Of a stretch of 64,000 nt of DNA, positions 1 to 64,000 are shown one piece after another. The DNA comes from Candidatus Latescibacterota bacterium (GTDB taxonomy: Bacteria > Latescibacterota > UBA2968 > UBA8231). The stretch lies in contig OZ242005.1 in NCBI GenBank assembly GCA_965204725.1, positions 5,248,001-5,312,000 on the forward strand, given 5' to 3'. The first letter of the stretch is position 1. The number at the start of each line of letters is the position of its first letter. The notes under the pieces are model-generated. The model saw only the letters and a list, made by a program, of their open reading frames with translations. It made no database searches and was not told the DNA's origin. The translations under genes and the position numbers were made by a program.

Positions 1-734
1 TCGTAGATGGCCAACACGTCGCCTTGGCGCAAAAGTGCCTGCACGGCCGCGAGAAAGTGCGGGCGGCACATCCGCATGCCCCCAGCGCCCTGTACCAGCG
101 GCTCGAGTATCATGGCCGCGTACTGGCCGGGCCGGCGCACCAGCAGCTCCTCCAGCCGGGCCAGTGCCCGCTCCTCTTTGGCCTCCACCTCCTCATCGCC
201 TTCCCAAGTGGCCGGAAAGGGCACGGCGTCTGTCGGAAAGAGCAAGTCGGAAAAAGGGCGCGTAAAAAGCGAGCGTTCCCCCACCGACATCGCCCCGAGC
301 GTGTCGCCGTGATAGGCCCCCTCCAAGCGCAAAAAGCGCGTGCGCGTGTGCTCGCCTTGGTTGTGCCAAAACTGATAGGCCAGCTTGAGCGCAACCTCCA
401 CGGCCGTCGAGCCATCGTCCGAGTAGAAAACCCACTTTAGCGGCGCGGGCAGGGCCTCGACCAGCCGCCGGGCTAGCGCTTCGGCCGGGCGATGGGTAAA
501 TCCGGCCGCGATGACCTGTTCCAGCTCTTGGGCCTGCGCGGCCACGGCCGCGGCGATCTCGGGCTGACCGTGGCCGTGCAAGGTCACCCACCAGCTCGAA
601 ATGCAGTCGAGGATCTGCCGCCCATCCTCTAGCACTAGCACCGCCCCGCGGCCCGTGCGTACCTGCGGCATCGGCCGTTCCGCCTTCATCTGGGTAAAAG
701 GCGACCACACGTGGGTAGCAATGCGCTCAGCCAT
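1..734 (-). CDS. bioA: Adenosylmethionine-8-amino-7-oxononanoate aminotransferase (3' end runs off the window)
   Basis: Not in ORF track; manual translation from ATG 734: MAERIATHVWSPFTQM...DCISSWWVTLHGH...FYSDDGSTAVEVALK...AYHGDTLGAMSVG...EPLVQGAGGM; overlaps bioD stop. Confidence 0.95.
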   Translation of the reverse strand, partial: MAERIATHVWSPFTQMKAERPMPQVRTGRGAVLVLEDGRQILDCISSWWVTLHGHGQPEIAAAVAAQAQELEQVIAAGFTHRPAEALARRLVEALPAPLKWVFYSDDGSTAVEVALKLAYQFWHNQGEHTRTRFLRLEGAYHGDTLGAMSVGERSLFTRPFSDLLFPTDAVPFPATWEGDEEVEAKEERALARLEELLVRRPGQYAAMILEPLVQGAGGMRMCRPHFLAAVQALLRQGDVLAIY

Positions 735-1350
735 GACGGCCAAAATAGCGAGCAAACAGCACCCGGATGTTGGGGGGCGACAGCGGTACTCGGCGATCGA
801 TCTCGGCCAGCACCGACGCGTTTCCATAGTGGGCAATCGCGCGGCAATTGGCTGGGTTGGGGGGGCCGTTGACCACCACGCCCACGAGCGGACAACCGCC
901 GCGGCGCAGTTGATCAAGCGTCAATAGCGTGTGATTGATGGTGCCCAATTCGCTGCGCGCCACCACCAGCACCGGCAGCCCCAGCGCGGCCATCAGATCG
1001 ATCATCAGGTGCCGGTCGTTGAGCGGGACCATCACGCCGCCCGCCCCTTCGACGATCAAACGCTTTCGCTCGGGCAGCGCGAAGCGGCTCATCTCAATCT
1101 GTACGCCCTCGCGCCGGGCGGCCTCGTGCGGCGACAGGGGGGCGCGCAAGCGATAGGTCTCCGGCAGGACGCGCTCGGCCGGCAGGTCGGTGACGCGCCG
1201 CACCCAATCGGCGTCGGCCTCACTCCCGCTTTGCACGGGCTTCCAATAGGCGGCTTCCAACCCCACAGCGAGCAAGGCCGCGACGTAGGATTTGCCGACG
1301 CCCGTGTCCGTACCGGTGACGAACAAGCGCGAGGGAAGCTCAGCCGCCAC
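727..1350 (-). CDS. bioD: Dethiobiotin synthase
   Basis: FVTGTDTGVGKS P-loop, YWKPVQSG, VEGAGG, LGTINHTLLT motifs; bio operon context. Confidence 0.96.
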   Translation of the reverse strand: MAAELPSRLFVTGTDTGVGKSYVAALLAVGLEAAYWKPVQSGSEADADWVRRVTDLPAERVLPETYRLRAPLSPHEAARREGVQIEMSRFALPERKRLIVEGAGGVMVPLNDRHLMIDLMAALGLPVLVVARSELGTINHTLLTLDQLRRGGCPLVGVVVNGPPNPANCRAIAHYGNASVLAEIDRRVPLSPPNIRVLFARYFGRHG

Positions 1351-2146
1351 GGTGCCCCGCTTTCTCGACCGCTAGGTAATGAATGGCGCACGTGATCTCC
1401 ACGCCGTTGGGACAATCGCGATCCCAGCCTCGCACGAGTCGGCGCAGTTGCGCCGGGCCGAGGGGGCTTAGCCGCATCGGCGCAGTTGCGCCCGTGCGCT
1501 TGAGGTGGCGCAAAAAGTCGTGCGCGGTTGGGAAGCGCAGCCGGACCACTTGTTCCCATTGGCGCACGGCGACCGGCTCGGCTGCGAAGGCGTGGGCGAC
1601 GGCCGCGAAGGCCGGCAAGGCGTTGGCGGTGCAGGGGACGCCTTGGCGCGCGCATTGGCGGTGCCATTCGGCGTATGAACCCATGCCCGGATAGGAGCAG
1701 AGCAAGTGTCCGCCGGGTTTGAGCGCGGCTAATAGTTGCTTTAGCCCAGCGTGCAAATCGGCGAACCACTGAACCACAAAGCTGGCGCAGATCAAGGCGT
1801 AGTCTCCCTCGCTTCTTAGTTGCTCCCCGTCCAAGACCCGATAGCGGATGTCTGGATGGACTACTTGGGCAGCCATGTTTTGCCGACAATGCGCGACCAT
1901 GGCCGGCGCGAGGTCGGTCAGTTCCAAGCGACGCTCTGGGAAGAGCGCGGCCAAGGACGCGCTCAAAAAGCCCGTGCCGCAGCCGATTTCGAGCACCGGG
2001 CCTTCTACTAGCTGGCCAGCGCACCCGGTGGCGCACTGGGCCAAAGTGGCGGCACCAACGCGCTGCTCCTCGGCGTGGCAATCGTACGTTGAGGAGCAGC
2101 GGGAGAAATTCTCAACGACGCGCGCCTTAAAACTCGCTGCCGTCAT
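1340..2146 (-). CDS. bioC: Malonyl-ACP O-methyltransferase BioC-like
   Basis: FS...YD..A..Q start, VLEIGCGTG SAM motif, QWF, FL.HLK.TGA; ATG 2146 overlaps upstream TGA (ATGA). Confidence 0.88.
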   Translation of the reverse strand: MTAASFKARVVENFSRCSSTYDCHAEEQRVGAATLAQCATGCAGQLVEGPVLEIGCGTGFLSASLAALFPERRLELTDLAPAMVAHCRQNMAAQVVHPDIRYRVLDGEQLRSEGDYALICASFVVQWFADLHAGLKQLLAALKPGGHLLCSYPGMGSYAEWHRQCARQGVPCTANALPAFAAVAHAFAAEPVAVRQWEQVVRLRFPTAHDFLRHLKRTGATAPMRLSPLGPAQLRRLVRGWDRDCPNGVEITCAIHYLAVEKAGHRGG

Positions 2147-2802
2147 ACCGGGTGCATCCCGCGCCAAGCCCGTTCAACGTGCTCCCAACACGCCCTAGGA
2201 TGCGTCAGGGGCAGCGCGTGACCGGCCTCCGCGACGATGGTCAGCGCACTATTGGGCAGCAACGCGCTCAGCTCCTCGGCCCGCTCTACGGGCACCACGC
2301 GGTCGCGGCGACCGTGCAAAATGAGCACCCGCGTTGCGGCCGGTATCGCGGCTAGTTCCAGCACGCTCTCCTGCAACAGTTGCAAATCGCGGCGCAAGCT
2401 AGCCGCGTCAATGGCCTTGGGCCAGTGACGGTCTGGCGGGGCGTCACAACGGGCGTAAAAATCGGCCAATAAGGCCGCTGGCTCGCGTTCCAAGCGGGCG
2501 AGCATCTGCGCTACCGTGCGGCGCGAGCGTCGGGCCTGACGGGCGCACGGCGAGTGAAAGTGGTGAAAGCCGCTGAGGATCGCGATCACGTCCGCCGCCC
2601 ATAGCGACGGCGGCAACAGGTGCGAGCCGAGGGAGTGCGCCAAGACGATGCGGGGCCGGGCCGCGACCGTTGCGACCGGGCCAAAATACCCTCGGTCTGG
2701 GCAGTGCAGCGCGAAGCTGGCGGGCAAGACTTCCCGCCAGCGGTCCCAGCACCCCGCGCCAAAACCCCACCCGTGTTGGGCGACTACGTCAACGATGGCC
2801 AT
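2143..2802 (-). CDS. Alpha/beta-hydrolase, pimeloyl-ACP methyl ester esterase (BioH/BioG-like)
   Basis: HGWG, AHSLG nucleophile elbow, LHGRRD.VVP, GHALP; lies between bioF and bioC; ATG 2802 chosen as start. Confidence 0.8.
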   Translation of the reverse strand: MAIVDVVAQHGWGFGAGCWDRWREVLPASFALHCPDRGYFGPVATVAARPRIVLAHSLGSHLLPPSLWAADVIAILSGFHHFHSPCARQARRSRRTVAQMLARLEREPAALLADFYARCDAPPDRHWPKAIDAASLRRDLQLLQESVLELAAIPAATRVLILHGRRDRVVPVERAEELSALLPNSALTIVAEAGHALPLTHPRACWEHVERAWRGMHPV

Positions 2803-3970
2803 CGCGCCACCGCTGGAGCAGGTCCACCAGCATATCGAGGTCGCTCTGCTGGTGCAGGGCACTGAGCGCCAAGCGCAGCCGCGCCCGGCCCGGCTCGACC
2901 GTGGGCGGGCGAATGGCCGCGGCTAGGACGCCATTTTTTTCTAGATAGGCGTTCAGGGCCAACGCTACGCCCTCCGCGCCCACCATCAGCGGCACGATCT
3001 GCGCGGTCGCCGTCCCGGTATCCCAGCCTTGCGCCCGGAGTGCGCCGCGCAAATAGTTGGCGTGCGCGAGCAAGGTGCGGCGCTGGGCGTCCATTTGCGG
3101 CACCAACTCTAGCGCCGCATTGACCGCGCCCAAAACGGCCGGCGGCAGCGCGGTCGTATAGATAAACCCTGGGCAGCAGTTGACCAAGTACTCCCACACC
3201 TTCTCGCCGCAGGCCACGTATGCCCCAAACGACCCGAGGGCCTTGCCGAACGTGCCGATGGATAGGTCAACGGCCTTGCCGCATGTCAGCCCCATCCCCC
3301 GCTCGCCCAAAACGCCCGTGGCGTGCGCGTCGTCGATGACCAGCAGCGCGTCGAACTCTCCGGCCAATTCGACGAGCGCGTCGATGTCGCTGATGTCGCC
3401 GTCCATGCTAAACACCGATTCGGTGACGATCACCCGGCGCGAGGACGTCGCCGCGCTTTCAGCCAGCAGGGCGCGCAGGTGATCCAAGTCGCCGTGGCGA
3501 TAGCGCCGCAGCCGACCGCGCCCCAAGAGTGCCCCTTGAACCAAGCTGTTGTGGCAGAGCCGGTCGAGCAAGATGAGGGTGCGCCGATCGACCAACGCCG
3601 GCAGCAGCGAAACATTGGCCTGATAGCCCGAATTGAGTACCAGCGCCCGCTCGGTCTGCTTGAGCGCGGCCAAGGTCTGCTCCACTTGGGCAAAGCCCGG
3701 CTGAGAGCCACAAACCAAGCGCGCGGCCGTGGCCCCGGCCCCGTAGTGCTCGACGAATTCAATGGCCCGCGCCCGGACGAGCGGGTGCGACGCCAAGCCG
3801 AGATAATCGTTGGAGCTAAAATTGACCAACTCGCGGCCCTCGGCGCGCACACGCGCCCGGCCGCACGGCTCCCAAGTCCGCAACGACCGCAACTGCCCGG
3901 CCTGTTGCCGCCGCGCCAATTCGGCGCGCATAAAATCGAATTTTGCCGGCATAAAGGGAAGCTGTGCCAA
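2789..3970 (-). CDS. bioF: 8-amino-7-oxononanoate synthase (true start may be ATG 3952)
   Basis: NFSSNDYLGL, SGYQAN, TESVFSMDGD, DDAH, GTFGKALG (PLP Lys), AIRPPTV. Confidence 0.95.
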   Translation of the reverse strand: MAQLPFMPAKFDFMRAELARRQQAGQLRSLRTWEPCGRARVRAEGRELVNFSSNDYLGLASHPLVRARAIEFVEHYGAGATAARLVCGSQPGFAQVEQTLAALKQTERALVLNSGYQANVSLLPALVDRRTLILLDRLCHNSLVQGALLGRGRLRRYRHGDLDHLRALLAESAATSSRRVIVTESVFSMDGDISDIDALVELAGEFDALLVIDDAHATGVLGERGMGLTCGKAVDLSIGTFGKALGSFGAYVACGEKVWEYLVNCCPGFIYTTALPPAVLGAVNAALELVPQMDAQRRTLLAHANYLRGALRAQGWDTGTATAQIVPLMVGAEGVALALNAYLEKNGVLAAAIRPPTVEPGRARLRLALSALHQQSDLDMLVDLLQRWRDGHR

Positions 3971-4063
3971 ATGATTCGCCCTAGCAAGGCGAGCCGCCTA
4001 CAGGCTTGCCGCGCAAGGGGCGTTGCTCTATACTATCGCCTGTGAACGCGCTCCTCCGCTGCC

Positions 4064-4957
4064 ATGGCGACGACCAATAAAATCACTGTTTCTTCGCTCC
4101 AAGCCAAAAAGGAGCGGGGCCAGAAGATCTGCATGTTGACGGCCTACGACTATCCCACGGCTGCGCTCCAAGACGAAGCCGGCCTCGACGTGATCTTGGT
4201 CGGCGATTCTGTGGGGACCAACGTCTTGGGGTATCGCGGCCCGCAGCAGGTGACCATGGACGACATCCTCCACCACCTGCGGGCGGTGCGCCGGGCGGTG
4301 CGCCGGGCCTTTCTCCTCGCCGATCTGCCCTTTATGTCCTTTCAGCCGTCGGTCGAAGCCGCGGTCCAAAACGCCGGGCGCCTAGTCCAAGAAGGCGGGG
4401 CCGAAGGCGTCAAATTAGAGGGCGGTCTGCCGGTCTTGCCGCAGCTAAAGGCCATTGTTGACGCCGGCGTTCCGGTCGTCGGCCACCTCGGGTTTACCCC
4501 GCAGTCCCAAGCCCGCGAATTTTACTTGTTCAGCGACCGGCGCGGCACCGTGCCCAAGTTTCACGGCAAAGGGCCAAAGGGTGCCCAAGCCCTCGTCGAG
4601 CAAGCCCTGCGCCTAGAGGACGCTGGCGTGTTCTCCTTGGTCCTAGAGATGGTCACCGAAGAAGCCGCCCAAGCCGTGGCCGAGCGGCTCAAAATTCCGG
4701 TCGTCGGCATCGGCGCGGGCCGCTATTGCGACGGCCAAGTGCTAATCGTCCACGATCTCGTCGGCCTCAACGAAGAGGCCCTAATCCTGACCAAGGCCTA
4801 CGGCCAAACGCGCCAAGTTTGGGTCGAAATGTTCAAAACCTACTGCCGAGAAGTCGCGGCTGGCCTCTTTCCCACGGCCGAAAACACAGCGCACATGGCC
4901 CCGGAAAAACGCGCCCGACTAGACCAAATGCTCAGCGAGCGTGCCCCGAGTCCCTGA
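4064..4957 (+). CDS. panB: 3-methyl-2-oxobutanoate hydroxymethyltransferase
   Basis: MLTAYD, ILVGDS, ADLPFMSF, VKLEGG, GHLGFTPQS, GIGAG..CDGQVL. Confidence 0.95.
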   Translation: MATTNKITVSSLQAKKERGQKICMLTAYDYPTAALQDEAGLDVILVGDSVGTNVLGYRGPQQVTMDDILHHLRAVRRAVRRAFLLADLPFMSFQPSVEAAVQNAGRLVQEGGAEGVKLEGGLPVLPQLKAIVDAGVPVVGHLGFTPQSQAREFYLFSDRRGTVPKFHGKGPKGAQALVEQALRLEDAGVFSLVLEMVTEEAAQAVAERLKIPVVGIGAGRYCDGQVLIVHDLVGLNEEALILTKAYGQTRQVWVEMFKTYCREVAAGLFPTAENTAHMAPEKRARLDQMLSERAPSP

Positions 4958-4979
4958 GCCTTCGAGAGGAGAGTTTCCC

Positions 4980-6497
4980 ATGCGCCTATTCTACGCCGCC
5001 GCCCTGATTTTGTGGGCTGTTGCCCCGGCCTTGGCCCAAGACGCCGACCAAAGCTGGATCCGAGAAAGCATCGCCAGCTTGGATGCTGCGTTTGGGTCCA
5101 TCGTCGCGGCGATGGCCGCCGTTCTCTTCGCCGACCTAGGGACGAAAATTCCCCTCATTATATGGGCGCTCGTCCTAGGCGGCATCTACTATTCGTTCTA
5201 TTTTGGCTGGATTTCCCTGCGCGGCTTCCGCCATGCCATCGACGTCCTCCGAGGCCGCTACGACGACCCCAACGATCCCGGGGAAATCTCCCATTTCCAA
5301 GCCCTCACCAGCGCCCTGTCGGCCACCATTGGTCTCGGCAACATCGCCGGCGTCGCCATTGCCGTCAGCTTGGGCGGGCCGGGCGCGGTCTTTTGGATGC
5401 TCCTGACCGCCTTGTTCGGCATGTCCTCCAAGCTGGCCTCCTGCACCCTAGCCGTCATGTATCGCAAAATTCACCCCGACGGTCGCATCTCCGGTGGGCC
5501 GATGTACTACCTAGAGCACGGGCTGGCCAGTAAGGGGCTCAAGTCGTTGGGGCGCGTGTTCGCCATTCTGTTCGCCATCTTTACCATCGGCGGCTCCATC
5601 GGCGGCGGCAACATGTTCCAAGTCAACCAGACGGTCGAGATCCTCAGCACCGTATCGCCGGCTGTGGGGGACTACAACTGGGCCTTTGGCCTCCTCTTCG
5701 CCTTGCTGGTCTCCTTGGTCATCATCGGCGGCATCAAGCGGATTGGCCGCGTCACCTCGCGGATCGTGCCCTTCATGTGCCTGCTCTACGTGGCCGCCTC
5801 CCTCGTCATCATTCTGTCGCACCTCGGCGAGGTGCCCGCCATGATCGCGACCATCTTCCGCGAAGCCTTCTCGCCGCAAGCCCTGTACGGCGGCTTTTTG
5901 GGCGTCCTAATCGTCGGCGTCAAGCGCGCGGCCTTTTCCAACGAGGCCGGCCTCGGGTCTGCGGCCTTTGCCCACGCTGCGGCCCGCACCAACGAGCCGG
6001 CACGCGAGGGCATGGTCGCGATGATCGGCCCCTTCATAGACACGATCGTAATCTGCTTGATGACCGCCTTGGTCTGCATGATTACCGGGGTGTACACCGA
6101 TCCTCAGTTCCAAGCGAGCGAAGGCTTTATCGTGGGGGCCAAAATGACCGCGGCGGCCTTTGATTCGTTCCTGCCCGGTGCCCGCTATGTCCTCGCCATC
6201 GGCGTCATGCTCTTTGCGTTCTCAACGATGATTTCTTGGTCGTATTACGGAGAGCGCGCGTGGGAGTACCTCTTTGGCAGTCAATTCAACCTAATCTACC
6301 GGGTCCTTTTCGTCGTCTTCGTCGTCTTCGGCTCGGTCGTCACGCTTAAAAACGTGCTCGACTTTACCGATATGCTCATCTTGAGCATGGCCTTCCCCAA
6401 CATCATCGGCGGCGTCATCCTCAGCCCGCAGATCAAGGCGTGTCTGCAAGAGTACTGGGATCGGCTAAAAAGCGGTCAGATGACGCGCTACAAATAG
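4980..6497 (+). CDS. Alanine/glycine:cation symporter (AGCS/AlsT family)
   Basis: GEISHFQAL..ALSATIGLGNIAGVA, GGPGAVFWM, GGPMYYL, FSNEAGLGSA, SWSYYG; ATG 4980 after GAGGAG. Confidence 0.93.
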   Translation: MRLFYAAALILWAVAPALAQDADQSWIRESIASLDAAFGSIVAAMAAVLFADLGTKIPLIIWALVLGGIYYSFYFGWISLRGFRHAIDVLRGRYDDPNDPGEISHFQALTSALSATIGLGNIAGVAIAVSLGGPGAVFWMLLTALFGMSSKLASCTLAVMYRKIHPDGRISGGPMYYLEHGLASKGLKSLGRVFAILFAIFTIGGSIGGGNMFQVNQTVEILSTVSPAVGDYNWAFGLLFALLVSLVIIGGIKRIGRVTSRIVPFMCLLYVAASLVIILSHLGEVPAMIATIFREAFSPQALYGGFLGVLIVGVKRAAFSNEAGLGSAAFAHAAARTNEPAREGMVAMIGPFIDTIVICLMTALVCMITGVYTDPQFQASEGFIVGAKMTAAAFDSFLPGARYVLAIGVMLFAFSTMISWSYYGERAWEYLFGSQFNLIYRVLFVVFVVFGSVVTLKNVLDFTDMLILSMAFPNIIGGVILSPQIKACLQEYWDRLKSGQMTRYK

Positions 6498-6524
6498 CGG
6501 CTCGCGCTGCCCGCGTCCCATTTA

Positions 6525-7631
6525 CTATTGAGAAGCCTGCAACCGCCGCACCCGCGCCGGGGTGTGGTCTTGGCCAATCTCCGCGGAGAGAATGCCCAAC
6601 GAGCGGTCCGCTAGCGGCAGATCCACGCGGACCAACCCGTTGCGGTGCGATTGGCGCAAGGCAATGGCCACTTCGAGGGCGGCTCGACCATCGTCGCCCG
6701 AGCAGCGCGGCGGCGATCCCGTCTCAATGGCGTGAATCAGATCCTCTATAATGGTCAGGCCCATGCCTTGGATGTGCGTTGGATAGGGAAAGGGTACGGA
6801 CGCGGGCACTCCACGTCCCCGGTTGCCGCCCGGAGCCGTGCGGATGTACTCCATTTGGGTGCAATTGGCTAAAGAACGGATGCGGCCCTCGGAGCCAATG
6901 ACGTCGATTTCCCAAGCCGCGACCCCGGTGGGAGTGGCGCGGATAAAGGCGCGGACGCCATTGTCAAAGCAGAGGTAGCCGTTGCCCTGCGGATCGGTTT
7001 CGCCCGCGGCCGCGGCATCCGATTCCATTTCGCCAAAAACCCACTCAACCTGCCCCCCCGCCATGTAGCGCACAATGTCGATGAGGTGGCTGCCGTTGTG
7101 CGACAGGCCGCACTGGGCATAGCCGGTGACTTGGAGGATTTGCCCGAGTGCCCCTTTGTCAATGAGGGCGCGGGCCTCGCTAAAGAACGGGTTCCAGCGG
7201 CGGGCGCAGTTAATGGCCAAGGCCGTGCCGTGTTGGCGGCATACCTCTACCATGGCATCGGCTTCGGCCAAGGTCAGGGCGATGGGCTTTTCGGCCCATA
7301 TTGCCTTGACGCCTGCGCGGGCGCAGTCCTCGACGATCTGCGAGCGAATGCGGGCGGTAGTGCAGACGCTGACCAAGTCGAGGTTTTCTCGCTCCAACAT
7401 TTGGCGGTAGTCGCTGTAGAGATGGTCTCGCGCTAGGCCCCAGCGGTCGCCAAAAATGGCGCGTTGCTCGTCGTGCGGGTCGGCGCCGGCCACCAGTTCC
7501 GCATGGGGTGAAGCGCGGTACGAGGGGGCGTGGCAATAGGGCAGAAAAATGGACCCGCCTTCGCTCATTTCGTCGTCGAACGTGCTGCCCATGCGGCCCA
7601 AGCCGATAACGGCGGCGCGATGCGTAGTCAT
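6525..7631 (-). CDS. Gfo/Idh/MocA family oxidoreductase
   Basis: AAVIGLGRMG Rossmann motif, AEKP, H.ID; ATG 7631 preceded by GGAGGAG. Confidence 0.9.
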   Translation of the reverse strand: MTTHRAAVIGLGRMGSTFDDEMSEGGSIFLPYCHAPSYRASPHAELVAGADPHDEQRAIFGDRWGLARDHLYSDYRQMLERENLDLVSVCTTARIRSQIVEDCARAGVKAIWAEKPIALTLAEADAMVEVCRQHGTALAINCARRWNPFFSEARALIDKGALGQILQVTGYAQCGLSHNGSHLIDIVRYMAGGQVEWVFGEMESDAAAAGETDPQGNGYLCFDNGVRAFIRATPTGVAAWEIDVIGSEGRIRSLANCTQMEYIRTAPGGNRGRGVPASVPFPYPTHIQGMGLTIIEDLIHAIETGSPPRCSGDDGRAALEVAIALRQSHRNGLVRVDLPLADRSLGILSAEIGQDHTPARVRRLQASQ

Positions 7632-7869
7632 GGTCTCCTCCGGCGTTTTGGGTGGGGCTATAAGGGGACTGCCGTCTGGCGACAGTGAATGGAGCATAAC
7701 TCGCAGCGATGGGTGACGCAACGCATTAGGGGTTGGGGGGGTAGCTCATTGACGGCTTCGATGTCAAAATGTTGATTAGGAAGTCGTCCAACAGGCCGCC
7801 GCGTTGCCTCCATCGCAGAGGTCCGAATGCTCAATACAACCCCTACCCATGTTGCCACCCCCGTTTGAT

Positions 7870-9786
7870 ATGCAGCGGCTGAAGAGCGTCTCCCTGCTGC
7901 CCTTTGTCGTCCTCGTCGCCGTGCTCGGCGCAGTGCATGTCTTGGTCCGCACTTCCACCTATGGCGCGACGATCACGCCGGACTCCGTGCTGTACCTGTC
8001 CGTTGCCGCCAATCTCAGTGCCGGAGAGGGCTTACACGATTTCACGGGCGCAGTGCCCCTGTATCATCCGCCTTTCTTTCCCATCCTCCTGTCTGCGGTT
8101 GGTCTGGCCGGTATCGAGCCGGCCGATGCCGGTCGGCTGGTCAACGCCGTTGCCTTTGGCCTGATCATTTTGCTGTCGGGCCTCTATCTGCGCCGAACCC
8201 TCGTCTCGCCCCTCCTTGCGGCCGGCGCGACGCTGGTTCTCGCGACCTCCTTTAACTTCACCCATTTCGCTTCCGGCATCCTGACCGAGCCTTGCTTCAT
8301 CCTGTTCGCGCTCCTCGCCCTGACCCAGATCGAGTCCTTCCTGACCCGAAGAGCCGCTTGGCGGTCCCTCGCGCTCGCGGCCGTGTTCAGCGCCTTGGCC
8401 GCGGCGACGAAGTTCGTGGGCGTAGCGGTGATATTCACGGGAATCCTCATGCTGCTTTTGCGCCGGGAGTGGCCGCTCGCCGCCCGCTTCAAGTCGGCGG
8501 CAAGCTATGGAGGGGTCGCGTCGGCTCCGCTGGCGGTGTTTTTGGTGTACAACTATATGAGCTTCGGGGCACTGGTCAGGGAGTGGCCAAACCCAAAAGA
8601 AGCCGCGTCCCTGTCCCATTCCCTAATTCGCACGGTCTATCTATGCTACCGGGAGATCGTCCCCCCAACCACGCCCGATTGGCTGGCGTATCTCCTCTGG
8701 GCGGCGGGCGGTCTGGTTGGCCTCGGCGCGGTCGTGGTTTGTATGCGGTATAGGAGCGAACTGGCCAAACCGTCCTCCGGCCTCGCGTGGCCGGCTCTCC
8801 CACTGGTCGCGTTTGCCTGCGTGTACTTGGTGTTGATCGTGGTAGTGGTGCCGTTCAAGTTCGGGGCTTCAATCATGCGGATTCGGTTCCTCATGCCATG
8901 CTATGTGCCGCTGGTGCTGTCGGCGGCGATCCTACTGGACCGATTCTTGGCGGTCCGAAGCGAAGGCTGGGCGGCGGCGGTCAAGTGGACTTCAGCCGCC
9001 CTCATACTGATTGGCTGCTGCGCGCTCGTCGGCCGCTCGACCATAAGCAGCCTCGACGCCACGGCGCAGGCTATAGAGTCCGGCTACTTTGGCGACAAGT
9101 ACAATACAGCGTACTGGGACGAGAGCGAGACAATCCGCTACCTGAAAGCCAATCCGACGGACGCGGTGATATACTCCAACCGCAATAGCCTGCTGCACAC
9201 GGTGCTCGCGCTGGATGCCGGGATCAACGTGCGCGGGAAGTATCCCACTTTCCACGACCGGAGCAAACCCCCTGTAATCCCGCAGGACGAAGGCGGCTGG
9301 AGCGGTACGCACTTCGTTTGGCTGCACCAATTCGCATCCTTCTATAAATTCGACGCCGCCGACTTGCGCGCCTTGCCCCAGCTAGAGCCGGGCGCCGAAC
9401 TCGCCGATGGTGCCGTATTCAAAGTCAACAAAGCCTATGACACAGCCGCGTCCCTACGAGCAACGTATAAAGCTGTCGTAGCTGGCGAACCGGCCATCCG
9501 CTCCACCTTTGATGTCTATCTCGGCGAAAGTAATACCCTGACCTACGTCAAACAGCCGTGTACCCGCGCCGATACGGCGGAGCCGTTCTTTCTGCACCTG
9601 TTTCCCGCCCACCGGGAGGACCGGCCCGACGTTGACCGCCTAACCTTTGAATTCGACTGGCGCGGCGTCCGGTTCGACGGCAAGTGCTGGACCGAGCGTG
9701 CGCTGCCCGAATATGCCATCGCCCGCATCCGTACCGGCCAAGGCAAGGCGTGGCAAGCCGAGTTCGACTTGGCCGACGAGAACTGA
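7870..9786 (+). CDS. Polytopic membrane protein, GT-C/PMT (ArnT/GT39-like) glycosyltransferase with soluble C-terminal domain, copy 1
   Basis: TPDS..Y after first TM, HPP.FP, TE..F, many hydrophobic segments; paralogue of 10135..12054. Confidence 0.65.
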   Translation: MQRLKSVSLLPFVVLVAVLGAVHVLVRTSTYGATITPDSVLYLSVAANLSAGEGLHDFTGAVPLYHPPFFPILLSAVGLAGIEPADAGRLVNAVAFGLIILLSGLYLRRTLVSPLLAAGATLVLATSFNFTHFASGILTEPCFILFALLALTQIESFLTRRAAWRSLALAAVFSALAAATKFVGVAVIFTGILMLLLRREWPLAARFKSAASYGGVASAPLAVFLVYNYMSFGALVREWPNPKEAASLSHSLIRTVYLCYREIVPPTTPDWLAYLLWAAGGLVGLGAVVVCMRYRSELAKPSSGLAWPALPLVAFACVYLVLIVVVVPFKFGASIMRIRFLMPCYVPLVLSAAILLDRFLAVRSEGWAAAVKWTSAALILIGCCALVGRSTISSLDATAQAIESGYFGDKYNTAYWDESETIRYLKANPTDAVIYSNRNSLLHTVLALDAGINVRGKYPTFHDRSKPPVIPQDEGGWSGTHFVWLHQFASFYKFDAADLRALPQLEPGAELADGAVFKVNKAYDTAASLRATYKAVVAGEPAIRSTFDVYLGESNTLTYVKQPCTRADTAEPFFLHLFPAHREDRPDVDRLTFEFDWRGVRFDGKCWTERALPEYAIARIRTGQGKAWQAEFDLADEN

Positions 9787-9840
9787 ACTACCCTGCGCTA
9801 GGGCCTTGTGCCCCGGCCTACCTACGAAAGGGAACCAACC

Positions 9841-10116
9841 ATGCAGCAACCCCCCGAAGTCAACCCAGATCCCGTGCAAGTAGAGTTATCCAAGCGGTTA
9901 GACAGCTTTGAGCACCATCTCGACCGCATAGAGACCAATCAGCGCGAGGACAACGCCCAATTGCGGCAGGACAACGCCCAGTTGCGGCAGGACATGCGGC
10001 AGGACAACGCCGAGATTCACCGCCGCTTAGACGCGCTCAACGGCCGCATCTATTGGGTTATTGGAACGCAGATCGCGCTTATGGGCCTTTTGTTCGCCGC
10101 CCTGAAACTGACCTAA
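9841..10116 (+). CDS. Small coiled-coil protein with C-terminal TM anchor
   Basis: ATG 9841 after GAAAGGGA; heptad DNAQLRQ repeats, hydrophobic tail IYWVIGTQIALMGLLFAALK. Confidence 0.7.
   Translation: MQQPPEVNPDPVQVELSKRLDSFEHHLDRIETNQREDNAQLRQDNAQLRQDMRQDNAEIHRRLDALNGRIYWVIGTQIALMGLLFAALKLT
9949..10011 (+). repeat. 21-bp in-frame tandem repeat (2 full plus 2 partial units)
   Basis: GACAACGCCCAATTGCGGCAG / GACAACGCCCAGTTGCGGCAG / GACATGCGGCAG / GACAACGCC. Confidence 0.9.
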
Positions 10117-10134
10117 TTGACCCCCTCCGCTGAG

Positions 10135-12054
10135 ATGCAGCGGCTGAAGAGCGTCTCCCTGCTGACCTTCATCGTCCTCGTCGCCGTGCTCGGCGCGGTG
10201 CATGTCTTGGTCCGCACTTCCACCTATGGGGCGACGATCACGCCGGACTCTGTATATTACCTGTCCGTTGCCGCCAACCTCAGTGCCGGAGAGGGCCTGC
10301 AAAACTTCAGAGGCGAAGGGGTCTCGCACTGGCCGCCGTTCTTTCCCGTCCTCTTGGCCGCCCTCAATCGGGGCGGAATCGAGCTGGTGGATGCCGGTCG
10401 GCTGGTCAGCGTCGTTGCCTTTGGCCTGACCATTTTGCTGTCGGGCCTTCATCTGCGCCGAACCCTCATCTCGCCCCTCCTTGCGGTCGGCGCGACGCTG
10501 GTTCTCGCAACCTCCTTTAACCTCACCCATTTCGCTTCCAGCATCCTGAGCGAGGCTTGCTTCATCCTGTTTGTGCTCCTCGCCCTGACCCAGATCGAGT
10601 CCTTTCTGACCCGAAGAGCCGCTTGGCCATCCCTCGCGCTCGCGGCGGTGTTCAGCACCTTGGCCGCGGTGACGAGGTTCGCGGGCGTGACGGTGATATT
10701 CACGGGAATTGGCCTGCTGCTTTTGCGTCGGGAGTGGCCGCTCGCCGCTCGCCTCAAGTCGGCGGCCTGCTATGGCGCGGTCGCGTCGGTTCCGCTGGTC
10801 GCTGTGCTGACATACAACTGGATTGTCTTCGGGGAGCTAGTGCGATCCTTCGTTCACGAGGGAGAACCCTATTCCCTGTCCCATTGGCTGCGCCGCACAC
10901 TCTTTCTATGCTACCGGGAGGTCGTCCCCGCGACCACGACCGCCTTCGTCGAGTATCTTCTCTGGGCCGGAGGTAGCCTCGCGGTCATCGGAGTAGCCGT
11001 AGTCTGTATGCGGCACAGGAACGAACTTGCCCAAACGCCCTCCTCCACCCTGTGGTCGGTCCTTCCATTGGCCGCGTTTGCCTGCGTGTTCCTAGCCTTC
11101 ATCGCCGTAGTGGTGCCGCTCAGGTTCGGTGCTTCATACATGGTGGTCCGATTCCTCATGCCGCTCCATGTGCCGCTGGTGCTGGTGGCGGCGATCCTGC
11201 TGGACCGATTCTTGGCGATCCGAAGCGAAGGCTGGGTGTCGGCGGTCAAGTGGGCTTCAGCCGCCCTCATACTGATTGGCTGCTGTGCGCTCGCCGGCCG
11301 CTCGACCATAAGCAGCCTCACCGCCACGGCGCAGGCTATAGAGTCTGGCTACTATGGCGACAAGTACAATACAGCCCACTGGGACGAGAGCGAAACAATC
11401 CGCTACCTGAAAGCCAACCCGACGGACGCAGTGATATACTCCAACCGCGATGGCCTGCTGTACACGGTGCTCGCGCTGGATGCCGGGATCAACGTCCGCG
11501 GGAAGTATCCCACTTTCGACGACTTGGGCAAATCACCTGTAATCCCGCCGGGTGAAAGCGGCCCAAGCGGAACGCACTTCGTTTGGCTGCACCAATTCGC
11601 ACCCTTCTATAGATTCGACGCCGCCGACTTGCGTGCCTTGCCCCAGCTAGAGCCGGTCGCCGAATTCGCCGATGGCGTCGTATTCAAAGTCAACAAAGCC
11701 TATGACACCGCCGCGGCCCTGCGGACAACGTATAAAGCTGTCGTAGCTGGCGAACCGGCCATCCGATCCACCTTTGATGTCTATCTCGGCGAAAATAATA
11801 CCTTGACCTACGTCAAACAGCCGTGTACTCGTGCCGACACGGAGGAGCCGTTCTTTCTGCACCTGTTTCCCGCCCACCGGGCGGACCGGCCCGACGTTGA
11901 CCGCCTAACCTTTGAATTCGACTGGCGCGGCGTCCGGTTCGACGGCAAGTGCTGGACCGAGCACGCGCTGCCCGAATACGCCATCGCCCGCATCCGCACC
12001 GGCCAAGGCAAGGCGTGGCAAGCCGAGTTCGACCTAGCCGACGCGGAGCATTAG
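10135..12054 (+). CDS. GT-C/PMT-like membrane glycosyltransferase, copy 2
   Basis: Same start MQRLKSVSLL and architecture as 7870..9786; near-identical 3' part. Confidence 0.65.
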   Translation: MQRLKSVSLLTFIVLVAVLGAVHVLVRTSTYGATITPDSVYYLSVAANLSAGEGLQNFRGEGVSHWPPFFPVLLAALNRGGIELVDAGRLVSVVAFGLTILLSGLHLRRTLISPLLAVGATLVLATSFNLTHFASSILSEACFILFVLLALTQIESFLTRRAAWPSLALAAVFSTLAAVTRFAGVTVIFTGIGLLLLRREWPLAARLKSAACYGAVASVPLVAVLTYNWIVFGELVRSFVHEGEPYSLSHWLRRTLFLCYREVVPATTTAFVEYLLWAGGSLAVIGVAVVCMRHRNELAQTPSSTLWSVLPLAAFACVFLAFIAVVVPLRFGASYMVVRFLMPLHVPLVLVAAILLDRFLAIRSEGWVSAVKWASAALILIGCCALAGRSTISSLTATAQAIESGYYGDKYNTAHWDESETIRYLKANPTDAVIYSNRDGLLYTVLALDAGINVRGKYPTFDDLGKSPVIPPGESGPSGTHFVWLHQFAPFYRFDAADLRALPQLEPVAEFADGVVFKVNKAYDTAAALRTTYKAVVAGEPAIRSTFDVYLGENNTLTYVKQPCTRADTEEPFFLHLFPAHRADRPDVDRLTFEFDWRGVRFDGKCWTEHALPEYAIARIRTGQGKAWQAEFDLADAEH

Positions 12055-12196
12055 TCCACCTCTATCCCATGCAAGTAGAATCGAGAACTCGGCCCTCTTT
12101 TGGCCCAACCCCTTCACTTGGCTTATTATTTGTAGGGAACCCCTGATCAAGTCGGTTTGCTAAAAAACCATCCTAATTGAAATTGAAGAGGAACCA

Positions 12197-13618
12197 ATGT
12201 CCCCCCGAAAGTTAATCTCCCTACAGCAGGCTTTTGCGACTCCGCTCGACGAGGCCAATCACTACTACCGTCGGCATGTAAACGACAAGCTGCTCACCCT
12301 CTATTCAATCCTCGGCACCGGCAATTTGGAGTACACAAGCGCGCGAGGGTCCGAGCTCAAACTGGCGGATGGGACGACCGTTCTCGACTTCACTTCAGCG
12401 ATGGGCAGCCTCTCGTTAGGCCACAACCATCCGCACATCGTGGCGGCCGAAAAAGCCTGCCACGATCGCGAACTGGTTGACATGATGAAAGTCGGGCCGA
12501 GCCGAATCCAAGGCGTTCTCGCCTACAACATTGCCCAAATTTTGGGACCGGCACTCGACACGACGATATTCTGCGTCACCGGGGCGGAAGCCGTTGAGGC
12601 GGCCATGAAACTTTGCGAGATCGCCCAAGGGCCTAAGCGACGCAAATTCCTCGTGGCCTCCGGGTCCTTCCACGGCAAATCGCATACCACGCTGTCGATA
12701 ACGAGGAGCGGCGACTACGGACGCGGCGTTCTGCACGGGCTGCCGCCCGAATGCATCCTCGAGGTGCCTTTTGGTGACGCGGACGCGGCCCGAGCGAAAG
12801 TCGCAACTCATGCCGACAGCATCGTTGCCGCGGTCCTCGAACCAATTCAGGGGCAGGCGGTGGTCGTGCCGCCGGACGGGTATCTCAACGAGGTGGGGAA
12901 AATCTGCAAAGACGCCGGCATTCTGCTGGTGCTCGATGAAACCAAGGTCGGGCTGTGCAGAACGGGCCGGATGTTCGCTTATGAGTGGGACGACGCCGCG
13001 CCGGACGCACTCGTGTTCGGCAAGGCTCTCGGGGGAGGCAAACGCGCAATGTCAGTCGTTGCGACCTCCCGTGAACTCTTCCGCCGGGCCTATGGCACGC
13101 GGCAGTCCTGCGCCTTGCAAACGACGACCTTCGGGGGCATCGGGGAGTCGTGCGCGGTGGCGATTGAAACGCTCAATTTCATGGTGGACCAAGATCTGGC
13201 CGCGCAAGCTGAGAGCAAGGGAGCGTACCTGTACGCCGGGTTGCAGCGGATCCAAGAAAAATTTCCCGCATTCGTGCGCGAGATCCGCGGCCGCGGCCTG
13301 TTTCAAGGCATCCACTTGAGGCTCCGGCCCCGCGTCACGGCTGCGTTTGGTGCCCTCGATACGAAAACCGTCAAATCCGCCGCGGCCGCAGCCTTCATAA
13401 ACTACATGCTACGCAAGCACCGCATACTCCTGCATTTCGTCGATAGCGACCCTGACGTGGTCCACATCATGCCGCCGCTGACCGCGTCAACCGAGGAACT
13501 AGACCGGCTCTTGGATGCCCTACAGGCCACTTTTGAAGCTGGCTTGGGGCGCATTGCGTCGAACTTCGCCCAGCATCTTGGCGATCAAGCAATGGCCTTG
13601 CTTAAGAGTCGAGAGTAA
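12197..13618 (+). CDS. Class III PLP aminotransferase (ornithine/putrescine aminotransferase-like)
   Basis: LGHNHP, TGAEAVEAAMK, SFHGK, EPIQG, DETKVGLCRTG, FGKALGGG, TTFGG, RGRGL; GAGGA RBS. Confidence 0.9.
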   Translation: MSPRKLISLQQAFATPLDEANHYYRRHVNDKLLTLYSILGTGNLEYTSARGSELKLADGTTVLDFTSAMGSLSLGHNHPHIVAAEKACHDRELVDMMKVGPSRIQGVLAYNIAQILGPALDTTIFCVTGAEAVEAAMKLCEIAQGPKRRKFLVASGSFHGKSHTTLSITRSGDYGRGVLHGLPPECILEVPFGDADAARAKVATHADSIVAAVLEPIQGQAVVVPPDGYLNEVGKICKDAGILLVLDETKVGLCRTGRMFAYEWDDAAPDALVFGKALGGGKRAMSVVATSRELFRRAYGTRQSCALQTTTFGGIGESCAVAIETLNFMVDQDLAAQAESKGAYLYAGLQRIQEKFPAFVREIRGRGLFQGIHLRLRPRVTAAFGALDTKTVKSAAAAAFINYMLRKHRILLHFVDSDPDVVHIMPPLTASTEELDRLLDALQATFEAGLGRIASNFAQHLGDQAMALLKSRE

Positions 13619-13624
13619 GTCCAA

Positions 13625-14227
13625 TCAGTCGAGTTGCTTCAACGAGACGATTCGCAGCCCATTGACTTCTTCCAACACCTCGGTTTTATAGGGTTTCGTC
13701 AAAGACATTTCCGGCGGGTACAAAGACATCATAACCACGCCTCCTTCCGCCAAATAGCGCGGTGCCTCTTCGAGAAAACGGCGCAGCAATTCCATCCTTT
13801 GTTTCTTGACCAAGAAGTACACGATGGCGATGACGACGCGGTTGTTGCGCGGCATCAGGGACTTTATGAACTCCAACGGTGCCGCAGGAGCCGAGGTGTG
13901 CCCCAGAGGAGGATTGAAAACAATCAGATCAAATAGACCGGAGACGCCGCTGAACAGGTCGCTGTACTTGAACTCCAGTTCTAGGTCGTTTGCACGAGCG
14001 TTGCCGTTTGCACACTGGAGCGCGGTGCTGTTGACATCGACCCCCATGCTCTGCCAGCCGCAAGACCTAAGATATAGCGCGATGAAGCCGGTTCCGGTGC
14101 CAATGTCGAGGGCTGTCTCGCCCGCTTGCCGCCCCGCGTGGTTCGCCATACTAAGCGTATCGGGGCCAACCCGGGAGACCCCGGGCGAGTTGTTGACGAG
14201 AATGTCGTTGAATTCCTTGTATTTCAT
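13625..14227 (-). CDS. Class I SAM methyltransferase, HemK/MTS-like
   Basis: LDIGTGTG, SDLF, FDLIVFNPP motif IV. Confidence 0.85.
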   Translation of the reverse strand: MKYKEFNDILVNNSPGVSRVGPDTLSMANHAGRQAGETALDIGTGTGFIALYLRSCGWQSMGVDVNSTALQCANGNARANDLELEFKYSDLFSGVSGLFDLIVFNPPLGHTSAPAAPLEFIKSLMPRNNRVVIAIVYFLVKKQRMELLRRFLEEAPRYLAEGGVVMMSLYPPEMSLTKPYKTEVLEEVNGLRIVSLKQLD

Positions 14228-14294
14228 AAGAGCCTTTCTTGGCGACTGCCGCTAGGCGGCCGAGGAGGTTTACCCGCGCCTGTATCCCAGCCCA

Positions 14295-16139
14295 TCACGG
14301 GCTGATTGACGCGGGCACGGGGGGTGTCGTCGTCTGCTGGGCCATGGACCCGCCCACCGGCTGTAGGCGGATGAAGGTCTTGAGCAACTCCCACTGCCAG
14401 GAGTGCGGAAAGCCGTAAGGGTCTTGCTGGCTCGGCCAGCCGGTCCAGTGGGTCGTGTTGCAAGGATAGCGGATGATGAGCTGCGCCAAGAAGATGTCGG
14501 GCAACTCCTCCACCCAGATCTCCATGGCCTCGACGAACAGCTCCAACAGCTCCTCATCGCCCACTTGCAGGGGCGCGATGCGCTCGACGATGCGGTCGAA
14601 CTCCTCGTTGCGCCAGCGCGAGGTGGTTGACCACAGCGGCGCCGGCTGGCCGGTGGGCCGGACGTATTGGGAGGTGTAGTAAGACAGCATCAGATAAGGA
14701 TCCATGCCCTGCACCCCGCTAGGCCCTTTGCAGCCGAGGGAGGCGGCCTGCTCCCCGGTCTGCACGAGCGAGGTCAGGCCCGGCGAGGTATCAAAGCTCG
14801 CATCGAACCCAGCATCGCGCAGTTGCTGCGTCAGGGGCGGACCGTACGCTCGCAGCCACTGCGGCACAAACAGGGCGATCTCGAGCCGCTCGCCCTCCGC
14901 GTCGGTCCACAAGCCCTCGTCGTCTTTGCGATAGCCTTTTGCCTCCATGATCCGGTTCACCTCTTGCGGGTGCGGGTCGGCGTCGTACCCGTGCCGAGCG
15001 AGAATCTCCTGTAGGGCCTCGTCAAAAGGCGCGAACCAGTCGTAGGGCGTGAAGGGATGCAACGCGACCACGCCCGCCCCGGACTCGGCGAGTTGGACGA
15101 GTTTTTTCCGGTCGATGGCCATGCTGATCGCCCGGCGAATCTGCGGGTCGTCAAAGGGCGGCTCCGAGCAGTTCATGTTGAGGTCAATGGGACACCAGTC
15201 GAGATAGCCGTAGGGCGGCTGCCGATCGGAGAAGGTCACGACCCGTGCGTTGCGTTCGAGGACGCTTTCGAGGGTGAGCACCTGCATGATGGGCGCCATG
15301 TCGAGCTGATCGGTCAGCAGCAGTTGCGCCGCTTGGCTCTCCTCCTGCTGCGGCACGTAGATGATCCGCTCGATCTTCGGCAGGGGTTTGAACCCGGTCT
15401 GGGCTGCCCACCAGTCTGGTCGCAGGTCGTAGATTTTCTGGTACGGCGAAGCGTACACAAGGCGGTAAGGCCCCGTGCCGAGGGGCAGGCCCTCCTCGAT
15501 GTCGTGGAAGGTGAACTCTAAGGGGTCTTGGTCCTTCCATATATGCTCGGGCAAGATGAAGACGCCGTGGTTGCTGCTCAGGGTGGTCGCCCAAAACGCA
15601 GGCCCCGCCTTTTTGAGCACCAGCCGCACCGTGTGGTCATTGATGACTTCGGTGGAGTCGAAAAACTCGGGCAGATCGGCCAGATGGACCATGGACTCGG
15701 CGTGGTCGCGCAGCATGTTGAAGGTGAAGGCCACGTCGCGGGCGGTGAAGGGCCGCCCGTCCGCCCATTCAATGCCCTCGCGGAGCTTTACGGTGATCAC
15801 GGTCGCGCTATCGTCGTACTCCCAGTGCTCGGCCAGCCAGTTTTCGTGATCCCCGGTGAGCACATTGTACATGATCAGCGGCTCAAACATCGCCGGTAGC
15901 GTACCCAGGTGGTATCCTTGGTCGGAGCCGGGGATATAGGGGTTTTGATTGTCGAACAGGGGATACTGGCTCGGGCCGCCGTTCATCACGATCAAGGTGC
16001 GGTCCCGAGGGACATCCTCCAGCACCACACCCGGCCCGCAGCCAGCCAGCACTGCGATCAGTAGGGGCAGCCCGCGCCCAAAGGACGCCTTGGCGAACAA
16101 AACTAGTTGGTACAGGTGCTTCCTCCTCATGCTCCACAT
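14295..16139 (-). CDS. ABC substrate-binding lipoprotein, family 5 (peptide/oligosaccharide), copy A
   Basis: Lipobox LAGC, LREGIEWADGRPFTARDVAFTF, GTGPY, IRRAISMAIDR. Confidence 0.92.
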   Translation of the reverse strand: MWSMRRKHLYQLVLFAKASFGRGLPLLIAVLAGCGPGVVLEDVPRDRTLIVMNGGPSQYPLFDNQNPYIPGSDQGYHLGTLPAMFEPLIMYNVLTGDHENWLAEHWEYDDSATVITVKLREGIEWADGRPFTARDVAFTFNMLRDHAESMVHLADLPEFFDSTEVINDHTVRLVLKKAGPAFWATTLSSNHGVFILPEHIWKDQDPLEFTFHDIEEGLPLGTGPYRLVYASPYQKIYDLRPDWWAAQTGFKPLPKIERIIYVPQQEESQAAQLLLTDQLDMAPIMQVLTLESVLERNARVVTFSDRQPPYGYLDWCPIDLNMNCSEPPFDDPQIRRAISMAIDRKKLVQLAESGAGVVALHPFTPYDWFAPFDEALQEILARHGYDADPHPQEVNRIMEAKGYRKDDEGLWTDAEGERLEIALFVPQWLRAYGPPLTQQLRDAGFDASFDTSPGLTSLVQTGEQAASLGCKGPSGVQGMDPYLMLSYYTSQYVRPTGQPAPLWSTTSRWRNEEFDRIVERIAPLQVGDEELLELFVEAMEIWVEELPDIFLAQLIIRYPCNTTHWTGWPSQQDPYGFPHSWQWELLKTFIRLQPVGGSMAQQTTTPPVPASISP

Positions 16140-16142
16140 CGT

Positions 16143-17963
16143 TTATCTCTCTCCATAGGACAGGCCGGCGATCTGCTCTTTGCCCGTGCCTGTAACTGAC
16201 GCGGACACGGGGGGTGCCGTCGTCCGCTGGGGCTCCGATTCGCCCGCTGGCTTCAAGCGGATGAAGATCTTGAGCGTCTCCCACTGCAAGGGGTTCAGAA
16301 AGCTGTAAGGGTCTTGCTGGCTCGGCCAGCCGGTCCAGTAGGTCGTGTTGCAAGGATGGCGGATGATGAGCTGGCCCAAGAAGATGTCGGGCAACTCCCT
16401 CACCCAGATCTCCATGGCCTCGACGAACAGCCCCAACAGCTTCTCATCGCCCACTTGCAGGGGCGCGATGCGGTCGACGATGCGGTCGAACTCTTCGTTG
16501 CGCCAGCGCGGGGAGTTTGACCACGACACCGATCGGGAGGTATAGTAAGATAGCATCAGATAGGGATCCATGCCCTGCACCCCGCTGGGCCCCTTGCAGC
16601 CGAGGGAGACGGGCGGGGTCTGACCCGGCTCGGTACTCGCGTCGAAACCAGCGTCGCGCAGTTGCTCAATTAGGGGCGGAGTATAAGTTGATGCCCACCC
16701 CTGAATGGTGATCTCGAGCCGCTCGCCCTCCGCGTCGGTCCACAAGCCCTCGTCGTCTTTGCGATAGCCTTTTGCCTCCATGATCCGGCTCACCTCTTGC
16801 GGGTGTGGGTCGGCGTCGTACCCGTGCCGAGCGAGGATCTCCTGTAGGGCCTCGTCAAAAGGCGCGAACCAGTCGTAGGGCGTGAAGGGATGCAGCGCGA
16901 CCACGCCCGCCCCGGACTCGGCGAGTTGGACGAGTTTTTTTCGGTCAATGGCCATGCTGATCGCCCGGCGAATCTGCGGATCGTCAAAGGGCGGCTCCGA
17001 GCAGTTCATGTTGAGGTCAATGGGGCACCAGTCGAGATAGCCGTAGGGCGGCTGCCGATCGGAGAAGGTCACGACCTGTGCGCTGCGCTCCAAGACGCTT
17101 TCGATGCTAGGCACCTGCATGACGGATGCTATGTCGAGCTGATCGGTCAGCAGCAGTTGCGCCGCTTGACTCTCCTCCTGCTCCGGCACGTAGATGATGC
17201 GCTCGACCTTCGGCAGGGGTTTGAATCCGGTCTTGGCCGCCCACCAGTCTGGGCGCAGGTCGTAGATTTTCTGGTGCGGCGAAGCGTACACGAGCCGGTA
17301 GGGGCCCGTGCCGAGGGGCAGACCCGCCTTGATGTCGTGGAAGGTGAACTCTAAGGGGTCTTGATCCTTCCATATATGCTCAGGCAAGATGAAGACGCCG
17401 TGGTTGGTACTCAGGGTGGTCGCCCAAAACGCAGGCCCCGCTTTTTTGAGCACCAGCCGCACCGTGTGGTCGTCAATGACTTCGGTGGAGTCGAAAAACT
17501 CGGGCAGATCGGCCAGATGGCCCATGGACTCGGTGTGGTCGCGCAGCATGTTGAAGGTGAAGGCCACGTCGCGGGTGGTGAAGGGCTGTCCATCCGCCCA
17601 TTCGATGCCCTCGCGGAGCTTTACGGTGATCACGGTCGCGCTATCGTCGTACTCCCAGTGCTCGGCCAGCCAGTTTTCGTGCTCCCCGGTGAGCACATTG
17701 AACATGATCAGCGGCTCAAACATCGCCGGCAGCGTACCCAGATGGAAGGAGCCGGCGGTATAGGGGTTATGGTTGTCGAACAGGGGATACTGGCCCGAAC
17801 CGCCGTACATCACGATCAAGGTGCGGTCCCGGGGGACATCCTCCAGCACCACATCCGGCCCGCAGCTAGCCAGCACCGCGCCCAATAGGGGCAGCCCGTG
17901 CCCAAAGGACGCCTTGGCGAACAAAACTAGTTGGTATAGGTGCTTCCTGCCTATGCTCCACAT
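16143..17963 (-). CDS. ABC substrate-binding lipoprotein, family 5, copy B
   Basis: Close paralogue of 14295..16139; lipobox LASC; C-terminus carries a copy of the OppF tail. Confidence 0.92.
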   Translation of the reverse strand: MWSIGRKHLYQLVLFAKASFGHGLPLLGAVLASCGPDVVLEDVPRDRTLIVMYGGSGQYPLFDNHNPYTAGSFHLGTLPAMFEPLIMFNVLTGEHENWLAEHWEYDDSATVITVKLREGIEWADGQPFTTRDVAFTFNMLRDHTESMGHLADLPEFFDSTEVIDDHTVRLVLKKAGPAFWATTLSTNHGVFILPEHIWKDQDPLEFTFHDIKAGLPLGTGPYRLVYASPHQKIYDLRPDWWAAKTGFKPLPKVERIIYVPEQEESQAAQLLLTDQLDIASVMQVPSIESVLERSAQVVTFSDRQPPYGYLDWCPIDLNMNCSEPPFDDPQIRRAISMAIDRKKLVQLAESGAGVVALHPFTPYDWFAPFDEALQEILARHGYDADPHPQEVSRIMEAKGYRKDDEGLWTDAEGERLEITIQGWASTYTPPLIEQLRDAGFDASTEPGQTPPVSLGCKGPSGVQGMDPYLMLSYYTSRSVSWSNSPRWRNEEFDRIVDRIAPLQVGDEKLLGLFVEAMEIWVRELPDIFLGQLIIRHPCNTTYWTGWPSQQDPYSFLNPLQWETLKIFIRLKPAGESEPQRTTAPPVSASVTGTGKEQIAGLSYGER

Positions 17964-17966
17964 CGT

Positions 17967-19001
17967 TTACCTCTCTCCATAGGACAGGCCAGCGACCTGC
18001 TCTTCCGACAGGACGGGGGCGTCCTCGTAGAGATAACAGGCCGCGGCGCGGCCGGTATCGGTCTGCACTAGTGGCGGGTGCTGGCGGCGACAGCGGGGCA
18101 TGACCTGAGGGCAGCGCTCGGCAAAGGCACAGCCGCCGGTGGTGCTTGGAATTTTCGCGCCCTCTTCGCCGCCAAGCGCGACCTCAGGGGTGCCTTGTCC
18201 CCAGCGGCGTTTTGCGTCCGGCAAAGGGATGGAACGGACGAGCAACTGCGTATAGGGGTGTTTCGGGGCCTTGATGACCTGCTCCACGTCGCCTACCTCG
18301 ACCACGACTCCTTGGTACATGACGAGAATGGTGTGGCTCAACTGGTACGCCGTGGTTAGATCGTGGCTGATGTACACCAGACTGATGCCGCGCTCCCGGT
18401 GGATGCGGGCCAAGGTCTCCAAGATGGTAGCGCGCAACGAGGCATCCACCATGGACACCGGCTCGTCGGCCACGATCACGCGCGGGTCGAGCAGCAGCGC
18501 CCGCGCCACCATGACGCGCTGGCACTGACCGCCGCTCAGCTGGTGGGGATAGCGGCCAAGCGTCTCCTCTGGGCGCAGGCCGACCGCTTGCAGACCCTCC
18601 TCAATCCGCTGCCGCCGCTGGGGGCGCGACAGCGCCGGGAAGAACTTGGCGATCGGCACCGTTAGGGTATGGTTCACCCGGTAGAAGGGGTTGAACACCT
18701 CAAAAGGATCCTGAAACACGGCCTGCACCTGCCGGCGAAAGGTCTGGCGCGCCTTGGCGTTGAGTTGGCGCAGCTCCGCGCCCCGGTAGCGGACCGAACC
18801 GCCGGTGGGAGGCAGGATGCCCAGCAGCAGGCGCGCCAAGGTGGTCTTGCCGCTGCCACTCTCGCCGGCGATGGCGACCACCACGGGATCGTCGGCCGGG
18901 ATCACCAGCGAGGCGGCGGCGACGGCCGCGACTCGGGGGCCGAACAGGCCGCGGCCAAAGGTCCGGCTAGCGCCCCGCGCTTCAAGCAGTGGTGTGATCA
19001 T
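17967..19001 (-). CDS. Oligopeptide/dipeptide ABC ATP-binding protein (OppF/DppF-like)
   Basis: GESGSGKTT, YPHQLSGGQ, VADEP, HPYT, C-terminal Cys cluster; ATG 19001 overlaps upstream stop. Confidence 0.92.
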   Translation of the reverse strand: MITPLLEARGASRTFGRGLFGPRVAAVAAASLVIPADDPVVVAIAGESGSGKTTLARLLLGILPPTGGSVRYRGAELRQLNAKARQTFRRQVQAVFQDPFEVFNPFYRVNHTLTVPIAKFFPALSRPQRRQRIEEGLQAVGLRPEETLGRYPHQLSGGQCQRVMVARALLLDPRVIVADEPVSMVDASLRATILETLARIHRERGISLVYISHDLTTAYQLSHTILVMYQGVVVEVGDVEQVIKAPKHPYTQLLVRSIPLPDAKRRWGQGTPEVALGGEEGAKIPSTTGGCAFAERCPQVMPRCRRQHPPLVQTDTGRAAACYLYEDAPVLSEEQVAGLSYGER

Positions 19002-19981
19002 GAACCCTCCGTGTGCAGGTGACAGGCCACTCGATGCTCGGTCGCGACCACTTTCAGCCCCGGTACGCGGGTCGAGCAGCGATCCAGTGCCTGCGGACAG
19101 CGCGGGTGGAAGGGGCAACCCGGCGGCGGGTCCAGCAGCGAGGGGGGCAGTCCGGGGATGCCGCGGAATACGCCCTTGTGCTCCAGAGACGGCAGGCTTT
19201 CTACCAGCATGCGCGTGTACGGATGCAGCGGTGCTTCGAGTAGGCCCTGCACAGGCCCAAGCTCGGCCAACCGGCCGGCGTACATCACGCCGATGCGGTC
19301 CACGCACTGAGCCATTAGGCCCATGTCGTGGCCGACCAAAATCACGGCCGCGTCGAGTTCCTGTTGCAGGCGGAACAAGGTGTCCATCACCCGCTTTTGC
19401 ACGACCACGTCCAAGGCACTAGTTGGCTCGTCGGCAATGATCACCTCGGGACGCAAGGCTACTGCCATGGCCATGCCGATGCGCTGCTTCATGCCGCCGC
19501 TGAGCTCGTGGGGGTACATGCGCGCGGTCGCCGGGTCTAGCTCGACTAGGGCCAGCAGGCTTTTCACCCGCTCCTGCAGGGCCGCGCGGTCTGGTCGCTC
19601 CTCGTGCGCCGCAATCGTGTCGGCTATCTGCGCCCCCACCCGCATCACTGGATTGAGCGAGTTCATCACGCCTTGGGGGATCAGGGAAATGCGCGAAAAG
19701 CGCACGCCCCGCAGCTCCTCCTCGGATAGCGCGAGCAACTCCAGTTCGCCGAGATTGATCCGGCCTGCTTCGATCCGCCCGGGGGGCCGGATCAGCCGCA
19801 TCAGGGCCAGGGCCGTCGTGGATTTGCCCGAGCCCGATTCGCCGGCCAAGCCCAGCCGCTCGCCCGAGCGCAGCTCAAATTCGACGCCCTCCACGGCGCG
19901 CACCGGCCCCCTCGGCGTGTGGTAGTGGACGCGCAGGTCCTGCACCCGCAGCACGATTCGGCACTTGCGGCCGGCGTTCAC
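18998..19981 (-). CDS. Oligopeptide/dipeptide ABC ATP-binding protein (OppD/DppD-like)
   Basis: GESGSGKST, YPHELSGGMKQR, IADEPTSALD, GCPFHPRC; GTG 19981 overlaps permease stop. Confidence 0.92.
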   Translation of the reverse strand: MNAGRKCRIVLRVQDLRVHYHTPRGPVRAVEGVEFELRSGERLGLAGESGSGKSTTALALMRLIRPPGRIEAGRINLGELELLALSEEELRGVRFSRISLIPQGVMNSLNPVMRVGAQIADTIAAHEERPDRAALQERVKSLLALVELDPATARMYPHELSGGMKQRIGMAMAVALRPEVIIADEPTSALDVVVQKRVMDTLFRLQQELDAAVILVGHDMGLMAQCVDRIGVMYAGRLAELGPVQGLLEAPLHPYTRMLVESLPSLEHKGVFRGIPGLPPSLLDPPPGCPFHPRCPQALDRCSTRVPGLKVVATEHRVACHLHTEGS

Positions 19982-20835
19982 GACGAGACCCGCCATATAC
20001 GCGGATTGGCGATGCGATCCAATCCCATAGAGACGAGGAACAAGCCGAGAAAAATCAGCACGATCATCGCGATCGGCGGTGCCCACCACCACCACATGCC
20101 CCGCAGCAGCGAGGTGTAGTACAAAGCCCAATAGATGGTCATCCCGAGCGTCGGCTCGTTTTGCGGCCCTAGCCCCAACGCTTCTAGCCCAATGGAAGCC
20201 AGCACGGCCGCGGCCACCGCGCTGACAAAGCTGGCCGCTAGATAGGGCAGCAGATTCGGCAGCAACTCGCGGGCGATGATTTCGAGGTCCCTCATGCCGG
20301 AGAGCCGCGCCACCTGCACGTAGGCGCGCTCGCGCATCGACAGCACCTGCGAGCGGATGGTGCGCGTCGGCAGCATCCACGCCAGCGAGGCCACCACGAG
20401 GGCCATCATATCGACGGTGACGGCCGTGCGCAGCGAAGTGGCCAGCACCACGAGAAACAGCAGGCCGGGCACGGTCAGCAGCACATCGGCGGCACCCCGG
20501 ATTAGGGTATCGACTAAGCCGCCGAAGTACCCGGCGAGGAAGCCGAGGACGATGCCAATCCCAAGCCCCACCGCGCCGGCGAGAAAGCCAACTCTGAGCG
20601 TGAGCGGCGTGCCGGTCACCATCACCGCGAGCAGGTCCCGCCCGGCCGCATCCGTGCCGAGCAGGTACTCCAGCGAAGGCGACAGGTTGGGTACGGCCGA
20701 GCCAACGTGCGCCAGATCCGTATCGACGAATAGGCCCCCCAGCGGGCCGAAGGCCAGCACTGCGAAAACGACGATTAAGCCGGCCGCAAGCTGGGGATGG
20801 CGGCGCGCTGCGGCCGCAATCGGCGAGAGGGTCAT
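19978..20835 (-). CDS. ABC permease (OppC/DppC-like)
   Basis: LLGTDAAGRD, EAA-like YVQVARLSG, LLPNL. Confidence 0.92.
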   Translation of the reverse strand: MTLSPIAAAARRHPQLAAGLIVVFAVLAFGPLGGLFVDTDLAHVGSAVPNLSPSLEYLLGTDAAGRDLLAVMVTGTPLTLRVGFLAGAVGLGIGIVLGFLAGYFGGLVDTLIRGAADVLLTVPGLLFLVVLATSLRTAVTVDMMALVVASLAWMLPTRTIRSQVLSMRERAYVQVARLSGMRDLEIIARELLPNLLPYLAASFVSAVAAAVLASIGLEALGLGPQNEPTLGMTIYWALYYTSLLRGMWWWWAPPIAMIVLIFLGLFLVSMGLDRIANPRIWRVSS

Positions 20836-20883
20836 CAGGGGCAATCCACTTTTTTTGACTCCGCGTTAATTAAACCAGACAAA

Positions 20884-20912
20884 AAATTACCGATTATAAA
20901 TATAATTGGCAA
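20884..20912 (-). promoter_or_regulatory. Candidate internal sigma70 promoter overlapping an AT-rich palindrome
   Basis: Minus strand TTGCCA-17 nt-TAATTT; near-palindrome CCGATTATAAATATAATTGG at 20890-20909 in a very AT-rich spacer between the two permeases. Confidence 0.4.
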
Positions 20913-20936
20913 AGTTGCTACCGAGTATCGGCCATG

Positions 20937-21938
20937 TCAGCGGCGGTAGGCAATGCGCGGGTCGAGGAGCGGGTAGATCAAGTCGAGGATCAGGGTGACC
21001 ACGGCGATGGCGAAGACGACCATGAGCACGACTCCATAGATGACGAAGTAGTCAAAAGTCTGCACGGCGCGGTACAGCACCGTGCCCACCCCTGGGTACG
21101 CGAACACCACCTCCACCAGCACGGCCCCAGACACGACGTAGCCCATGGCCAGCGCCAAGGCCGTGGTTTGCGGCAACAGAGCGTTGCGGAGAGCGTAGCG
21201 GAAGAAGATGGCGCGGCTCGTCAGCCCCCGAGCCTCGGCGTAGTTGACGTAGTCCTCGCCTTGGACGGTGACCATCATGCCGCGCATTGACAACGCCCAG
21301 AACCCCACCGACGACAGCGCGATCGACAAGGCGGGGACGATGGAGTGATAGAGCACGTCGAGGGTAAAGGCCCAGGTCGGCCCGGGCAGGGTTCCCAAGG
21401 TGAAGCCGCCGCCGAGGGGAAAGGCGCGCAGGGTGAACCCGAGGACAAAGACGAGCACTAGGCCGAGCAGGTAGTAGGGGATGGCCGATAGGGCGAGGAA
21501 GGGCGCGGCCCAGTAGTGCAGGGCATTCGGGGAGCGCGGCCAAGCGAGCAACGCGCCGAGCACTGTGCCGAGGGCAAAGGCAATCAGCGTTGCGGTGGTC
21601 AGCAGACCGAGCGTCCACGGCAGGGCGCGCAGGATAATATCGGAAGTGCGGCTGGGAAAGTTGGCGATGGAAATCCCAAAGTCGAGGCGGGCCACATCCC
21701 CGAGGTAGCGGAGGTACTGCTTCCATAGGGGCTGGTCGAGTCCAAAGCGGGCCTCGTACGTGGCGACTACTGCCTCCATGTCGGTCTTGCCCGCGCCGCC
21801 GAAGGAGACCGCTTGCAACAGCCGCTCGCGGATGGGGTTCACCGGGGCCAGCCGAGGCATTAGGAAGTTGATGGTGGCCCCCGCCCACACGATCAGGAAG
21901 AATACCCCGAGGCGGCGGAAGACGTAGTTGAGCGACAA
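20937..21938 (-). CDS. ABC permease (OppB/DppB-like)
   Basis: FGLDQPLWKQY, DFGIS, EDYV.YAEARG, RNALLP, EVVFAYPG.G, YPLLDPRI. Confidence 0.93.
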   Translation of the reverse strand: MSLNYVFRRLGVFFLIVWAGATINFLMPRLAPVNPIRERLLQAVSFGGAGKTDMEAVVATYEARFGLDQPLWKQYLRYLGDVARLDFGISIANFPSRTSDIILRALPWTLGLLTTATLIAFALGTVLGALLAWPRSPNALHYWAAPFLALSAIPYYLLGLVLVFVLGFTLRAFPLGGGFTLGTLPGPTWAFTLDVLYHSIVPALSIALSSVGFWALSMRGMMVTVQGEDYVNYAEARGLTSRAIFFRYALRNALLPQTTALALAMGYVVSGAVLVEVVFAYPGVGTVLYRAVQTFDYFVIYGVVLMVVFAIAVVTLILDLIYPLLDPRIAYRR

Positions 21939-21939
21939 G

Positions 21940-23082
21940 TCAGCGCGGCTCCAAGTCGAAGAAACCGAGGTCCTCGCGCACCGCGCCGCGGGCTACGTCC
22001 TCGTCGAGCGCGACGCCGAGACCGGGCGTTTGCGGCAAGGGAATCCGCCCGTTGGCGATTAGGTCGCGCTCCACCGTGAGGCTGTTCCACAGCTCGTTGT
22101 CGAGGTGGTGGAACTCCAGCACTTGAAAATTGGGGGAAGCCGCGCACGCATGGCACATAGCCACGGTGCCGATCGGGCTACAGATGTTGTGCGGCGAAAT
22201 CGGGATGTAGTAGATGTCGGCCAAGTCGGCGATGCGCCGCCCCTCGGACAGGCCGCCGGCCTTGGCCAGATCGGGAGCGATGATATCCGCGGCCTGCGTC
22301 TCGACCAACTCGCGGAACCCGTGGCGCGTGTACAGGTTTTCGCCCGTGCAGATCGGAGTGCGCGTCGCGGTCTTTACCTCCTTGAGCGCGGCGACGTTTT
22401 CGGCCGGAATTGGATCTTCCAACCACATCAAATTTAGCGCTTCAAAGGCATAGGCAACCTTGAGAATGTCGTGTGGCGCGTAGGCCCAGTGGGCGTCGAT
22501 GAGCAAATCCGTGTTGGGGTGCAACGCCTCGCGGATCGCCGTGACCACTTCGAGGTGGAAGGCGATGTCGCTGTTGCTCATGGTGCGGTTGTAGTGGTCG
22601 CGCCGGTCGGGCCGCGGATCAATGTCGAATTTGATGGCGTCAAAGCCGCGGGCTTCCACTTGCTTGGCCTTGGCGACCCAAGATTCGGGCTCGTCGAGCT
22701 CGTCGCCAGCGTGGCAGTCGTTGTACAGGCGAATCGAGTCGCGGTACGCGCCGCCCAGCAACTGCCAGATCGGCACGCCAATCGCCTGCCCGGCGATGTC
22801 CCACAGCGCCATCTCAATGCCGCTGATCGCGCTCATCACCGCCCCTTGGTAGTACCCCGATGCCGACATCGAGCTTTTCATGTCGCGGAAGAGTTTATCG
22901 ACGTTGCGCGGGTCTTGGCCGATGAGGGCGCGTTGGGTGAGGCGTTCATCCACGGCGATGTGGTGGACGCCCGCCCCGTGATAGGCTTCGCCGAGGCCGG
23001 TGATCCCCGCGTCGGTATGCACCCTGACCAGCACCCAAGGCATGGGTTGCAGTAGCACGGCACCCACCCCAACAATTTTCAT
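21940..23082 (-). CDS. Mandelate racemase/muconate lactonizing enzyme family (galactonate dehydratase-like)
   Basis: TDAGITGLGE, ALWDIAGQ, KFD, IDAH, WLEDP, TGEN, SPHN, PGLGV. Confidence 0.9.
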   Translation of the reverse strand: MKIVGVGAVLLQPMPWVLVRVHTDAGITGLGEAYHGAGVHHIAVDERLTQRALIGQDPRNVDKLFRDMKSSMSASGYYQGAVMSAISGIEMALWDIAGQAIGVPIWQLLGGAYRDSIRLYNDCHAGDELDEPESWVAKAKQVEARGFDAIKFDIDPRPDRRDHYNRTMSNSDIAFHLEVVTAIREALHPNTDLLIDAHWAYAPHDILKVAYAFEALNLMWLEDPIPAENVAALKEVKTATRTPICTGENLYTRHGFRELVETQAADIIAPDLAKAGGLSEGRRIADLADIYYIPISPHNICSPIGTVAMCHACAASPNFQVLEFHHLDNELWNSLTVERDLIANGRIPLPQTPGLGVALDEDVARGAVREDLGFFDLEPR

Positions 23083-23252
23083 GCGCTAACCTCCCCGTCT
23101 GTCGGTAGCAAACCCCATCCTCAATACCAGCGCGCGACCTCGGTGCGCTGTTCGCAGCCATTGAATGAGGACGAGTGCCTTGTTACTATTGGACAAGGCC
23201 GCCAAAATATCGCCTCCCCTACTTTCCGTCAAGCGTTCTTAGGAGAACCGAC

Positions 23253-24086
23253 ATGATCCGACTCAACCAACAGCAACTCAACTTTTTCGACACCTTCGGC
23301 TACCTCGCGCTGCCGGGATTGATGGCCGACTGCATCGATGAGATCACCGCCGCCTTTGAGCAGGTTTGGGCCGAGCGCGGCGGGGGCCACGACGGCCAGC
23401 CGCACGACGGCCAACGGCGTTCCTGCATCGTGCCCTTTATCGATCAACACGAGCGCCTGTGCGCGTTGCTCGACGATCCGCGCATTGAGGGGTTGCTGGC
23501 CAGCCTGCTCGGCGACGACTTCAACTACAGCAGCTCCGACGGCAACTACTACGCCGGCGACACCCAATGGCATTCCGATGGCTACCAAAAGGAAGTGCGC
23601 CACGTCAAGATTGCCTTCTACCTCGACGACCTGACGCGCGACACCGGCTGCCTGCGCGTGATCCCGGGCAGCCATCGGCGCGGCGACCAATATGCCGAAG
23701 CACTCGAAGCGCATGCCCGCCAATCGCACACCCAGTGGGGCCTCGCCGGCGACCAAGTGCCGGCCGTCGCGCTCGAAATCGTCCGCGGCGACGTCGTCGT
23801 GTTTCAGCACAACCTCAAACACGCCGCCTTTGGAGGCGGCGGTCGGCGCCGCATGTTCACCATCAACTGCATGGTGCGCGTGCCCGACGAGCAGATCGAC
23901 CTCGTCAAACAAGACCTCGCCGGGCTGGCCCGCTTCTGGGCCGAGCGCGCGTACGGCGAAACCATGATCGCCACGGCGAGCGAACGCCGCATGGTGCATC
24001 TCGAACAGCGAATGGCCCACGACGGGCACCTCAAACAGCTAGCGGCGAAGGCGCGGTCGGAGATGGCCGAGCCTTCGCGGGGATAG
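23253..24086 (+). CDS. Phytanoyl-CoA dioxygenase (PhyH) family 2OG/Fe(II) oxygenase
   Basis: FFDTFGYL, WHSD, GCLRVIPGSH, distal H in LKHA; AGGAG RBS before ATG 23253. Confidence 0.9.
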   Translation: MIRLNQQQLNFFDTFGYLALPGLMADCIDEITAAFEQVWAERGGGHDGQPHDGQRRSCIVPFIDQHERLCALLDDPRIEGLLASLLGDDFNYSSSDGNYYAGDTQWHSDGYQKEVRHVKIAFYLDDLTRDTGCLRVIPGSHRRGDQYAEALEAHARQSHTQWGLAGDQVPAVALEIVRGDVVVFQHNLKHAAFGGGGRRRMFTINCMVRVPDEQIDLVKQDLAGLARFWAERAYGETMIATASERRMVHLEQRMAHDGHLKQLAAKARSEMAEPSRG

Positions 24087-24092
24087 GCCATT

Positions 24093-25019
24093 ATGAGCGA
24101 CCACTACGAATTCAAACTGGGGATTTACCTCGGCGAGCTACAACAGCCATTTGAGCAATCGCTGGCAACGGCGCGCGACCTCGGTGCGCGCTACGTCTGG
24201 TGCGGCACCCACTCGGCCAATCGCAGCCTGTACGAGCTTTCCGACGCCGAGATCGACCGATCCGCCGAGCAGGTGGCCGCGCACGGTCTCGAGTTTTTCC
24301 TGCTCGACAGCGCCGGGTTGTTCAAGACCGTGCACCTCGCCGAGCTCGAGCCGGGCAAAATGCTCGAACACGCCCAGTTCAAGGAGCACTTCGACAAACT
24401 AGACCGGTCAATGGAGGTCTCGGCTCGCTTGGGAATTGCCGCGGTCGGTTGCAGCAGCTTTGCGTGGCCGGCCGAGTACACCGGCGGCAAGCCGACTTGG
24501 CCGATGCGCTGGGCAACTCGGGGCGGCATCATCTCCGACGGCGACATGGAAAAGCTGGTCGAGGCGTTTTCGCGGTTCGCCGATCTCGCCGAGAAACGCG
24601 ACGTGGATATCGCCTTCCTGATGATGCAGTGGAACTACGGCAACACCAGCCGCAATTTCCGCCGCATCGTCGAGGCGGTCGGCTCGCGGCGGTTCAAGGT
24701 GCTGTGGTGCCCGGCGGACAACTACAACTGCGGCGAAATCGACAATGCCACCGCCGGGTTTGAAAACCTGCGCCCCTACTTGCACGGCGTCCACGCCAAA
24801 GACCTGCGCACCATAAACGGCTCAACGCTCGAATTCGAGTACGCGCCCATCGGCGAGGGCGACGTGGATTACCCGACGATCCTGCGCAACCTGCGCGACA
24901 ACCGCTGCGACGTCGTCTTGTCGATTGCAACCCATTTTCTGCCGGCAAGCGGCTCGCGCCTCGAAGCCATGCAGACGAACTACGCCAACATCCGCCGGCT
25001 AATCGGGGAGTTGTCCTAG
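24093..25019 (+). CDS. Sugar phosphate isomerase/epimerase (xylose isomerase-like TIM barrel)
   Basis: VHAKD, PIGEGDVDY, LSIATH. Confidence 0.8.
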   Translation: MSDHYEFKLGIYLGELQQPFEQSLATARDLGARYVWCGTHSANRSLYELSDAEIDRSAEQVAAHGLEFFLLDSAGLFKTVHLAELEPGKMLEHAQFKEHFDKLDRSMEVSARLGIAAVGCSSFAWPAEYTGGKPTWPMRWATRGGIISDGDMEKLVEAFSRFADLAEKRDVDIAFLMMQWNYGNTSRNFRRIVEAVGSRRFKVLWCPADNYNCGEIDNATAGFENLRPYLHGVHAKDLRTINGSTLEFEYAPIGEGDVDYPTILRNLRDNRCDVVLSIATHFLPASGSRLEAMQTNYANIRRLIGELS

Positions 25020-25023
25020 TGGC

Positions 25024-25530
25024 CTAGTTTAAGTGCGCGAGAACCTCTGCCGGGGCGACTAAATCAAACTGATTCGAGCCAATATACATGTACTGGATCA
25101 CGCCGAGTTCATCGATGATAAACGTCGCGGGACGGGCAATGCTGTTGCGGAGGTTGCGGTCGGCCAAGCCGATGGAGTTGGACAACGAATAGCCGAGTTT
25201 GTCGGCGATGAACGTCGCCGGGCGGAAAATGTTGTACGCGAAATTGTGAACGGCTAGGCCAAACCAGTGATATACCCCATAGCTTTTGATGACGCTCTGG
25301 TCTGCGTCCAACAGAAGCGGATAGGTGATGCCGCCGCGCTCGGCATATTCGCGCAGTTCGCTGAGCGGCTGCCCGGCGGCGATGGCCATAGACGCTGCGT
25401 TGCGTTGGGTGCATGCGTCGAGGTGTTCTTGCACGGTCGCCAACTGACGACGGCTTCTCCTTCACCAAGTTCCCCGAAAAAACGTCAGGATGACGCGGCC
25501 TTTCCCTCTGCGCCCCGATCGTCTGGGCAT
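25024..25530 (-). CDS. AhpC/TSA (redoxin)-like protein with in-frame UGA at the catalytic Cys position; probable selenoprotein, N-terminus possibly truncated
   Basis: Reading through TGA 25464-25462 gives RGKGRVILTFFRGTW-U-RRSRRQL...YPLLLD...YGV...ARPATFIID..G.IQY. Confidence 0.7.
25430..25464 (-). promoter_or_regulatory. Candidate bacterial SECIS element
   Basis: UGA-AGGAGAAGCC-GUCGUC(AGUU)GGCGAC hairpin; apical loop begins 16 nt after UGA and contains GU. Confidence 0.55.
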
Positions 25531-25759
25531 GCTTGAGTATCGTCGAGGAAAAGTTGGTCGACGCCAGCGCTAAATGCGCGGCGCTGAGGGGCACCCCATA
25601 GACCGACTCGTCCCAGTTGCCCGAGGAGCGAATCAACCGCCTGACCTGTGTGTGGACCAGCCGGATGCGGACCGACTGCTTCCAACCGTCGGACTGCCGT
25701 GTAAATATAGCAATTCTACATCATTCAAGGTTAGCGGGAATCATTTAGGACTGCTATCG

Positions 25760-26436
25760 TCAGTTTAGATGGCGGCCGATGCGGCGGCTTATTGCGTCGT
25801 AGCTCAATCCCCGCTCGTGGATCTGGGCGATCTCGTGGACGATCTGCTTTTCCTTGAAGACGAGTATCCGGCCGGCCAAGCCGATGATCTCCGGCATGTC
25901 CGACGAGATCAAAATGATGGCCTTGCCTTCTTGGGCCGCCAAATCCCAGAGCAAGCGGTGAATTTGGGCCTTGGCTTGGATATCCACCCCAACAGTCGGC
26001 TCATCGACGATCAGGATATCGCAGCCGGCCGCCAGCCACTTGCCCAAGCTGACCTTCTGCTGATTGCCGCCGCTGAGGTGGCCTACTTCTTGGTCCAAGC
26101 CCGTCGTGCGAATATCCAGCGCGGCGACCATGGCCTGCGCGGCTTGGGTCTCGGCCCGGTCGTCAATCCGGCGCGTGAACTTGCCGACGATCCGCTCCCA
26201 TATTGTAATGCCGAGATTGGTGCGAACGGCTGAGTCCAGCAGCAGGCCCTCTTCTTTGCGGTTTTCGGTTACGTAGGCCATCCTGTGTTGGTACAGGCTG
26301 TCGGCCACCGAGCCGATCCGCGCTTTGACGCCGTGGATATAGACGGCACCCCGCTCGGCCGGCTCGGCCCCGACCAAGCCGTACAAGCCCAAAATCTCGC
26401 CCGCGTAGAGCGAAAAGCTCACGCCGTGCGCTCCCG
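25760..26436 (-). pseudogene. 3' half of a sugar ABC ATPase (RbsA/MglA-like), 5'-truncated with internal deletion
   Basis: VSFSLYAGEILGLYGLVGA, TENRKEEG, LSGGNQQKV, VDEPTVGVD, ISSDMPE; first NBD missing; the usual GRTEL...FG segment after GLVGA is absent. Confidence 0.8.
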
Positions 26437-27732
26437 TCAACAAGCGGTCATTAGGCCCGCCTGATACCCGCGCCTTACCTCGCGGCAGAACCTTTCGTAG
26501 TCGTTCAGAGATACGGGCCGGTAATGGGCTAAATCGTTGCGGATCTGCCGCGACCAACGCGCTAGGTGGGTCCACCGCCGTTCCCGCTCGAGCTTCGGGC
26601 AGTTCCACAGCAGCGATTCGAGATGGCCCCACTGACAGGCAAAGGGCGTATCTCGCACGGCCTGACGCTCGGTGTCAAGGTCCGGTTCTTGCCACTTATA
26701 GGGCCAATCTCGTCCATACAACCCGTTGAGGTGGGCGCATAACGCCAATCGCGCTTCGTCAATTTGGGGCAACAGCAGGCCAGCCTGACCGCGCCATAAG
26801 CGATGGTCTAAGGCTTCTTGTCGGTTGAGTTGGGCCAAGACCGCGCTGTGGCGTTGTAGGCCGTGTTCTAGCGTCCAATGCACCAGCCCCCGGGCCCAGA
26901 CTTGATACAAAGGAGCGGGCAAGGGCCAGCCCTCCTGCCGCGTCCCTTCTCGGGGCAGACCTTCCATGGACAACGCTTCTAACTCGGCCTTTGTCCAGCC
27001 GCGCTCCTCGGCAAAGGCCCGCAGCACGTCCGCCAATTCGGCACCCGTGCTGTACGCCTGAACCCATAAATAATCACCCAAGCCCAGATCCGACCCCGCA
27101 ATGGCTGGAATCACCCACTCTTTCCAACGGCTCAGGGGCGTAGAATCCTGCGCGGAGGCCAATTGACACAATAGCCGCATTTCCAAGGTCGTCGGGATGC
27201 CCCACCAGACGTGGACCGCCAACAATACATTGGTCGCGGGCGGCGGGGGCGGCACCTTCGACGCTGGGGCGAGGAGACACAGGGCCGGCAGCATTTTGGC
27301 CCGCTCTTCGTCGGTCGAGCGCCGGCCTTGGCACACTTCAGCCCACTGCACCATAAATTGCAGCCAACGCCTTCGGTCGTCTTCAGTTAGCTCGTCAAAA
27401 CCATCGAGAAACAGGACTTCGGGCAAGCCTGCTCGTCTCAGGAGATTCTCTACAGTGCGCGGCGCGGTGGAAGCACCCCAATCTATGCCCAGCGTTTGGG
27501 CCAGAGCCGCCGCAAGCATTTGCGCATCTAACTGGGGCGCGAAAACCTCATGGACCCGCAAATCCCGATATTCCAAACCGTTCAACAAATTCGACCGCAG
27601 CAGGCTGGGGTCCACTCCTTCGGGCAGCAGGCCCAACACGCTGCGACCCGACCGCAAGTCGTCCAATATCCGATCGAGCAGTTGCCGGACCGTGGGCATC
27701 TGTATGAGGGAGGTCGCCAGTCCCAAGCTCAT
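26437..27732 (-). CDS. Degenerate P-loop/STAND-like protein with C-terminal HEPN-like RNase motif
   Basis: Walker-B-like VLFLDGFD without intact Walker A; RNDLAH (RxxxxH) at 26541-26524; ATGA-coupled to upstream gene. Confidence 0.6.
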   Translation of the reverse strand: MSLGLATSLIQMPTVRQLLDRILDDLRSGRSVLGLLPEGVDPSLLRSNLLNGLEYRDLRVHEVFAPQLDAQMLAAALAQTLGIDWGASTAPRTVENLLRRAGLPEVLFLDGFDELTEDDRRRWLQFMVQWAEVCQGRRSTDEERAKMLPALCLLAPASKVPPPPPATNVLLAVHVWWGIPTTLEMRLLCQLASAQDSTPLSRWKEWVIPAIAGSDLGLGDYLWVQAYSTGAELADVLRAFAEERGWTKAELEALSMEGLPREGTRQEGWPLPAPLYQVWARGLVHWTLEHGLQRHSAVLAQLNRQEALDHRLWRGQAGLLLPQIDEARLALCAHLNGLYGRDWPYKWQEPDLDTERQAVRDTPFACQWGHLESLLWNCPKLERERRWTHLARWSRQIRNDLAHYRPVSLNDYERFCREVRRGYQAGLMTAC

Positions 27733-30700
27733 AGCGCACCAACCACCCGTCCCAAAACGGACTCAACTTGGTACGCCCCGTCCCTTTTTTCCAAGCATCC
27801 CAAGCGGTACAAAAGCTCCACCGCCGCCTTGCAGTCCTCCAGCGAGAGCGGCGGGTCGCCTTTAACAAACTCGACCAGATCCGCTAAGTCCTCTTCGGCG
27901 ACCTTCGATTTGTACTCCACCAACGTCTGTAAGACTCGGAAAGGCTCCTCCTCCTCTAAAGAAGAGAAGCCAATCTGCTGTACCAACTTGAAGCCTAACT
28001 CCGACTTAGGAAGGTCCATCTCCTCGCCGAGCGTTTTCACGCAATCCCTAGGGTCGTTGTGGTCGCCGCACCGGCGCAAAAGTTCGTCTAGCAACAAAGA
28101 CCATCCCCCGGTCGCTTGCAGGACCGCCCCGCAACACTCGGGCAAATCCAGTTTCCCCGCTTGGTCCAACCGCTGCCGAATTCCCTCTTCATCCCAGCGT
28201 CGCAGAAAAATCAGGTCCACTTGGTCTTCCAAAGCGGTGCATTTAGGAGACTTCAGCCAAGCCCAAGAAGTGGCCGGCTCAAAAAGAAAAACCACCTGTC
28301 GAGGCCGTTGGCGTTTTTTGTTGTGGCTATTCAGGACGAGCCAAACAAATTGGGCCATATTGCCCCCAGTGCCGCGGACCAGACGATAGAACAACGGCTG
28401 CTGTCTGCGGGCGGACGCATCCAACCACGCGACATCCTGATTCGGCCATTCCATGCCACCCATGCGCTTTAAGGCTTGTTTTAATACCTCCAGCCCTAGG
28501 GCTTGGGAGCCAAAAATTAGGCTCACCCCCGATTGTTCGGCTTGCAGCAAACGGCCTTCCTGCACCAGCGTCAAGGGGCTGTACAGGCGTTTTGAGGCAT
28601 TCAATAATATATGCTGGCTATGGGGTATCGATTGGAGCGGCTGAAATGTATCGAGCTCCAGCAGGCGGTTCTCGATGTCCTCTTCAGTGCCCATCAGGCG
28701 GACCAAATTGGGGCTACGCAGCGAGTACTTGTTTTCTGAGTTGCACAACAAGATGCCTAAGCCGACCATTTCGCCGAGCAACCCCCGCAGGGCTTCGAGG
28801 TCAAGGTCGTTGAAGCCTTGCGGGCACCACTCTCGGGCCAATTTTTGCAGCTCGGCCACGCTAAACGACCGAGTATAGCTGTCCGGGGTCTCTTTTTGTT
28901 CGTGAATCATGGCCCAAGCAATGCACTGATAGCGGGAATCGAGCGCGAGCGTCCAATCGAGCCGTTCGCGGATGACCTCCCGCGTTTGCGGCAAGCGATA
29001 TACCGCATCTACATCGTCGAGTTGCACTTTATAGGGAGGGCTGTGCATTTGGTTTTGGGCTTGGAGGCGATGCAGCAGTTCTCGACAGAAATACTGAATC
29101 AAGCCCGGATGGTAGTTGGTGTACGACAGGACTTTGAGCACCGTAGTTTCGTCGGCAAAGCGATAGCCCAACGTCTTCAGGGGCTCGCGCACCAACTCCC
29201 GAGCCGGACGAGCTTCGAGGGGGCCGACCAGTAGGTTGTGGCCGAAATGGGCGAGGGGCTGATTGGCGATGTTCTTGAACCGCTGGACATCGTGCAGCCC
29301 GGCAAACACCACTCTGAAGCGCGACTTCGTGTCTTGGATCAAGGTTCGCAAGCGGTCGACTTCTGGGAAACCCTTTTTGGCATCGGCGTCGAGAAAGCGA
29401 TCGGCTTCGTCGAACAAGACCAGAACCTGCCGCTGCGGCGACTCCGCCATCGATCGCTCAATGCGTTTGATGATGTTGTCGGGTTGGTTCGCCGTTACGC
29501 TGCTTTTTATGAGTTGGTGTTTCTTAAAGCCCTCGCGCAACTTGCTCCACAACGAAGCGGGCTGTTCGCCTGTAAGGGGATCGCCCACCAGCTTGATGTC
29601 CTCGACCCAAGCGAATTGATCGCGGTCGGGCTGGTGAAATTCGCGCTCTACTTGGCGCAGCAAGGCGGACTTGCCCAACTGACGCCCGCCGAATGCGATC
29701 GCACCGCCCGCGCTTTGCAACTGCCGCACCATATCGCCGCGGCCATAGAACATCTCGGGCGGGACATTGCCCGCTTGGAACGGCGTGTAGGGATTGAGGG
29801 CCGCGTAGGGCAGGCTACAGCGCAGGAAGGCGGGAAGGCGCGTGTCGTCGAATCGGGCCAAAAATACCAGCAGGACTTCGTCGAGCACCACCAAAGCCAA
29901 GCCGCGTTCCCGCGCTCGCCGAGCTAAAGAGTCCCGGCGGTGCGAGGTCAAGCGTCCGAGGAAAAAAATCAGCACGGTCTTGGTATCCAGCCCCAGATCG
30001 CGCAAGAAAGCTCCGACCGTGTCGGCACCGGGCCGTTCCCACAAACATACCACGTTATACCGGCCATGCGCTTGCGAACCCAACTGCGGAATCGGTCGGG
30101 CCAAGTCGCCCGCCGAGGCTTCCACCGCGCAATAGACCCCATCTTGGCCCTGCTCTTCGACCCGGACCGCTGCCTCTCCTGCCGATACGTGAAAACCCAA
30201 GAACTCCAACAGGACCCGGACGGGCCGGTGGATTTCTTTGTCTCGTTCCGGTTGGCGTTTGAGCCGGTGCCAAACGCGCAGGGCTGCGACGGCCTCGTCT
30301 CGACGCACTCGCGGCAATTCGCCAAACTGTACGCCAGCCCAAGTTTGGCCTTGCTCGATCAACTCGGACAGTTGATCAACCCCCTTGTCGCTAAGCCCGG
30401 ATTCGATGCCGCGACAAGCGTCTTGAAACTCCTCAAAGACATCGCGCGTGTCGGTGGGGGTAAACCACTCGCTCTTCCATTCGCTTTCGCCTTGGGCAAC
30501 TCCCCGCAAGAGGGCCAAACTCTCTTCCACGACCCGGGTATCGCACTGCCGGATCGCCCGGCGAATAAAGGTGTTGGTGGCTTCGAGCCGCTCGGGTGGG
30601 ATGCGCTGCGCTAGGCCGCGCCGCATTTTTCGCCATTGCGCCGCTAACTCTTGTAGGCGGTCGTTGAGCTTTGCTGTCAAATCCCGTTCAATGTTCTCTA

Positions 30701-32873
30701 ATCGCTGGAATAGCGGTTGGATGTGGATGGAATTTTCAGCATCGGGCAATTCGGCATTGAGGCGGTCGCGTTCTTCTTCGGAAAGCAGGCCATCCACGAT
30801 TCCCTGCTCAATGGCCCCTTGCACTTTGGCGACTTGATCCGCGAGCGCTGCTTGGGCCCCTTTGAGATCTTCGTCGAGCCGATTTTCATATTCTCGGCGG
30901 GCCTCATCGCCCTCCAATGCCTCCAACGCATTCAGCGATGCGTCGGTGAAGCGAAAATCCAAGCCTTCAACTCGCAGCGTACAGGCCGCGCGCAGGGAGC
31001 GTTCCTCGGCTAGCGATTGGCACAACGCCTTCGCAATATCGGCTTCGCGGTCCGCTGCGGGATGGCCCTCGTTGGTCAGGGAGGCTTCGGGGATCCACAA
31101 CAAGCGGTGGGCCAAAGCTCCCTCTAGAGAATCGCTTTCCCGCTTCATCCATGCGTCGCCCTCAACATCGGGTTGTTCCTCTATGCCTAGCATCCCTAGT
31201 ACTTGGCCTACGGCCTGGTGCAAGACGCGACCCAAAGCGGCTTCTTCTTGGCGTGGGTCGGCCTGCATGCGGTCGAGTTCAGCCCGGACTCCGGGCAAGG
31301 CCCCCCGGACGCGATCGAGCAGGTCGTTCACGTGCTCGGACCACCAATTTCCCTTGCTGTCGAGGGCCTGCTGCTGCTCAATGAGGGAACACCAGCGGCC
31401 GGCCAGCCCCACGGCCTCTTCGACGCTGCGAACCAACTGATCAATGGGCCGGCCCATGATGGGTTTCGGGCGGCTATGTCCCAACTCTTGGTCCATCTGG
31501 TGGATCAGGGCTACAATCTGCCTGCGCTCCTTAAAATCGCGCATGTGCTGCCGGACCCGATTGACTTCGGCGGCCTTGTTTTCGATTACCGGCGTGAGTA
31601 GGAGGTGTAACGCCCCGTTCTGGCTCACCAAGTGGTGCAACACGCGGGTTGCCCCCTTAAACTTCAACCGGCTGTCCTTATTGGTCGCCAAGAAGCGACG
31701 GGCCTGCCCAACGGTATTTTCAATGATCTCTTTGTGGTTTTTCTCTCCTGTTACTTCCTGCAGATCAGCGTCCTGCAAAGCATGGCCCGCCGCTGCAAAG
31801 GTGCGGACCGCATCGGCTAGCCCACCCAGCGCGGGATTGATTTCATCCCTTTGCGGGAGCCAGCCGATCAAACCCGTGGTCTGCGGGGCAATCAAGCTGG
31901 GGCGCAGGGCCGCGGATAAGCCCAGCCACTGCTCGAAAGGGGTGTTTTGGGGCGCCCACTCTGAGGCAATTTCCAAAACATCTAGGACGAACTTATCGGT
32001 ATCGTTTTCCAACCAGCGCGAGCCTTGAAGAACGGCAAGCAGTTGGGGGGCAACGGGTATGTCGCGGCCTGCTGCTTGCAAAGAGCGAGCCAGCCAGTAC
32101 GCCCCGGCCCAATCCCCGGCGGCCAAGAGGCTCCACCCTAACGATACCCAGTTTTCATCGCCATCCTCTCCTTGCAACAAGGTCGCGGTCACCTCCCGGA
32201 CCGAGCGCAAAGGCCGCGGCTTTGCAGCGGCGGGCGGGGGCGTAGGCTTGCGTTCTTCTCGCGAGACTTTTTCCTCGGGGACTACCTCTTTGGCTGGGGT
32301 GACGGCTTCTGTGGAATCAGGGGCATCACTAGAGGGACTAGGCGGTTCTGCGGGCGGTTGGCCATCCTCATCCTGTGGGGGCGTTGGGGCCGGCACGGAA
32401 AAGCCTCGGTTGAGTTGGTCCAACCCAGCGCTAATCCGATCTTCCACGGCCTCCATATCCGCCCGGTGCTGGCGGGCTTCTTGGACGTTTTGGGGGACCT
32501 GCTGGTCTAAGGTGCGGCGTTGGGCCAAGTGCTCCAGCAAGACTCTCACCCGGTCCGTCTGTTCGGGGACTTGCTCAATGGGGCAATGGTTCGCTTGCCA
32601 GTGGGCTAGGTCTGAATCGCTGAAATTGAAAAACGCGAGATCGCTCTCGTGGTTTTCCCGCAGTTGCGTCAGTTCCTGTTGGAGCCGCTGGACCCGCCCC
32701 GCCTCGTCCCGTTCTTGGTGCTTCTGCGAAGCCACCTGCTGGACTTGGTCTATAAACTCTTGGATTACTTCCCATTCTGACGCCTCGGCCGGCCATTGGC
32801 GCATCTCTTCAATTAGACTAGCCCACTGAGTTTTCTGAAAGAGTTCCGGGGCTCGCGCTTTTTCAGCGGGCAT
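27729..32873 (-). CDS. 1714-aa STAND-class NTPase (coiled coil, Pro linker, helical region, NTPase, wHTH, second degenerate NTPase)
   Basis: NPY...FYGR, Walker A GGRQLGKS, Walker B VLVLFDEAD, sensor FAG, GxP-like NYHPGLIQ; later IFGSQALG and ATGGWSLLL as decayed second module. Confidence 0.8.
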   Translation of the reverse strand: MPAEKARAPELFQKTQWASLIEEMRQWPAEASEWEVIQEFIDQVQQVASQKHQERDEAGRVQRLQQELTQLRENHESDLAFFNFSDSDLAHWQANHCPIEQVPEQTDRVRVLLEHLAQRRTLDQQVPQNVQEARQHRADMEAVEDRISAGLDQLNRGFSVPAPTPPQDEDGQPPAEPPSPSSDAPDSTEAVTPAKEVVPEEKVSREERKPTPPPAAAKPRPLRSVREVTATLLQGEDGDENWVSLGWSLLAAGDWAGAYWLARSLQAAGRDIPVAPQLLAVLQGSRWLENDTDKFVLDVLEIASEWAPQNTPFEQWLGLSAALRPSLIAPQTTGLIGWLPQRDEINPALGGLADAVRTFAAAGHALQDADLQEVTGEKNHKEIIENTVGQARRFLATNKDSRLKFKGATRVLHHLVSQNGALHLLLTPVIENKAAEVNRVRQHMRDFKERRQIVALIHQMDQELGHSRPKPIMGRPIDQLVRSVEEAVGLAGRWCSLIEQQQALDSKGNWWSEHVNDLLDRVRGALPGVRAELDRMQADPRQEEAALGRVLHQAVGQVLGMLGIEEQPDVEGDAWMKRESDSLEGALAHRLLWIPEASLTNEGHPAADREADIAKALCQSLAEERSLRAACTLRVEGLDFRFTDASLNALEALEGDEARREYENRLDEDLKGAQAALADQVAKVQGAIEQGIVDGLLSEEERDRLNAELPDAENSIHIQPLFQRLENIERDLTAKLNDRLQELAAQWRKMRRGLAQRIPPERLEATNTFIRRAIRQCDTRVVEESLALLRGVAQGESEWKSEWFTPTDTRDVFEEFQDACRGIESGLSDKGVDQLSELIEQGQTWAGVQFGELPRVRRDEAVAALRVWHRLKRQPERDKEIHRPVRVLLEFLGFHVSAGEAAVRVEEQGQDGVYCAVEASAGDLARPIPQLGSQAHGRYNVVCLWERPGADTVGAFLRDLGLDTKTVLIFFLGRLTSHRRDSLARRARERGLALVVLDEVLLVFLARFDDTRLPAFLRCSLPYAALNPYTPFQAGNVPPEMFYGRGDMVRQLQSAGGAIAFGGRQLGKSALLRQVEREFHQPDRDQFAWVEDIKLVGDPLTGEQPASLWSKLREGFKKHQLIKSSVTANQPDNIIKRIERSMAESPQRQVLVLFDEADRFLDADAKKGFPEVDRLRTLIQDTKSRFRVVFAGLHDVQRFKNIANQPLAHFGHNLLVGPLEARPARELVREPLKTLGYRFADETTVLKVLSYTNYHPGLIQYFCRELLHRLQAQNQMHSPPYKVQLDDVDAVYRLPQTREVIRERLDWTLALDSRYQCIAWAMIHEQKETPDSYTRSFSVAELQKLAREWCPQGFNDLDLEALRGLLGEMVGLGILLCNSENKYSLRSPNLVRLMGTEEDIENRLLELDTFQPLQSIPHSQHILLNASKRLYSPLTLVQEGRLLQAEQSGVSLIFGSQALGLEVLKQALKRMGGMEWPNQDVAWLDASARRQQPLFYRLVRGTGGNMAQFVWLVLNSHNKKRQRPRQVVFLFEPATSWAWLKSPKCTALEDQVDLIFLRRWDEEGIRQRLDQAGKLDLPECCGAVLQATGGWSLLLDELLRRCGDHNDPRDCVKTLGEEMDLPKSELGFKLVQQIGFSSLEEEEPFRVLQTLVEYKSKVAEEDLADLVEFVKGDPPLSLEDCKAAVELLYRLGCLEKRDGAYQVESVLGRVVGAL

Positions 32874-32885
32874 ATCGCATCCTCG

Positions 32886-32915
32886 ATTCTAGGTCGTTGG
32901 GTTTACACCTGTAAA
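32886..32915 (-). promoter_or_regulatory. Candidate sigma70 promoter with palindromic operator upstream of the STAND gene
   Basis: Minus strand TTTACA-18 nt-TAGAAT; perfect inverted repeat TTTACA-CC-TGTAAA at 32902-32915 covers the -35. Confidence 0.45.
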
Positions 32916-32969
32916 GAAGGACGCCACCTATCCTAGGTCAAACGTTCCACCGCGTCCGCGTCGCTCGCG

Positions 32970-33983
32970 CTATTCGGCGGGCGGGCGCAAGTACTTGGTC
33001 TCCAACTCGCCCATAATCTGCGCGGTGATGGCCCGGACTTCGTCCGCAAAGGTATCGACGTTGTCCTGGGTCACCAGCACCGTGCCCGAGTTGACGAAGT
33101 AGTGCTCGGGGTTGGCTTGCCAGCCGTCGAGCAGGTAGCGCAAGAGGGCGCACGTGATGTAACCGTGGCCGTAGGGGTTTTGCGACAGGGTCGCGTCGAT
33201 GGCCCCTTGGCGGACCGCGTCGAGTACCACCGAGTCCGTGTCGATGCCGACGAAGTGGATGCGCTTGTTGCCCGGGGTCTGGTTCCATTCGGATAGGATC
33301 GTCGCCGCGGCCACGGTCGGGGTGTACCCCGTGCAAATCACGCCGTCGATCTCCTCGATCCGCGCCGAGAGCGCGTCTTGGATTTTGGCCGTGCTGGTCT
33401 CAATCGACTCCATGCCGGCGATCTCTTGGACGATCTGGACCGCGGGGTATTTGGCCACCGCCGCTTCGACGCCTTCCTTGCGCAGGATGGTGTTGGGATC
33501 TTCGACCAACTCTAGCACGTTGAGGATCTGGCCCTCGCCGCCCATAAAGCCGATCAGGGCCTCGGTCGCCTCCATCGCCGCCTGCCGGACGTCGGTCGCC
33601 ACGCAAAACGAAGCCGGCGTCGGCAGCGTCGTCGGCGCGCCATAGCTGACGACGTAGGCCCCGTTTTGCACCAATTCCTCGTAGAGTCCGTTGGCCGCGC
33701 TGGCGTCGGCCGGATAAAGCGAGAAGCCCTTGTAGCCCTGAGCCGCCAGCGGCTCGACGTTGGCGTTTTCATTGTCTTGGGTCCAGTTTTGGCCGATCTG
33801 ACGCTTGATCTTGATCCCGGTGTCGCGCTCGTAGCCGATCACCCCTTTTTGCACCTCTTCGACGTAGGGATGGACCATCAAGGCGTACCAGACGATTTTT
33901 TTCTCCGAGGGCGCGTCGGCCGATTGGCCGGACCCGCCGCACCCCGCGACGACGAGCGCGGCGAAAGTTAGTAGTAAGCGCAT
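32970..33983 (-). CDS. Sugar ABC substrate-binding lipoprotein (RbsB/periplasmic binding protein type 1)
   Basis: Lipobox VAGC, HPY, VGID, SQNPY.HGY, VTQDNVD; AGGAG RBS. Confidence 0.9.
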   Translation of the reverse strand: MRLLLTFAALVVAGCGGSGQSADAPSEKKIVWYALMVHPYVEEVQKGVIGYERDTGIKIKRQIGQNWTQDNENANVEPLAAQGYKGFSLYPADASAANGLYEELVQNGAYVVSYGAPTTLPTPASFCVATDVRQAAMEATEALIGFMGGEGQILNVLELVEDPNTILRKEGVEAAVAKYPAVQIVQEIAGMESIETSTAKIQDALSARIEEIDGVICTGYTPTVAAATILSEWNQTPGNKRIHFVGIDTDSVVLDAVRQGAIDATLSQNPYGHGYITCALLRYLLDGWQANPEHYFVNSGTVLVTQDNVDTFADEVRAITAQIMGELETKYLRPPAE

Positions 33984-34087
33984 GTAAGCGGTCTCCTCTT
34001 GAGTTTTTCAATAATAACCATCCCCGCGCCCCTTGAGCCAATCTCCGCTTTGGCCTACTTTGCCGTCCAACCCAAAAGGAGCCTATC

Positions 34088-34972
34088 ATGTATTGGATTG
34101 CGACTGTCGGCGTTTTGTTGCTGGCCCTGCCCGCCCTCGCCCACTACCCCGAAGACACCACCTTCAAGGTCTTCCAATTCCCCGACGACCACGTCCCGCA
34201 GATGAACGGCGATGCGGCCGACTGGGCCAAAGTGCCCGCCGAGTATTTCTACGACTACACCCAATACGCGGAACTCCACCGCGAGCGCGGCGCGCCCGAC
34301 ACCACGGATTTTCACGTGCGCCGCTCGGCTGTCGGCTGGAACAAAACCCACAATCGCCTGTACTTCATGGCCGAGGTGTACGACGATATCTGGCGGTTTC
34401 ACAAGGACATCACCGACTCGCTCGACACCCCCCATAGCCGCCTGACTGGGGCCCACGTCCACGGCGCAGATATTTGGGAAATCGTCATTGACGCCGATCA
34501 CGGCGGCGATAAGGTCATCCACTTCGCCGACTCAGCAGAAGCACCGCACGTGGAATTGCGCCACCGCAGCGCGTACACCCAAAACTACCACCTCTACATC
34601 CCGCCGCTCAACGGCCAGTACTGGCACTGGCTGTGGGGCAAGGCGCTGTGGACCAAGGAGGAACGCTATTCAGCGGTGGGATGGCAGGGCGCGGTCGAGC
34701 ACTTGTCGGCGGGCACCGTCACCTACGAATGCTACTTAACGCCCTTCGACGACCTGCACCCGGAAGGACCGCATCTGAGCCGCCGACACGCGCTGCAAGA
34801 AGGCGCGATCATCGGCCTCGGCTGGTCCTTTCTCGACGCGGACACCAAAGAAGACGACTTTGACGGCTTTTGGGCACTGACGCAACACCCGAAAATGTAT
34901 TGCAGCGGAGAATTTATCGGCGACTTCGAGCTAATGCCGCTCGAGGAAGGGTTGTTTGGCGACAGGGAATAA
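34088..34972 (+). CDS. Secreted CBM9/DOMON-like protein
   Basis: Signal peptide ending ALA then His; PQMNGD..DW, GWN...NRLYF...VYDD, D.WEIVIDADH.G; paralogue of 43537..44505. Confidence 0.55.
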   Translation: MYWIATVGVLLLALPALAHYPEDTTFKVFQFPDDHVPQMNGDAADWAKVPAEYFYDYTQYAELHRERGAPDTTDFHVRRSAVGWNKTHNRLYFMAEVYDDIWRFHKDITDSLDTPHSRLTGAHVHGADIWEIVIDADHGGDKVIHFADSAEAPHVELRHRSAYTQNYHLYIPPLNGQYWHWLWGKALWTKEERYSAVGWQGAVEHLSAGTVTYECYLTPFDDLHPEGPHLSRRHALQEGAIIGLGWSFLDADTKEDDFDGFWALTQHPKMYCSGEFIGDFELMPLEEGLFGDRE

Positions 34973-34976
34973 GTGC

Positions 34977-37550
34977 TCAGTACGCGACCGAGATCGTCCT
35001 GAGTACATGGGCATCTTTGACCTGCGCTCCCTCAATGTCGGTATCCACGCTTAGCTGCACCACATACAGCCCCGGCGGCACCACGCGCCCGCCGTCGTCC
35101 CGGCCATCCCACTCAATCTCATAGGGGCCGGTGCTAAAGGGGCGCGCTTGCGCGAGACGCCATATTAGGCGGCCTCCCAAATCGTAGATCTCGGCCGCTA
35201 CCGGGCTATCGTCGCCGACCCGCACGACATTGAAGGCAAAGACCGTGCGGTCGTTGATCCCGTCGCCGTTGGGCGAAAAGGCCGCTGGCCGCACCGCCAC
35301 ATCCATGAGCAGGGCGTTCTGCTCCACAGCCGCGACAATCGTCGTGGTGTTGCCGATGACCTGCGGGAGGGCCTCCCCGGGGTCAATCCGCTGCCAAGCA
35401 CCGCCATCTGCGCCGCTATTGCGTAGGGCGGCCTGCAACACCGCGCCGGTGACGAAAAGCGCCGTCTCAAAATCCAGCCTCAGCACTTCGGTCGAGCCAT
35501 TGGGCTGGATCGCATCAAAGCGCACGTGCAGGGAGTCGCGGCCCGTAGGCAGGACCTCGACCCCGGGCAGCGCGTTGGGCACCGTCTCGCCGTCGAAATC
35601 CGCCACTTGACCACCGTACAGGCCCACCATGGCTAGCTCCATGTTCGACGGCGCCAACAACAACAACTCGTCAAAACCCGAATCGCGGCGGTCAAACTCC
35701 GGCCGCACGTACAGGGAAAACGGCCGCTGTACCCCGAGTTCTTCTACCTCGAATGGGCCGATCTCGCCCAACAGACGCTGCGCCACGGGATTGGCGAAAT
35801 TGAGATGGACCGAGCGCAGCGTTGGGCTGAGCTCCGGGTCTTCCGACAGCAAGGTCGCCTGCACCGTGAGGAACTCCCGCGGCGATGGCGAGGAAATCGG
35901 GCTGCCGGCCGGATTCTCATAAGGCGCGCTCCAATTGCCCCAATCGCTGCCGGGCACTTGCTCGGCGACGATGTCGCCCCGGAACAGGGACAGCAGTTTG
36001 TTGTATTCGCTCTCGGTCACTTCGGTGCCGTCGTTTTTGAAATAGTGTAGTATCTCGCCCAATTCACTGCCCGTGCGCGTCTGAATCTGCACTTGGGTTC
36101 CGGGGGGCGTGTCGGCATCCCACTCAATCGACAACAGGTTGCGGCTGCCGCCCAAGCGAATGAGGTCGGACCGTAGCGAAACCTCCGGTTGGAAGCCTTC
36201 GCCGTAGAATTGCAACTCGGCTATATCGGCCGTGCGGGCACCAATGGCATTCAAGGTCCACTGAAAGCGGCCAAACCGCGCCTTGATCGGCTCGAACTCC
36301 TCGCCTTCAAACCGCGAGGTGGGGCGCGACCCCAGCGACGCCTTGGTGGTCCATTGGAGGCTGCCGTCGGGCGCGAGGGTGCCGTCGGAAAAATCCATTC
36401 GGTAGCTGGGGAACAAACCGCCGTTGTAAACCAAGCGGAAGGTATCGACCCAATAAAACGAACCCAGGTCGAAGACCAGCTCCAGCTCGGGATCTGCCAC
36501 CGCCGAGGAGACCCCGTAAAAGATGCGATTGAAGGTCGCCAAGTCGCCATCGACGAACTTGGTCAGGGCCAGCGGCTGCTTTGCATTGGTCGAGATGACG
36601 CCGCCGCGCGCGAGGATGCCGGCGGTTAGCTCGTCCCCTTCGTTCCAGACCTCCAGCTCGGCCAAGCGGGGCAATTCCCGGCGAAAATAGCGGACGCTGC
36701 CCCGGCGGTCCGCGTCCAATATGTCGTACAGGTCTGAGTCAACGGGCACCTCGCGGCCATCGGGCTGGCGCTTGAAGTACTGAATTGCCCCGCGCGTCTC
36801 TTCGCTGAGGGCGTCGTATTCAGCGGCCGATACTTCCGTGCCGAGCATCCCGTCGGTATCTGTGACCAAAATTTGCACAAAGCGCACGGCCGCGGCCTCG
36901 ACATTGGGCTGTTCGTTGGTCAGATCGACCGTAAAGACCCGCTGGCTCTTGTTTTCGCTCAAGGTCCGCAACACGGTCTTAAAGGCCGGGTTTTCGCTGT
37001 TTTGCAAGCGCGCTGGCTTGAGTCCATCGGAGATGAGCACCTCAAACAAGAGAAAGGGATCGCCCATACCCTCCTCGACGAAGCGCACCACGAGTTCTTG
37101 GGCAAAAACCACGCGGCCCAAGTCGATCACAAACCACCACTGCGAAGCCAAGTCGCGGTCGCCGGCCGGCGGATCGGGCTGCCAATAGGTGGCGAGGTCG
37201 CCGTCGAGCAGGTTGACCACATCGGCGACATTGGAGCCGCCCTTGACAGCGTCGGAGAGGACGATCTCAGCCGGCTCTTTGCCGCCGAGGGACGCCGGCG
37301 GATTAAAGCGCAGATAATCGACAATGTCGAACACGGCGTTGGTATTCTTTTGAATGCGCCGAGAGCGCACTTCTCCGTCTGGAGAAATCGTCAAGGTCCC
37401 CGGGGCAAATTCCCAGTTTTGCCAATGGTTGCGGCCATTGATTACGACCTGATTGCCGCCGACCCGGTGGCCGGCCGACTGGGCGCACACGGCGACCCCG
37501 GCCAATGAGACCGCTAGCCCCATGCAAAGGGCGCGTCCTAAGATAGTCAT
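34977..37550 (-). CDS. Secreted protein, two discoidin/F5-8-like domains plus C-terminal FlgD-Ig/CTD domain
   Basis: Signal peptide; LLDGDLATYW, IDLG, AELEVW / FDLG, AELQFYG; FSPNGDGIND...IYDLGG...WDGRD..G..VPPGLY; ends SVAY. Confidence 0.7.
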   Translation of the reverse strand: MTILGRALCMGLAVSLAGVAVCAQSAGHRVGGNQVVINGRNHWQNWEFAPGTLTISPDGEVRSRRIQKNTNAVFDIVDYLRFNPPASLGGKEPAEIVLSDAVKGGSNVADVVNLLDGDLATYWQPDPPAGDRDLASQWWFVIDLGRVVFAQELVVRFVEEGMGDPFLLFEVLISDGLKPARLQNSENPAFKTVLRTLSENKSQRVFTVDLTNEQPNVEAAAVRFVQILVTDTDGMLGTEVSAAEYDALSEETRGAIQYFKRQPDGREVPVDSDLYDILDADRRGSVRYFRRELPRLAELEVWNEGDELTAGILARGGVISTNAKQPLALTKFVDGDLATFNRIFYGVSSAVADPELELVFDLGSFYWVDTFRLVYNGGLFPSYRMDFSDGTLAPDGSLQWTTKASLGSRPTSRFEGEEFEPIKARFGRFQWTLNAIGARTADIAELQFYGEGFQPEVSLRSDLIRLGGSRNLLSIEWDADTPPGTQVQIQTRTGSELGEILHYFKNDGTEVTESEYNKLLSLFRGDIVAEQVPGSDWGNWSAPYENPAGSPISSPSPREFLTVQATLLSEDPELSPTLRSVHLNFANPVAQRLLGEIGPFEVEELGVQRPFSLYVRPEFDRRDSGFDELLLLAPSNMELAMVGLYGGQVADFDGETVPNALPGVEVLPTGRDSLHVRFDAIQPNGSTEVLRLDFETALFVTGAVLQAALRNSGADGGAWQRIDPGEALPQVIGNTTTIVAAVEQNALLMDVAVRPAAFSPNGDGINDRTVFAFNVVRVGDDSPVAAEIYDLGGRLIWRLAQARPFSTGPYEIEWDGRDDGGRVVPPGLYVVQLSVDTDIEGAQVKDAHVLRTISVAY

Positions 37551-37628
37551 AGCGTTTCCCGTTGTGTTCTAAGGTGTTTTAACTCGTTCAGGGTACGGAA
37601 ATTGCATATCGTCCGCCAATCATTCCCG

Positions 37629-39554
37629 TCAATATACTAGGGCGGTCACGGCCTGCCGCTGGGTCGTTCCCTGATCGGTCTCTACCCGCAAGCTGACCAC
37701 ATACAACCCCGGCGGCAACAACCCACCCCGCTCGTCCCGACCATCCCATACCCCCACATACCGACCACTGCCCAACCAAGACGAATCCACCAAACCCACC
37801 CGACGACCCGACACGTCATACACCCAACACACCAACGACGACAAACCCGAAAGATTCAACACATCGCAGCCGATGGCAACTTCGTCGTTGATCCCATCGC
37901 CGTTGGGACTAAACACCCCCGGCTCCACCGACAACGAACCCAAAGGACCCGTGCCCAACCCGGTCAAATCCACCCGCAGCCCCGCGCTCGAAGGCTCCTC
38001 ATCCGCATCGCCTCCGGCCAATGCCTGCGGCACCTCGTGCGGATACGCGCTGTTGAAGACCCGACCCGTAAACACCGTGCCAAACTGGAACACCGACGCA
38101 TAGAAATCGACTTCGAGCACCTCGTCGGTGCGCTGGGCATCCATCTGCGGCACGGCCAGCACCACTCCACTGGCGTCTTGTTGGAGGACCTCAAAAGCCA
38201 CCGGCTGCCCCGACAGACGCACCGCATCCACCCGCTCCACCCGCGCCGGCGTGTCGATAGCCAAGCGGTCAAAGCCCAAGTCCCCGCTCGCCATCGACGC
38301 CTTGACCTTGTAGGTGAACGCTGCCGCCGCGCCCGGTGCCACCACCGAGGGCACGATCTCGGCGACCGCTTGTTGCGCCACCGGCGGGATCGACACCGCC
38401 AGCATCACCCAATCGAGCCGACCGCTGGCGCGCTGCTCAGAAGTAAAGTCGGCGCGCACCTGCACAAACTGGCGCGGTCCCGCGCCGGCGATGGCCCCTT
38501 CGCCGGCGGCAAACGCTTGGGCGGTACTCCAGAACGTCCACGCCGCTGTGTCGTGGGTGATGCCCGCCTGCGCCCCCCGCGCCAGCTTGTTGTACGACGC
38601 CAAGCGCAAGGGATGGCCCCGCTCGTCGAAGCGGGTGCGCTCGCCGCCGCGAAAGGTGTAGCGCCAGTACGTATTCGGATCGGCGTCGTGGCCGCTGCGC
38701 GTGCTCAACGCCAGCGTCGCCCCCTCGTCCTGCTGACCCGCCCACGTCAGGCGACCGAGGCTGGCAGGTGCGCCCAAGTCAATCACATTCGACACATAAC
38801 TGGCAAACGGGGCAAAGCCGCGACCGTAAATCTCCAACTCCGCAATCTCCCAAATACTCCCCGTGTTCTCCTTAGCGTAAAACAAAACGTAGCGGATGGG
38901 CTGATGCGGGAACTTCAGGTCGATGACGGGCTGGGTGTTTTCCACCACGTCATGCACAATATCAAAATCAAAATAAAATCCAGCGGCCCCCAAATTCTCT
39001 TCCCGCGTCCCATCCTTGAGCGGGTTGCCGTCGTTGATGCCGATTCTAAACTGCTGCACAAAGCGATCGGTGCGGTGCTGGTCGCGGGGAAAAAAGCGGA
39101 TGCGGTCGAGGAGGAGCGGCGCACCCAAGTCAAACGTCAGGGCCTTGATATACGGCCAATGCACGGCATAGCGCCCATCGCCCAGAAAGGCGGTCTTTAC
39201 GTCGCCATCAAACATCAAGGCATCGGTTTCCGTATGGGATAGCCAGCCATTCCAAGCAAACCTGAGCACTTCGCCCCCGCGTTCCTCAATCAGCGGGGTC
39301 AGGTTGAGGTCCGGGCTGAGCGACTGCGGGCGAATCGAATCCGGATCGAGCTGGATTAGGCTTTCACGGCCGTGTTGGGCCGCGTCAATCTCGCTCCAGC
39401 CGATTTGCACGAATTTGTATGGAACGTCCAGCGCTGGAGGCGGTAGGCTCTCGCCGCCGATCCGATAAATAGTCAGCCCGCTCGCGGCCGGCGCGTGGAG
39501 CAGGGAAGCGGCGAAAAACAGCGAGCCGACCCAATGTTTTGTCGGGCAAAACAA
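37629..39554 (-). CDS. Secreted discoidin plus FlgD-Ig/CTD protein (LTIYRIGG subfamily)
   Basis: MFDGD, FDLG..LLLDRIRFFPR, WEIAELEIYG, FSPNGDGIND, WDGRD; ends ALVY. Confidence 0.72.
   Translation of the reverse strand: MFCPTKHWVGSLFFAASLLHAPAASGLTIYRIGGESLPPPALDVPYKFVQIGWSEIDAAQHGRESLIQLDPDSIRPQSLSPDLNLTPLIEERGGEVLRFAWNGWLSHTETDALMFDGDVKTAFLGDGRYAVHWPYIKALTFDLGAPLLLDRIRFFPRDQHRTDRFVQQFRIGINDGNPLKDGTREENLGAAGFYFDFDIVHDVVENTQPVIDLKFPHQPIRYVLFYAKENTGSIWEIAELEIYGRGFAPFASYVSNVIDLGAPASLGRLTWAGQQDEGATLALSTRSGHDADPNTYWRYTFRGGERTRFDERGHPLRLASYNKLARGAQAGITHDTAAWTFWSTAQAFAAGEGAIAGAGPRQFVQVRADFTSEQRASGRLDWVMLAVSIPPVAQQAVAEIVPSVVAPGAAAAFTYKVKASMASGDLGFDRLAIDTPARVERVDAVRLSGQPVAFEVLQQDASGVVLAVPQMDAQRTDEVLEVDFYASVFQFGTVFTGRVFNSAYPHEVPQALAGGDADEEPSSAGLRVDLTGLGTGPLGSLSVEPGVFSPNGDGINDEVAIGCDVLNLSGLSSLVCWVYDVSGRRVGLVDSSWLGSGRYVGVWDGRDERGGLLPPGLYVVSLRVETDQGTTQRQAVTALVY
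37632..38870 (-). repeat. ~1.24 kb near-identical repeat, copy 1 (copy 2 at 41504..42742)
   Basis: 3' halves of the two genes align almost base for base at offset 3872. Confidence 0.9.
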
Positions 39555-39576
39555 GGCGGATGGCTCCCAATCGCGC

Positions 39577-41490
39577 TTAGTACGCTAGCGCGATGACGGC
39601 TTGCCGGGCGGCTGGCCCCTTGTCGGTCTCGACGCGGACGCGCAGAATGTACAACCCCGGCGGCACCTGCTCACCGCGCTCATCCCGCCCGTCCCACGCC
39701 CCTACGTACCGGCCGCTGGACGTCCAATCCGAACCCACCACGTTCAATAAACGGCCCGACAAATCGTACACCGACGACTCCACCTGCACCGGCCCCACCA
39801 AGTTGAGCACATTGCACTCGATCCGCACCGCGTCGTTAATGCCGTCGCCGTTGGGGCTGAACACCGACGGCATCAGCACCAAGTCGCCGATGGTCTGCGC
39901 CCCCAAGCGGGTCAACCCCACGCTCAACCCGTTGCTCTCGGCGAGCGCGTCCACATCCCCAGACTCTAGGCTTTGCGGCACCTCTCGCGGCTGCTCGCTG
40001 TTGGAGATCCGCCCGGAAAACACCGTGCCGAACTTAAAGATCGCGGTCTGGAAATCCACCTCGATGAGCTCCTCGGTGCGCTGCGCGTCAATCTTCGGTA
40101 GCTGCACGGCAAAACCGGCCTCGTCCAGCCGCATCACCTCAAAGGCCACCGGCTCGCCCGAAATCCGCACCGCATCCACGCTCTGGGCGCGGACCGGCGT
40201 GTCAATGGCTAGCCGATCAAAGCCCAAATCGTCGCTGGCCAAGGTCGCCCGCAGCTTGTAGGTGAAGGCCGTAACCTCCCCCGGCGGCACGGCCGCTGGC
40301 GATATTTCGGCGACCGCTTGCCGCGCCACCGGCGGGATCGACACGGCAAACTGCACCCAATCCAACTGCCCACTGGTCTCTCGGCTCGACGAAAAGTCCG
40401 CACGCAACTGCACGTAGCGCTGGGGGCCATCCCCGATCAACGCCCCCTGCCCGGCGGCGAAGTCGTAGCCGCCCCAGAACGCCCAATTCTCCGTGTCGTG
40501 GGTGATGCCCGCCTGCTCGCCGCGCGCCAGCTTATTGTACGAGGCCAGCGTCAGCGGGCGGCCCCTAGCGTCAAAGCGGGTGCGCTCGCCGCCGCGGAAG
40601 GTGGTCCGCCAATAGATGTTCGGGTCTGCGTCCAGCCCGCTGCGCATACTGAGGGCCACGTCGGCCTCCTCGGCCTCGCGTCCGGCCCACGTCAGTTCCC
40701 CCAAGCTCGCCAAGGCCCCTAAGTCGATCACATTGGACACGTAGCCCGCAAAGGGCGCGAAGCCATTGCCGTAGATTTCCAACTCGGCGATCTCCCAGAT
40801 GCCGCGCGTATTTTCTGCCGCCGAGAAGAGCAACCGCCGCACGGGTTCGGCGGGCAGGGGCAAGTCGATGACGGCTTCGGTATTTTCGGTTATGTCGTAG
40901 ATGATGTCGAAGTCCAACTCGCTGTTCCGCCGCCCAATGAGGAACTCGCGGGAACCATCCTTGAGGGGATCGCCGTCGTTGATGCCGATCTTGAAGGTCT
41001 CTACAAAGCGGTCGGTCAGGTGTTTGGTGCGCGGGAAAAAGCGAATCCGCTCCAACAGGAGGGGCGCACCAAAATCAAAGGCCAAGTACTTCTCCGGTGG
41101 CCCGTGCGAGGCAAAGTGACCGTCGCCGAGGTAAATGGTGTTCGGGTCTTGGTCGAACATGAACAAATCGTCCGCCTGAGGCGGCCCCCAGCCAATCCAC
41201 ACCAAGTTTAGAACTTGGCCGCCTTGCTCTTCGATGATCGGCACGAGATTGACCGCTGAATCGAACCGTTGGGGGCGCAAAAAATCCGGGTCGAACTCCA
41301 GCAACTCCGCACGGCCGTGCTGCGCCGCATCAATATCGCTCCAACGGATTTGCACGAATTCGTACGGCGCGTCCAACTCCGGGGCTGGCAGGCTCTCGCC
41401 GCCGATCCGATAGATCGTCAGCCCAAGTGCCGGACCGACCGCGCCGCCCCACAGGACTGCCCATACACACGCCGCTAAACGCCCAGCCAT
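39577..41490 (-). CDS. Secreted discoidin plus FlgD-Ig/CTD protein (LTIYRIGG subfamily)
   Basis: Same motifs as neighbours; ends ALAY. Confidence 0.72.
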   Translation of the reverse strand: MAGRLAACVWAVLWGGAVGPALGLTIYRIGGESLPAPELDAPYEFVQIRWSDIDAAQHGRAELLEFDPDFLRPQRFDSAVNLVPIIEEQGGQVLNLVWIGWGPPQADDLFMFDQDPNTIYLGDGHFASHGPPEKYLAFDFGAPLLLERIRFFPRTKHLTDRFVETFKIGINDGDPLKDGSREFLIGRRNSELDFDIIYDITENTEAVIDLPLPAEPVRRLLFSAAENTRGIWEIAELEIYGNGFAPFAGYVSNVIDLGALASLGELTWAGREAEEADVALSMRSGLDADPNIYWRTTFRGGERTRFDARGRPLTLASYNKLARGEQAGITHDTENWAFWGGYDFAAGQGALIGDGPQRYVQLRADFSSSRETSGQLDWVQFAVSIPPVARQAVAEISPAAVPPGEVTAFTYKLRATLASDDLGFDRLAIDTPVRAQSVDAVRISGEPVAFEVMRLDEAGFAVQLPKIDAQRTEELIEVDFQTAIFKFGTVFSGRISNSEQPREVPQSLESGDVDALAESNGLSVGLTRLGAQTIGDLVLMPSVFSPNGDGINDAVRIECNVLNLVGPVQVESSVYDLSGRLLNVVGSDWTSSGRYVGAWDGRDERGEQVPPGLYILRVRVETDKGPAARQAVIALAY

Positions 41491-41500
41491 ATTCGGCTCC

Positions 41501-43426
41501 TTAGTATACTAGGGAAGTCACGGCCTGCCGCTGGGTCGTTCCCTGATCGGTCTCCACCCGCAAGCTGACCACGTACAACCCCGGCGGCAACAACGCACCA
41601 CGCGCATCCCGGCCATCCCATACCCCCACATACCGACCGCTGCCCAACCAAGACGAATCCACCAAACCCACCCGACGACCCGACACGTCATACACCCAAC
41701 ACACCAACGACGACAAACCCGAAAGATTCAACACGTCGCAGCCGATGGCAACTTCGTCGTTGATCCCATCGCCGTTGGGACTGAACACCCCCGGCTCCAC
41801 CGACAACGAACCCAAAGGACCCGTGCCCAACCCGGTCAAATCCACTCGCAGCCCCGCACTCGAAGGCTCCTCATCCGCATCGCCCCCAGCCAACGCCTGC
41901 GGCACCTCGTGCGGATACGCGCTGTTGAAGACCCGACCCGTAAACACCGTGCCAAACTGGAACACCGACGCTTGGAAATCCACTTCAAGCACCTCGTCGG
42001 TGCGCTGGGCATCCATTCGCGGCACGGCCAGCACCACGCCGTTGGCGTCTTGTTGGAGCACCTCAAAGGCCACTGGCTGCCCCGACAGACGCACCGCATC
42101 CACCCGCTCTACTCGCGCCGGCGTGTCAATAGCTAATCGGTCAAAGCCCAAGTCGCCACTCGCCATCGACGCCTTGACCTTGTAGGTGAACGCCGCCGCC
42201 GCGCCCGGCGCCACCACCGAGGGCACGATCTCGGCGACCGCTTGTTGCGCCACTGGCGGGATCGACACCGCCAACATCACCCAATCGAGCCGCCCACTGG
42301 CGCGCTGCTCAGAGGTAAAGTCGGCGCGCACCTGCACAAACTGGCGCGGTCCCGCCCCAGCGATGGCCCCTTCGCCCGCGGCAAACGCTTGGGCGGTGCT
42401 CCAGAACGTCCACGCCGCCGTGTCGTGGGTAATACCCGCCTGCGCCCCCCGCGCCAGCTTGTTGTACGACGCCAAACTCAAGGGACGGCCCCGCTCGTCG
42501 AAGCGGGTGCGCTCGCCGCCGCGAAAGGTGTAGCGCCAGTACGTGTTCGGATCGGCGTCGTGGCCGCTGCGCGTGCTCAACGCCAGCGTCGCCCCCTCGT
42601 CCTGCTGACCCGCCCACGTCAGGCGACCGAGGCTGGCGGGTGCGCCCAAGTCGATCACATTCGACACATAACTGGCAAACGGAGCAAAGCCGCGACCGTA
42701 AATCTCCAACTCCGCAATCTCCCAAATACCCCGCGTGTTCTCGGGTGCTTCAAATAGCAACTGCTGCACCGGCACGGCCGGCAAGGGCATATCAATGACG
42801 GACTCGACGTTCTCAAAGACATCGTACGAAAGATCAAAGTCAAAGAAGCTCCCCCGAATGCCCTGCGTGAATTCCCGCGTGCCCTTCTTGAGCGGATCGC
42901 CGTCGCTGATGCCGACGATGAAACGCTGCACAAACCGGTCGGCCAAAAATCGCTCGCGGGGGAAGAAGCGAATGCGCTCGAGGAAAAAGCGGCCCCCAAA
43001 GTCGAAAATCAGGGATTTCTGGCGAATGACGCCGTAATCCCCGCCCCAATCGCCATCGCCCAACAGCGCCGTCGTGGCGTCGCCATCGAACATGGCCAAG
43101 TCGTTGCCGCTAGCCGGCCCCCAGCCGATCCAACTCAGAGACAGCACTTGGCCGCCGCGTTCTTCGAGCATCGGCACTAGGTTGACCGTCGGATCCAAGC
43201 GCAGCGGCTCGACAAAGTTAGTATCTATTTGTACCAGTTCGGCCAAGCCGTGCCTTTTGGGGTCCACTTCGGCCCAGGACAACTGCACGAACTCGTAGGG
43301 GACCTCCAAGTCGGGCGGCGGCAGATCGGCCCCGCCGAGGCGAATTACGGTCAGGGCGGCAACAGAAGTTGGCCCACCCCAAAAACACCATCCCAATGCG
43401 AGGAGAATCCCAATGCGTTGTAGCAT
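41501..43426 (-). CDS. Secreted discoidin plus FlgD-Ig/CTD protein
   Basis: ATG 43426 gives signal peptide MLQRIGILLALG; LTVIRLGG; same motifs; ends SLVY. Confidence 0.72.
   Translation of the reverse strand: MLQRIGILLALGWCFWGGPTSVAALTVIRLGGADLPPPDLEVPYEFVQLSWAEVDPKRHGLAELVQIDTNFVEPLRLDPTVNLVPMLEERGGQVLSLSWIGWGPASGNDLAMFDGDATTALLGDGDWGGDYGVIRQKSLIFDFGGRFFLERIRFFPRERFLADRFVQRFIVGISDGDPLKKGTREFTQGIRGSFFDFDLSYDVFENVESVIDMPLPAVPVQQLLFEAPENTRGIWEIAELEIYGRGFAPFASYVSNVIDLGAPASLGRLTWAGQQDEGATLALSTRSGHDADPNTYWRYTFRGGERTRFDERGRPLSLASYNKLARGAQAGITHDTAAWTFWSTAQAFAAGEGAIAGAGPRQFVQVRADFTSEQRASGRLDWVMLAVSIPPVAQQAVAEIVPSVVAPGAAAAFTYKVKASMASGDLGFDRLAIDTPARVERVDAVRLSGQPVAFEVLQQDANGVVLAVPRMDAQRTDEVLEVDFQASVFQFGTVFTGRVFNSAYPHEVPQALAGGDADEEPSSAGLRVDLTGLGTGPLGSLSVEPGVFSPNGDGINDEVAIGCDVLNLSGLSSLVCWVYDVSGRRVGLVDSSWLGSGRYVGVWDGRDARGALLPPGLYVVSLRVETDQGTTQRQAVTSLVY
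41504..42742 (-). repeat. ~1.24 kb near-identical repeat, copy 2
   Basis: Matches 37632..38870. Confidence 0.9.
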
Positions 43427-43465
43427 AACGGCCTTGTGATTGGACTGAGGGGGCAAAAATATGAC

Positions 43466-43504
43466 AAAAAAGGACGGGTAGATCAACGAAGACCTACCCG
43501 TCCT
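43466..43504 (-). terminator. Rho-independent terminator
   Basis: Minus strand AGGACGGGTAGGTC-TTCGTT-GATCTACCCGTCCT followed by a T run, about 30 nt after the stop at 43537. Confidence 0.85.
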
Positions 43505-43536
43505 AAACTACGGATTTGCTGCTTTAAGCGGGTGGC

Positions 43537-44505
43537 TTATCGACCGACCGAAGCCTTGATATGGCCCCAGCTATCGTTCTCGACCGAAGTATCCGGCGCG
43601 TAATTTGCGAGCGCGTCTGCGTCGAGCGGCAGCAAGACAAAGTCGGAAAACGAACTGGCGTTGCCAAAGATGTCGGACTGGCCGCCCAACGTCCACTTGG
43701 CCGTCCACGGGTTTCTGTCTTCGGCGTCTTCCGGGCCGTTGTCGTTATCGACGACCTGCAAACCAGCGCCGACAATTTCCAACTCGACGAAGTCGTGCTG
43801 TTCGCTCAGCTCGGGACCCTGCCAGTTGAAATCGTCCCAGCCAATGGTGTACCACTCGGCTTGGAAATTGGCCTCCGCGCCGTGGACGCCGTCGAGGTTG
43901 AAGGAGTCGCTGCAGCACTGGTACGGCTCGTCGCCGTGCCAAGTCGAGCTGGACATCCAAAACCAGCTCCAGCCATTGGGATCGCTCCCAGACGTAATGG
44001 GCGGCCAGCGGTAATGCGAGGTCTGGGTCTGGCCGCCGGTGAAGAGCTTATTCTCTTCTTCGGTCAGGTCGCCAGCAATGCCCGCGCCGCCAGCGTGGAA
44101 CCAGCCACCGGAGTGGTCGGAGTCTAGGCCGATCTCAATCGAGTCGTCTTGGCCGCAGCAGCCAATGCCGCCGGCATCGCGATCCCAAACGTCATCAAAG
44201 CGGTCGAAGACATAGTAGATGCGATCCAATTCGTCGTTCCAGCCCATGGCAAAACGAAAGAACAGATTGGAGCGGTCTTTTTCGCGCCCGACATCGCCTT
44301 CGCCGACGATAATATCGGGATCGTCACTGTCGAGCCACACCTCGGCTGGCAGAATGTCCCACTCGGAGATGTCGCCATCGAGGACGGGCAGTTTGTCGGT
44401 CGGCCACTGGAAGGCACCAAAGACCCTTCCTTCGGGAATGTGGGCGAAGGCGGATGAACTCACCAAGCCCATAATAGCAGCCAACGCCGCAATTTTCTTG
44501 CTCAT
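43537..44505 (-). CDS. Secreted acidic CBM9/DOMON-like protein with C-terminal SWGxIK tail
   Basis: ATG 44505 after AGGGGG; signal peptide AFA then His; PVLDGDISEW, GWNDELDRIY, DSIEIGLDSDHSGG; ends TSVENDSWGHIKASVGR. Confidence 0.65.
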   Translation of the reverse strand: MSKKIAALAAIMGLVSSSAFAHIPEGRVFGAFQWPTDKLPVLDGDISEWDILPAEVWLDSDDPDIIVGEGDVGREKDRSNLFFRFAMGWNDELDRIYYVFDRFDDVWDRDAGGIGCCGQDDSIEIGLDSDHSGGWFHAGGAGIAGDLTEEENKLFTGGQTQTSHYRWPPITSGSDPNGWSWFWMSSSTWHGDEPYQCCSDSFNLDGVHGAEANFQAEWYTIGWDDFNWQGPELSEQHDFVELEIVGAGLQVVDNDNGPEDAEDRNPWTAKWTLGGQSDIFGNASSFSDFVLLPLDADALANYAPDTSVENDSWGHIKASVGR

Positions 44506-44592
44506 GCTACAACCCCCTATGTTGGTTGAATGAGAAATGAGTGATGAAAAACGCCCCACAACTACAAAACGCATGAGGCGAAAGATTTTCAA

Positions 44593-44620
44593 AGAATGAA
44601 TGAAATACCTCTTTTGTCAA
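44593..44620 (-). promoter_or_regulatory. Candidate sigma70 promoter for 43537..44505
   Basis: Perfect TTGACA (44620-44615), 16 nt, CATTCT; AT-rich spacer; AAATAC/GTATTT inverted repeat flanks the -35. Confidence 0.55.
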
Positions 44621-44634
44621 GTATTTTCTCTTGC

Positions 44635-46370
44635 TCAGGAATCGCCTTTGAGCGGCGTTCCGGTGGCCCAAGGCATGGCACTAAGGCTCAAATCCTTCCG
44701 TTGCGCGGCGGCCTGCAAGTCGCGCGCCCGAGTCCAGTGCCTCTTTGCGAGGGGCTGATTGCCCATCTTTTGGTAGGTCTGGGCGAGGGCCAAGTGGGCG
44801 CGGTCGTAGCTTGCGTCTAAGGACACCGCGTTCTCAAACGCGCCAATGGCCTCCCCGAGCCGTTCCATTTTCGCGTATTCCACCCCCAGATTGAAATGGG
44901 CTTGCGCCAACTCGGGATCGAGCGCGATGGCCCGTTGGTGCAGGCAATGGCCGCCTTCAAATCGCCTTTGCGCGAATGGGCGATCCCCAAGTGTGTATAG
45001 GCTTGGGCATAGGTAGAATCCGCGCCAATGGCCTGTTGGTGGGCGGCGATGCCGCGGTCGAAATCCCCTTGGCGGCTATAGGCGATCCCCAAGTCGTCGT
45101 GGGCTTTGGCCACGCTCGGCGCCAACTCGGACAAGTATTCCTTGGCATGGACGTCCGACAGCGCATACCGAGCGTCGCTCCAAGCCAAGAAGAGGATGGG
45201 CACCCCGAAGTACAGCACCTGCTTGCCGGTCTCAAACCCGTAGGAGAGCACCGGCCACTGCGCCCGCGCATGCTGCCAGCGCGTCACCAGCGCGGTCCAG
45301 CTGCGGCGCGGTAGAGCCTCCTCGGCGGAATCGTCCTCTATCAAATTCCGTCGGATCTCTTTCTTGCCGACCTTCCACATGAATCCATCGTAGTAGTAGT
45401 GCATAAAGGCCGAGGTGGCGATGAGCACCTTGACTATATCGTAGATCAGAAAATTCTGGGTCGCCCGCGCAAGGGCCTCGATGCCGCCATACGCCAATAT
45501 CAGCACTAGATAGAACAGGACGATCCGCAAGCGTCCATCGGCGAACAGGAAGCGGAAGAAGGACCGCCCCAAGTCGCGCGAACGCCTGAGCACCCCGTGA
45601 TTGTAGATCCACACGATGGCGAAGTACTGAATGTCGTGGGCCAGCGCGGTGATCGCGTAGCCCAAGATGACGTCTTCAAGCACGATGTACGCGCAATAGA
45701 CCGTGGCGAACGTAGTCGCCGAAATCGCCAGCTTGGGCCAGACGATGGGCGCGCCGCGCCGCCTTTCGACGACCATGTTGCCCACGTAGATCACCGACAA
45801 GGCCAGCGCCAAGTACAACATAGCATCCCGCAGCAAAAAGACGTATTCGGGCTTGATATAGGTGTACAGCCCAAAGCCATAGCGATGGCAGCGCTCTAAA
45901 AAATTGATCAGATAGTGGGGGCTAGCCGCTATCACGTAGCCGAACCAGACGGCCGTCAGCCACCAGTCCAGCCGCGCACTCAACGGCGAGGGCCGGCGTC
46001 GCTTGACCTCGTAGATCCGCATGAAGCCGTAGTGCTGCATGAAGAAGTGCCACATGTCCCACAGAGCCAAGAAAATGAAAAACCCGAGGTGGCCGTTGAA
46101 CACGCTCCAACTGACAAAGGCGACTATTACCAGCGGAGCGACGATGAAGCGGGCCTTGTAGCGGCCAAATAGCTCCCGCTCGCCATAGGCGCGCATGAGT
46201 CCGGGCAGGTGGTGCCCCACCGCGAAAAAGGCCAGCACAAACAGGGCAATGTCGGCCGAGGTGAAGTAGTTGGCGGCGAGCAGCAGCGCCGCCAGTGAGA
46301 TCAGGGGGGTGCCAATGAAAAACAGGAAATCCCAGTGGCGGCTAATGATCCAGCCCTGCGGAGTCGTCAT
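44635..46370 (-). pseudogene. His-motif membrane protein fused to TPR repeats, frameshifted near 44940
   Basis: ORF 44817..46370 loses TPR periodicity after AAIAC; adding one base restores HQRAIALDPELAQAHFNLG and joins ORF 44635..44910. Confidence 0.75.
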
Positions 46371-46381
46371 CGCTCCCCGCC

Positions 46382-49318
46382 CTACAATCCGGCAAAGACC
46401 GAAAGGAACACGAGGCCCGAGGTCTTCCGCTCCGCATCTCCGCCCTTAATCTCCAGCGAGCGCCGATCAAACCGCACCCCCACCTGAGTCGTCAGGTCGT
46501 ACCCGGCATAGGCGCGCGTGCTCGTCAGTTGGCAGGCCAACACCGTGCCGCGAAAATCGCCGGTCCGCTCTTGGGCCGCCAGTGGCCCTTCGTCGGTTTC
46601 GAGGTCGTAGAAGTAGCGTCCTTCAATGCCTACCTGCACCTGAGAGCTGTGGAGAATCGGGAAATTCGCCAGCACCATGTAGAGCAGGTCGTAGCTGCGT
46701 TCCCGCAACGCACTGCGGCTGAAGGGCACGCGGCGCGTAAATTCGCTCTTAATGCGCGGGGAAATGGCGACGGACTTCCACGAGAACGAATAGGAGACCT
46801 TGTCGATCAACCCGACAAAACTCGACATCTCGCGGCCATTGCGGCCCGCAGGGCCCAAGGGATCGAAGGCCACCACCGGCCCACCCGCGTCGTCCAAGAG
46901 CACCCGGCCCTGCTCGTCCCGGGCTAATACCGCCTCGGCCTCGCGCTGCTTCCACACCTCCATTTTGAAGCGGTGGCGGGTGCTCCAGCCGCTGGGGTTG
47001 TCGTACTCCCAGTCCGAGTAGAACGTGTTGATCCACGTATTTTCAGCGGCCAGCAGGTCGGGCACGGGCACATTGCTGCCCGCTGTCTCGCTGAATTGGC
47101 CGAACTCGGCGCGCGGCACGATCCACTGCACGAGGGGATCCTCGATATTGTCCTCGGCCCGCCGCACCATGTCGAAGAGCCGCCAGCGGCCCAGCGTGGG
47201 GTGGGTCTTGGTCAGGGTAAAGATCCCGTAGAAGGTATCGTTGTCGCGGGCGGCTTGGCGCATGGCTTGGCGCAGGCGGCCGACTGTGAGCCGAATTTCG
47301 GGATTGACTTGGACGCTGGTGTAAAAATTGTACCCCCAGTGGTCTTTCTTGTAGGGATAATCGGGCTCGTCGTCGTTTTCAAAGCGATCGACCCAGCCGT
47401 TGTTGTTCAAATCAATGCCAAAGAGAAACTCGGGCCGGTCCACCTCGTAGCGCAGAAAAGGCTCTTCGTAGTCCGGGAAAAAGTTCTGCCGCTCGCCGTT
47501 GCTGTTTTGGTTGAAGTCGGAAAGAAAGTCGCCGTTTTCGTCGTACCCGGGAAAAACCGCTGGATCGGCCACGCCGTTGGCCCGCACCCGAAACGTCTGC
47601 CCGGGAATGGGAATCAAGCTGCCCTGAAAGCGGCGCAACTGATCGGGATGCCGGTCGTTGTCGTCGTTGTCATCGACAAAGTCATAAGACTGGATGATGG
47701 CTTCGGGCGAATAGTCAACCAAGCCACGGCCATCCACGGGCCGCACGTTGGTGCTGTATCCGTCGTCCATCCCAAAGCCTTCGAGAAAAAATCGCCACGG
47801 ACCAAAAGCCCGCGCCACGTTGACCATGTAGGCCACGTCGTGCCGGTCGCCGACCGTGCCGGCAATGGCCTCGTGCTTCTTTAGGGTCGTCGTGGGGTAC
47901 TTGCGATACCGGGTGCTGACGTTGAACTCGCCGTAGAAGTCGAACCCGTACCAATCGCGCATCTCAGCGGTGAAGCCGTATATCTGGCTCGCGGTGGGCA
48001 GCCCGTAGTCAAAGGCCACCTCTTGCTGATTGAGGCGGTTTTTGATGTTGCCGGCCGCGCGCGCCACCTGAAGAAATTGCGGCTGATCTACCGGATTGGT
48101 CTGCCGGTCGGACGCGACTTCCACCCGGTAATCGTTGGCCAGAATGAGTCGAAACCGCACCTTCTTGATCGCGGTCACCGCATCCTCGGCCTCGGCCGAG
48201 CTCAGCCCCAAGCTCTGCTGCAATAGCAGGCGCAAGGTCCCTACTTCGTCTTCCCCGTCTTCGACCGCCAGCGGGTATTTGAGCGTTATGCGCTCCGGGC
48301 CATCGGCGGTGAGGAAGCCGTCGCGCACCTTGCCCCCTTCTCGCAACGGGCGGTAGCCTATGCTGCTGCCAGTGATGACCGTATCCCTCGGCACCAAAGC
48401 CACGCTGTCGCCGGCCGCCACCTCGCGCATCAAAGTCGTTGTGATCTCCACATCGTCGCTGAAGAGCACGGCCCCGCCCTCGCCGTCTTCGGGCGAATCG
48501 TCGGACAGCCGCACGACGAGCAATTCGAGCCGCCGGTCCAACTGGCCCGAGGTCAGCAAACCCGTAAAGGGGCTTTCCTGAAAGCTCTCCAAGGCCCCGT
48601 TGTTGCTGTGGGAATTGATAAAGGTCGTGCCCAAAGTCAAGTGATCGCCGACATCGGCCTCAAAGCGCAGGGCGGATAAATTGGTCGCGTTTTCTAGCTG
48701 CCGAGTCGGAAAATCTGGGCTGATGTCGATGATTGGCGACGAGATCCGCGAAAACAACCCGGTCCCCCGCAAGCGCTGGCTGGCCAAGCTAAGCACCACG
48801 CCATTGAAGCCGGTCTTGCGAAAAGTCAGGGGCGTGAGCGTCGTAAAAAGCTCGTCCCCGACCACGATCGAATAGCTGTAATCGCCGCTGGTATCCGAGG
48901 AGATGATGAGGCGGTTGAACCAGCTTAGGTACTCGCCGCGTTTGGTGACCTGATTGCTGGCGCTGGTCAGCGGTTGGGTTTGCCGCCAATCGTAGATGAG
49001 CCAGCCGCGGGTGATCAAATCGCCGTAGGGATCGTAAAAGTAGAACCCCTCTTGGCTGCGCGACACGTAGCGGAGAAAAGGCTCGCGCGCATAGTTGGTG
49101 TACTGCCACTGGCGGCGGCCGTACTCGGTAAACAGCTCCTGCGGCAAGTACCAGCGCTGAATGGTTGGGTCCAGCGCGTCGATCAGCACCGACCGGCCCG
49201 CGGCCGAGAACACGCGGCGTTCGTCGGCTCGGTGGCCGAGGCGATTGCCGTAGTCGATCTGGGCATGGACCGCACAGGCGCACAGGAGCAGCACCCATTT
49301 CGCTCGCAACGCGCCCAT
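46382..49318 (-). CDS. Large secreted acidic protein, putative outer-membrane beta-barrel, paralogue A
   Basis: Signal peptide, YGNRLG, DxDxN-type acidic loops (DDNDDNDRHPD, GYDENGD, IDLNNNG), amphipathic beta-strand pattern to the C-terminus VFLSVFAGL. Confidence 0.55.
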   Translation of the reverse strand: MGALRAKWVLLLCACAVHAQIDYGNRLGHRADERRVFSAAGRSVLIDALDPTIQRWYLPQELFTEYGRRQWQYTNYAREPFLRYVSRSQEGFYFYDPYGDLITRGWLIYDWRQTQPLTSASNQVTKRGEYLSWFNRLIISSDTSGDYSYSIVVGDELFTTLTPLTFRKTGFNGVVLSLASQRLRGTGLFSRISSPIIDISPDFPTRQLENATNLSALRFEADVGDHLTLGTTFINSHSNNGALESFQESPFTGLLTSGQLDRRLELLVVRLSDDSPEDGEGGAVLFSDDVEITTTLMREVAAGDSVALVPRDTVITGSSIGYRPLREGGKVRDGFLTADGPERITLKYPLAVEDGEDEVGTLRLLLQQSLGLSSAEAEDAVTAIKKVRFRLILANDYRVEVASDRQTNPVDQPQFLQVARAAGNIKNRLNQQEVAFDYGLPTASQIYGFTAEMRDWYGFDFYGEFNVSTRYRKYPTTTLKKHEAIAGTVGDRHDVAYMVNVARAFGPWRFFLEGFGMDDGYSTNVRPVDGRGLVDYSPEAIIQSYDFVDDNDDNDRHPDQLRRFQGSLIPIPGQTFRVRANGVADPAVFPGYDENGDFLSDFNQNSNGERQNFFPDYEEPFLRYEVDRPEFLFGIDLNNNGWVDRFENDDEPDYPYKKDHWGYNFYTSVQVNPEIRLTVGRLRQAMRQAARDNDTFYGIFTLTKTHPTLGRWRLFDMVRRAEDNIEDPLVQWIVPRAEFGQFSETAGSNVPVPDLLAAENTWINTFYSDWEYDNPSGWSTRHRFKMEVWKQREAEAVLARDEQGRVLLDDAGGPVVAFDPLGPAGRNGREMSSFVGLIDKVSYSFSWKSVAISPRIKSEFTRRVPFSRSALRERSYDLLYMVLANFPILHSSQVQVGIEGRYFYDLETDEGPLAAQERTGDFRGTVLACQLTSTRAYAGYDLTTQVGVRFDRRSLEIKGGDAERKTSGLVFLSVFAGL

Positions 49319-52131
49319 TACTGGATTCCGGCGTACACGGTGATGAAGCTAGTCGTCGAATTGCTGCTTTCGCTGCCCTTGGCAAAGCCGCTGTCTTGCT
49401 CTAGCACCAACTCTTCCTGAGTGCGCCCGTAGCGCAGGCCGATCTGGGTCGTCAGGCGATACCCCATGTAGTCCGAGGAATTAGACAGTTGCACGGCCAC
49501 GTTTATGCTGCTCTCGTCGCCCGTTTCCGTGGTGATGCCGTTGGCGACCATGGCGTCCTCGTCGCGCATCAAGTCCCGCAGCAGCAGTTGCTCTACCCCT
49601 CCCATGAGCACGGTGTGCTTGAGCACTGGCAGTTGAGCCAGCAGCATAAAGCTGCCGGTCCACTCCTTGCGCTCGTCCTCTTGCACCAAAAACGGCGTGC
49701 GCCGCAAGTATTCGCTCTTGAACTTGGGCTGGAGGCTGAAACGACCCAAGTCGTAGGTATAGTCGAACTTGTTGATCAAGCCGAAGAAGCTCGTGTCGGT
49801 CCGCAGGCGGCGGCCGTCTATGTCGCGGGGATCGTCTTGGTTTTGGCGATAGAATTCGTACTTGAACTTGTTGATGATGTTGAGCCGCTCAATGCCCACG
49901 TAGTCGAACCCGAGCCACAGCGAATTGACCCAAGTGTCTTGGGCCGGCAGAATGTCGGGGACTAGGGGCTGGATGGCCGGGGCATCGACGTAAGGCGTGG
50001 GGGCGCGCCGGTCGTCTGGAATGGTGTCGGCGACCTTTTTCAGCGCGTCAAAAACTCGCAACCGCCCCACGCCCGGCACGTCGCGGTCAAAGGTAAAGAG
50101 CGCGTACTGGACGCGGCTCGAGCGATCGGCCGAGATCATCTGCTCGTCCGCCTGCCCCAAAGTCAGCCGCGTCCCCGGCACGATCTCGGCCCCGGCGAAC
50201 ACATTGTAGCCCTGCCGGTCGGTCTTGTAGGGATAATCCGGCAAGTCGTCGTCCTCAAAGCGGTCGATCCAATCGTTGTTGTTCAGGTCGATGCCAAAGA
50301 GGAATTCGGGCCGGTCCACCGCATAGCGCAAGAACGGCTCTTCGTAGTCGGGAATGAGGTTGTTGACCGTGCCGTTGTCGTTTTGGTTGAAGTCCGAGAT
50401 AAAGTCGTTGTTCTCGTCCCACCCGGGAAAGATGAGCCGGTCGTTGGCCGAACCCGCGCGGATCCAGTCGGGGTATTGGTCTTGGTCGTCGTTGTCCTCG
50501 ACGAACTCGTAGAAGTTGCGCTGGGAGTTGTCGTACTGGATGTCGCCGTTGGCATCAACCAAAAAAGCCGTGGTCGAATACGCGTCGTCCATCGCATAGA
50601 CCTCGCCGAAGAAGAACCACGGATGGAACTGACGGGAGAGGTTGAAAAACCAAGCGTCGGACTGCTCAGTGGCAATTTTGTGGTTCTTGCCCGCCGTAAA
50701 CAGCGCGGCGTTGGGATACTGAAAGTAGCGCTTGTTGCGGTCCCACTCTCCATAGAAGTCAAACCCCCACAGCCCCTTACCCTCCACCGTAAAGCCGCCG
50801 ACTAGGTTGCCCGTCGGCAGGCCGTAGTCAAATTTGACGAGTTGGAGGTTGGAAATGTCCTTCACGTTTCCCTCGGCTCGCCGCAGGGTAATCAGCGCCG
50901 GCTCGCTGGCGTCGATGGTCTCAGCACTCAGGGGTGCGGCCGGCATGGCGCGGCGGCCCGTCTGGCGGTCGGACCACATCTCCACCTTGAAGTCATTGCC
51001 CAAGACGTATTCAAATTCGACGGCCACGATCGCGGTGGGGTCTGGCCCGATGTAGGCCGGATCGTTGAAGTCGTAGTTGAGCACGATGCGCTCGTACCCG
51101 TCGGCGGCCGTGTACCCCTGCCGTTCAAACCCGCCGAACTTAATCGGCCACTCCGCGCCGGCGCGCACGACCTCCTCGGCCTCAAACACCTGCTCCTTGT
51201 TCGTCTCAAAGTCGCGGCTGATGATGCGCACCCGGTCGCGGAACAAAGCCGCGCCCCCCTCGCCGTCCTCGGGCGTGTCGTCGCTGAGAATGATGGCAAT
51301 GGCCGTCAGCGGCGTACTGCTCTGGCCGGAAGTGAGGCTGCCGGCGATCAAGTCGCCGCTGAACAGATCGAGCGTGGTGTTGGTATTGCGGGCATCCACT
51401 AGGGTCGCGCCCACCTCGATGAAGTCGCCGACCTGCACCGTGCCGCGCCCGCCGAACATGGTCGTGGTATTGGTGCGGGTCTCCGGCTCGCGAGTTTCGC
51501 CCAAAATGGGGTCGCTGATCCGCGAGGCGAGAATCGTGCCGGCGTATTTGTCGGCCATGAAGTCGATCTGGACGCCATTGAAACGAGGCCGCGAGAAGGT
51601 CAACGGCGTCAGGGTCGTGCGCAGCAGATTGCCGACCGTAATGGCATAGTAGTACTGGCTCTGGGAGTCGCCGCCAATGGTGACCCCGTTGAACCAAGAG
51701 TCGAAGCGGGCATTCTGAAAGATGCTGCTGCCGAGTTGGCCGGGTTGGTTTTGGCTCCAGTCGTAGATCAGCCAGCCGCGCCCGATGAAGTTGCCGTAGA
51801 AATCGTAGAAGTAGTCGCCTTCGCGGTGGATGTTGACATAGCGCCGAAACTCTTCCTTGGCGTAGTTCGAGTACTCCCACTGCCGCCAGCCGTATTCATT
51901 GAAAAGCTCTTGGGGGATGTACCATTTTTTAATAGCTGGATCGAGCGCGCCAAACAGGACCCCCGGTCCGCGCGGCTCAAAGCTGACCGCCCCGCCGCGC
52001 TGGCGGCCCAAGCGGTTACCATACTCTTGGGCTTGGGCTTCAGCCGTGCCGGCCAACAACGCCAGCGCGGCCCAACCAATCAGCCCCCACATTCTAAACG
52101 CTTGCAAGTCATCTCTCCCTAATTTTTGCAT
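49318..52131 (-). CDS. Large secreted acidic protein, putative outer-membrane beta-barrel, paralogue B (start may be ATG 52092)
   Basis: Shares YGNRLG, WY.PQELF.EYG.RQW.Y.NYA, YEEPFLRY.VDRPEFLFGIDLNNN with 46382..49318; 1-nt overlap; ends FITVYAGIQ. Confidence 0.55.
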   Translation of the reverse strand: MQKLGRDDLQAFRMWGLIGWAALALLAGTAEAQAQEYGNRLGRQRGGAVSFEPRGPGVLFGALDPAIKKWYIPQELFNEYGWRQWEYSNYAKEEFRRYVNIHREGDYFYDFYGNFIGRGWLIYDWSQNQPGQLGSSIFQNARFDSWFNGVTIGGDSQSQYYYAITVGNLLRTTLTPLTFSRPRFNGVQIDFMADKYAGTILASRISDPILGETREPETRTNTTTMFGGRGTVQVGDFIEVGATLVDARNTNTTLDLFSGDLIAGSLTSGQSSTPLTAIAIILSDDTPEDGEGGAALFRDRVRIISRDFETNKEQVFEAEEVVRAGAEWPIKFGGFERQGYTAADGYERIVLNYDFNDPAYIGPDPTAIVAVEFEYVLGNDFKVEMWSDRQTGRRAMPAAPLSAETIDASEPALITLRRAEGNVKDISNLQLVKFDYGLPTGNLVGGFTVEGKGLWGFDFYGEWDRNKRYFQYPNAALFTAGKNHKIATEQSDAWFFNLSRQFHPWFFFGEVYAMDDAYSTTAFLVDANGDIQYDNSQRNFYEFVEDNDDQDQYPDWIRAGSANDRLIFPGWDENNDFISDFNQNDNGTVNNLIPDYEEPFLRYAVDRPEFLFGIDLNNNDWIDRFEDDDLPDYPYKTDRQGYNVFAGAEIVPGTRLTLGQADEQMISADRSSRVQYALFTFDRDVPGVGRLRVFDALKKVADTIPDDRRAPTPYVDAPAIQPLVPDILPAQDTWVNSLWLGFDYVGIERLNIINKFKYEFYRQNQDDPRDIDGRRLRTDTSFFGLINKFDYTYDLGRFSLQPKFKSEYLRRTPFLVQEDERKEWTGSFMLLAQLPVLKHTVLMGGVEQLLLRDLMRDEDAMVANGITTETGDESSINVAVQLSNSSDYMGYRLTTQIGLRYGRTQEELVLEQDSGFAKGSESSNSTTSFITVYAGIQ

Positions 52132-52142
52132 AATCTGAGCAG

Positions 52143-54386
52143 CTAGTACGCCACCCCGACGACCCCGATTTTCCGCACTTGGCCCGTGCCGGCGCGTAGC
52201 GAGACGCTAAACGTGTAATGCCCCGGCGGCACGTACCCTCCGTCGTCGTCCCGGCCATCCCACGGCTGGGCAAAGCGGCCACTGATGGCCTCGCTATCGA
52301 CCAAGGCCCGCACCAAGCGGCCGGACAGATCGAAAATCGACACCTGCACTGGCGAGGGCCGCACGATATTGGTGATGTCGTACTGGACGAGGACGCGGTC
52401 GTTGGTGCCATCGCCGTTGGGCGTAAACACCGGCGAATTCACGGCCACATTGGCCAAGAGCTCCTTGCTGATGGGCACGGCCACCGAAAGATTTTCTTCT
52501 AGCGGAGTGCCCACCGGCTGGAGGTCGGAGTCGGCAAAGCCAGCCGCGCTCAAGTCGGCGGCATTGCCGGCCACGACGCCCTGCCCAATGGTCGTCTCGA
52601 CCGCACGGTTGAAGGCCCGGCCGACAAAGGTCGTGCCAAAGCGCAACACCCCGTTGTCGAATTCCACCTCCAAGACCGCCCCGTCTTCTTGGATGAGCGG
52701 GAAGGAAATGGCAAAGCGGTCGTCGCGCACTTCGTCGATGGAGATGCCATTGCTGGCTTGGGGCAAGTTCGCCAAGGACGCGCCGGAAAAATCCGCCTCT
52801 TGGACCGCGCCGCCGGGCCGCTCAATGCGCACGCGCCCGATGGCCTCGACTCGCAGGGGGGTCTCTATCTCAAAGGCGTCAAACCCGCGCTGCTGACCCG
52901 AGGACTTGTTGAGCACCGCGTACAAAAACCGGGTGTTTTTCCCCACGGCCGCGGAGCGCGGCGAGATCTCGGCGATCAGCTCTTGGGCAAAGGGCGGCGA
53001 AATCGCGTCGAAGGCCAAGCCGCCTACGGTGGCCGCCGACTCAAAGTCGTCGCTAAAAAAGTCAATGGAAAACTGGAAGTAGCGGCGCGGACCCGGCGAG
53101 CTAATTGGGACGCCGGCACCGTCTATGGGGAGCTGGTCTTGGCTGACGATGCCGGACGCCGAATAGGGGGGAGACCAGCCGCTCCAGTTGTTGACATCGT
53201 CGCGGATGACTCCTTTGTCCTCGCCCCGCAACGCGCTGTAATCGGCCTCGTCGAGGGTGACGAGAGCTTGCTGGTCCAGCGGCAGATCCTTGAACACCCC
53301 GAGGGCCTCGCGCACATCTACTTCGTCGTTGTCCAGCACGTTTTCGACGAGGGCCTTTAGCTCGGCATCCTCGATGTCTTCGGCCCGCTTCCACGGCACC
53401 TCCACATTGGCCGTTGAGGTGCCCGAGCGATTGCCCGCTCGAGCGCCGCCGCCCACGCGGAAGATGCGCTCGCCCGGACGGACCTTGTTGAATTCGACCG
53501 GGGCCGGATCGACGCCCGTCCGCGTGCGAATGCGCAAGCGGGACAGATTTGCGTCGCCTCGGGCGTCTTGGACCCAGCGCAAGTTGCCGAACAGGGCCAA
53601 GTCGCCAAAGTCGAAAATGTTGGACACATAGCTCGCTTCGGGCACAAAGCCCGTGCCGAAAATCTGGAACTCGGCCATGTCGAAGCCGGCCGCAGTCAGC
53701 ACCTTGAGCCGCACGAAGCGCACGTATTGCGGATCAATGCGGACATCGACCACGGGTTGGTCGTTTTGGGTCTCGACCGCGACGGTTTGCAAAATCGGCA
53801 CGCCTTCAAAGGAGTTTTCCGGCGTGCCATCGTTGATGAAAATCTCGTACCCGCGCAGGAATTCGTTTTGGAAGGGAAATTCGACCGAGGGGAAATCCGG
53901 GTCGCCGTTGCGCGGAAAGAATTTGAAGCGATTGAGGCCAAAGCGCGCCCCGAGATCCAAGTCGATGATCAGCCCCAGCACTCGAGCGCTTTGAGTGCCC
54001 CCAGAAGCGCGCATATCCAAAGCCGTGTCGCCGTCGTTGTCGATCAAATTGGACAACGCCGCCCGAATGGAGCGATTGTTCGGCGAATCAATGCGACCGC
54101 CGCGCAACGGCGAGTTGATGCCGACCGCTATGTTGCGGGTGGTATCGGCGCGCTGGGGTGCGATGAAATAGGGCAGGCCCTCGGGCGCAAAGTCAATGAC
54201 GCCACCGGGGGCGTTGGTTTTTTCAATCGCGGTCGCGCTGCGGATGACCACGGCCGGGAGATCGCCCCCGCCGCTCTCCCAAATCAGGCCCTCTTCGCCG
54301 CCGATGATCACGACTTCCGCAACCGCCGAGACCGCGAAAAACAAGAGGCCGGCCACGAGGCCGGCCGAGCGAAAAGCTGTGTGCAT
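52143..54386 (-). CDS. Secreted discoidin plus FlgD-Ig/CTD protein
   Basis: ATG 54386 signal peptide; LDLG..FGLNRFKFFPR, MAEFQIFG, FTPNGDGTND, WDGRD; ends GVAY. Confidence 0.7.
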   Translation of the reverse strand: MHTAFRSAGLVAGLLFFAVSAVAEVVIIGGEEGLIWESGGGDLPAVVIRSATAIEKTNAPGGVIDFAPEGLPYFIAPQRADTTRNIAVGINSPLRGGRIDSPNNRSIRAALSNLIDNDGDTALDMRASGGTQSARVLGLIIDLDLGARFGLNRFKFFPRNGDPDFPSVEFPFQNEFLRGYEIFINDGTPENSFEGVPILQTVAVETQNDQPVVDVRIDPQYVRFVRLKVLTAAGFDMAEFQIFGTGFVPEASYVSNIFDFGDLALFGNLRWVQDARGDANLSRLRIRTRTGVDPAPVEFNKVRPGERIFRVGGGARAGNRSGTSTANVEVPWKRAEDIEDAELKALVENVLDNDEVDVREALGVFKDLPLDQQALVTLDEADYSALRGEDKGVIRDDVNNWSGWSPPYSASGIVSQDQLPIDGAGVPISSPGPRRYFQFSIDFFSDDFESAATVGGLAFDAISPPFAQELIAEISPRSAAVGKNTRFLYAVLNKSSGQQRGFDAFEIETPLRVEAIGRVRIERPGGAVQEADFSGASLANLPQASNGISIDEVRDDRFAISFPLIQEDGAVLEVEFDNGVLRFGTTFVGRAFNRAVETTIGQGVVAGNAADLSAAGFADSDLQPVGTPLEENLSVAVPISKELLANVAVNSPVFTPNGDGTNDRVLVQYDITNIVRPSPVQVSIFDLSGRLVRALVDSEAISGRFAQPWDGRDDDGGYVPPGHYTFSVSLRAGTGQVRKIGVVGVAY

Positions 54387-54523
54387 AAACCGAAACTCTA
54401 CCAGTAGTAAGCAGGACGGGCCAACGCCGAATGCCGCTGCATTGTTGCCCAAAAATTCGTCAAATCCTAAATTAACTGCCCGTTAAATAAGCGAATAGTC
54501 CCCCCTAGAGCAAGAAATTTTCC

Positions 54524-56233
54524 ATGATCTCAACCCAGCCCTTTCGGCGCGATCGTCGCCTATCGCTCCTGTGTTTCTCCGTCCTTTTCCTCGCGTCCTG
54601 CGGCGGCCAGACCGACCCTCCCGAGGAGCCGGATGTCGTCTTGGCGACCGTAGCCGGCGACCCCATTACGCTCGCGGCTTTCACCGAGTTCAGCACCCTC
54701 ATCCCGGCGGGCATGAAAAAGGGCGACACCCCGCTCGCCAAGAACCGCCAAGTCCTCAACAGCCTAATCGACAAGCGGCTCTTGCTCGCCGAGGCCGAGG
54801 CCCTGCAACTCGCCGACGACCCCGCGATTCAAGCCGAGCTGGCCTTCTTTGCCAAAAACCGCTTGCTTGACTTGTACACGCACCGCGAAATATCGCAAAG
54901 AATCGTCGTTACCGACGAGGAGATGGAGGAGCACTATCGAGCCACGCACCGCGATCGCGCCCTCCGCTTCAGCGGCATCATGCTCAAGACCCGCGAGGAA
55001 GCCGAGGACATTTTGCAGGCCGTGGCCGACGGGGCGCAGTTCATGGAGCTGGCCAAGGGGCACTCGCTGCACCGCGATAGCGGCGAACAGGGCGGCGATG
55101 TGGGAGGCTACAAACTCAAGGACAAGGTCCTGCCGGCCATTGCCGAAGCGATCTTCCCCCTCGCCGTGGGCGAGGTATCCCAACCCATCCGCTTCCAGTT
55201 TGCCGGCGAGCCTCACTACACGGTCTTTCAAGTCACCGACGAGATGCCCCTGCCGCTCGCCGCGTCCGAGCGCAAGGTGCGGGAGGAAATTTTTGGCCGC
55301 AAGCGGGCCGCCCGCTACCAAGCCCTCCTCGATTCGCTGCAAGGCGCGTACGGCCCTGAGCTGCGCGACGAGCCGATTCGCGCCCTCAACCAGCACAGCG
55401 AGCAGGCCGCAGACGACCTATACGCCTTGCCGGCTGCGCTGGGCGACGAGGCCATCGTCACCTTTCGCGGCGGTCAAATCAGTTGCCGCGAGTTCCTCGA
55501 TATGGCGCGGCAAATGCGCGCCGGCCGGCCGGAACTAGCCGACTCCGCGCGCGTCGCCTTCCTCCTCAAAACCGCGATCATTCCGGCCTTTCTCTTTGCG
55601 ACCGAGGCCCGCGCCCTCGGGCTAGACCAAGACCCCGACCTCCTCAAGCGCGTCCGCGACAAGCGAGACGATCTGTTTCTCAACGCCCTGCGGCAGCGCT
55701 ACGTCGATCAGCACGTCACAACCACTCCAGCCGAGGCCCGCGCTTTCTACGATAGCCACCCGAAAAAATTCACCGCGCCGCTGACGACCGAAGTGGTAGA
55801 AATTCTCGTGGCTTCCGATTCTTTGGCCCAGCGGCTCAAGCGCGAAATCCTCGCCGGCGCCGATCCAGCCCCGCTGGCCCGCGCCCACACCCTCCGTCCC
55901 GGTGCCGACCACCACGACGGGCACCTGACCCTCAGCCCCTACACCAAGGCGTATTATCAGGGCATCTACGACTTGGCGCATTCCCTGCCCATCAGCCAAG
56001 TCGGCGGTCCCGTGCCGGTACAGGGGGGCTACTCGATCTTCAAGGTCCTCGACCGCCACGAAAAAAAGCATCCCTACGACGCCACCTCGCGTCGCCGCGC
56101 CACGGCGTACGTAAAGCTCGACAAATCCAAGCGCGGGTACGTGCAGTACGTGCGCGGCCTGCGGGATCAGCACCCGGTCGAGGAGTTTGCCGACGCCATA
56201 GAACGCGCCCTCGGCGCTCCGCCCCCTAACTGA
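54524..56233 (+). CDS. Parvulin-type peptidyl-prolyl isomerase lipoprotein (PrsA/SurA-like, two rotamase domains)
   Basis: Lipobox LASC; FMELAKGHS...GGDVG...L.VGEVSQPI; second domain LARAHT...G.L...VGGPV...GYSIFKV. Confidence 0.82.
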   Translation: MISTQPFRRDRRLSLLCFSVLFLASCGGQTDPPEEPDVVLATVAGDPITLAAFTEFSTLIPAGMKKGDTPLAKNRQVLNSLIDKRLLLAEAEALQLADDPAIQAELAFFAKNRLLDLYTHREISQRIVVTDEEMEEHYRATHRDRALRFSGIMLKTREEAEDILQAVADGAQFMELAKGHSLHRDSGEQGGDVGGYKLKDKVLPAIAEAIFPLAVGEVSQPIRFQFAGEPHYTVFQVTDEMPLPLAASERKVREEIFGRKRAARYQALLDSLQGAYGPELRDEPIRALNQHSEQAADDLYALPAALGDEAIVTFRGGQISCREFLDMARQMRAGRPELADSARVAFLLKTAIIPAFLFATEARALGLDQDPDLLKRVRDKRDDLFLNALRQRYVDQHVTTTPAEARAFYDSHPKKFTAPLTTEVVEILVASDSLAQRLKREILAGADPAPLARAHTLRPGADHHDGHLTLSPYTKAYYQGIYDLAHSLPISQVGGPVPVQGGYSIFKVLDRHEKKHPYDATSRRRATAYVKLDKSKRGYVQYVRGLRDQHPVEEFADAIERALGAPPPN

Positions 56234-56235
56234 AA

Positions 56236-57696
56236 TTGAGCGGGGTCGTGCTCCTGTTCCTTTTGCTCGCTTGGGGCTGCGCCCGCGACGATCCCCGGCT
56301 AGCCGAGGGCCAGCAGCACTTCTACAACCGAGATTACCAAGCCGCGATTGCGGTCTTACAGCAAATCGTCCAAGGCCCGTCCCCCTCGCCAGCGGCCTAT
56401 CGCTATCTAGGGCGTTGCTACCTCCAAATTGGCCAGTACGACCAAGCGCGGGAAACAGCGCATGCCGGCCTAGCCCACGCTCCCAGCGATCCCGAGCTCT
56501 ACGATCTACTCGGGGCCATCGAGATGACCCGCGCATTCGCCGAGGCCCGGTACAGCGAGACCCATGCCGCCCTATCGGCCTTCCAACGGGCCATTGAACT
56601 CGACCCACACCGTGCCACCACCCACTACAACCTCGGCCTCGTGCATAGCTACCGCGACAGCACCCACCACGCCGAGCGCGCTTGGCTAGCCGCCTTGCAG
56701 GTGGATTCCACGCTCGCGCCCGCCCATAAGAAGCTGGGCCTGTACTACCGACGCCAAGGCGCATTAGACCAAGCCCTGAGTCACCTGCAACGCGCCGTGC
56801 AGTACGCGCCTGAAGACGCCGAAGCGCATTTCCATCTCGGCTTGCAGCACCGCGCTCGCGGGCACTACGACCAAGCTGTGGTCGCCCTAGAGCGGGCCGC
56901 GGCGCTCAACCCCTATTCGCCCCAAGTTCACTTCAATCTGTCTCAACTCTACTTGCGCCTCGGCCAGCGCGAGCGGGGAGAAAAAGCCCTCGCGAACTCG
57001 GAAATCCTCCGCCAGCACCAGCGGGGGATCGGCTCGGAGCAATCCCTGCCCGATGTGAGCGCGGTGGCCATTGGCTCGGCTACGGCCCGCTACAACCTCG
57101 CTTTGCACCTCTCCTTGCAGGGCCAATACGACCAAGCCATTCTCGAATATCAAAACGCCCTCGCGATCAACCCCAAGCTAAAAGACGCGCACAGCAGCCT
57201 AGGCGTCCTGTTCACCTATCAGGGCGATTTAGCCGCGGCGGCCGAGCATTTTCGCCAAGCCCTCGCCCTCGACGGCGAAGACCCGCTCAGCCACGCTCGG
57301 CTGGGGATGGTTCTCCTCAAGCAGCAACGCTATGCAGCGGCTCGGGCCAGCCTGCGGCGCGCGGCCGCCCTCGATTCTAGCTTGCACGAGGCGGCCCACG
57401 GGCTCGGCTTGACCGCGGCCCGCACGGGCGATTTGGCAGGGGCCATCGCCCACTTTGCCGAGGCCGCCCGACTCAGCCCCACGAGCGCACTAGCCCACTT
57501 AAACTTAGGGGTGGCCTACGCGAAATCGGCCCACTTTGCCGAGGCCGCCCGCGCGTATTCCCGCGCCGTTGAACTGGACCCCGCCAATGAACGCGCCCAT
57601 CGCTACCTCAGCGACGCGTACCGGGAGTTGGGCCACCGGGAAAAAAGCCGCGCCCACCGCGAAAAGGCGCGGCAGCTAGCGTCAAAGGCCCCCTAG
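56236..57696 (+). CDS. TPR-repeat lipoprotein
   Basis: Lipobox-like AWGC; repeated A..NLG / AI.L.P 34-aa units. Confidence 0.88.
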   Translation: MSGVVLLFLLLAWGCARDDPRLAEGQQHFYNRDYQAAIAVLQQIVQGPSPSPAAYRYLGRCYLQIGQYDQARETAHAGLAHAPSDPELYDLLGAIEMTRAFAEARYSETHAALSAFQRAIELDPHRATTHYNLGLVHSYRDSTHHAERAWLAALQVDSTLAPAHKKLGLYYRRQGALDQALSHLQRAVQYAPEDAEAHFHLGLQHRARGHYDQAVVALERAAALNPYSPQVHFNLSQLYLRLGQRERGEKALANSEILRQHQRGIGSEQSLPDVSAVAIGSATARYNLALHLSLQGQYDQAILEYQNALAINPKLKDAHSSLGVLFTYQGDLAAAAEHFRQALALDGEDPLSHARLGMVLLKQQRYAAARASLRRAAALDSSLHEAAHGLGLTAARTGDLAGAIAHFAEAARLSPTSALAHLNLGVAYAKSAHFAEAARAYSRAVELDPANERAHRYLSDAYRELGHREKSRAHREKARQLASKAP

Positions 57697-57700
57697 CCCC

Positions 57701-59596
57701 GTGCCACGCATCCTCTACTCGGCGGCCTGCTGCCTCGCGGTGGCCCTGCCATCGCACGCGCTGACCATCTATCGCATCGGCGGGGCCGACCTGCCCAAAC
57801 CGGCGTTGGAAGCCGAGTACGAGTTCGTGCAACTGTCTTGGGAAGCGGTCGATCCCCAGCAGCACGGCCAAGCCCAATGGGTCGCGCTAGAGCCAGAGCG
57901 CATCGGCCCGTTGTTGCTAACCCCCTCGGTCAACCTAGCACCGCTGTTGGAATCCCTCGGGGGCCGCATCCTCGTCCTAGAGTGGAACGGCTGGCGGCAG
58001 TGGTACGAAGACGACATCCTGATCTTCGACGGCGACCCAGAAACCGCGTACCTAGGGGATGGGCGCTATCTCCGCGTGGCTGGCTACGGCCCCCAGCACA
58101 AGTACTGGGTCTTCGATTTTGGCGGGCGGTTTTTCGTCGATCGCGTGCGCTTTTATCCGCGCCCGCGCTTTGCGGACACCCGCTTTGTCGAGCGCTTCAT
58201 CTTGGGGACCAGCGATGGCGATCCCCTCGCCGACGGCACCCGCGAGTACGAGGTTAGCTGGCGCAACAGCACCCTCGACTTCGACATCGTCCACCGCATC
58301 CGCGAGAACACCCAAGCCGTCATGGAACTGGCCCTGCCCGACGAACCCATCCAGCAGGTGTTCATCGAGCTGCCCGAAAACAATCGCGGGATCTGGGAAA
58401 TCGCCGAATTCGAGATCTACGGGGCCGGCCCGGCCGCCTTCTCTCGCTATACCTCCAACCTCATCGACTTGGGGCAACCGGCCGCCTTGGGTGCCTTGAC
58501 TTGGGGCGGCCAGCTCGACGCGGAGGCCCGCATCGAGCTGAGTGTCCGCACGGGTGACGACGACGACCCCAACACCTATTGGCGGCGCACGTTTCGCGGC
58601 AGCGAGCGGACCCGCTTCGACGCGGCCGGCCAACCGCTCACCCTGCAAACCTACAACCAGCTACAACGGGGCGAGCAGGCCGGCTTCACCCCAGACGTCG
58701 AGGACTGGAACTTCTGGAGCGCACCCTTTGCCTTTGCCGCCGGTCGCGGGGTCATACCGGGCGATCGGCTGCGCCGCTACGCGCAATTTAGGGCCGAATT
58801 CCACTCGACCGCCGAGGCGACCGGCCATCTGGCGTACTTGCAGTTCAGCGCGTCCATCCCACCGCTGGCCTCCCAAGCCTTCGGGCACATCCACCCGCTG
58901 CGAGCACCGGTCCTAACCCCGACCCTCTTTACCTTTTATCTAGAGCCCCACATCGCAGCCGACGACCTCGGGTTTGACCACTTAGCCATCGCCACCACCG
59001 CCCAAGTGCAGGCTGTGGAAGCCGTGCGGATCGGCGGGATAGACGTTGCCCATATCGTTCAGCACACGGCCGAGGGGTTTGAAATGGCCTTGCCGCGCAT
59101 GGATCAGCAGCGGACCGGCGAGCAGGTCGAGGTCGATTTTTGGGCCGAGGTCTTCGCGTACAACACCCACTTTGCCGGGCGAATCCGCGACAGCACGCGC
59201 CCGTTTGAAGTGGCTCAGCCCGTGTCCCCGCAAACGACCAACAGCTTACAGGTGGCCTTGCTCAGCCTCGACCAGCCGCTCATCGGCCGCCTCGCCCTGC
59301 ATCCGCCGGCCTTCACCCCCAACGGCGACGGTCGCAACGACGCCGTGCAGATCGAATACGACCTTCTGTATTTAGTGGATGCAACGCGCGTGGAACTCGC
59401 CGTCTTCAACCTCGCCGGCCGCGCGGTGGGCGTCATCTACGACGGGCTTGCCACCAGCGGTCGCTTTGCCGTCGAATGGGACGGCCGCACTCTTAGCGGG
59501 GACCTCGTGCCGCCGGGGTCGTACCTCGTCCGCCTCACCGCAGCAATCGGCCGCGGCCAGCAGCGACGCCAAAGCCTCGTGTCGGTCGTCTATTGA
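57701..59596 (+). CDS. Secreted discoidin plus FlgD-Ig/CTD protein (LTIYRIGG subfamily)
   Basis: LTIYRIGG, FDGD, FDFGG.FFVDRVRFYPR, WEIAEFEIYG, FTPNGDGRND; ends SVVY. Confidence 0.72.
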   Translation: MPRILYSAACCLAVALPSHALTIYRIGGADLPKPALEAEYEFVQLSWEAVDPQQHGQAQWVALEPERIGPLLLTPSVNLAPLLESLGGRILVLEWNGWRQWYEDDILIFDGDPETAYLGDGRYLRVAGYGPQHKYWVFDFGGRFFVDRVRFYPRPRFADTRFVERFILGTSDGDPLADGTREYEVSWRNSTLDFDIVHRIRENTQAVMELALPDEPIQQVFIELPENNRGIWEIAEFEIYGAGPAAFSRYTSNLIDLGQPAALGALTWGGQLDAEARIELSVRTGDDDDPNTYWRRTFRGSERTRFDAAGQPLTLQTYNQLQRGEQAGFTPDVEDWNFWSAPFAFAAGRGVIPGDRLRRYAQFRAEFHSTAEATGHLAYLQFSASIPPLASQAFGHIHPLRAPVLTPTLFTFYLEPHIAADDLGFDHLAIATTAQVQAVEAVRIGGIDVAHIVQHTAEGFEMALPRMDQQRTGEQVEVDFWAEVFAYNTHFAGRIRDSTRPFEVAQPVSPQTTNSLQVALLSLDQPLIGRLALHPPAFTPNGDGRNDAVQIEYDLLYLVDATRVELAVFNLAGRAVGVIYDGLATSGRFAVEWDGRTLSGDLVPPGSYLVRLTAAIGRGQQRRQSLVSVVY

Positions 59597-61218
59597 CGCG
59601 GCTCCACGACGGTCAGCACCTGATCGGCGGCCAGATCGCTCAGCACCTGAACCACCCCGCTGGGCCAGCGCACTTCGAGCCGCTCGACGCGCTCGGCCCT
59701 GCCCAAGCCAAAGTGTAGCCGCAGATCGCTGTGGGACAAATAGCTCCCCCCGCTCTGCACCTCGGCATGCTGGCTCCGCCCGCCCGCACTGAGGATCACC
59801 CTCGCCCCAATCCCGTCGCGGTTGCTCGCCGTGCCCACCAAGCGCACCAGCAGGTAGCGGCCGGAGTCGGAGTCGTTGTGCAACAGAGTGGGCGGGCCGT
59901 TGAGATTGAGGATGAATAGGTCGATGTCGCCATCGCCATCGTAGTCGGCGAAACTCGTCCCGCGACTGACGCGGCTCAAGGCAAAGCCTGGGCCAGCGGC
60001 CGCCGACACCTCCACCAAGTGCCCGTCCCGGTTCTCAAACAGCGAGTTGGTTTGTTCGTAGCTGGAGTTGACCCGGGGCAGGTCGGCCTGTGGATAGGTG
60101 TGGCCGTTGGCGACGAAAAGATCGCGGTCGCCATCGTTGTCGTAGTCGAAAAAGCCCGTGCCCCACGAGACCAATTCGGCCGGGGCCGCTCCGATCCCCG
60201 CCGCAAAAGACACGTCGGCAAAAAAGCCCCCGCCCTCATTCCTATACAGCGCGTTGTACTCGTCGGCAAAATTGGTGGCGAAGAGGTCAAAGAGGCCGTC
60301 GTTGTCGTAATCGCCCCAAGCGGCCCCCATGCACCCTTGCGCCACCCCTTCCCCGCTGTACGCCACACCCGCCACGAGGCCCTCCGCCGCAAAGCGCCCG
60401 TCTTGGCGATTGCGAAAGAGCAGATTGGGCGTGGAGTCGTTGGCCACGAACAGATCGGGCCAGCCATCGTCGTCGTAGTCGCCGAACAGGGCACTCATGC
60501 CGTAGAACGCCTCGCCCTGTAAGCCGGCCTCTTTTCCGTACTCCGCAAAGGTGCCATCGCCCTCGTTGCGGTAAAACACATCCGCGGCCGGCAACAGGCC
60601 CACCGGCCCGCAGTACACCTTCACGTTCTTCCACAAGCAGGGTATCGGCGACTCGTAGTCCAAGGAGAAATCCACGTAATTGGCCACGTACAAATCTACG
60701 TCGCCATCGCGGTCGTAATCCCCAAAGCTCGCACCCGTGCCCCATCCGGTATCGCCCACGCCGGCCGCGACCGTCGCATCGGCAAAGCGGCCCGCGCCGC
60801 GGTTGCGATACAGGGTGTTGCGGCCAAAGTTGGTCACGTAGAGGTCGGTGTGGCCGTCGTTGTCGTAATCGGCGGCCGCGCATCCCATCGACCAGCTCGT
60901 ATCGCCCACGCCGGCTGCGGTCGTCACCTCGACAAAGCGGCCGCGGTCGTTGCGGTAGAGCAGATTGGCCGGATGCTCGCCAGCGGCAAAGCCGGCAAAG
61001 GAAGAGCCGTTAGTCACGTACAAATCCACGTCGCCATCGCGGTCGTAATCGAAAAAGGCGGCCCCGCCCATCATCCCCTCGACTATGTAGCTTTGGTCGG
61101 TCCCCGAGACATTGGGCTCCGTCAGGCCAGCGACCGCCGCCTGATCGACGAATTGCGCGGCGAGCGGCTCGCTCCACCCGCTAACGGCCCCCACGAGACC
61201 CAGCAGCAACGCCCCCAC
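59590..61218 (-). CDS. CRTAC1-family protein (FG-GAP/VCBS repeats plus ASPIC/UnbV)
   Basis: Repeated DYDxDGxxDLYV.N, NRDGIGARV, GGSYLS..D.RLHFGLG, VRWPSG; GTG 61218 overlaps upstream TAG. Confidence 0.9.
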   Translation of the reverse strand: MGALLLGLVGAVSGWSEPLAAQFVDQAAVAGLTEPNVSGTDQSYIVEGMMGGAAFFDYDRDGDVDLYVTNGSSFAGFAAGEHPANLLYRNDRGRFVEVTTAAGVGDTSWSMGCAAADYDNDGHTDLYVTNFGRNTLYRNRGAGRFADATVAAGVGDTGWGTGASFGDYDRDGDVDLYVANYVDFSLDYESPIPCLWKNVKVYCGPVGLLPAADVFYRNEGDGTFAEYGKEAGLQGEAFYGMSALFGDYDDDGWPDLFVANDSTPNLLFRNRQDGRFAAEGLVAGVAYSGEGVAQGCMGAAWGDYDNDGLFDLFATNFADEYNALYRNEGGGFFADVSFAAGIGAAPAELVSWGTGFFDYDNDGDRDLFVANGHTYPQADLPRVNSSYEQTNSLFENRDGHLVEVSAAAGPGFALSRVSRGTSFADYDGDGDIDLFILNLNGPPTLLHNDSDSGRYLLVRLVGTASNRDGIGARVILSAGGRSQHAEVQSGGSYLSHSDLRLHFGLGRAERVERLEVRWPSGVVQVLSDLAADQVLTVVEPRQ

Positions 61219-63038
61219 TATTCCTGCTCCACGACCAATACCCGATCGACCAACGTGCGGTGCCGCTCTTGCACGCTGCCATCGGGCCACGTGATCTCAA
61301 TCCGCTCCACGAGCGCGCAATCGCCCAAGCCAAAGTGCAATCGGCCATCGCTCGCCGACAGATAGGTGCCCCCGCCAATCCGCTGGCGCGTTTGTACTGT
61401 GCCGCCGCAGAATACCCGCACCCGCGCCCCCACCGCGTCGCGATTGGCCCGCGTCCCCACCAGTTGCAGGGACAACCAGTTATGGGCCGCCCGCAGGTCG
61501 TTGCGGTACAGCCGCGCCGCGGCATTGACGTTGGTCACCAGCGCGTCCAAGTCGCCGTCGTTGTCGTAATCGCCATAAGCGGCCCCGCGCGACACTGCGG
61601 CCAGCTCAAAGGCCGGGCCGCTACGGGCCGACACGTCGGCAAAGGCACCATGGCCATCGTTGGCGAAAAGCTGGTTGGGCTGGGCGTAGCTCAACGCGGA
61701 GTCCTGCAAGGCAATGCGGTCGAGGACATGGCCGTTGGCTACGAACAAATCTACGTCGGCGTCGTTGTCGGCATCGGCAAAAAACGCACCAAATCCCAGC
61801 GGCAGTAAGGTCGCGCCCTGTAGGCCAGCGGCCTCGGTCGCATCGACAAAGCGGCCGCCGCCCTCGTTGCGGTACAGGGTGTTGCTCTCGCGGGAAAAGT
61901 TGGTCACTAACAGGTCGGCATCGCCATCGGCATCGCCGTCGCCGACCGCAATCCCCATGCCGGCCTCGGCTTGGCCGGCGTCGTTGTACGCGGCCCCAGC
62001 CGCCAACCCGGCCTCAGCAAACGTGCCGTCGCCGCGGTTGCGATAGAAAAAATTGCGCGTACCGTCGTTGGCCACATACACATCGAGATAGCCATCGGAG
62101 TCAAAATCAGCGGCCGCGACCCCTAGCCCCTTGCCAAAAGGACTGAAGACCCCGCTGGCCCGCGCCACTTCGGAGAAATGCCCGTCCCCCTCGTTGCGAA
62201 AGAGTGCGTCGGGCGCGCCGTTGTAGCGCCTCGGGCTGCAATAGGTCCGCTGGCCGGCCGGAACGCGCAAGGTGGCCCCGGCGCTGGCGACCGCGCCGCC
62301 GCACAAGCGGTTGGTGCCCGGCGTCAAGTCGAGGTAATTCGTCACGTAGAGATCGAGATCGCCGTCGTTGTCGCAGTCGAAAAAGGCCGCGCTCGTACTC
62401 CAGTGGGGGTCGGCCACGCCAGCCGCCTGCGCCCGCTCGGCAAAGGTTCCGTCCTCCTGATTCCGATAGAAGGCATTGCGGCCATAGTTGGTCACGTAGA
62501 GATCGGCGCGACCGTCGTTGTCGTAATCGCCGACCGCGCACCCCATGCCGTAGCCCAAATCGCCGGTCGCGGTTTGCGCGGTGACCTCGCGGAAGGTGCC
62601 GCCCGCATTCTGGTAAAGGCGATTTTGCGTCTGGCCCAAGCCGGGCGCTTGACGCCACGCCAGCACCAGAGTATCCACTCGGCCGTCGTAGCGCAGGGGC
62701 GGCCGGAAATCCTCAACGACCCAAGTGCCCGCTGAATCGCCAGCCACGAGATTGATCGGCGTCAAATGCTCCCGCCACGGCGACAGGTCGAAGCCATCCA
62801 CTAGATAGACATCCAGCCAGCCATCGTTGTCCCAGTCGAAAAAGGCCGCGCCGGCCCCCATCGTCTCAATCAGGAAGTAATCGCCGCTGGCGCCGCTGGT
62901 GTGGCGGAAATCCAGCCCGACCTCGGCCGCCACCTCAACGAAAAAGGCCGCGGGCTCGGGCGCAGCACAGCCGCAGCACAGGAGGGAAAAAACCAAGATC
63001 GGGAGCAAAGTGGATGGATAAGGGGCGTAGCTATTCAC
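61218..63038 (-). CDS. CRTAC1-family protein (FG-GAP/VCBS repeats plus ASPIC/UnbV)
   Basis: ETMGAG, repeated DxDNDG..D, NRDAVGARV, GGTYLS..D.RLHFGLG, ITWPDG. Confidence 0.9.
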   Translation of the reverse strand: MNSYAPYPSTLLPILVFSLLCCGCAAPEPAAFFVEVAAEVGLDFRHTSGASGDYFLIETMGAGAAFFDWDNDGWLDVYLVDGFDLSPWREHLTPINLVAGDSAGTWVVEDFRPPLRYDGRVDTLVLAWRQAPGLGQTQNRLYQNAGGTFREVTAQTATGDLGYGMGCAVGDYDNDGRADLYVTNYGRNAFYRNQEDGTFAERAQAAGVADPHWSTSAAFFDCDNDGDLDLYVTNYLDLTPGTNRLCGGAVASAGATLRVPAGQRTYCSPRRYNGAPDALFRNEGDGHFSEVARASGVFSPFGKGLGVAAADFDSDGYLDVYVANDGTRNFFYRNRGDGTFAEAGLAAGAAYNDAGQAEAGMGIAVGDGDADGDADLLVTNFSRESNTLYRNEGGGRFVDATEAAGLQGATLLPLGFGAFFADADNDADVDLFVANGHVLDRIALQDSALSYAQPNQLFANDGHGAFADVSARSGPAFELAAVSRGAAYGDYDNDGDLDALVTNVNAAARLYRNDLRAAHNWLSLQLVGTRANRDAVGARVRVFCGGTVQTRQRIGGGTYLSASDGRLHFGLGDCALVERIEITWPDGSVQERHRTLVDRVLVVEQE

Positions 63039-63163
63039 CGCAAAAAAATAAGCCCTACCCCAAGTGCGCGACAGTAAAATGGGTTCATATTGTTGGGCGT
63101 AATCCAGTCGATACGGTGGCGCGTAAGGGTAGATTACGGTACAAGGCGGCGCGGTCCTAGCCG

Positions 63164-64000
63164 CTACCGGCTAGCGTAAGGATCGGCTGCGTCCCGCATC
63201 CCATCGCCGACCACGTTGAAGGCCAAGACCGCGACGACCACGAAAAGCCCGGGCAGCAACAGCCACGGCGCCATAGCCACGGCCTGAAAATTTTGCGCCT
63301 TTTGCAGCAACACGCCCCAGCTAACTACGGGAGCCCGCAGCCCAATCCCCAAAAAACTCAGCGCGGTCTCGCCGAGAATCATGCCGGGAACCGCGAGGGT
63401 GGCCGACGTAATCACGTGGCTGAGGAACGACGGCAGCAGGTGCTTGAAAATGATTTTCAACTCGCTGGTCCCCGATAGGCGGGCGGCGACCACAAAATCC
63501 TCGTCGCGCAACGACAGAAAGCGACCGCGCACCACCCGTGCTAACCCGGTCCAGCCCATCAGCGAGAGAATGATGGTGACGCCAAAGTAAATCCGCAGCG
63601 GCGGCCAATGCGCTGGCAGCGCCGCGCTCAATGCCATCCACAGCGGCAGTTGCGGCACGGCCATCAGGACCTCGATCATGCGCTGCACCACCACATCGAC
63701 CCAGCCGCTGTAATAACCAGCCAAGCCTCCCAGCAGGATGCCGATGAGGAAGGTCAAGGCCACGCCGATCAGCCCAATGGTCAGCGAAATGCGCGCCCCA
63801 TATATGATTCGGCTGAAGAGATCGCGGCCCAAGTCGTCGGTGCCAAAGAGGAACAACGGCCCGCTGCCCGCGCCGAACAGGTGCAAGTCCGCGGCAAAAA
63901 GCCCCCAAAATTCGTAGGCCGGGCCGCGCACAAAAAAGCGGATGGGATACACGGCCTCGGTATCGACCAGATACTCGCGCTGCCACGGGCCGGCGGTCGA
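63164..64000 (-). CDS. Peptide ABC permease (OppC/DppC-like), 5' end outside the window
   Basis: FGTDDLGRDLFSR, EDFVVAARLSG, HLLP, ETALSFLG, GDGMRDAADPY. Confidence 0.93.
   Translation of the reverse strand, partial: STAGPWQREYLVDTEAVYPIRFFVRGPAYEFWGLFAADLHLFGAGSGPLFLFGTDDLGRDLFSRIIYGARISLTIGLIGVALTFLIGILLGGLAGYYSGWVDVVVQRMIEVLMAVPQLPLWMALSAALPAHWPPLRIYFGVTIILSLMGWTGLARVVRGRFLSLRDEDFVVAARLSGTSELKIIFKHLLPSFLSHVITSATLAVPGMILGETALSFLGIGLRAPVVSWGVLLQKAQNFQAVAMAPWLLLPGLFVVVAVLAFNVVGDGMRDAADPYASR

Follow-up and report, generated by a model that had tools for sequence, protein, structure and literature searches.

Avs proteins are single polypeptides to which the effector is fused. In the part of the BREX survey drawn on here (PMC12839542), an active STAND/ORC-Cdc6-type ATPase (BrxC) works with a separate inactive STAND protein, BrxB, and the DUF499 systems (Hma/BREX-related type 1) attach a Swt1-type HEPN to the ATPase as a proposed suicide effector. 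Swt1-like HEPN domains fused to STAND ATPases appear in Table 1 of Anantharaman et al. 2013 (PMC3710099) as Npun_F6454, MED222_16016, and Desac_1927, and inactive STAND (iSTAND) modules have been presented, in the portion of Kaur et al. 2020, eLife, that concerns us, as components of ternary conflict systems. Here we describe a pair of genes that is probably a conserved, horizontally mobile two-gene defense module of the sensor/effector type, with a predicted HEPN RNase as its effector.

The gene pair and its two proteins

The window (the whole stretch of 64,000 nucleotides that was analyzed) carries a large and a small gene whose junction reads ...GCGCTATGAGC..., a 4-nt ATGA overlap (Table 1). 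Both open reading frames are present as an earlier, sequence-only reading had described them, and every motif that it quoted was located in place. The consensus scan that gave the promoter-like site is weak by itself (3 sites in the region versus 1.9 expected); L128, a close relative, and L133, a diverged allele, have the same TAGAAT..GAGGATG..ATG stretch upstream of their large genes. The pair is far beyond chance because both proteins are members of large conserved families. At E ≤ 1e-3 we recovered more than 1770 homologues of the large protein (8000 candidates scored), of which those in other phyla are 43-50% identical to it over aa 1000-1714, and 628 representatives of 50%-identity clusters of small-protein relatives, mostly about 420-430 aa long; GTDB species genomes, from many phyla, contain at least 586 relatives of the large protein. 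The proposed co-conservation of the two genes was borne out: of the 69 loci whose sequence continues for 1300 nt or more past the large gene, 60, from many phyla, have the small gene as the next one downstream on the same strand.

Table 1. Coordinates of the gene pair, its domains and motifs, and the flanking genes in the window
Feature	Coordinates	Strand	Remarks
Sugar-binding protein gene, upstream flank	32970..33983	-	Pfam Peripla_BP_4, E 5.5e-39
Promoter-like site, TTTACA-18 nt-TAGAAT	32886..32915	-	Directly upstream of large gene; consensus scan, 10/12 matches
Large gene, 1714 aa	27729..32873	-	ORF
Live STAND/ORC-type NTPase module (aa ~1015-1400)	28674..29831	-	NPY..FYGR, Walker A, Walker B, YHPGLIQ, winged-helix-like LRSPNLVRLMG
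Walker A GGRQLGKS of large protein	29667-29690	-	
Walker B LFDEAD of large protein	29400-29417	-	
YHPGLIQ of large protein	29094-29114	-	
Second, decayed STAND-like module (aa ~1405-1714)	27732..28661	-	GSQALG at Walker A place, VVFLFE at Walker B place, TGGWS (GxP-like), terminal winged-helix-like YRLGCLEK
Small gene, 431 aa	26437..27732	-	ORF; ATGA overlap with large gene
Inactive AAA+/STAND-like domain (aa 1-300)	26833..27732	-	Structure model and fold matches
HEPN-like helical domain (aa 296-431)	26440..26847	-	Contains RLWRGQ and RNDLAH; domain model pLDDT 96.8
RLWRGQ of small protein	26785-26802	-	
RNDLAH of small protein	26524-26541	-	
ABC ATPase gene remnant (3' part), downstream flank	25760..26437	-	Single ABC_tran domain

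The large protein runs from an N-terminal helical region through a Pro-rich linker (aa ~160-225) and a long helical region to a live NTPase module and, finally, a decayed module. In STAND proteins the NTPase precedes a helical domain that has a GxP-type motif, after which comes a winged helix. The live module carries NPYTPF (residues 1027-1032), FYGR (1042-1045), GGRQLGKS (1062-1069), LFDEAD (1153-1158), and YHPGLIQ (1254-1260), the last followed by LRSPNLVRLMG in the order expected for the STAND helical domain and winged helix. The window protein matches Pfam AAA_22 at E 3e-5 and 24.7 bits, under the 27-bit cut-off. Among 25 homologues, matches at E ≤ 1e-3 were to AAA_22 (23 of 25), AAA_16 (10), TniB (4), nSTAND1 (2), nSTAND6 (1), and ATPase_2 (1), and both G1062-S1069 (GGRQLGKS) and D1155-D1158 (DEAD) are invariant in all 25 (alignment A2). 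Judged by its profiles and motifs, the large protein is a STAND/ORC-Cdc6-type NTPase with intact Walker A and Walker B. Using hhalign, we found residues 1405-1714 to be collinear with the NTPase module (1015-1400) over 251 columns (P 9.6e-4, probability 22%; P only 0.034 with the small 25-sequence alignment), with GSQALG paired with GGRQLGKS, VVFLFE with VLVLFD, and TGGWS with YHPGLIQ. It is moderately supported that the second module is a decayed, collinear copy of the first, and the earlier description of a tandem STAND protein with one live and one decayed module agrees with this alignment and with the AAA_22/STAND profile matches. The N-terminal region is well conserved (mean column identity, 45% in A2), which, unlike the fast-evolving sensors of many defense proteins, would be a point against a defense role.

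In the structure model of the small protein (pLDDT 94.5), an AAA+/STAND-like domain precedes a helical one. For the first of these, Foldseek returned ORC2/Cdc6, Apaf-1, and RFC, with ORC2 and Apaf-1 at E 1e-4 to 7e-4 and low TM scores, and VIA-align gave Z 11.2 to Cdc6 in 7jgr_G (rmsd 4.9, 227 aligned), Z 10.8 to 2qen, TnsC 7mbw, and Cdc6/Orc1 2qby, and Z 8.4-9.9 to STAND proteins. GK[ST] occurs at the P-loop position in 0 of 210 family members, in agreement with the earlier observation that the protein lacks Walker A. The Walker-B-like VLFLDGFD, to which the same reading had drawn attention, is indeed present at residues 106-113, but its acidic residues are not conserved across the family. 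As modeled, residues 1-300 are thus an AAA+/STAND-like fold without nucleotide-binding motifs; compared by hhalign with each of the two modules of the large protein, it showed no sequence similarity (P 0.03-0.15), a point against the proposed reading.

HEPN domains, as treated in the relevant parts of Anantharaman et al. 2013 (PMC3710099), carry an Rx4-6H motif whose R is followed by a polar residue (N, D, or H), located where the penultimate long helix ends and the loop into the last one begins, and conservation of the motif predicts an active RNase. The small protein has RNDLAH at residues 398-403. Of 210 relatives, 8 are truncated; in the 202 that cover the RNxxAH columns, R398 and H403 are present in every sequence and N399 in 195. 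In the domain model, short helices separate the first long helix from helix 84-107, which ends in R103..H108 and is followed by a loop and the last helix, 114-129 (domain numbering), so that the modeled Rx4H has both the motif and the position of HEPN. The window protein has no Pfam match. Matches to PF18731 HEPN_Swt1 were weak and under the cut-off in 12 of 44 family members (best E 4.8e-4), and hhalign of the domain to 29 true HEPN_Swt1 domains gave P 1.1e-4 and a probability of 57% over just 41 columns; an Atlas score of 0.81 toward HEPN_Swt1 is a lead only. A Foldseek search of the PDB with the domain gave no match (best E 3.8). VIA-align was enriched in HEPN proteins, which make up at least 12 of the top 50 matches at Z 4.9-6.8, all below 8, a range that the tool itself calls common for helical bundles. 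These are the Cas nuclease 9fcv (6.8), 1wwp (6.0), Csm6 4rgp (5.8) and 6tug (5.5), Roquin 4txa (5.6), AbiF 8vz6 (5.5), the HEPN toxins 8xdj, 7ae2, and 5yep (5.2-5.5), 2hsb (5.3), sacsin 3o10 (4.9), and AbiA 8oz7 (4.9); several of them we take to be HEPN proteins in part by their titles. Motif, topology, and weak profile and fold matches are consistent with a HEPN domain at the C terminus, and the invariant R-N-x-x-A-H predicts a metal-independent RNase. The HEPN assignment made from the sequence alone held for the motif and its position, but the profile and Foldseek checks gave weak matches or none. The window's genome also encodes a HEPN_Swt1-fused protein of ~1115 aa.

Insertion, distribution, and defense context of the pair

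Of 30 other genomes in the genus, 28 have the sugar-binding protein gene that lies upstream of the pair here. In all 11 same-genus genomes retrieved that lack the pair at this site, this gene is directly followed by a gene for a 499-503-aa ABC ATPase (the next gene was checked as a permease at L120 and L121 only). The pair lies between these two genes in the window, where a further deletion of 870 bp, measured against the closest relative, has spared just the 3' 712 bp of the ATPase gene; synteny stops there, and just 235 aa of the remnant align to the relatives' 503-aa ATPase. The locus had been described as sitting inside a wrecked sugar ABC operon, and the 11 intact empty sites and the truncated ATPase gene confirm this. 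The window neighbors of the pair are transport, metabolic, and secretion genes, with no defense genes among them.

Within this genus, two alleles (52-62% identical) are inserted into one sugar ABC operon, each at a junction of its own, although the operon's flanking genes are ~90% identical; closely related genomes hold very different alleles. The inserted pair is bounded by a roughly 35-bp direct repeat in G161, and decayed copies occur: the small gene of G166 carries an IS1-like insertion, and there are large genes that are split. Of 151 genomes in the phylum, 11 have a match, as do 5 of the 22 in the genus. The window's genome carries a second pair, only 26% and 21% identical to the first yet retaining Walker A, Walker B, RLW..Q, and RNNLAH, which has housekeeping neighbors such as MnmG and homocysteine methyltransferase. 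The small protein was found on none of 72,556 plasmids, 2.9 million viral contigs yielded only 5 matches, distant and confined to the NTPase, and no integrase or transposase consistently adjoins the pair at the sampled loci. In distant branches (L083 and L084) the downstream partner is a metallo-beta-lactamase/beta-CASP/RMMBL nuclease, and a PIN gene lies nearby at L071. The genome counts and the alleles at different operon junctions support the view that the pair is accessory, patchy, and insertion-like.

Of 18 sampled loci, 7 have, among their four nearest ORFs, one or more that match a PADLOC defense or candidate model at E ≤ 1e-30, a raw count without a background rate. The neighbors in these seven are mad8; PglZ/BrxL/SIR2/HerA; DUF1848; a type IIG restriction-modification (R-M) gene; DruE/MzaA; PDC-M51A; and HmaB/helicase, representing BREX, SIR2-HerA, Druantia DruE, type IIG R-M, and Hma genes. 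At L025 the pair comes straight after PglZ-BrxL, and at L073 after an HmaB-type methyltransferase and helicase. The suggestion that homologues lie in defense islands finds support at these 7 loci, from other phyla, but not at the window itself or the remaining 11, where a clear defense neighbor is absent; several sampled loci have housekeeping neighbors only. In PADLOC-DB v2.0.0 (2023), the large protein matched only SspC (E 0.0016) and LmuB (E 0.0029), both over short stretches, and the small protein matched nothing at E ≤ 0.1; no system model, including those for Avs, BREX, Hma, Lamassu, and the PDC candidates (named up to 2023), matched the pair. We found no name for it in the PADLOC v2, Pfam, or NCBIfam models or in the literature searched, as had been anticipated from the sequence.

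Proposed function and alternative explanations

For binding between the two proteins, the trigger, RNase activity, and the outcome, we infer the following course. The long helical N-terminal region of the large protein would be a sensor or scaffold. The small protein, a dead AAA+/STAND-like domain fused to a Swt1-like HEPN, would be the effector subunit, docking onto the large protein through its dead domain as an adaptor. An infection cue would release or drive NTP-dependent assembly of the large protein, and this assembly would gather the HEPN domains of the small proteins into active sites; RNA cleavage would then stop translation and halt the invader or the infected cell. The earlier reading, largely right on the anatomy, had put forward a speculative scheme in which the long N terminus would sense infection and the NTPase-like domains of both proteins would assemble together, dimerizing HEPN and setting off abortive infection. 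With confidence a little short of even, we further hypothesize that the pair is an unnamed, widespread defense system in which two proteins together carry three STAND-type modules, one of them live and the others dead, that the dead module of the small protein is a dedicated adaptor plugging a HEPN RNase into the NTPase assembly (compare BrxB-BrxC), that the effector is exchangeable (a beta-CASP nuclease in actinomycetes), and that the system has landed repeatedly in the same sugar ABC operon of one Latescibacterota genus.

Formally, the pair could serve in defense or conflict without the HEPN-like domain being a killing effector; this domain might bind or sense RNA, or cleave RNA of the invader specifically without host shut-off, with the large protein providing the main activity. 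We consider this unlikely. Some HEPN domains do bind rather than catalyze, in the cases covered by Anantharaman et al. 2013 (PMC3710099), ~1000 aa of the large protein have no function assigned by profile search, and the Hma-type methyltransferase and helicase preceding the pair at L073 could supply a DNA-level effector. However, R, the following N, and H are kept in 202, 195, and 202 of 202 sequences, which predicts an active RNase by the criterion of the same paper, insofar as it is set out there; moreover, the partner is swapped for other nucleases in distant branches, and only the two genes are common to most loci. It is distinctly improbable that the pair is a toxin-antitoxin-like or addiction module that stabilizes mobile DNA, with a HEPN toxin restrained by the large ATPase and no phage sensing. 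An antitoxin of 1700-2000 aa with a conserved live NTPase would be very unusual, and the absence of the small protein from 72,556 plasmids, the scarcity of matches in 2.9 million viral contigs, and the lack of a consistently adjoining integrase or transposase at the sampled loci speak against this explanation, even though toxin-antitoxin pairs often have a HEPN toxin, the fold matches include HEPN-MNT structures, and the pair behaves as inserted DNA, with the direct repeat in G161 and decayed copies.

A housekeeping or stress RNA-processing complex, for instance one for NTP-dependent RNA quality control with no tie to invaders, would suit the conservation of both proteins over their whole length and the housekeeping neighbors of the second pair and of several other loci. 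Presence in so few genomes of the phylum and genus, the occurrence of one locus both with the pair and as an intact empty site, the very different alleles of close genomes, and the frequent defense neighbors all argue against such a role, which we regard as very unlikely. Scarcely probable at all, in our estimation, is the reading that the pair does not stand alone but serves larger BREX- or Hma-like systems as an accessory or backup effector. The two loci at which the pair follows PglZ-BrxL or the HmaB-type genes would fit it, and the sections of the BREX survey used here (PMC12839542) describe backup effectors of the HEPN type and inactive STAND partners, BrxB among them; against this, such arrangements account for only 2 of the 18 sampled loci, and the insertion in the window and its relatives consists of the pair alone, with its own promoter-like site.

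Should the pair be a sensor/effector defense module, a widespread two-gene system would be added to the prokaryotic immune repertoire, from host lineages poorly sampled by E. coli-centered screens (Chloroflexota, Latescibacterota, Myxococcota, Bacillota MAGs, and Actinomycetota). It would also offer a clean case of dead STAND/AAA+ modules as adaptors that connect a sensor NTPase to a trans-encoded effector, a question shared with BrxB in BREX. Natural isogenic comparisons are possible because one operon occurs empty, with allele A, and with allele B.

Comparison with described systems

Like the iSTAND systems, the pair uses a catalytically inactive STAND module as a component; those systems, as far as their published outline goes, are built on a MoxR-vWA pair, which is absent from the window and the sampled loci. 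With Npun_F6454, MED222_16016, and Desac_1927 it would share a Swt1/Abi2-clade HEPN (predicted in our case) combined with a STAND ATPase in a predicted conflict role, whereas those proteins, by their table description, are single-protein fusions with TPR and S1; a two-gene arrangement with a dead ATPase adaptor was not found in the parts of Anantharaman et al. 2013 that bear on these fusions. Avs/AVAST and other bacterial STAND (NLR-like) proteins likewise couple a STAND-type NTPase to a nuclease effector (predicted in our case), and by analogy the pair would be expected to follow an Avs-like logic of sensing, oligomerization, and effector activation. Avs5 filaments are among the VIA-align matches of the dead domain of the small protein (9jap, Z 9.1; 9nc9, Z 8.1), and the PADLOC Avs models matched neither protein at E ≤ 0.1. 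Unlike Avs, the pair has its predicted effector on a separate protein, behind a dead STAND-like domain of its own, and the large protein adds a second dead module. Compared with BREX and Hma, the conserved unit lacks PglZ, a methyltransferase, and a helicase, and the PADLOC BrxB, BrxC, and HmaC models do not match it. The large protein, at 1700-2000 aa and with another N terminus, differs from BrxC and the DUF499 ATPases, and the HEPN-like domain is fused to the inactive partner rather than to the active ATPase as in HEPN-DUF499. Like BrxC and BrxB, however, the pair combines an active ATPase with a separate inactive STAND-like partner.

The gene pair and its linkage across genomes

The sequence-only reading had proposed a candidate anti-phage pair consisting of a tandem STAND NTPase and a dead-NTPase-HEPN RNase, and both open reading frames, their ATGA overlap, and every motif it quoted were present in the window. 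The features are listed in the table together with related loci. The TAGAAT..GAGGATG..ATG stretch of the promoter-like site also precedes diverged large-gene alleles in relatives. The G+C content of the pair (0.56 to 0.60) was slightly below that of most adjoining kilobases, typically 0.63 to 0.67.

Coordinates of the gene pair, its motifs, and related features (window positions unless a fetched locus, L, or the source genome, G000, is named)
Feature	Location	Strand	Description
Large gene	27729-32873	-	ORF, 1714 aa
Small gene	26437-27732	-	ORF, 431 aa
Promoter-like site	32915-32886	-	TTTACA-18-TAGAAT, sequence match
Large-protein motif	aa 1027-1045		NPYTPF..FYGR
Large-protein motif	aa 1062-1069		GGRQLGKS
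Large-protein motif	aa 1153-1158		LFDEAD
Large-protein motif	aa 1254-1260		YHPGLIQ
Small-protein motif	aa 106-113		VLFLDGFD
Small-protein motif	aa 398-403		RNDLAH
Second pair, outside window	L136 8150-15225 = G000:C1:2608150-2615225	-	2006 aa and 352 aa, 4-nt overlap
Partner ORF, Microbispora (actinomycete)	L083 13942-16341		Overlaps large-gene end; coiled-coil N-terminus and metallo-beta-lactamase/beta-CASP/RMMBL nuclease
Partner ORF, Streptosporangium (actinomycete)	L084 14101-16368		As in L083
Plasmid match, Brasilonema pBOCT2	L118 3348-10217		2289-aa protein, matched at its C-terminus, then helicase
Plasmid match, Azospirillum oryzae	L119 444-10214		3256-aa "RNaseH domain-containing protein"

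Using two peptide patterns from an alignment of large proteins (A2; 25 of 120 listed), we collected 586 relatives from one-genome-per-species GTDB contigs and kept 80 loci; relatives in culturable hosts include the Myxococcus sp. or Pyxidicoccus loci L054 and L056. The small gene was sought with an HMM built from an alignment of small proteins (A1; 44 of 150 listed) in the 69 loci with at least 1,300 nt past the large gene. It lay directly downstream on the same strand, mostly overlapping, in 60 of these 69 loci, and partial matches were found in two more loci with shorter downstream sequence; the two genes are co-conserved. Large proteins are at their most divergent (27 to 31% identity) in the nine loci without a small gene (L047, L068, L069, L071, L082, L083, L084, L086, and L087). 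Beyond the overlapping nuclease ORFs of L083 and L084, L086 has an ORF that agrees with them in size, L071 has a PIN gene 477 nt further downstream, and L069 has a 292-aa ORF of no known family followed by a BrxC/BrxD-family ATPase. The large-gene partner is thus exchangeable and, wherever identifiable, a predicted nuclease. In L082, from an Arenicellales MAG, two distant large-gene homologues stand head to head [1654-7434 (-) and 8459-14491 (+)] with no small gene nearby.

The source genome holds a second, highly diverged pair. Its large protein is 26% identical to that of the window over 1,443 aa and retains ..PPEMFYGR..GGRQLGKT and LLVLLDESD; its small protein is 21% identical and retains IRLWSAQ and RNNLAH. 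Its neighbors are housekeeping genes (MnmG and homocysteine S-methyltransferase).

A metagenomic protein of 914 aa (P0279), in which a shortened C-terminus of the large protein is fused to a small protein seemingly lacking its first ~50 residues, was considered as a Rosetta-stone fusion and set aside as a single member that is likely an in-frame deletion or gene-call artifact. Complex prediction with alignments for large-protein residues 1020 to 1714 and small-protein residues 1 to 300 scored 0.00 in both runs, a result that gives no verdict either way on binding.

Domain architecture of the two proteins

In an exhaustive HMMER search, the small protein matched 628 cluster representatives (clustering at 50% identity); the E value was ≤1e-30 for 270, and most are ~420 to 430 aa long. 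AlphaFold2 with A1 gave a confident model (pLDDT 94.5, pTM 0.90). With residues 1 to 300 of this model, Foldseek returned ORC2/Cdc6 and Apaf-1 (E values of 1e-4 to 7e-4, low TM scores), and VIA-align gave Z scores of 11.2 for its best match, Cdc6 in 7jgr_G (rmsd 4.9, 227 aligned), of 10.8 for 2qen, TnsC, and Cdc6/Orc1, and of 8 to 10 for STAND, NLR, and Avs5 proteins. Conservation was examined in 210 family members, made up of 150 representatives, 58 sequences taken from the loci, the window protein itself, and the second copy of this genome. GK[ST] is missing from the P-loop position in all 210, and the Walker-B-like acidic residues vary across the family; for these two reasons, the domain is predicted to be a dead NTPase. 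The reported lack of Walker A therefore extends to the whole set, whereas the Walker-B-like acids noted alongside it are not kept.

The small protein had also been said to end in a HEPN domain with a conserved RxxxxH motif. Conservation of the motif was complete, with R398 and H403 kept in 202 of the 202 sequences covering them and N399 in 195. Modeled alone from a third alignment (A3; 44 sequences, namely the window protein and 43 of the 58 locus-derived ones), the C-terminal domain reached a pLDDT of 96.8, and its RNxxAH motif runs from the C-terminal tip of the penultimate long helix to the start of the loop before the last helix. In the text of Anantharaman et al. 2013 (PMC3710099) that bears on this point, the HEPN Rx4-6H motif has the same position and a polar residue typically follows its arginine. 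A strong database hit was lacking. Pfam HEPN_Swt1 was matched by 12 of the 44 members (best E value, 4.8e-4), the closest named Atlas clusters bear HEPN_Swt1 (score, 0.81), and hhalign against 29 genuine HEPN_Swt1 domains of this phylum gave a P value of 1.1e-4 and a probability of 57% over 41 columns. HEPN proteins made up at least 12 of the 50 best VIA-align rows, with Z scores of only 4.9 to 6.8, and Foldseek found no match in the PDB for the domain model. A search for short standalone relatives that might link the domain with annotated HEPN proteins yielded just six fragments of the same family. These similarity signals are each weak and agree with one another, and together with the motif and its position in the model, they make it probable that the domain is HEPN.

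A second invariant block, R311-x-W313-R314-x-Q316 with R328 and C332, lies in the first long helix of the C-terminal domain. Genuine HEPN_Swt1 domains occur in 49 of 168 genomes of the phylum at the N-terminus of ~1,115-aa proteins; one example in the source genome is L100 (G000:C1:1918744-1919085), and a flank of one, L093, shows the P-loop GGGKTHS. These proteins, very common in this phylum, resemble the HEPN-DUF499 ATPases of Hma/BREX-related systems.

For residues 1000 to 1714 of the large protein, more than 1,770 of 8,000 scored candidates matched at an E value of ≤1e-3; most relatives are 1,700 to 2,100 aa long and 43 to 50% identical in other phyla, and all are unnamed or "hypothetical." The A2 proteins are conserved end to end (mean column identity, 45%) with invariant Walker A and B motifs, and their Pfam matches were AAA_22 in 23, AAA_16 in 10, TniB in 4, nSTAND1 in 2, and nSTAND6 in 1 of the 25. 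The proposal of a second, decayed module found moderate support. In hhalign with the A2 profile (134 to 136 sequences), residues 1405 to 1714 were collinear with the live module (1015 to 1400) over 251 columns, at a P value of 9.6e-4 and a probability of 22%, placing GSQALG opposite Walker A, VVFLFE opposite Walker B, and TGGWS opposite YHPGLIQ; the same comparison with 25 sequences gave a P value of 0.034. The dead domain of the small protein was not significantly similar to either large-protein module by hhalign (P values of 0.03 to 0.15), and a single origin of all three STAND-like modules, suggested by a shared GxP-like motif, would be a guess.

Residues 1 to 1010 of the large protein belong to no assignable family, and ESM Atlas gave no usable match for residues 225 to 1010. 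This part of the protein has a coiled-coil-like beginning and continues through a Pro-rich linker (24% Pro across residues 156 to 230) and an extended helical stretch to a conserved block (925 to 1010). A PD-(D/E)xK nuclease assignment for this block was dropped because its candidate acidic residue is not conserved; the window protein has N there, and the column is not one of the invariant ones.

Distribution, insertion site, and neighborhoods

Matches to the pair genes occurred in 11 of 151 sampled genomes of the phylum (10 of them strong) and in 5 of 22 of the genus. Of 30 other genomes of the genus, 28 have the binding-protein gene that adjoins the pair, and we fetched 16 kb from 14 of these. 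In 11 of the 14, the pair is absent from this locus and the binding-protein gene is followed by a gene for a 499- to 503-aa two-domain ABC ATPase, next to which lies a BPD_transp_2 permease gene (checked in L120 and L121). In the window and in genome G161, the pair stands between the binding-protein and ATPase genes. The ATPase gene is intact in G161; in the window, a further 870-bp deletion has removed its 5' part, and the permease gene and downstream synteny are lost, in keeping with the wrecked sugar ABC operon reported earlier. In G161, a ~35-bp direct repeat that matches the 3' end of the binding-protein gene flanks the 6.6-kb insert (L128 ~970-1004 and 7605-7639), with no integrase nearby; this repeat hints at how the cassette may have integrated.

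Genomes G164 and G166 carry another allele, 52 to 62% identical, inserted past the ATPase gene, and G143 and G083 fall in the same class by position. The operon flanks are ~86 to 93% identical in DNA while the pair alleles diverge widely, a pattern suggesting that the alleles were acquired independently at a hotspot. In G121 and G161, a separate nSTAND1/AAA_16/ATPase_2 gene of 400 to 445 aa lies between the ABC ATPase and permease genes (L120 2751-4085 and L128 9430-10632), at the junction that holds the diverged pair allele in G164 and G166. The sugar operon seems to be a spot where STAND-type genes insert preferentially. Elsewhere in the phylum, outside this genus, the flanking sequences are unrelated to those of the window. 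In G166, the diverged-allele small gene (L133 7858-10319) is interrupted by ~1.1 kb holding a 376-aa ORF on the reverse strand, which weakly matches an IS1 transposase (E value, 1.4e-6). The G166 large gene forms two ORFs, and that of G161 is split into 573 and 1,160 aa; these broken genes reflect decay or else errors in sequencing.

A search of 72,556 plasmids found no small-protein homologue. The C-terminal half of the large protein had 28 distant plasmid matches, and viral contigs gave only five matches, distant and each restricted to the NTPase. The NTPase and C-terminal region recurs at the C-terminus of other giant plasmid proteins, and this module appears to be common to several giant-protein families.

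Clustering in defense islands had been suggested as a check, and defense neighbors were seen in part of the sample. In 18 pair-bearing loci with long flanks, the scan took in the two closest ORFs to either side (71 of 147 candidate ORFs), and at 7 of the 18, at least one near ORF matched a PADLOC defense or candidate model at an E value of ≤1e-30. These loci bear PglZ and BrxL upstream with SIR2 and HerA downstream (L025); a type IIG R-M protein and a NACHT protein by Pfam (L040); DruE (E value, 6e-207) and an MzaA-like protein (L046); an HmaB-type methyltransferase and a helicase (L073); DUF1848, a TOTE-system domain, and a helicase with PLD (L031); a mad8-like protein (L021); and PDC-M51A (L055). 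L072 has a weaker HerA-like match. PADLOC matches in L085 (ABC-F), L027 (RsmB), and L078 (a DEAD-box helicase beside an RRM protein) appear by Pfam to be housekeeping false positives. The rest of the 18 loci and the window itself showed no defense neighbors. Elsewhere in the window, three tandem paralogues of 857, 641, and 637 aa [34977-41490 (-)] bear CHU_C type IX secretion signals, FlgD_ig, and F5/8 type C domains, and cross-matches suggest further copies near 41500-43000 and 58000-59600.

Comparison with known systems

The pair matches no named system in PADLOC v2 (2023), Pfam, or NCBIfam, in agreement with the sequence-only reading. The large protein matched AAA_22 alone in Pfam, below threshold, and SspC and LmuB in PADLOC-DB v2, both marginally and over short stretches; the small protein had no meaningful Pfam match and none in PADLOC-DB v2, and NCBIfam gave nothing for the pair. 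In the PDB sequence search, P0001 and the A1 profile had no match and P0002 had chance-level rows (E values of 0.5 and 1.7). Searches of article text did not turn up the pair, and an earlier description, for example in supplementary tables such as the gene-neighborhood data of PMC12839542 or in Additional file 1 of PMC3710099, is conceivable.

These observations fit a two-gene conflict module in which a STAND-type sensor or switch would be coupled to an RNase effector that is encoded in trans and carried by a pseudo-ATPase adaptor. Because of the established behavior of STAND defense proteins and HEPN RNases, we infer by analogy that a cue would lead to assembly of the STAND-type protein, that assembly would activate the HEPN domain of the small protein, and that the activated domain would cleave RNA. 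By the PADLOC-DB v2 models searched, the pair is not a member of the BrxC/BrxB, HEPN-DUF499, Swt1-STAND, or Avs systems. Its closest conceptual parallels nevertheless lie there: in BrxC, whose partner BrxB is an inactive STAND protein, and in the HEPN-DUF499 ATPases of Hma/BREX-related systems, as the relevant portion of PMC12839542 describes them; in the Swt1-type HEPN-STAND fusions of Table 1 of PMC3710099; and in the Avs proteins.
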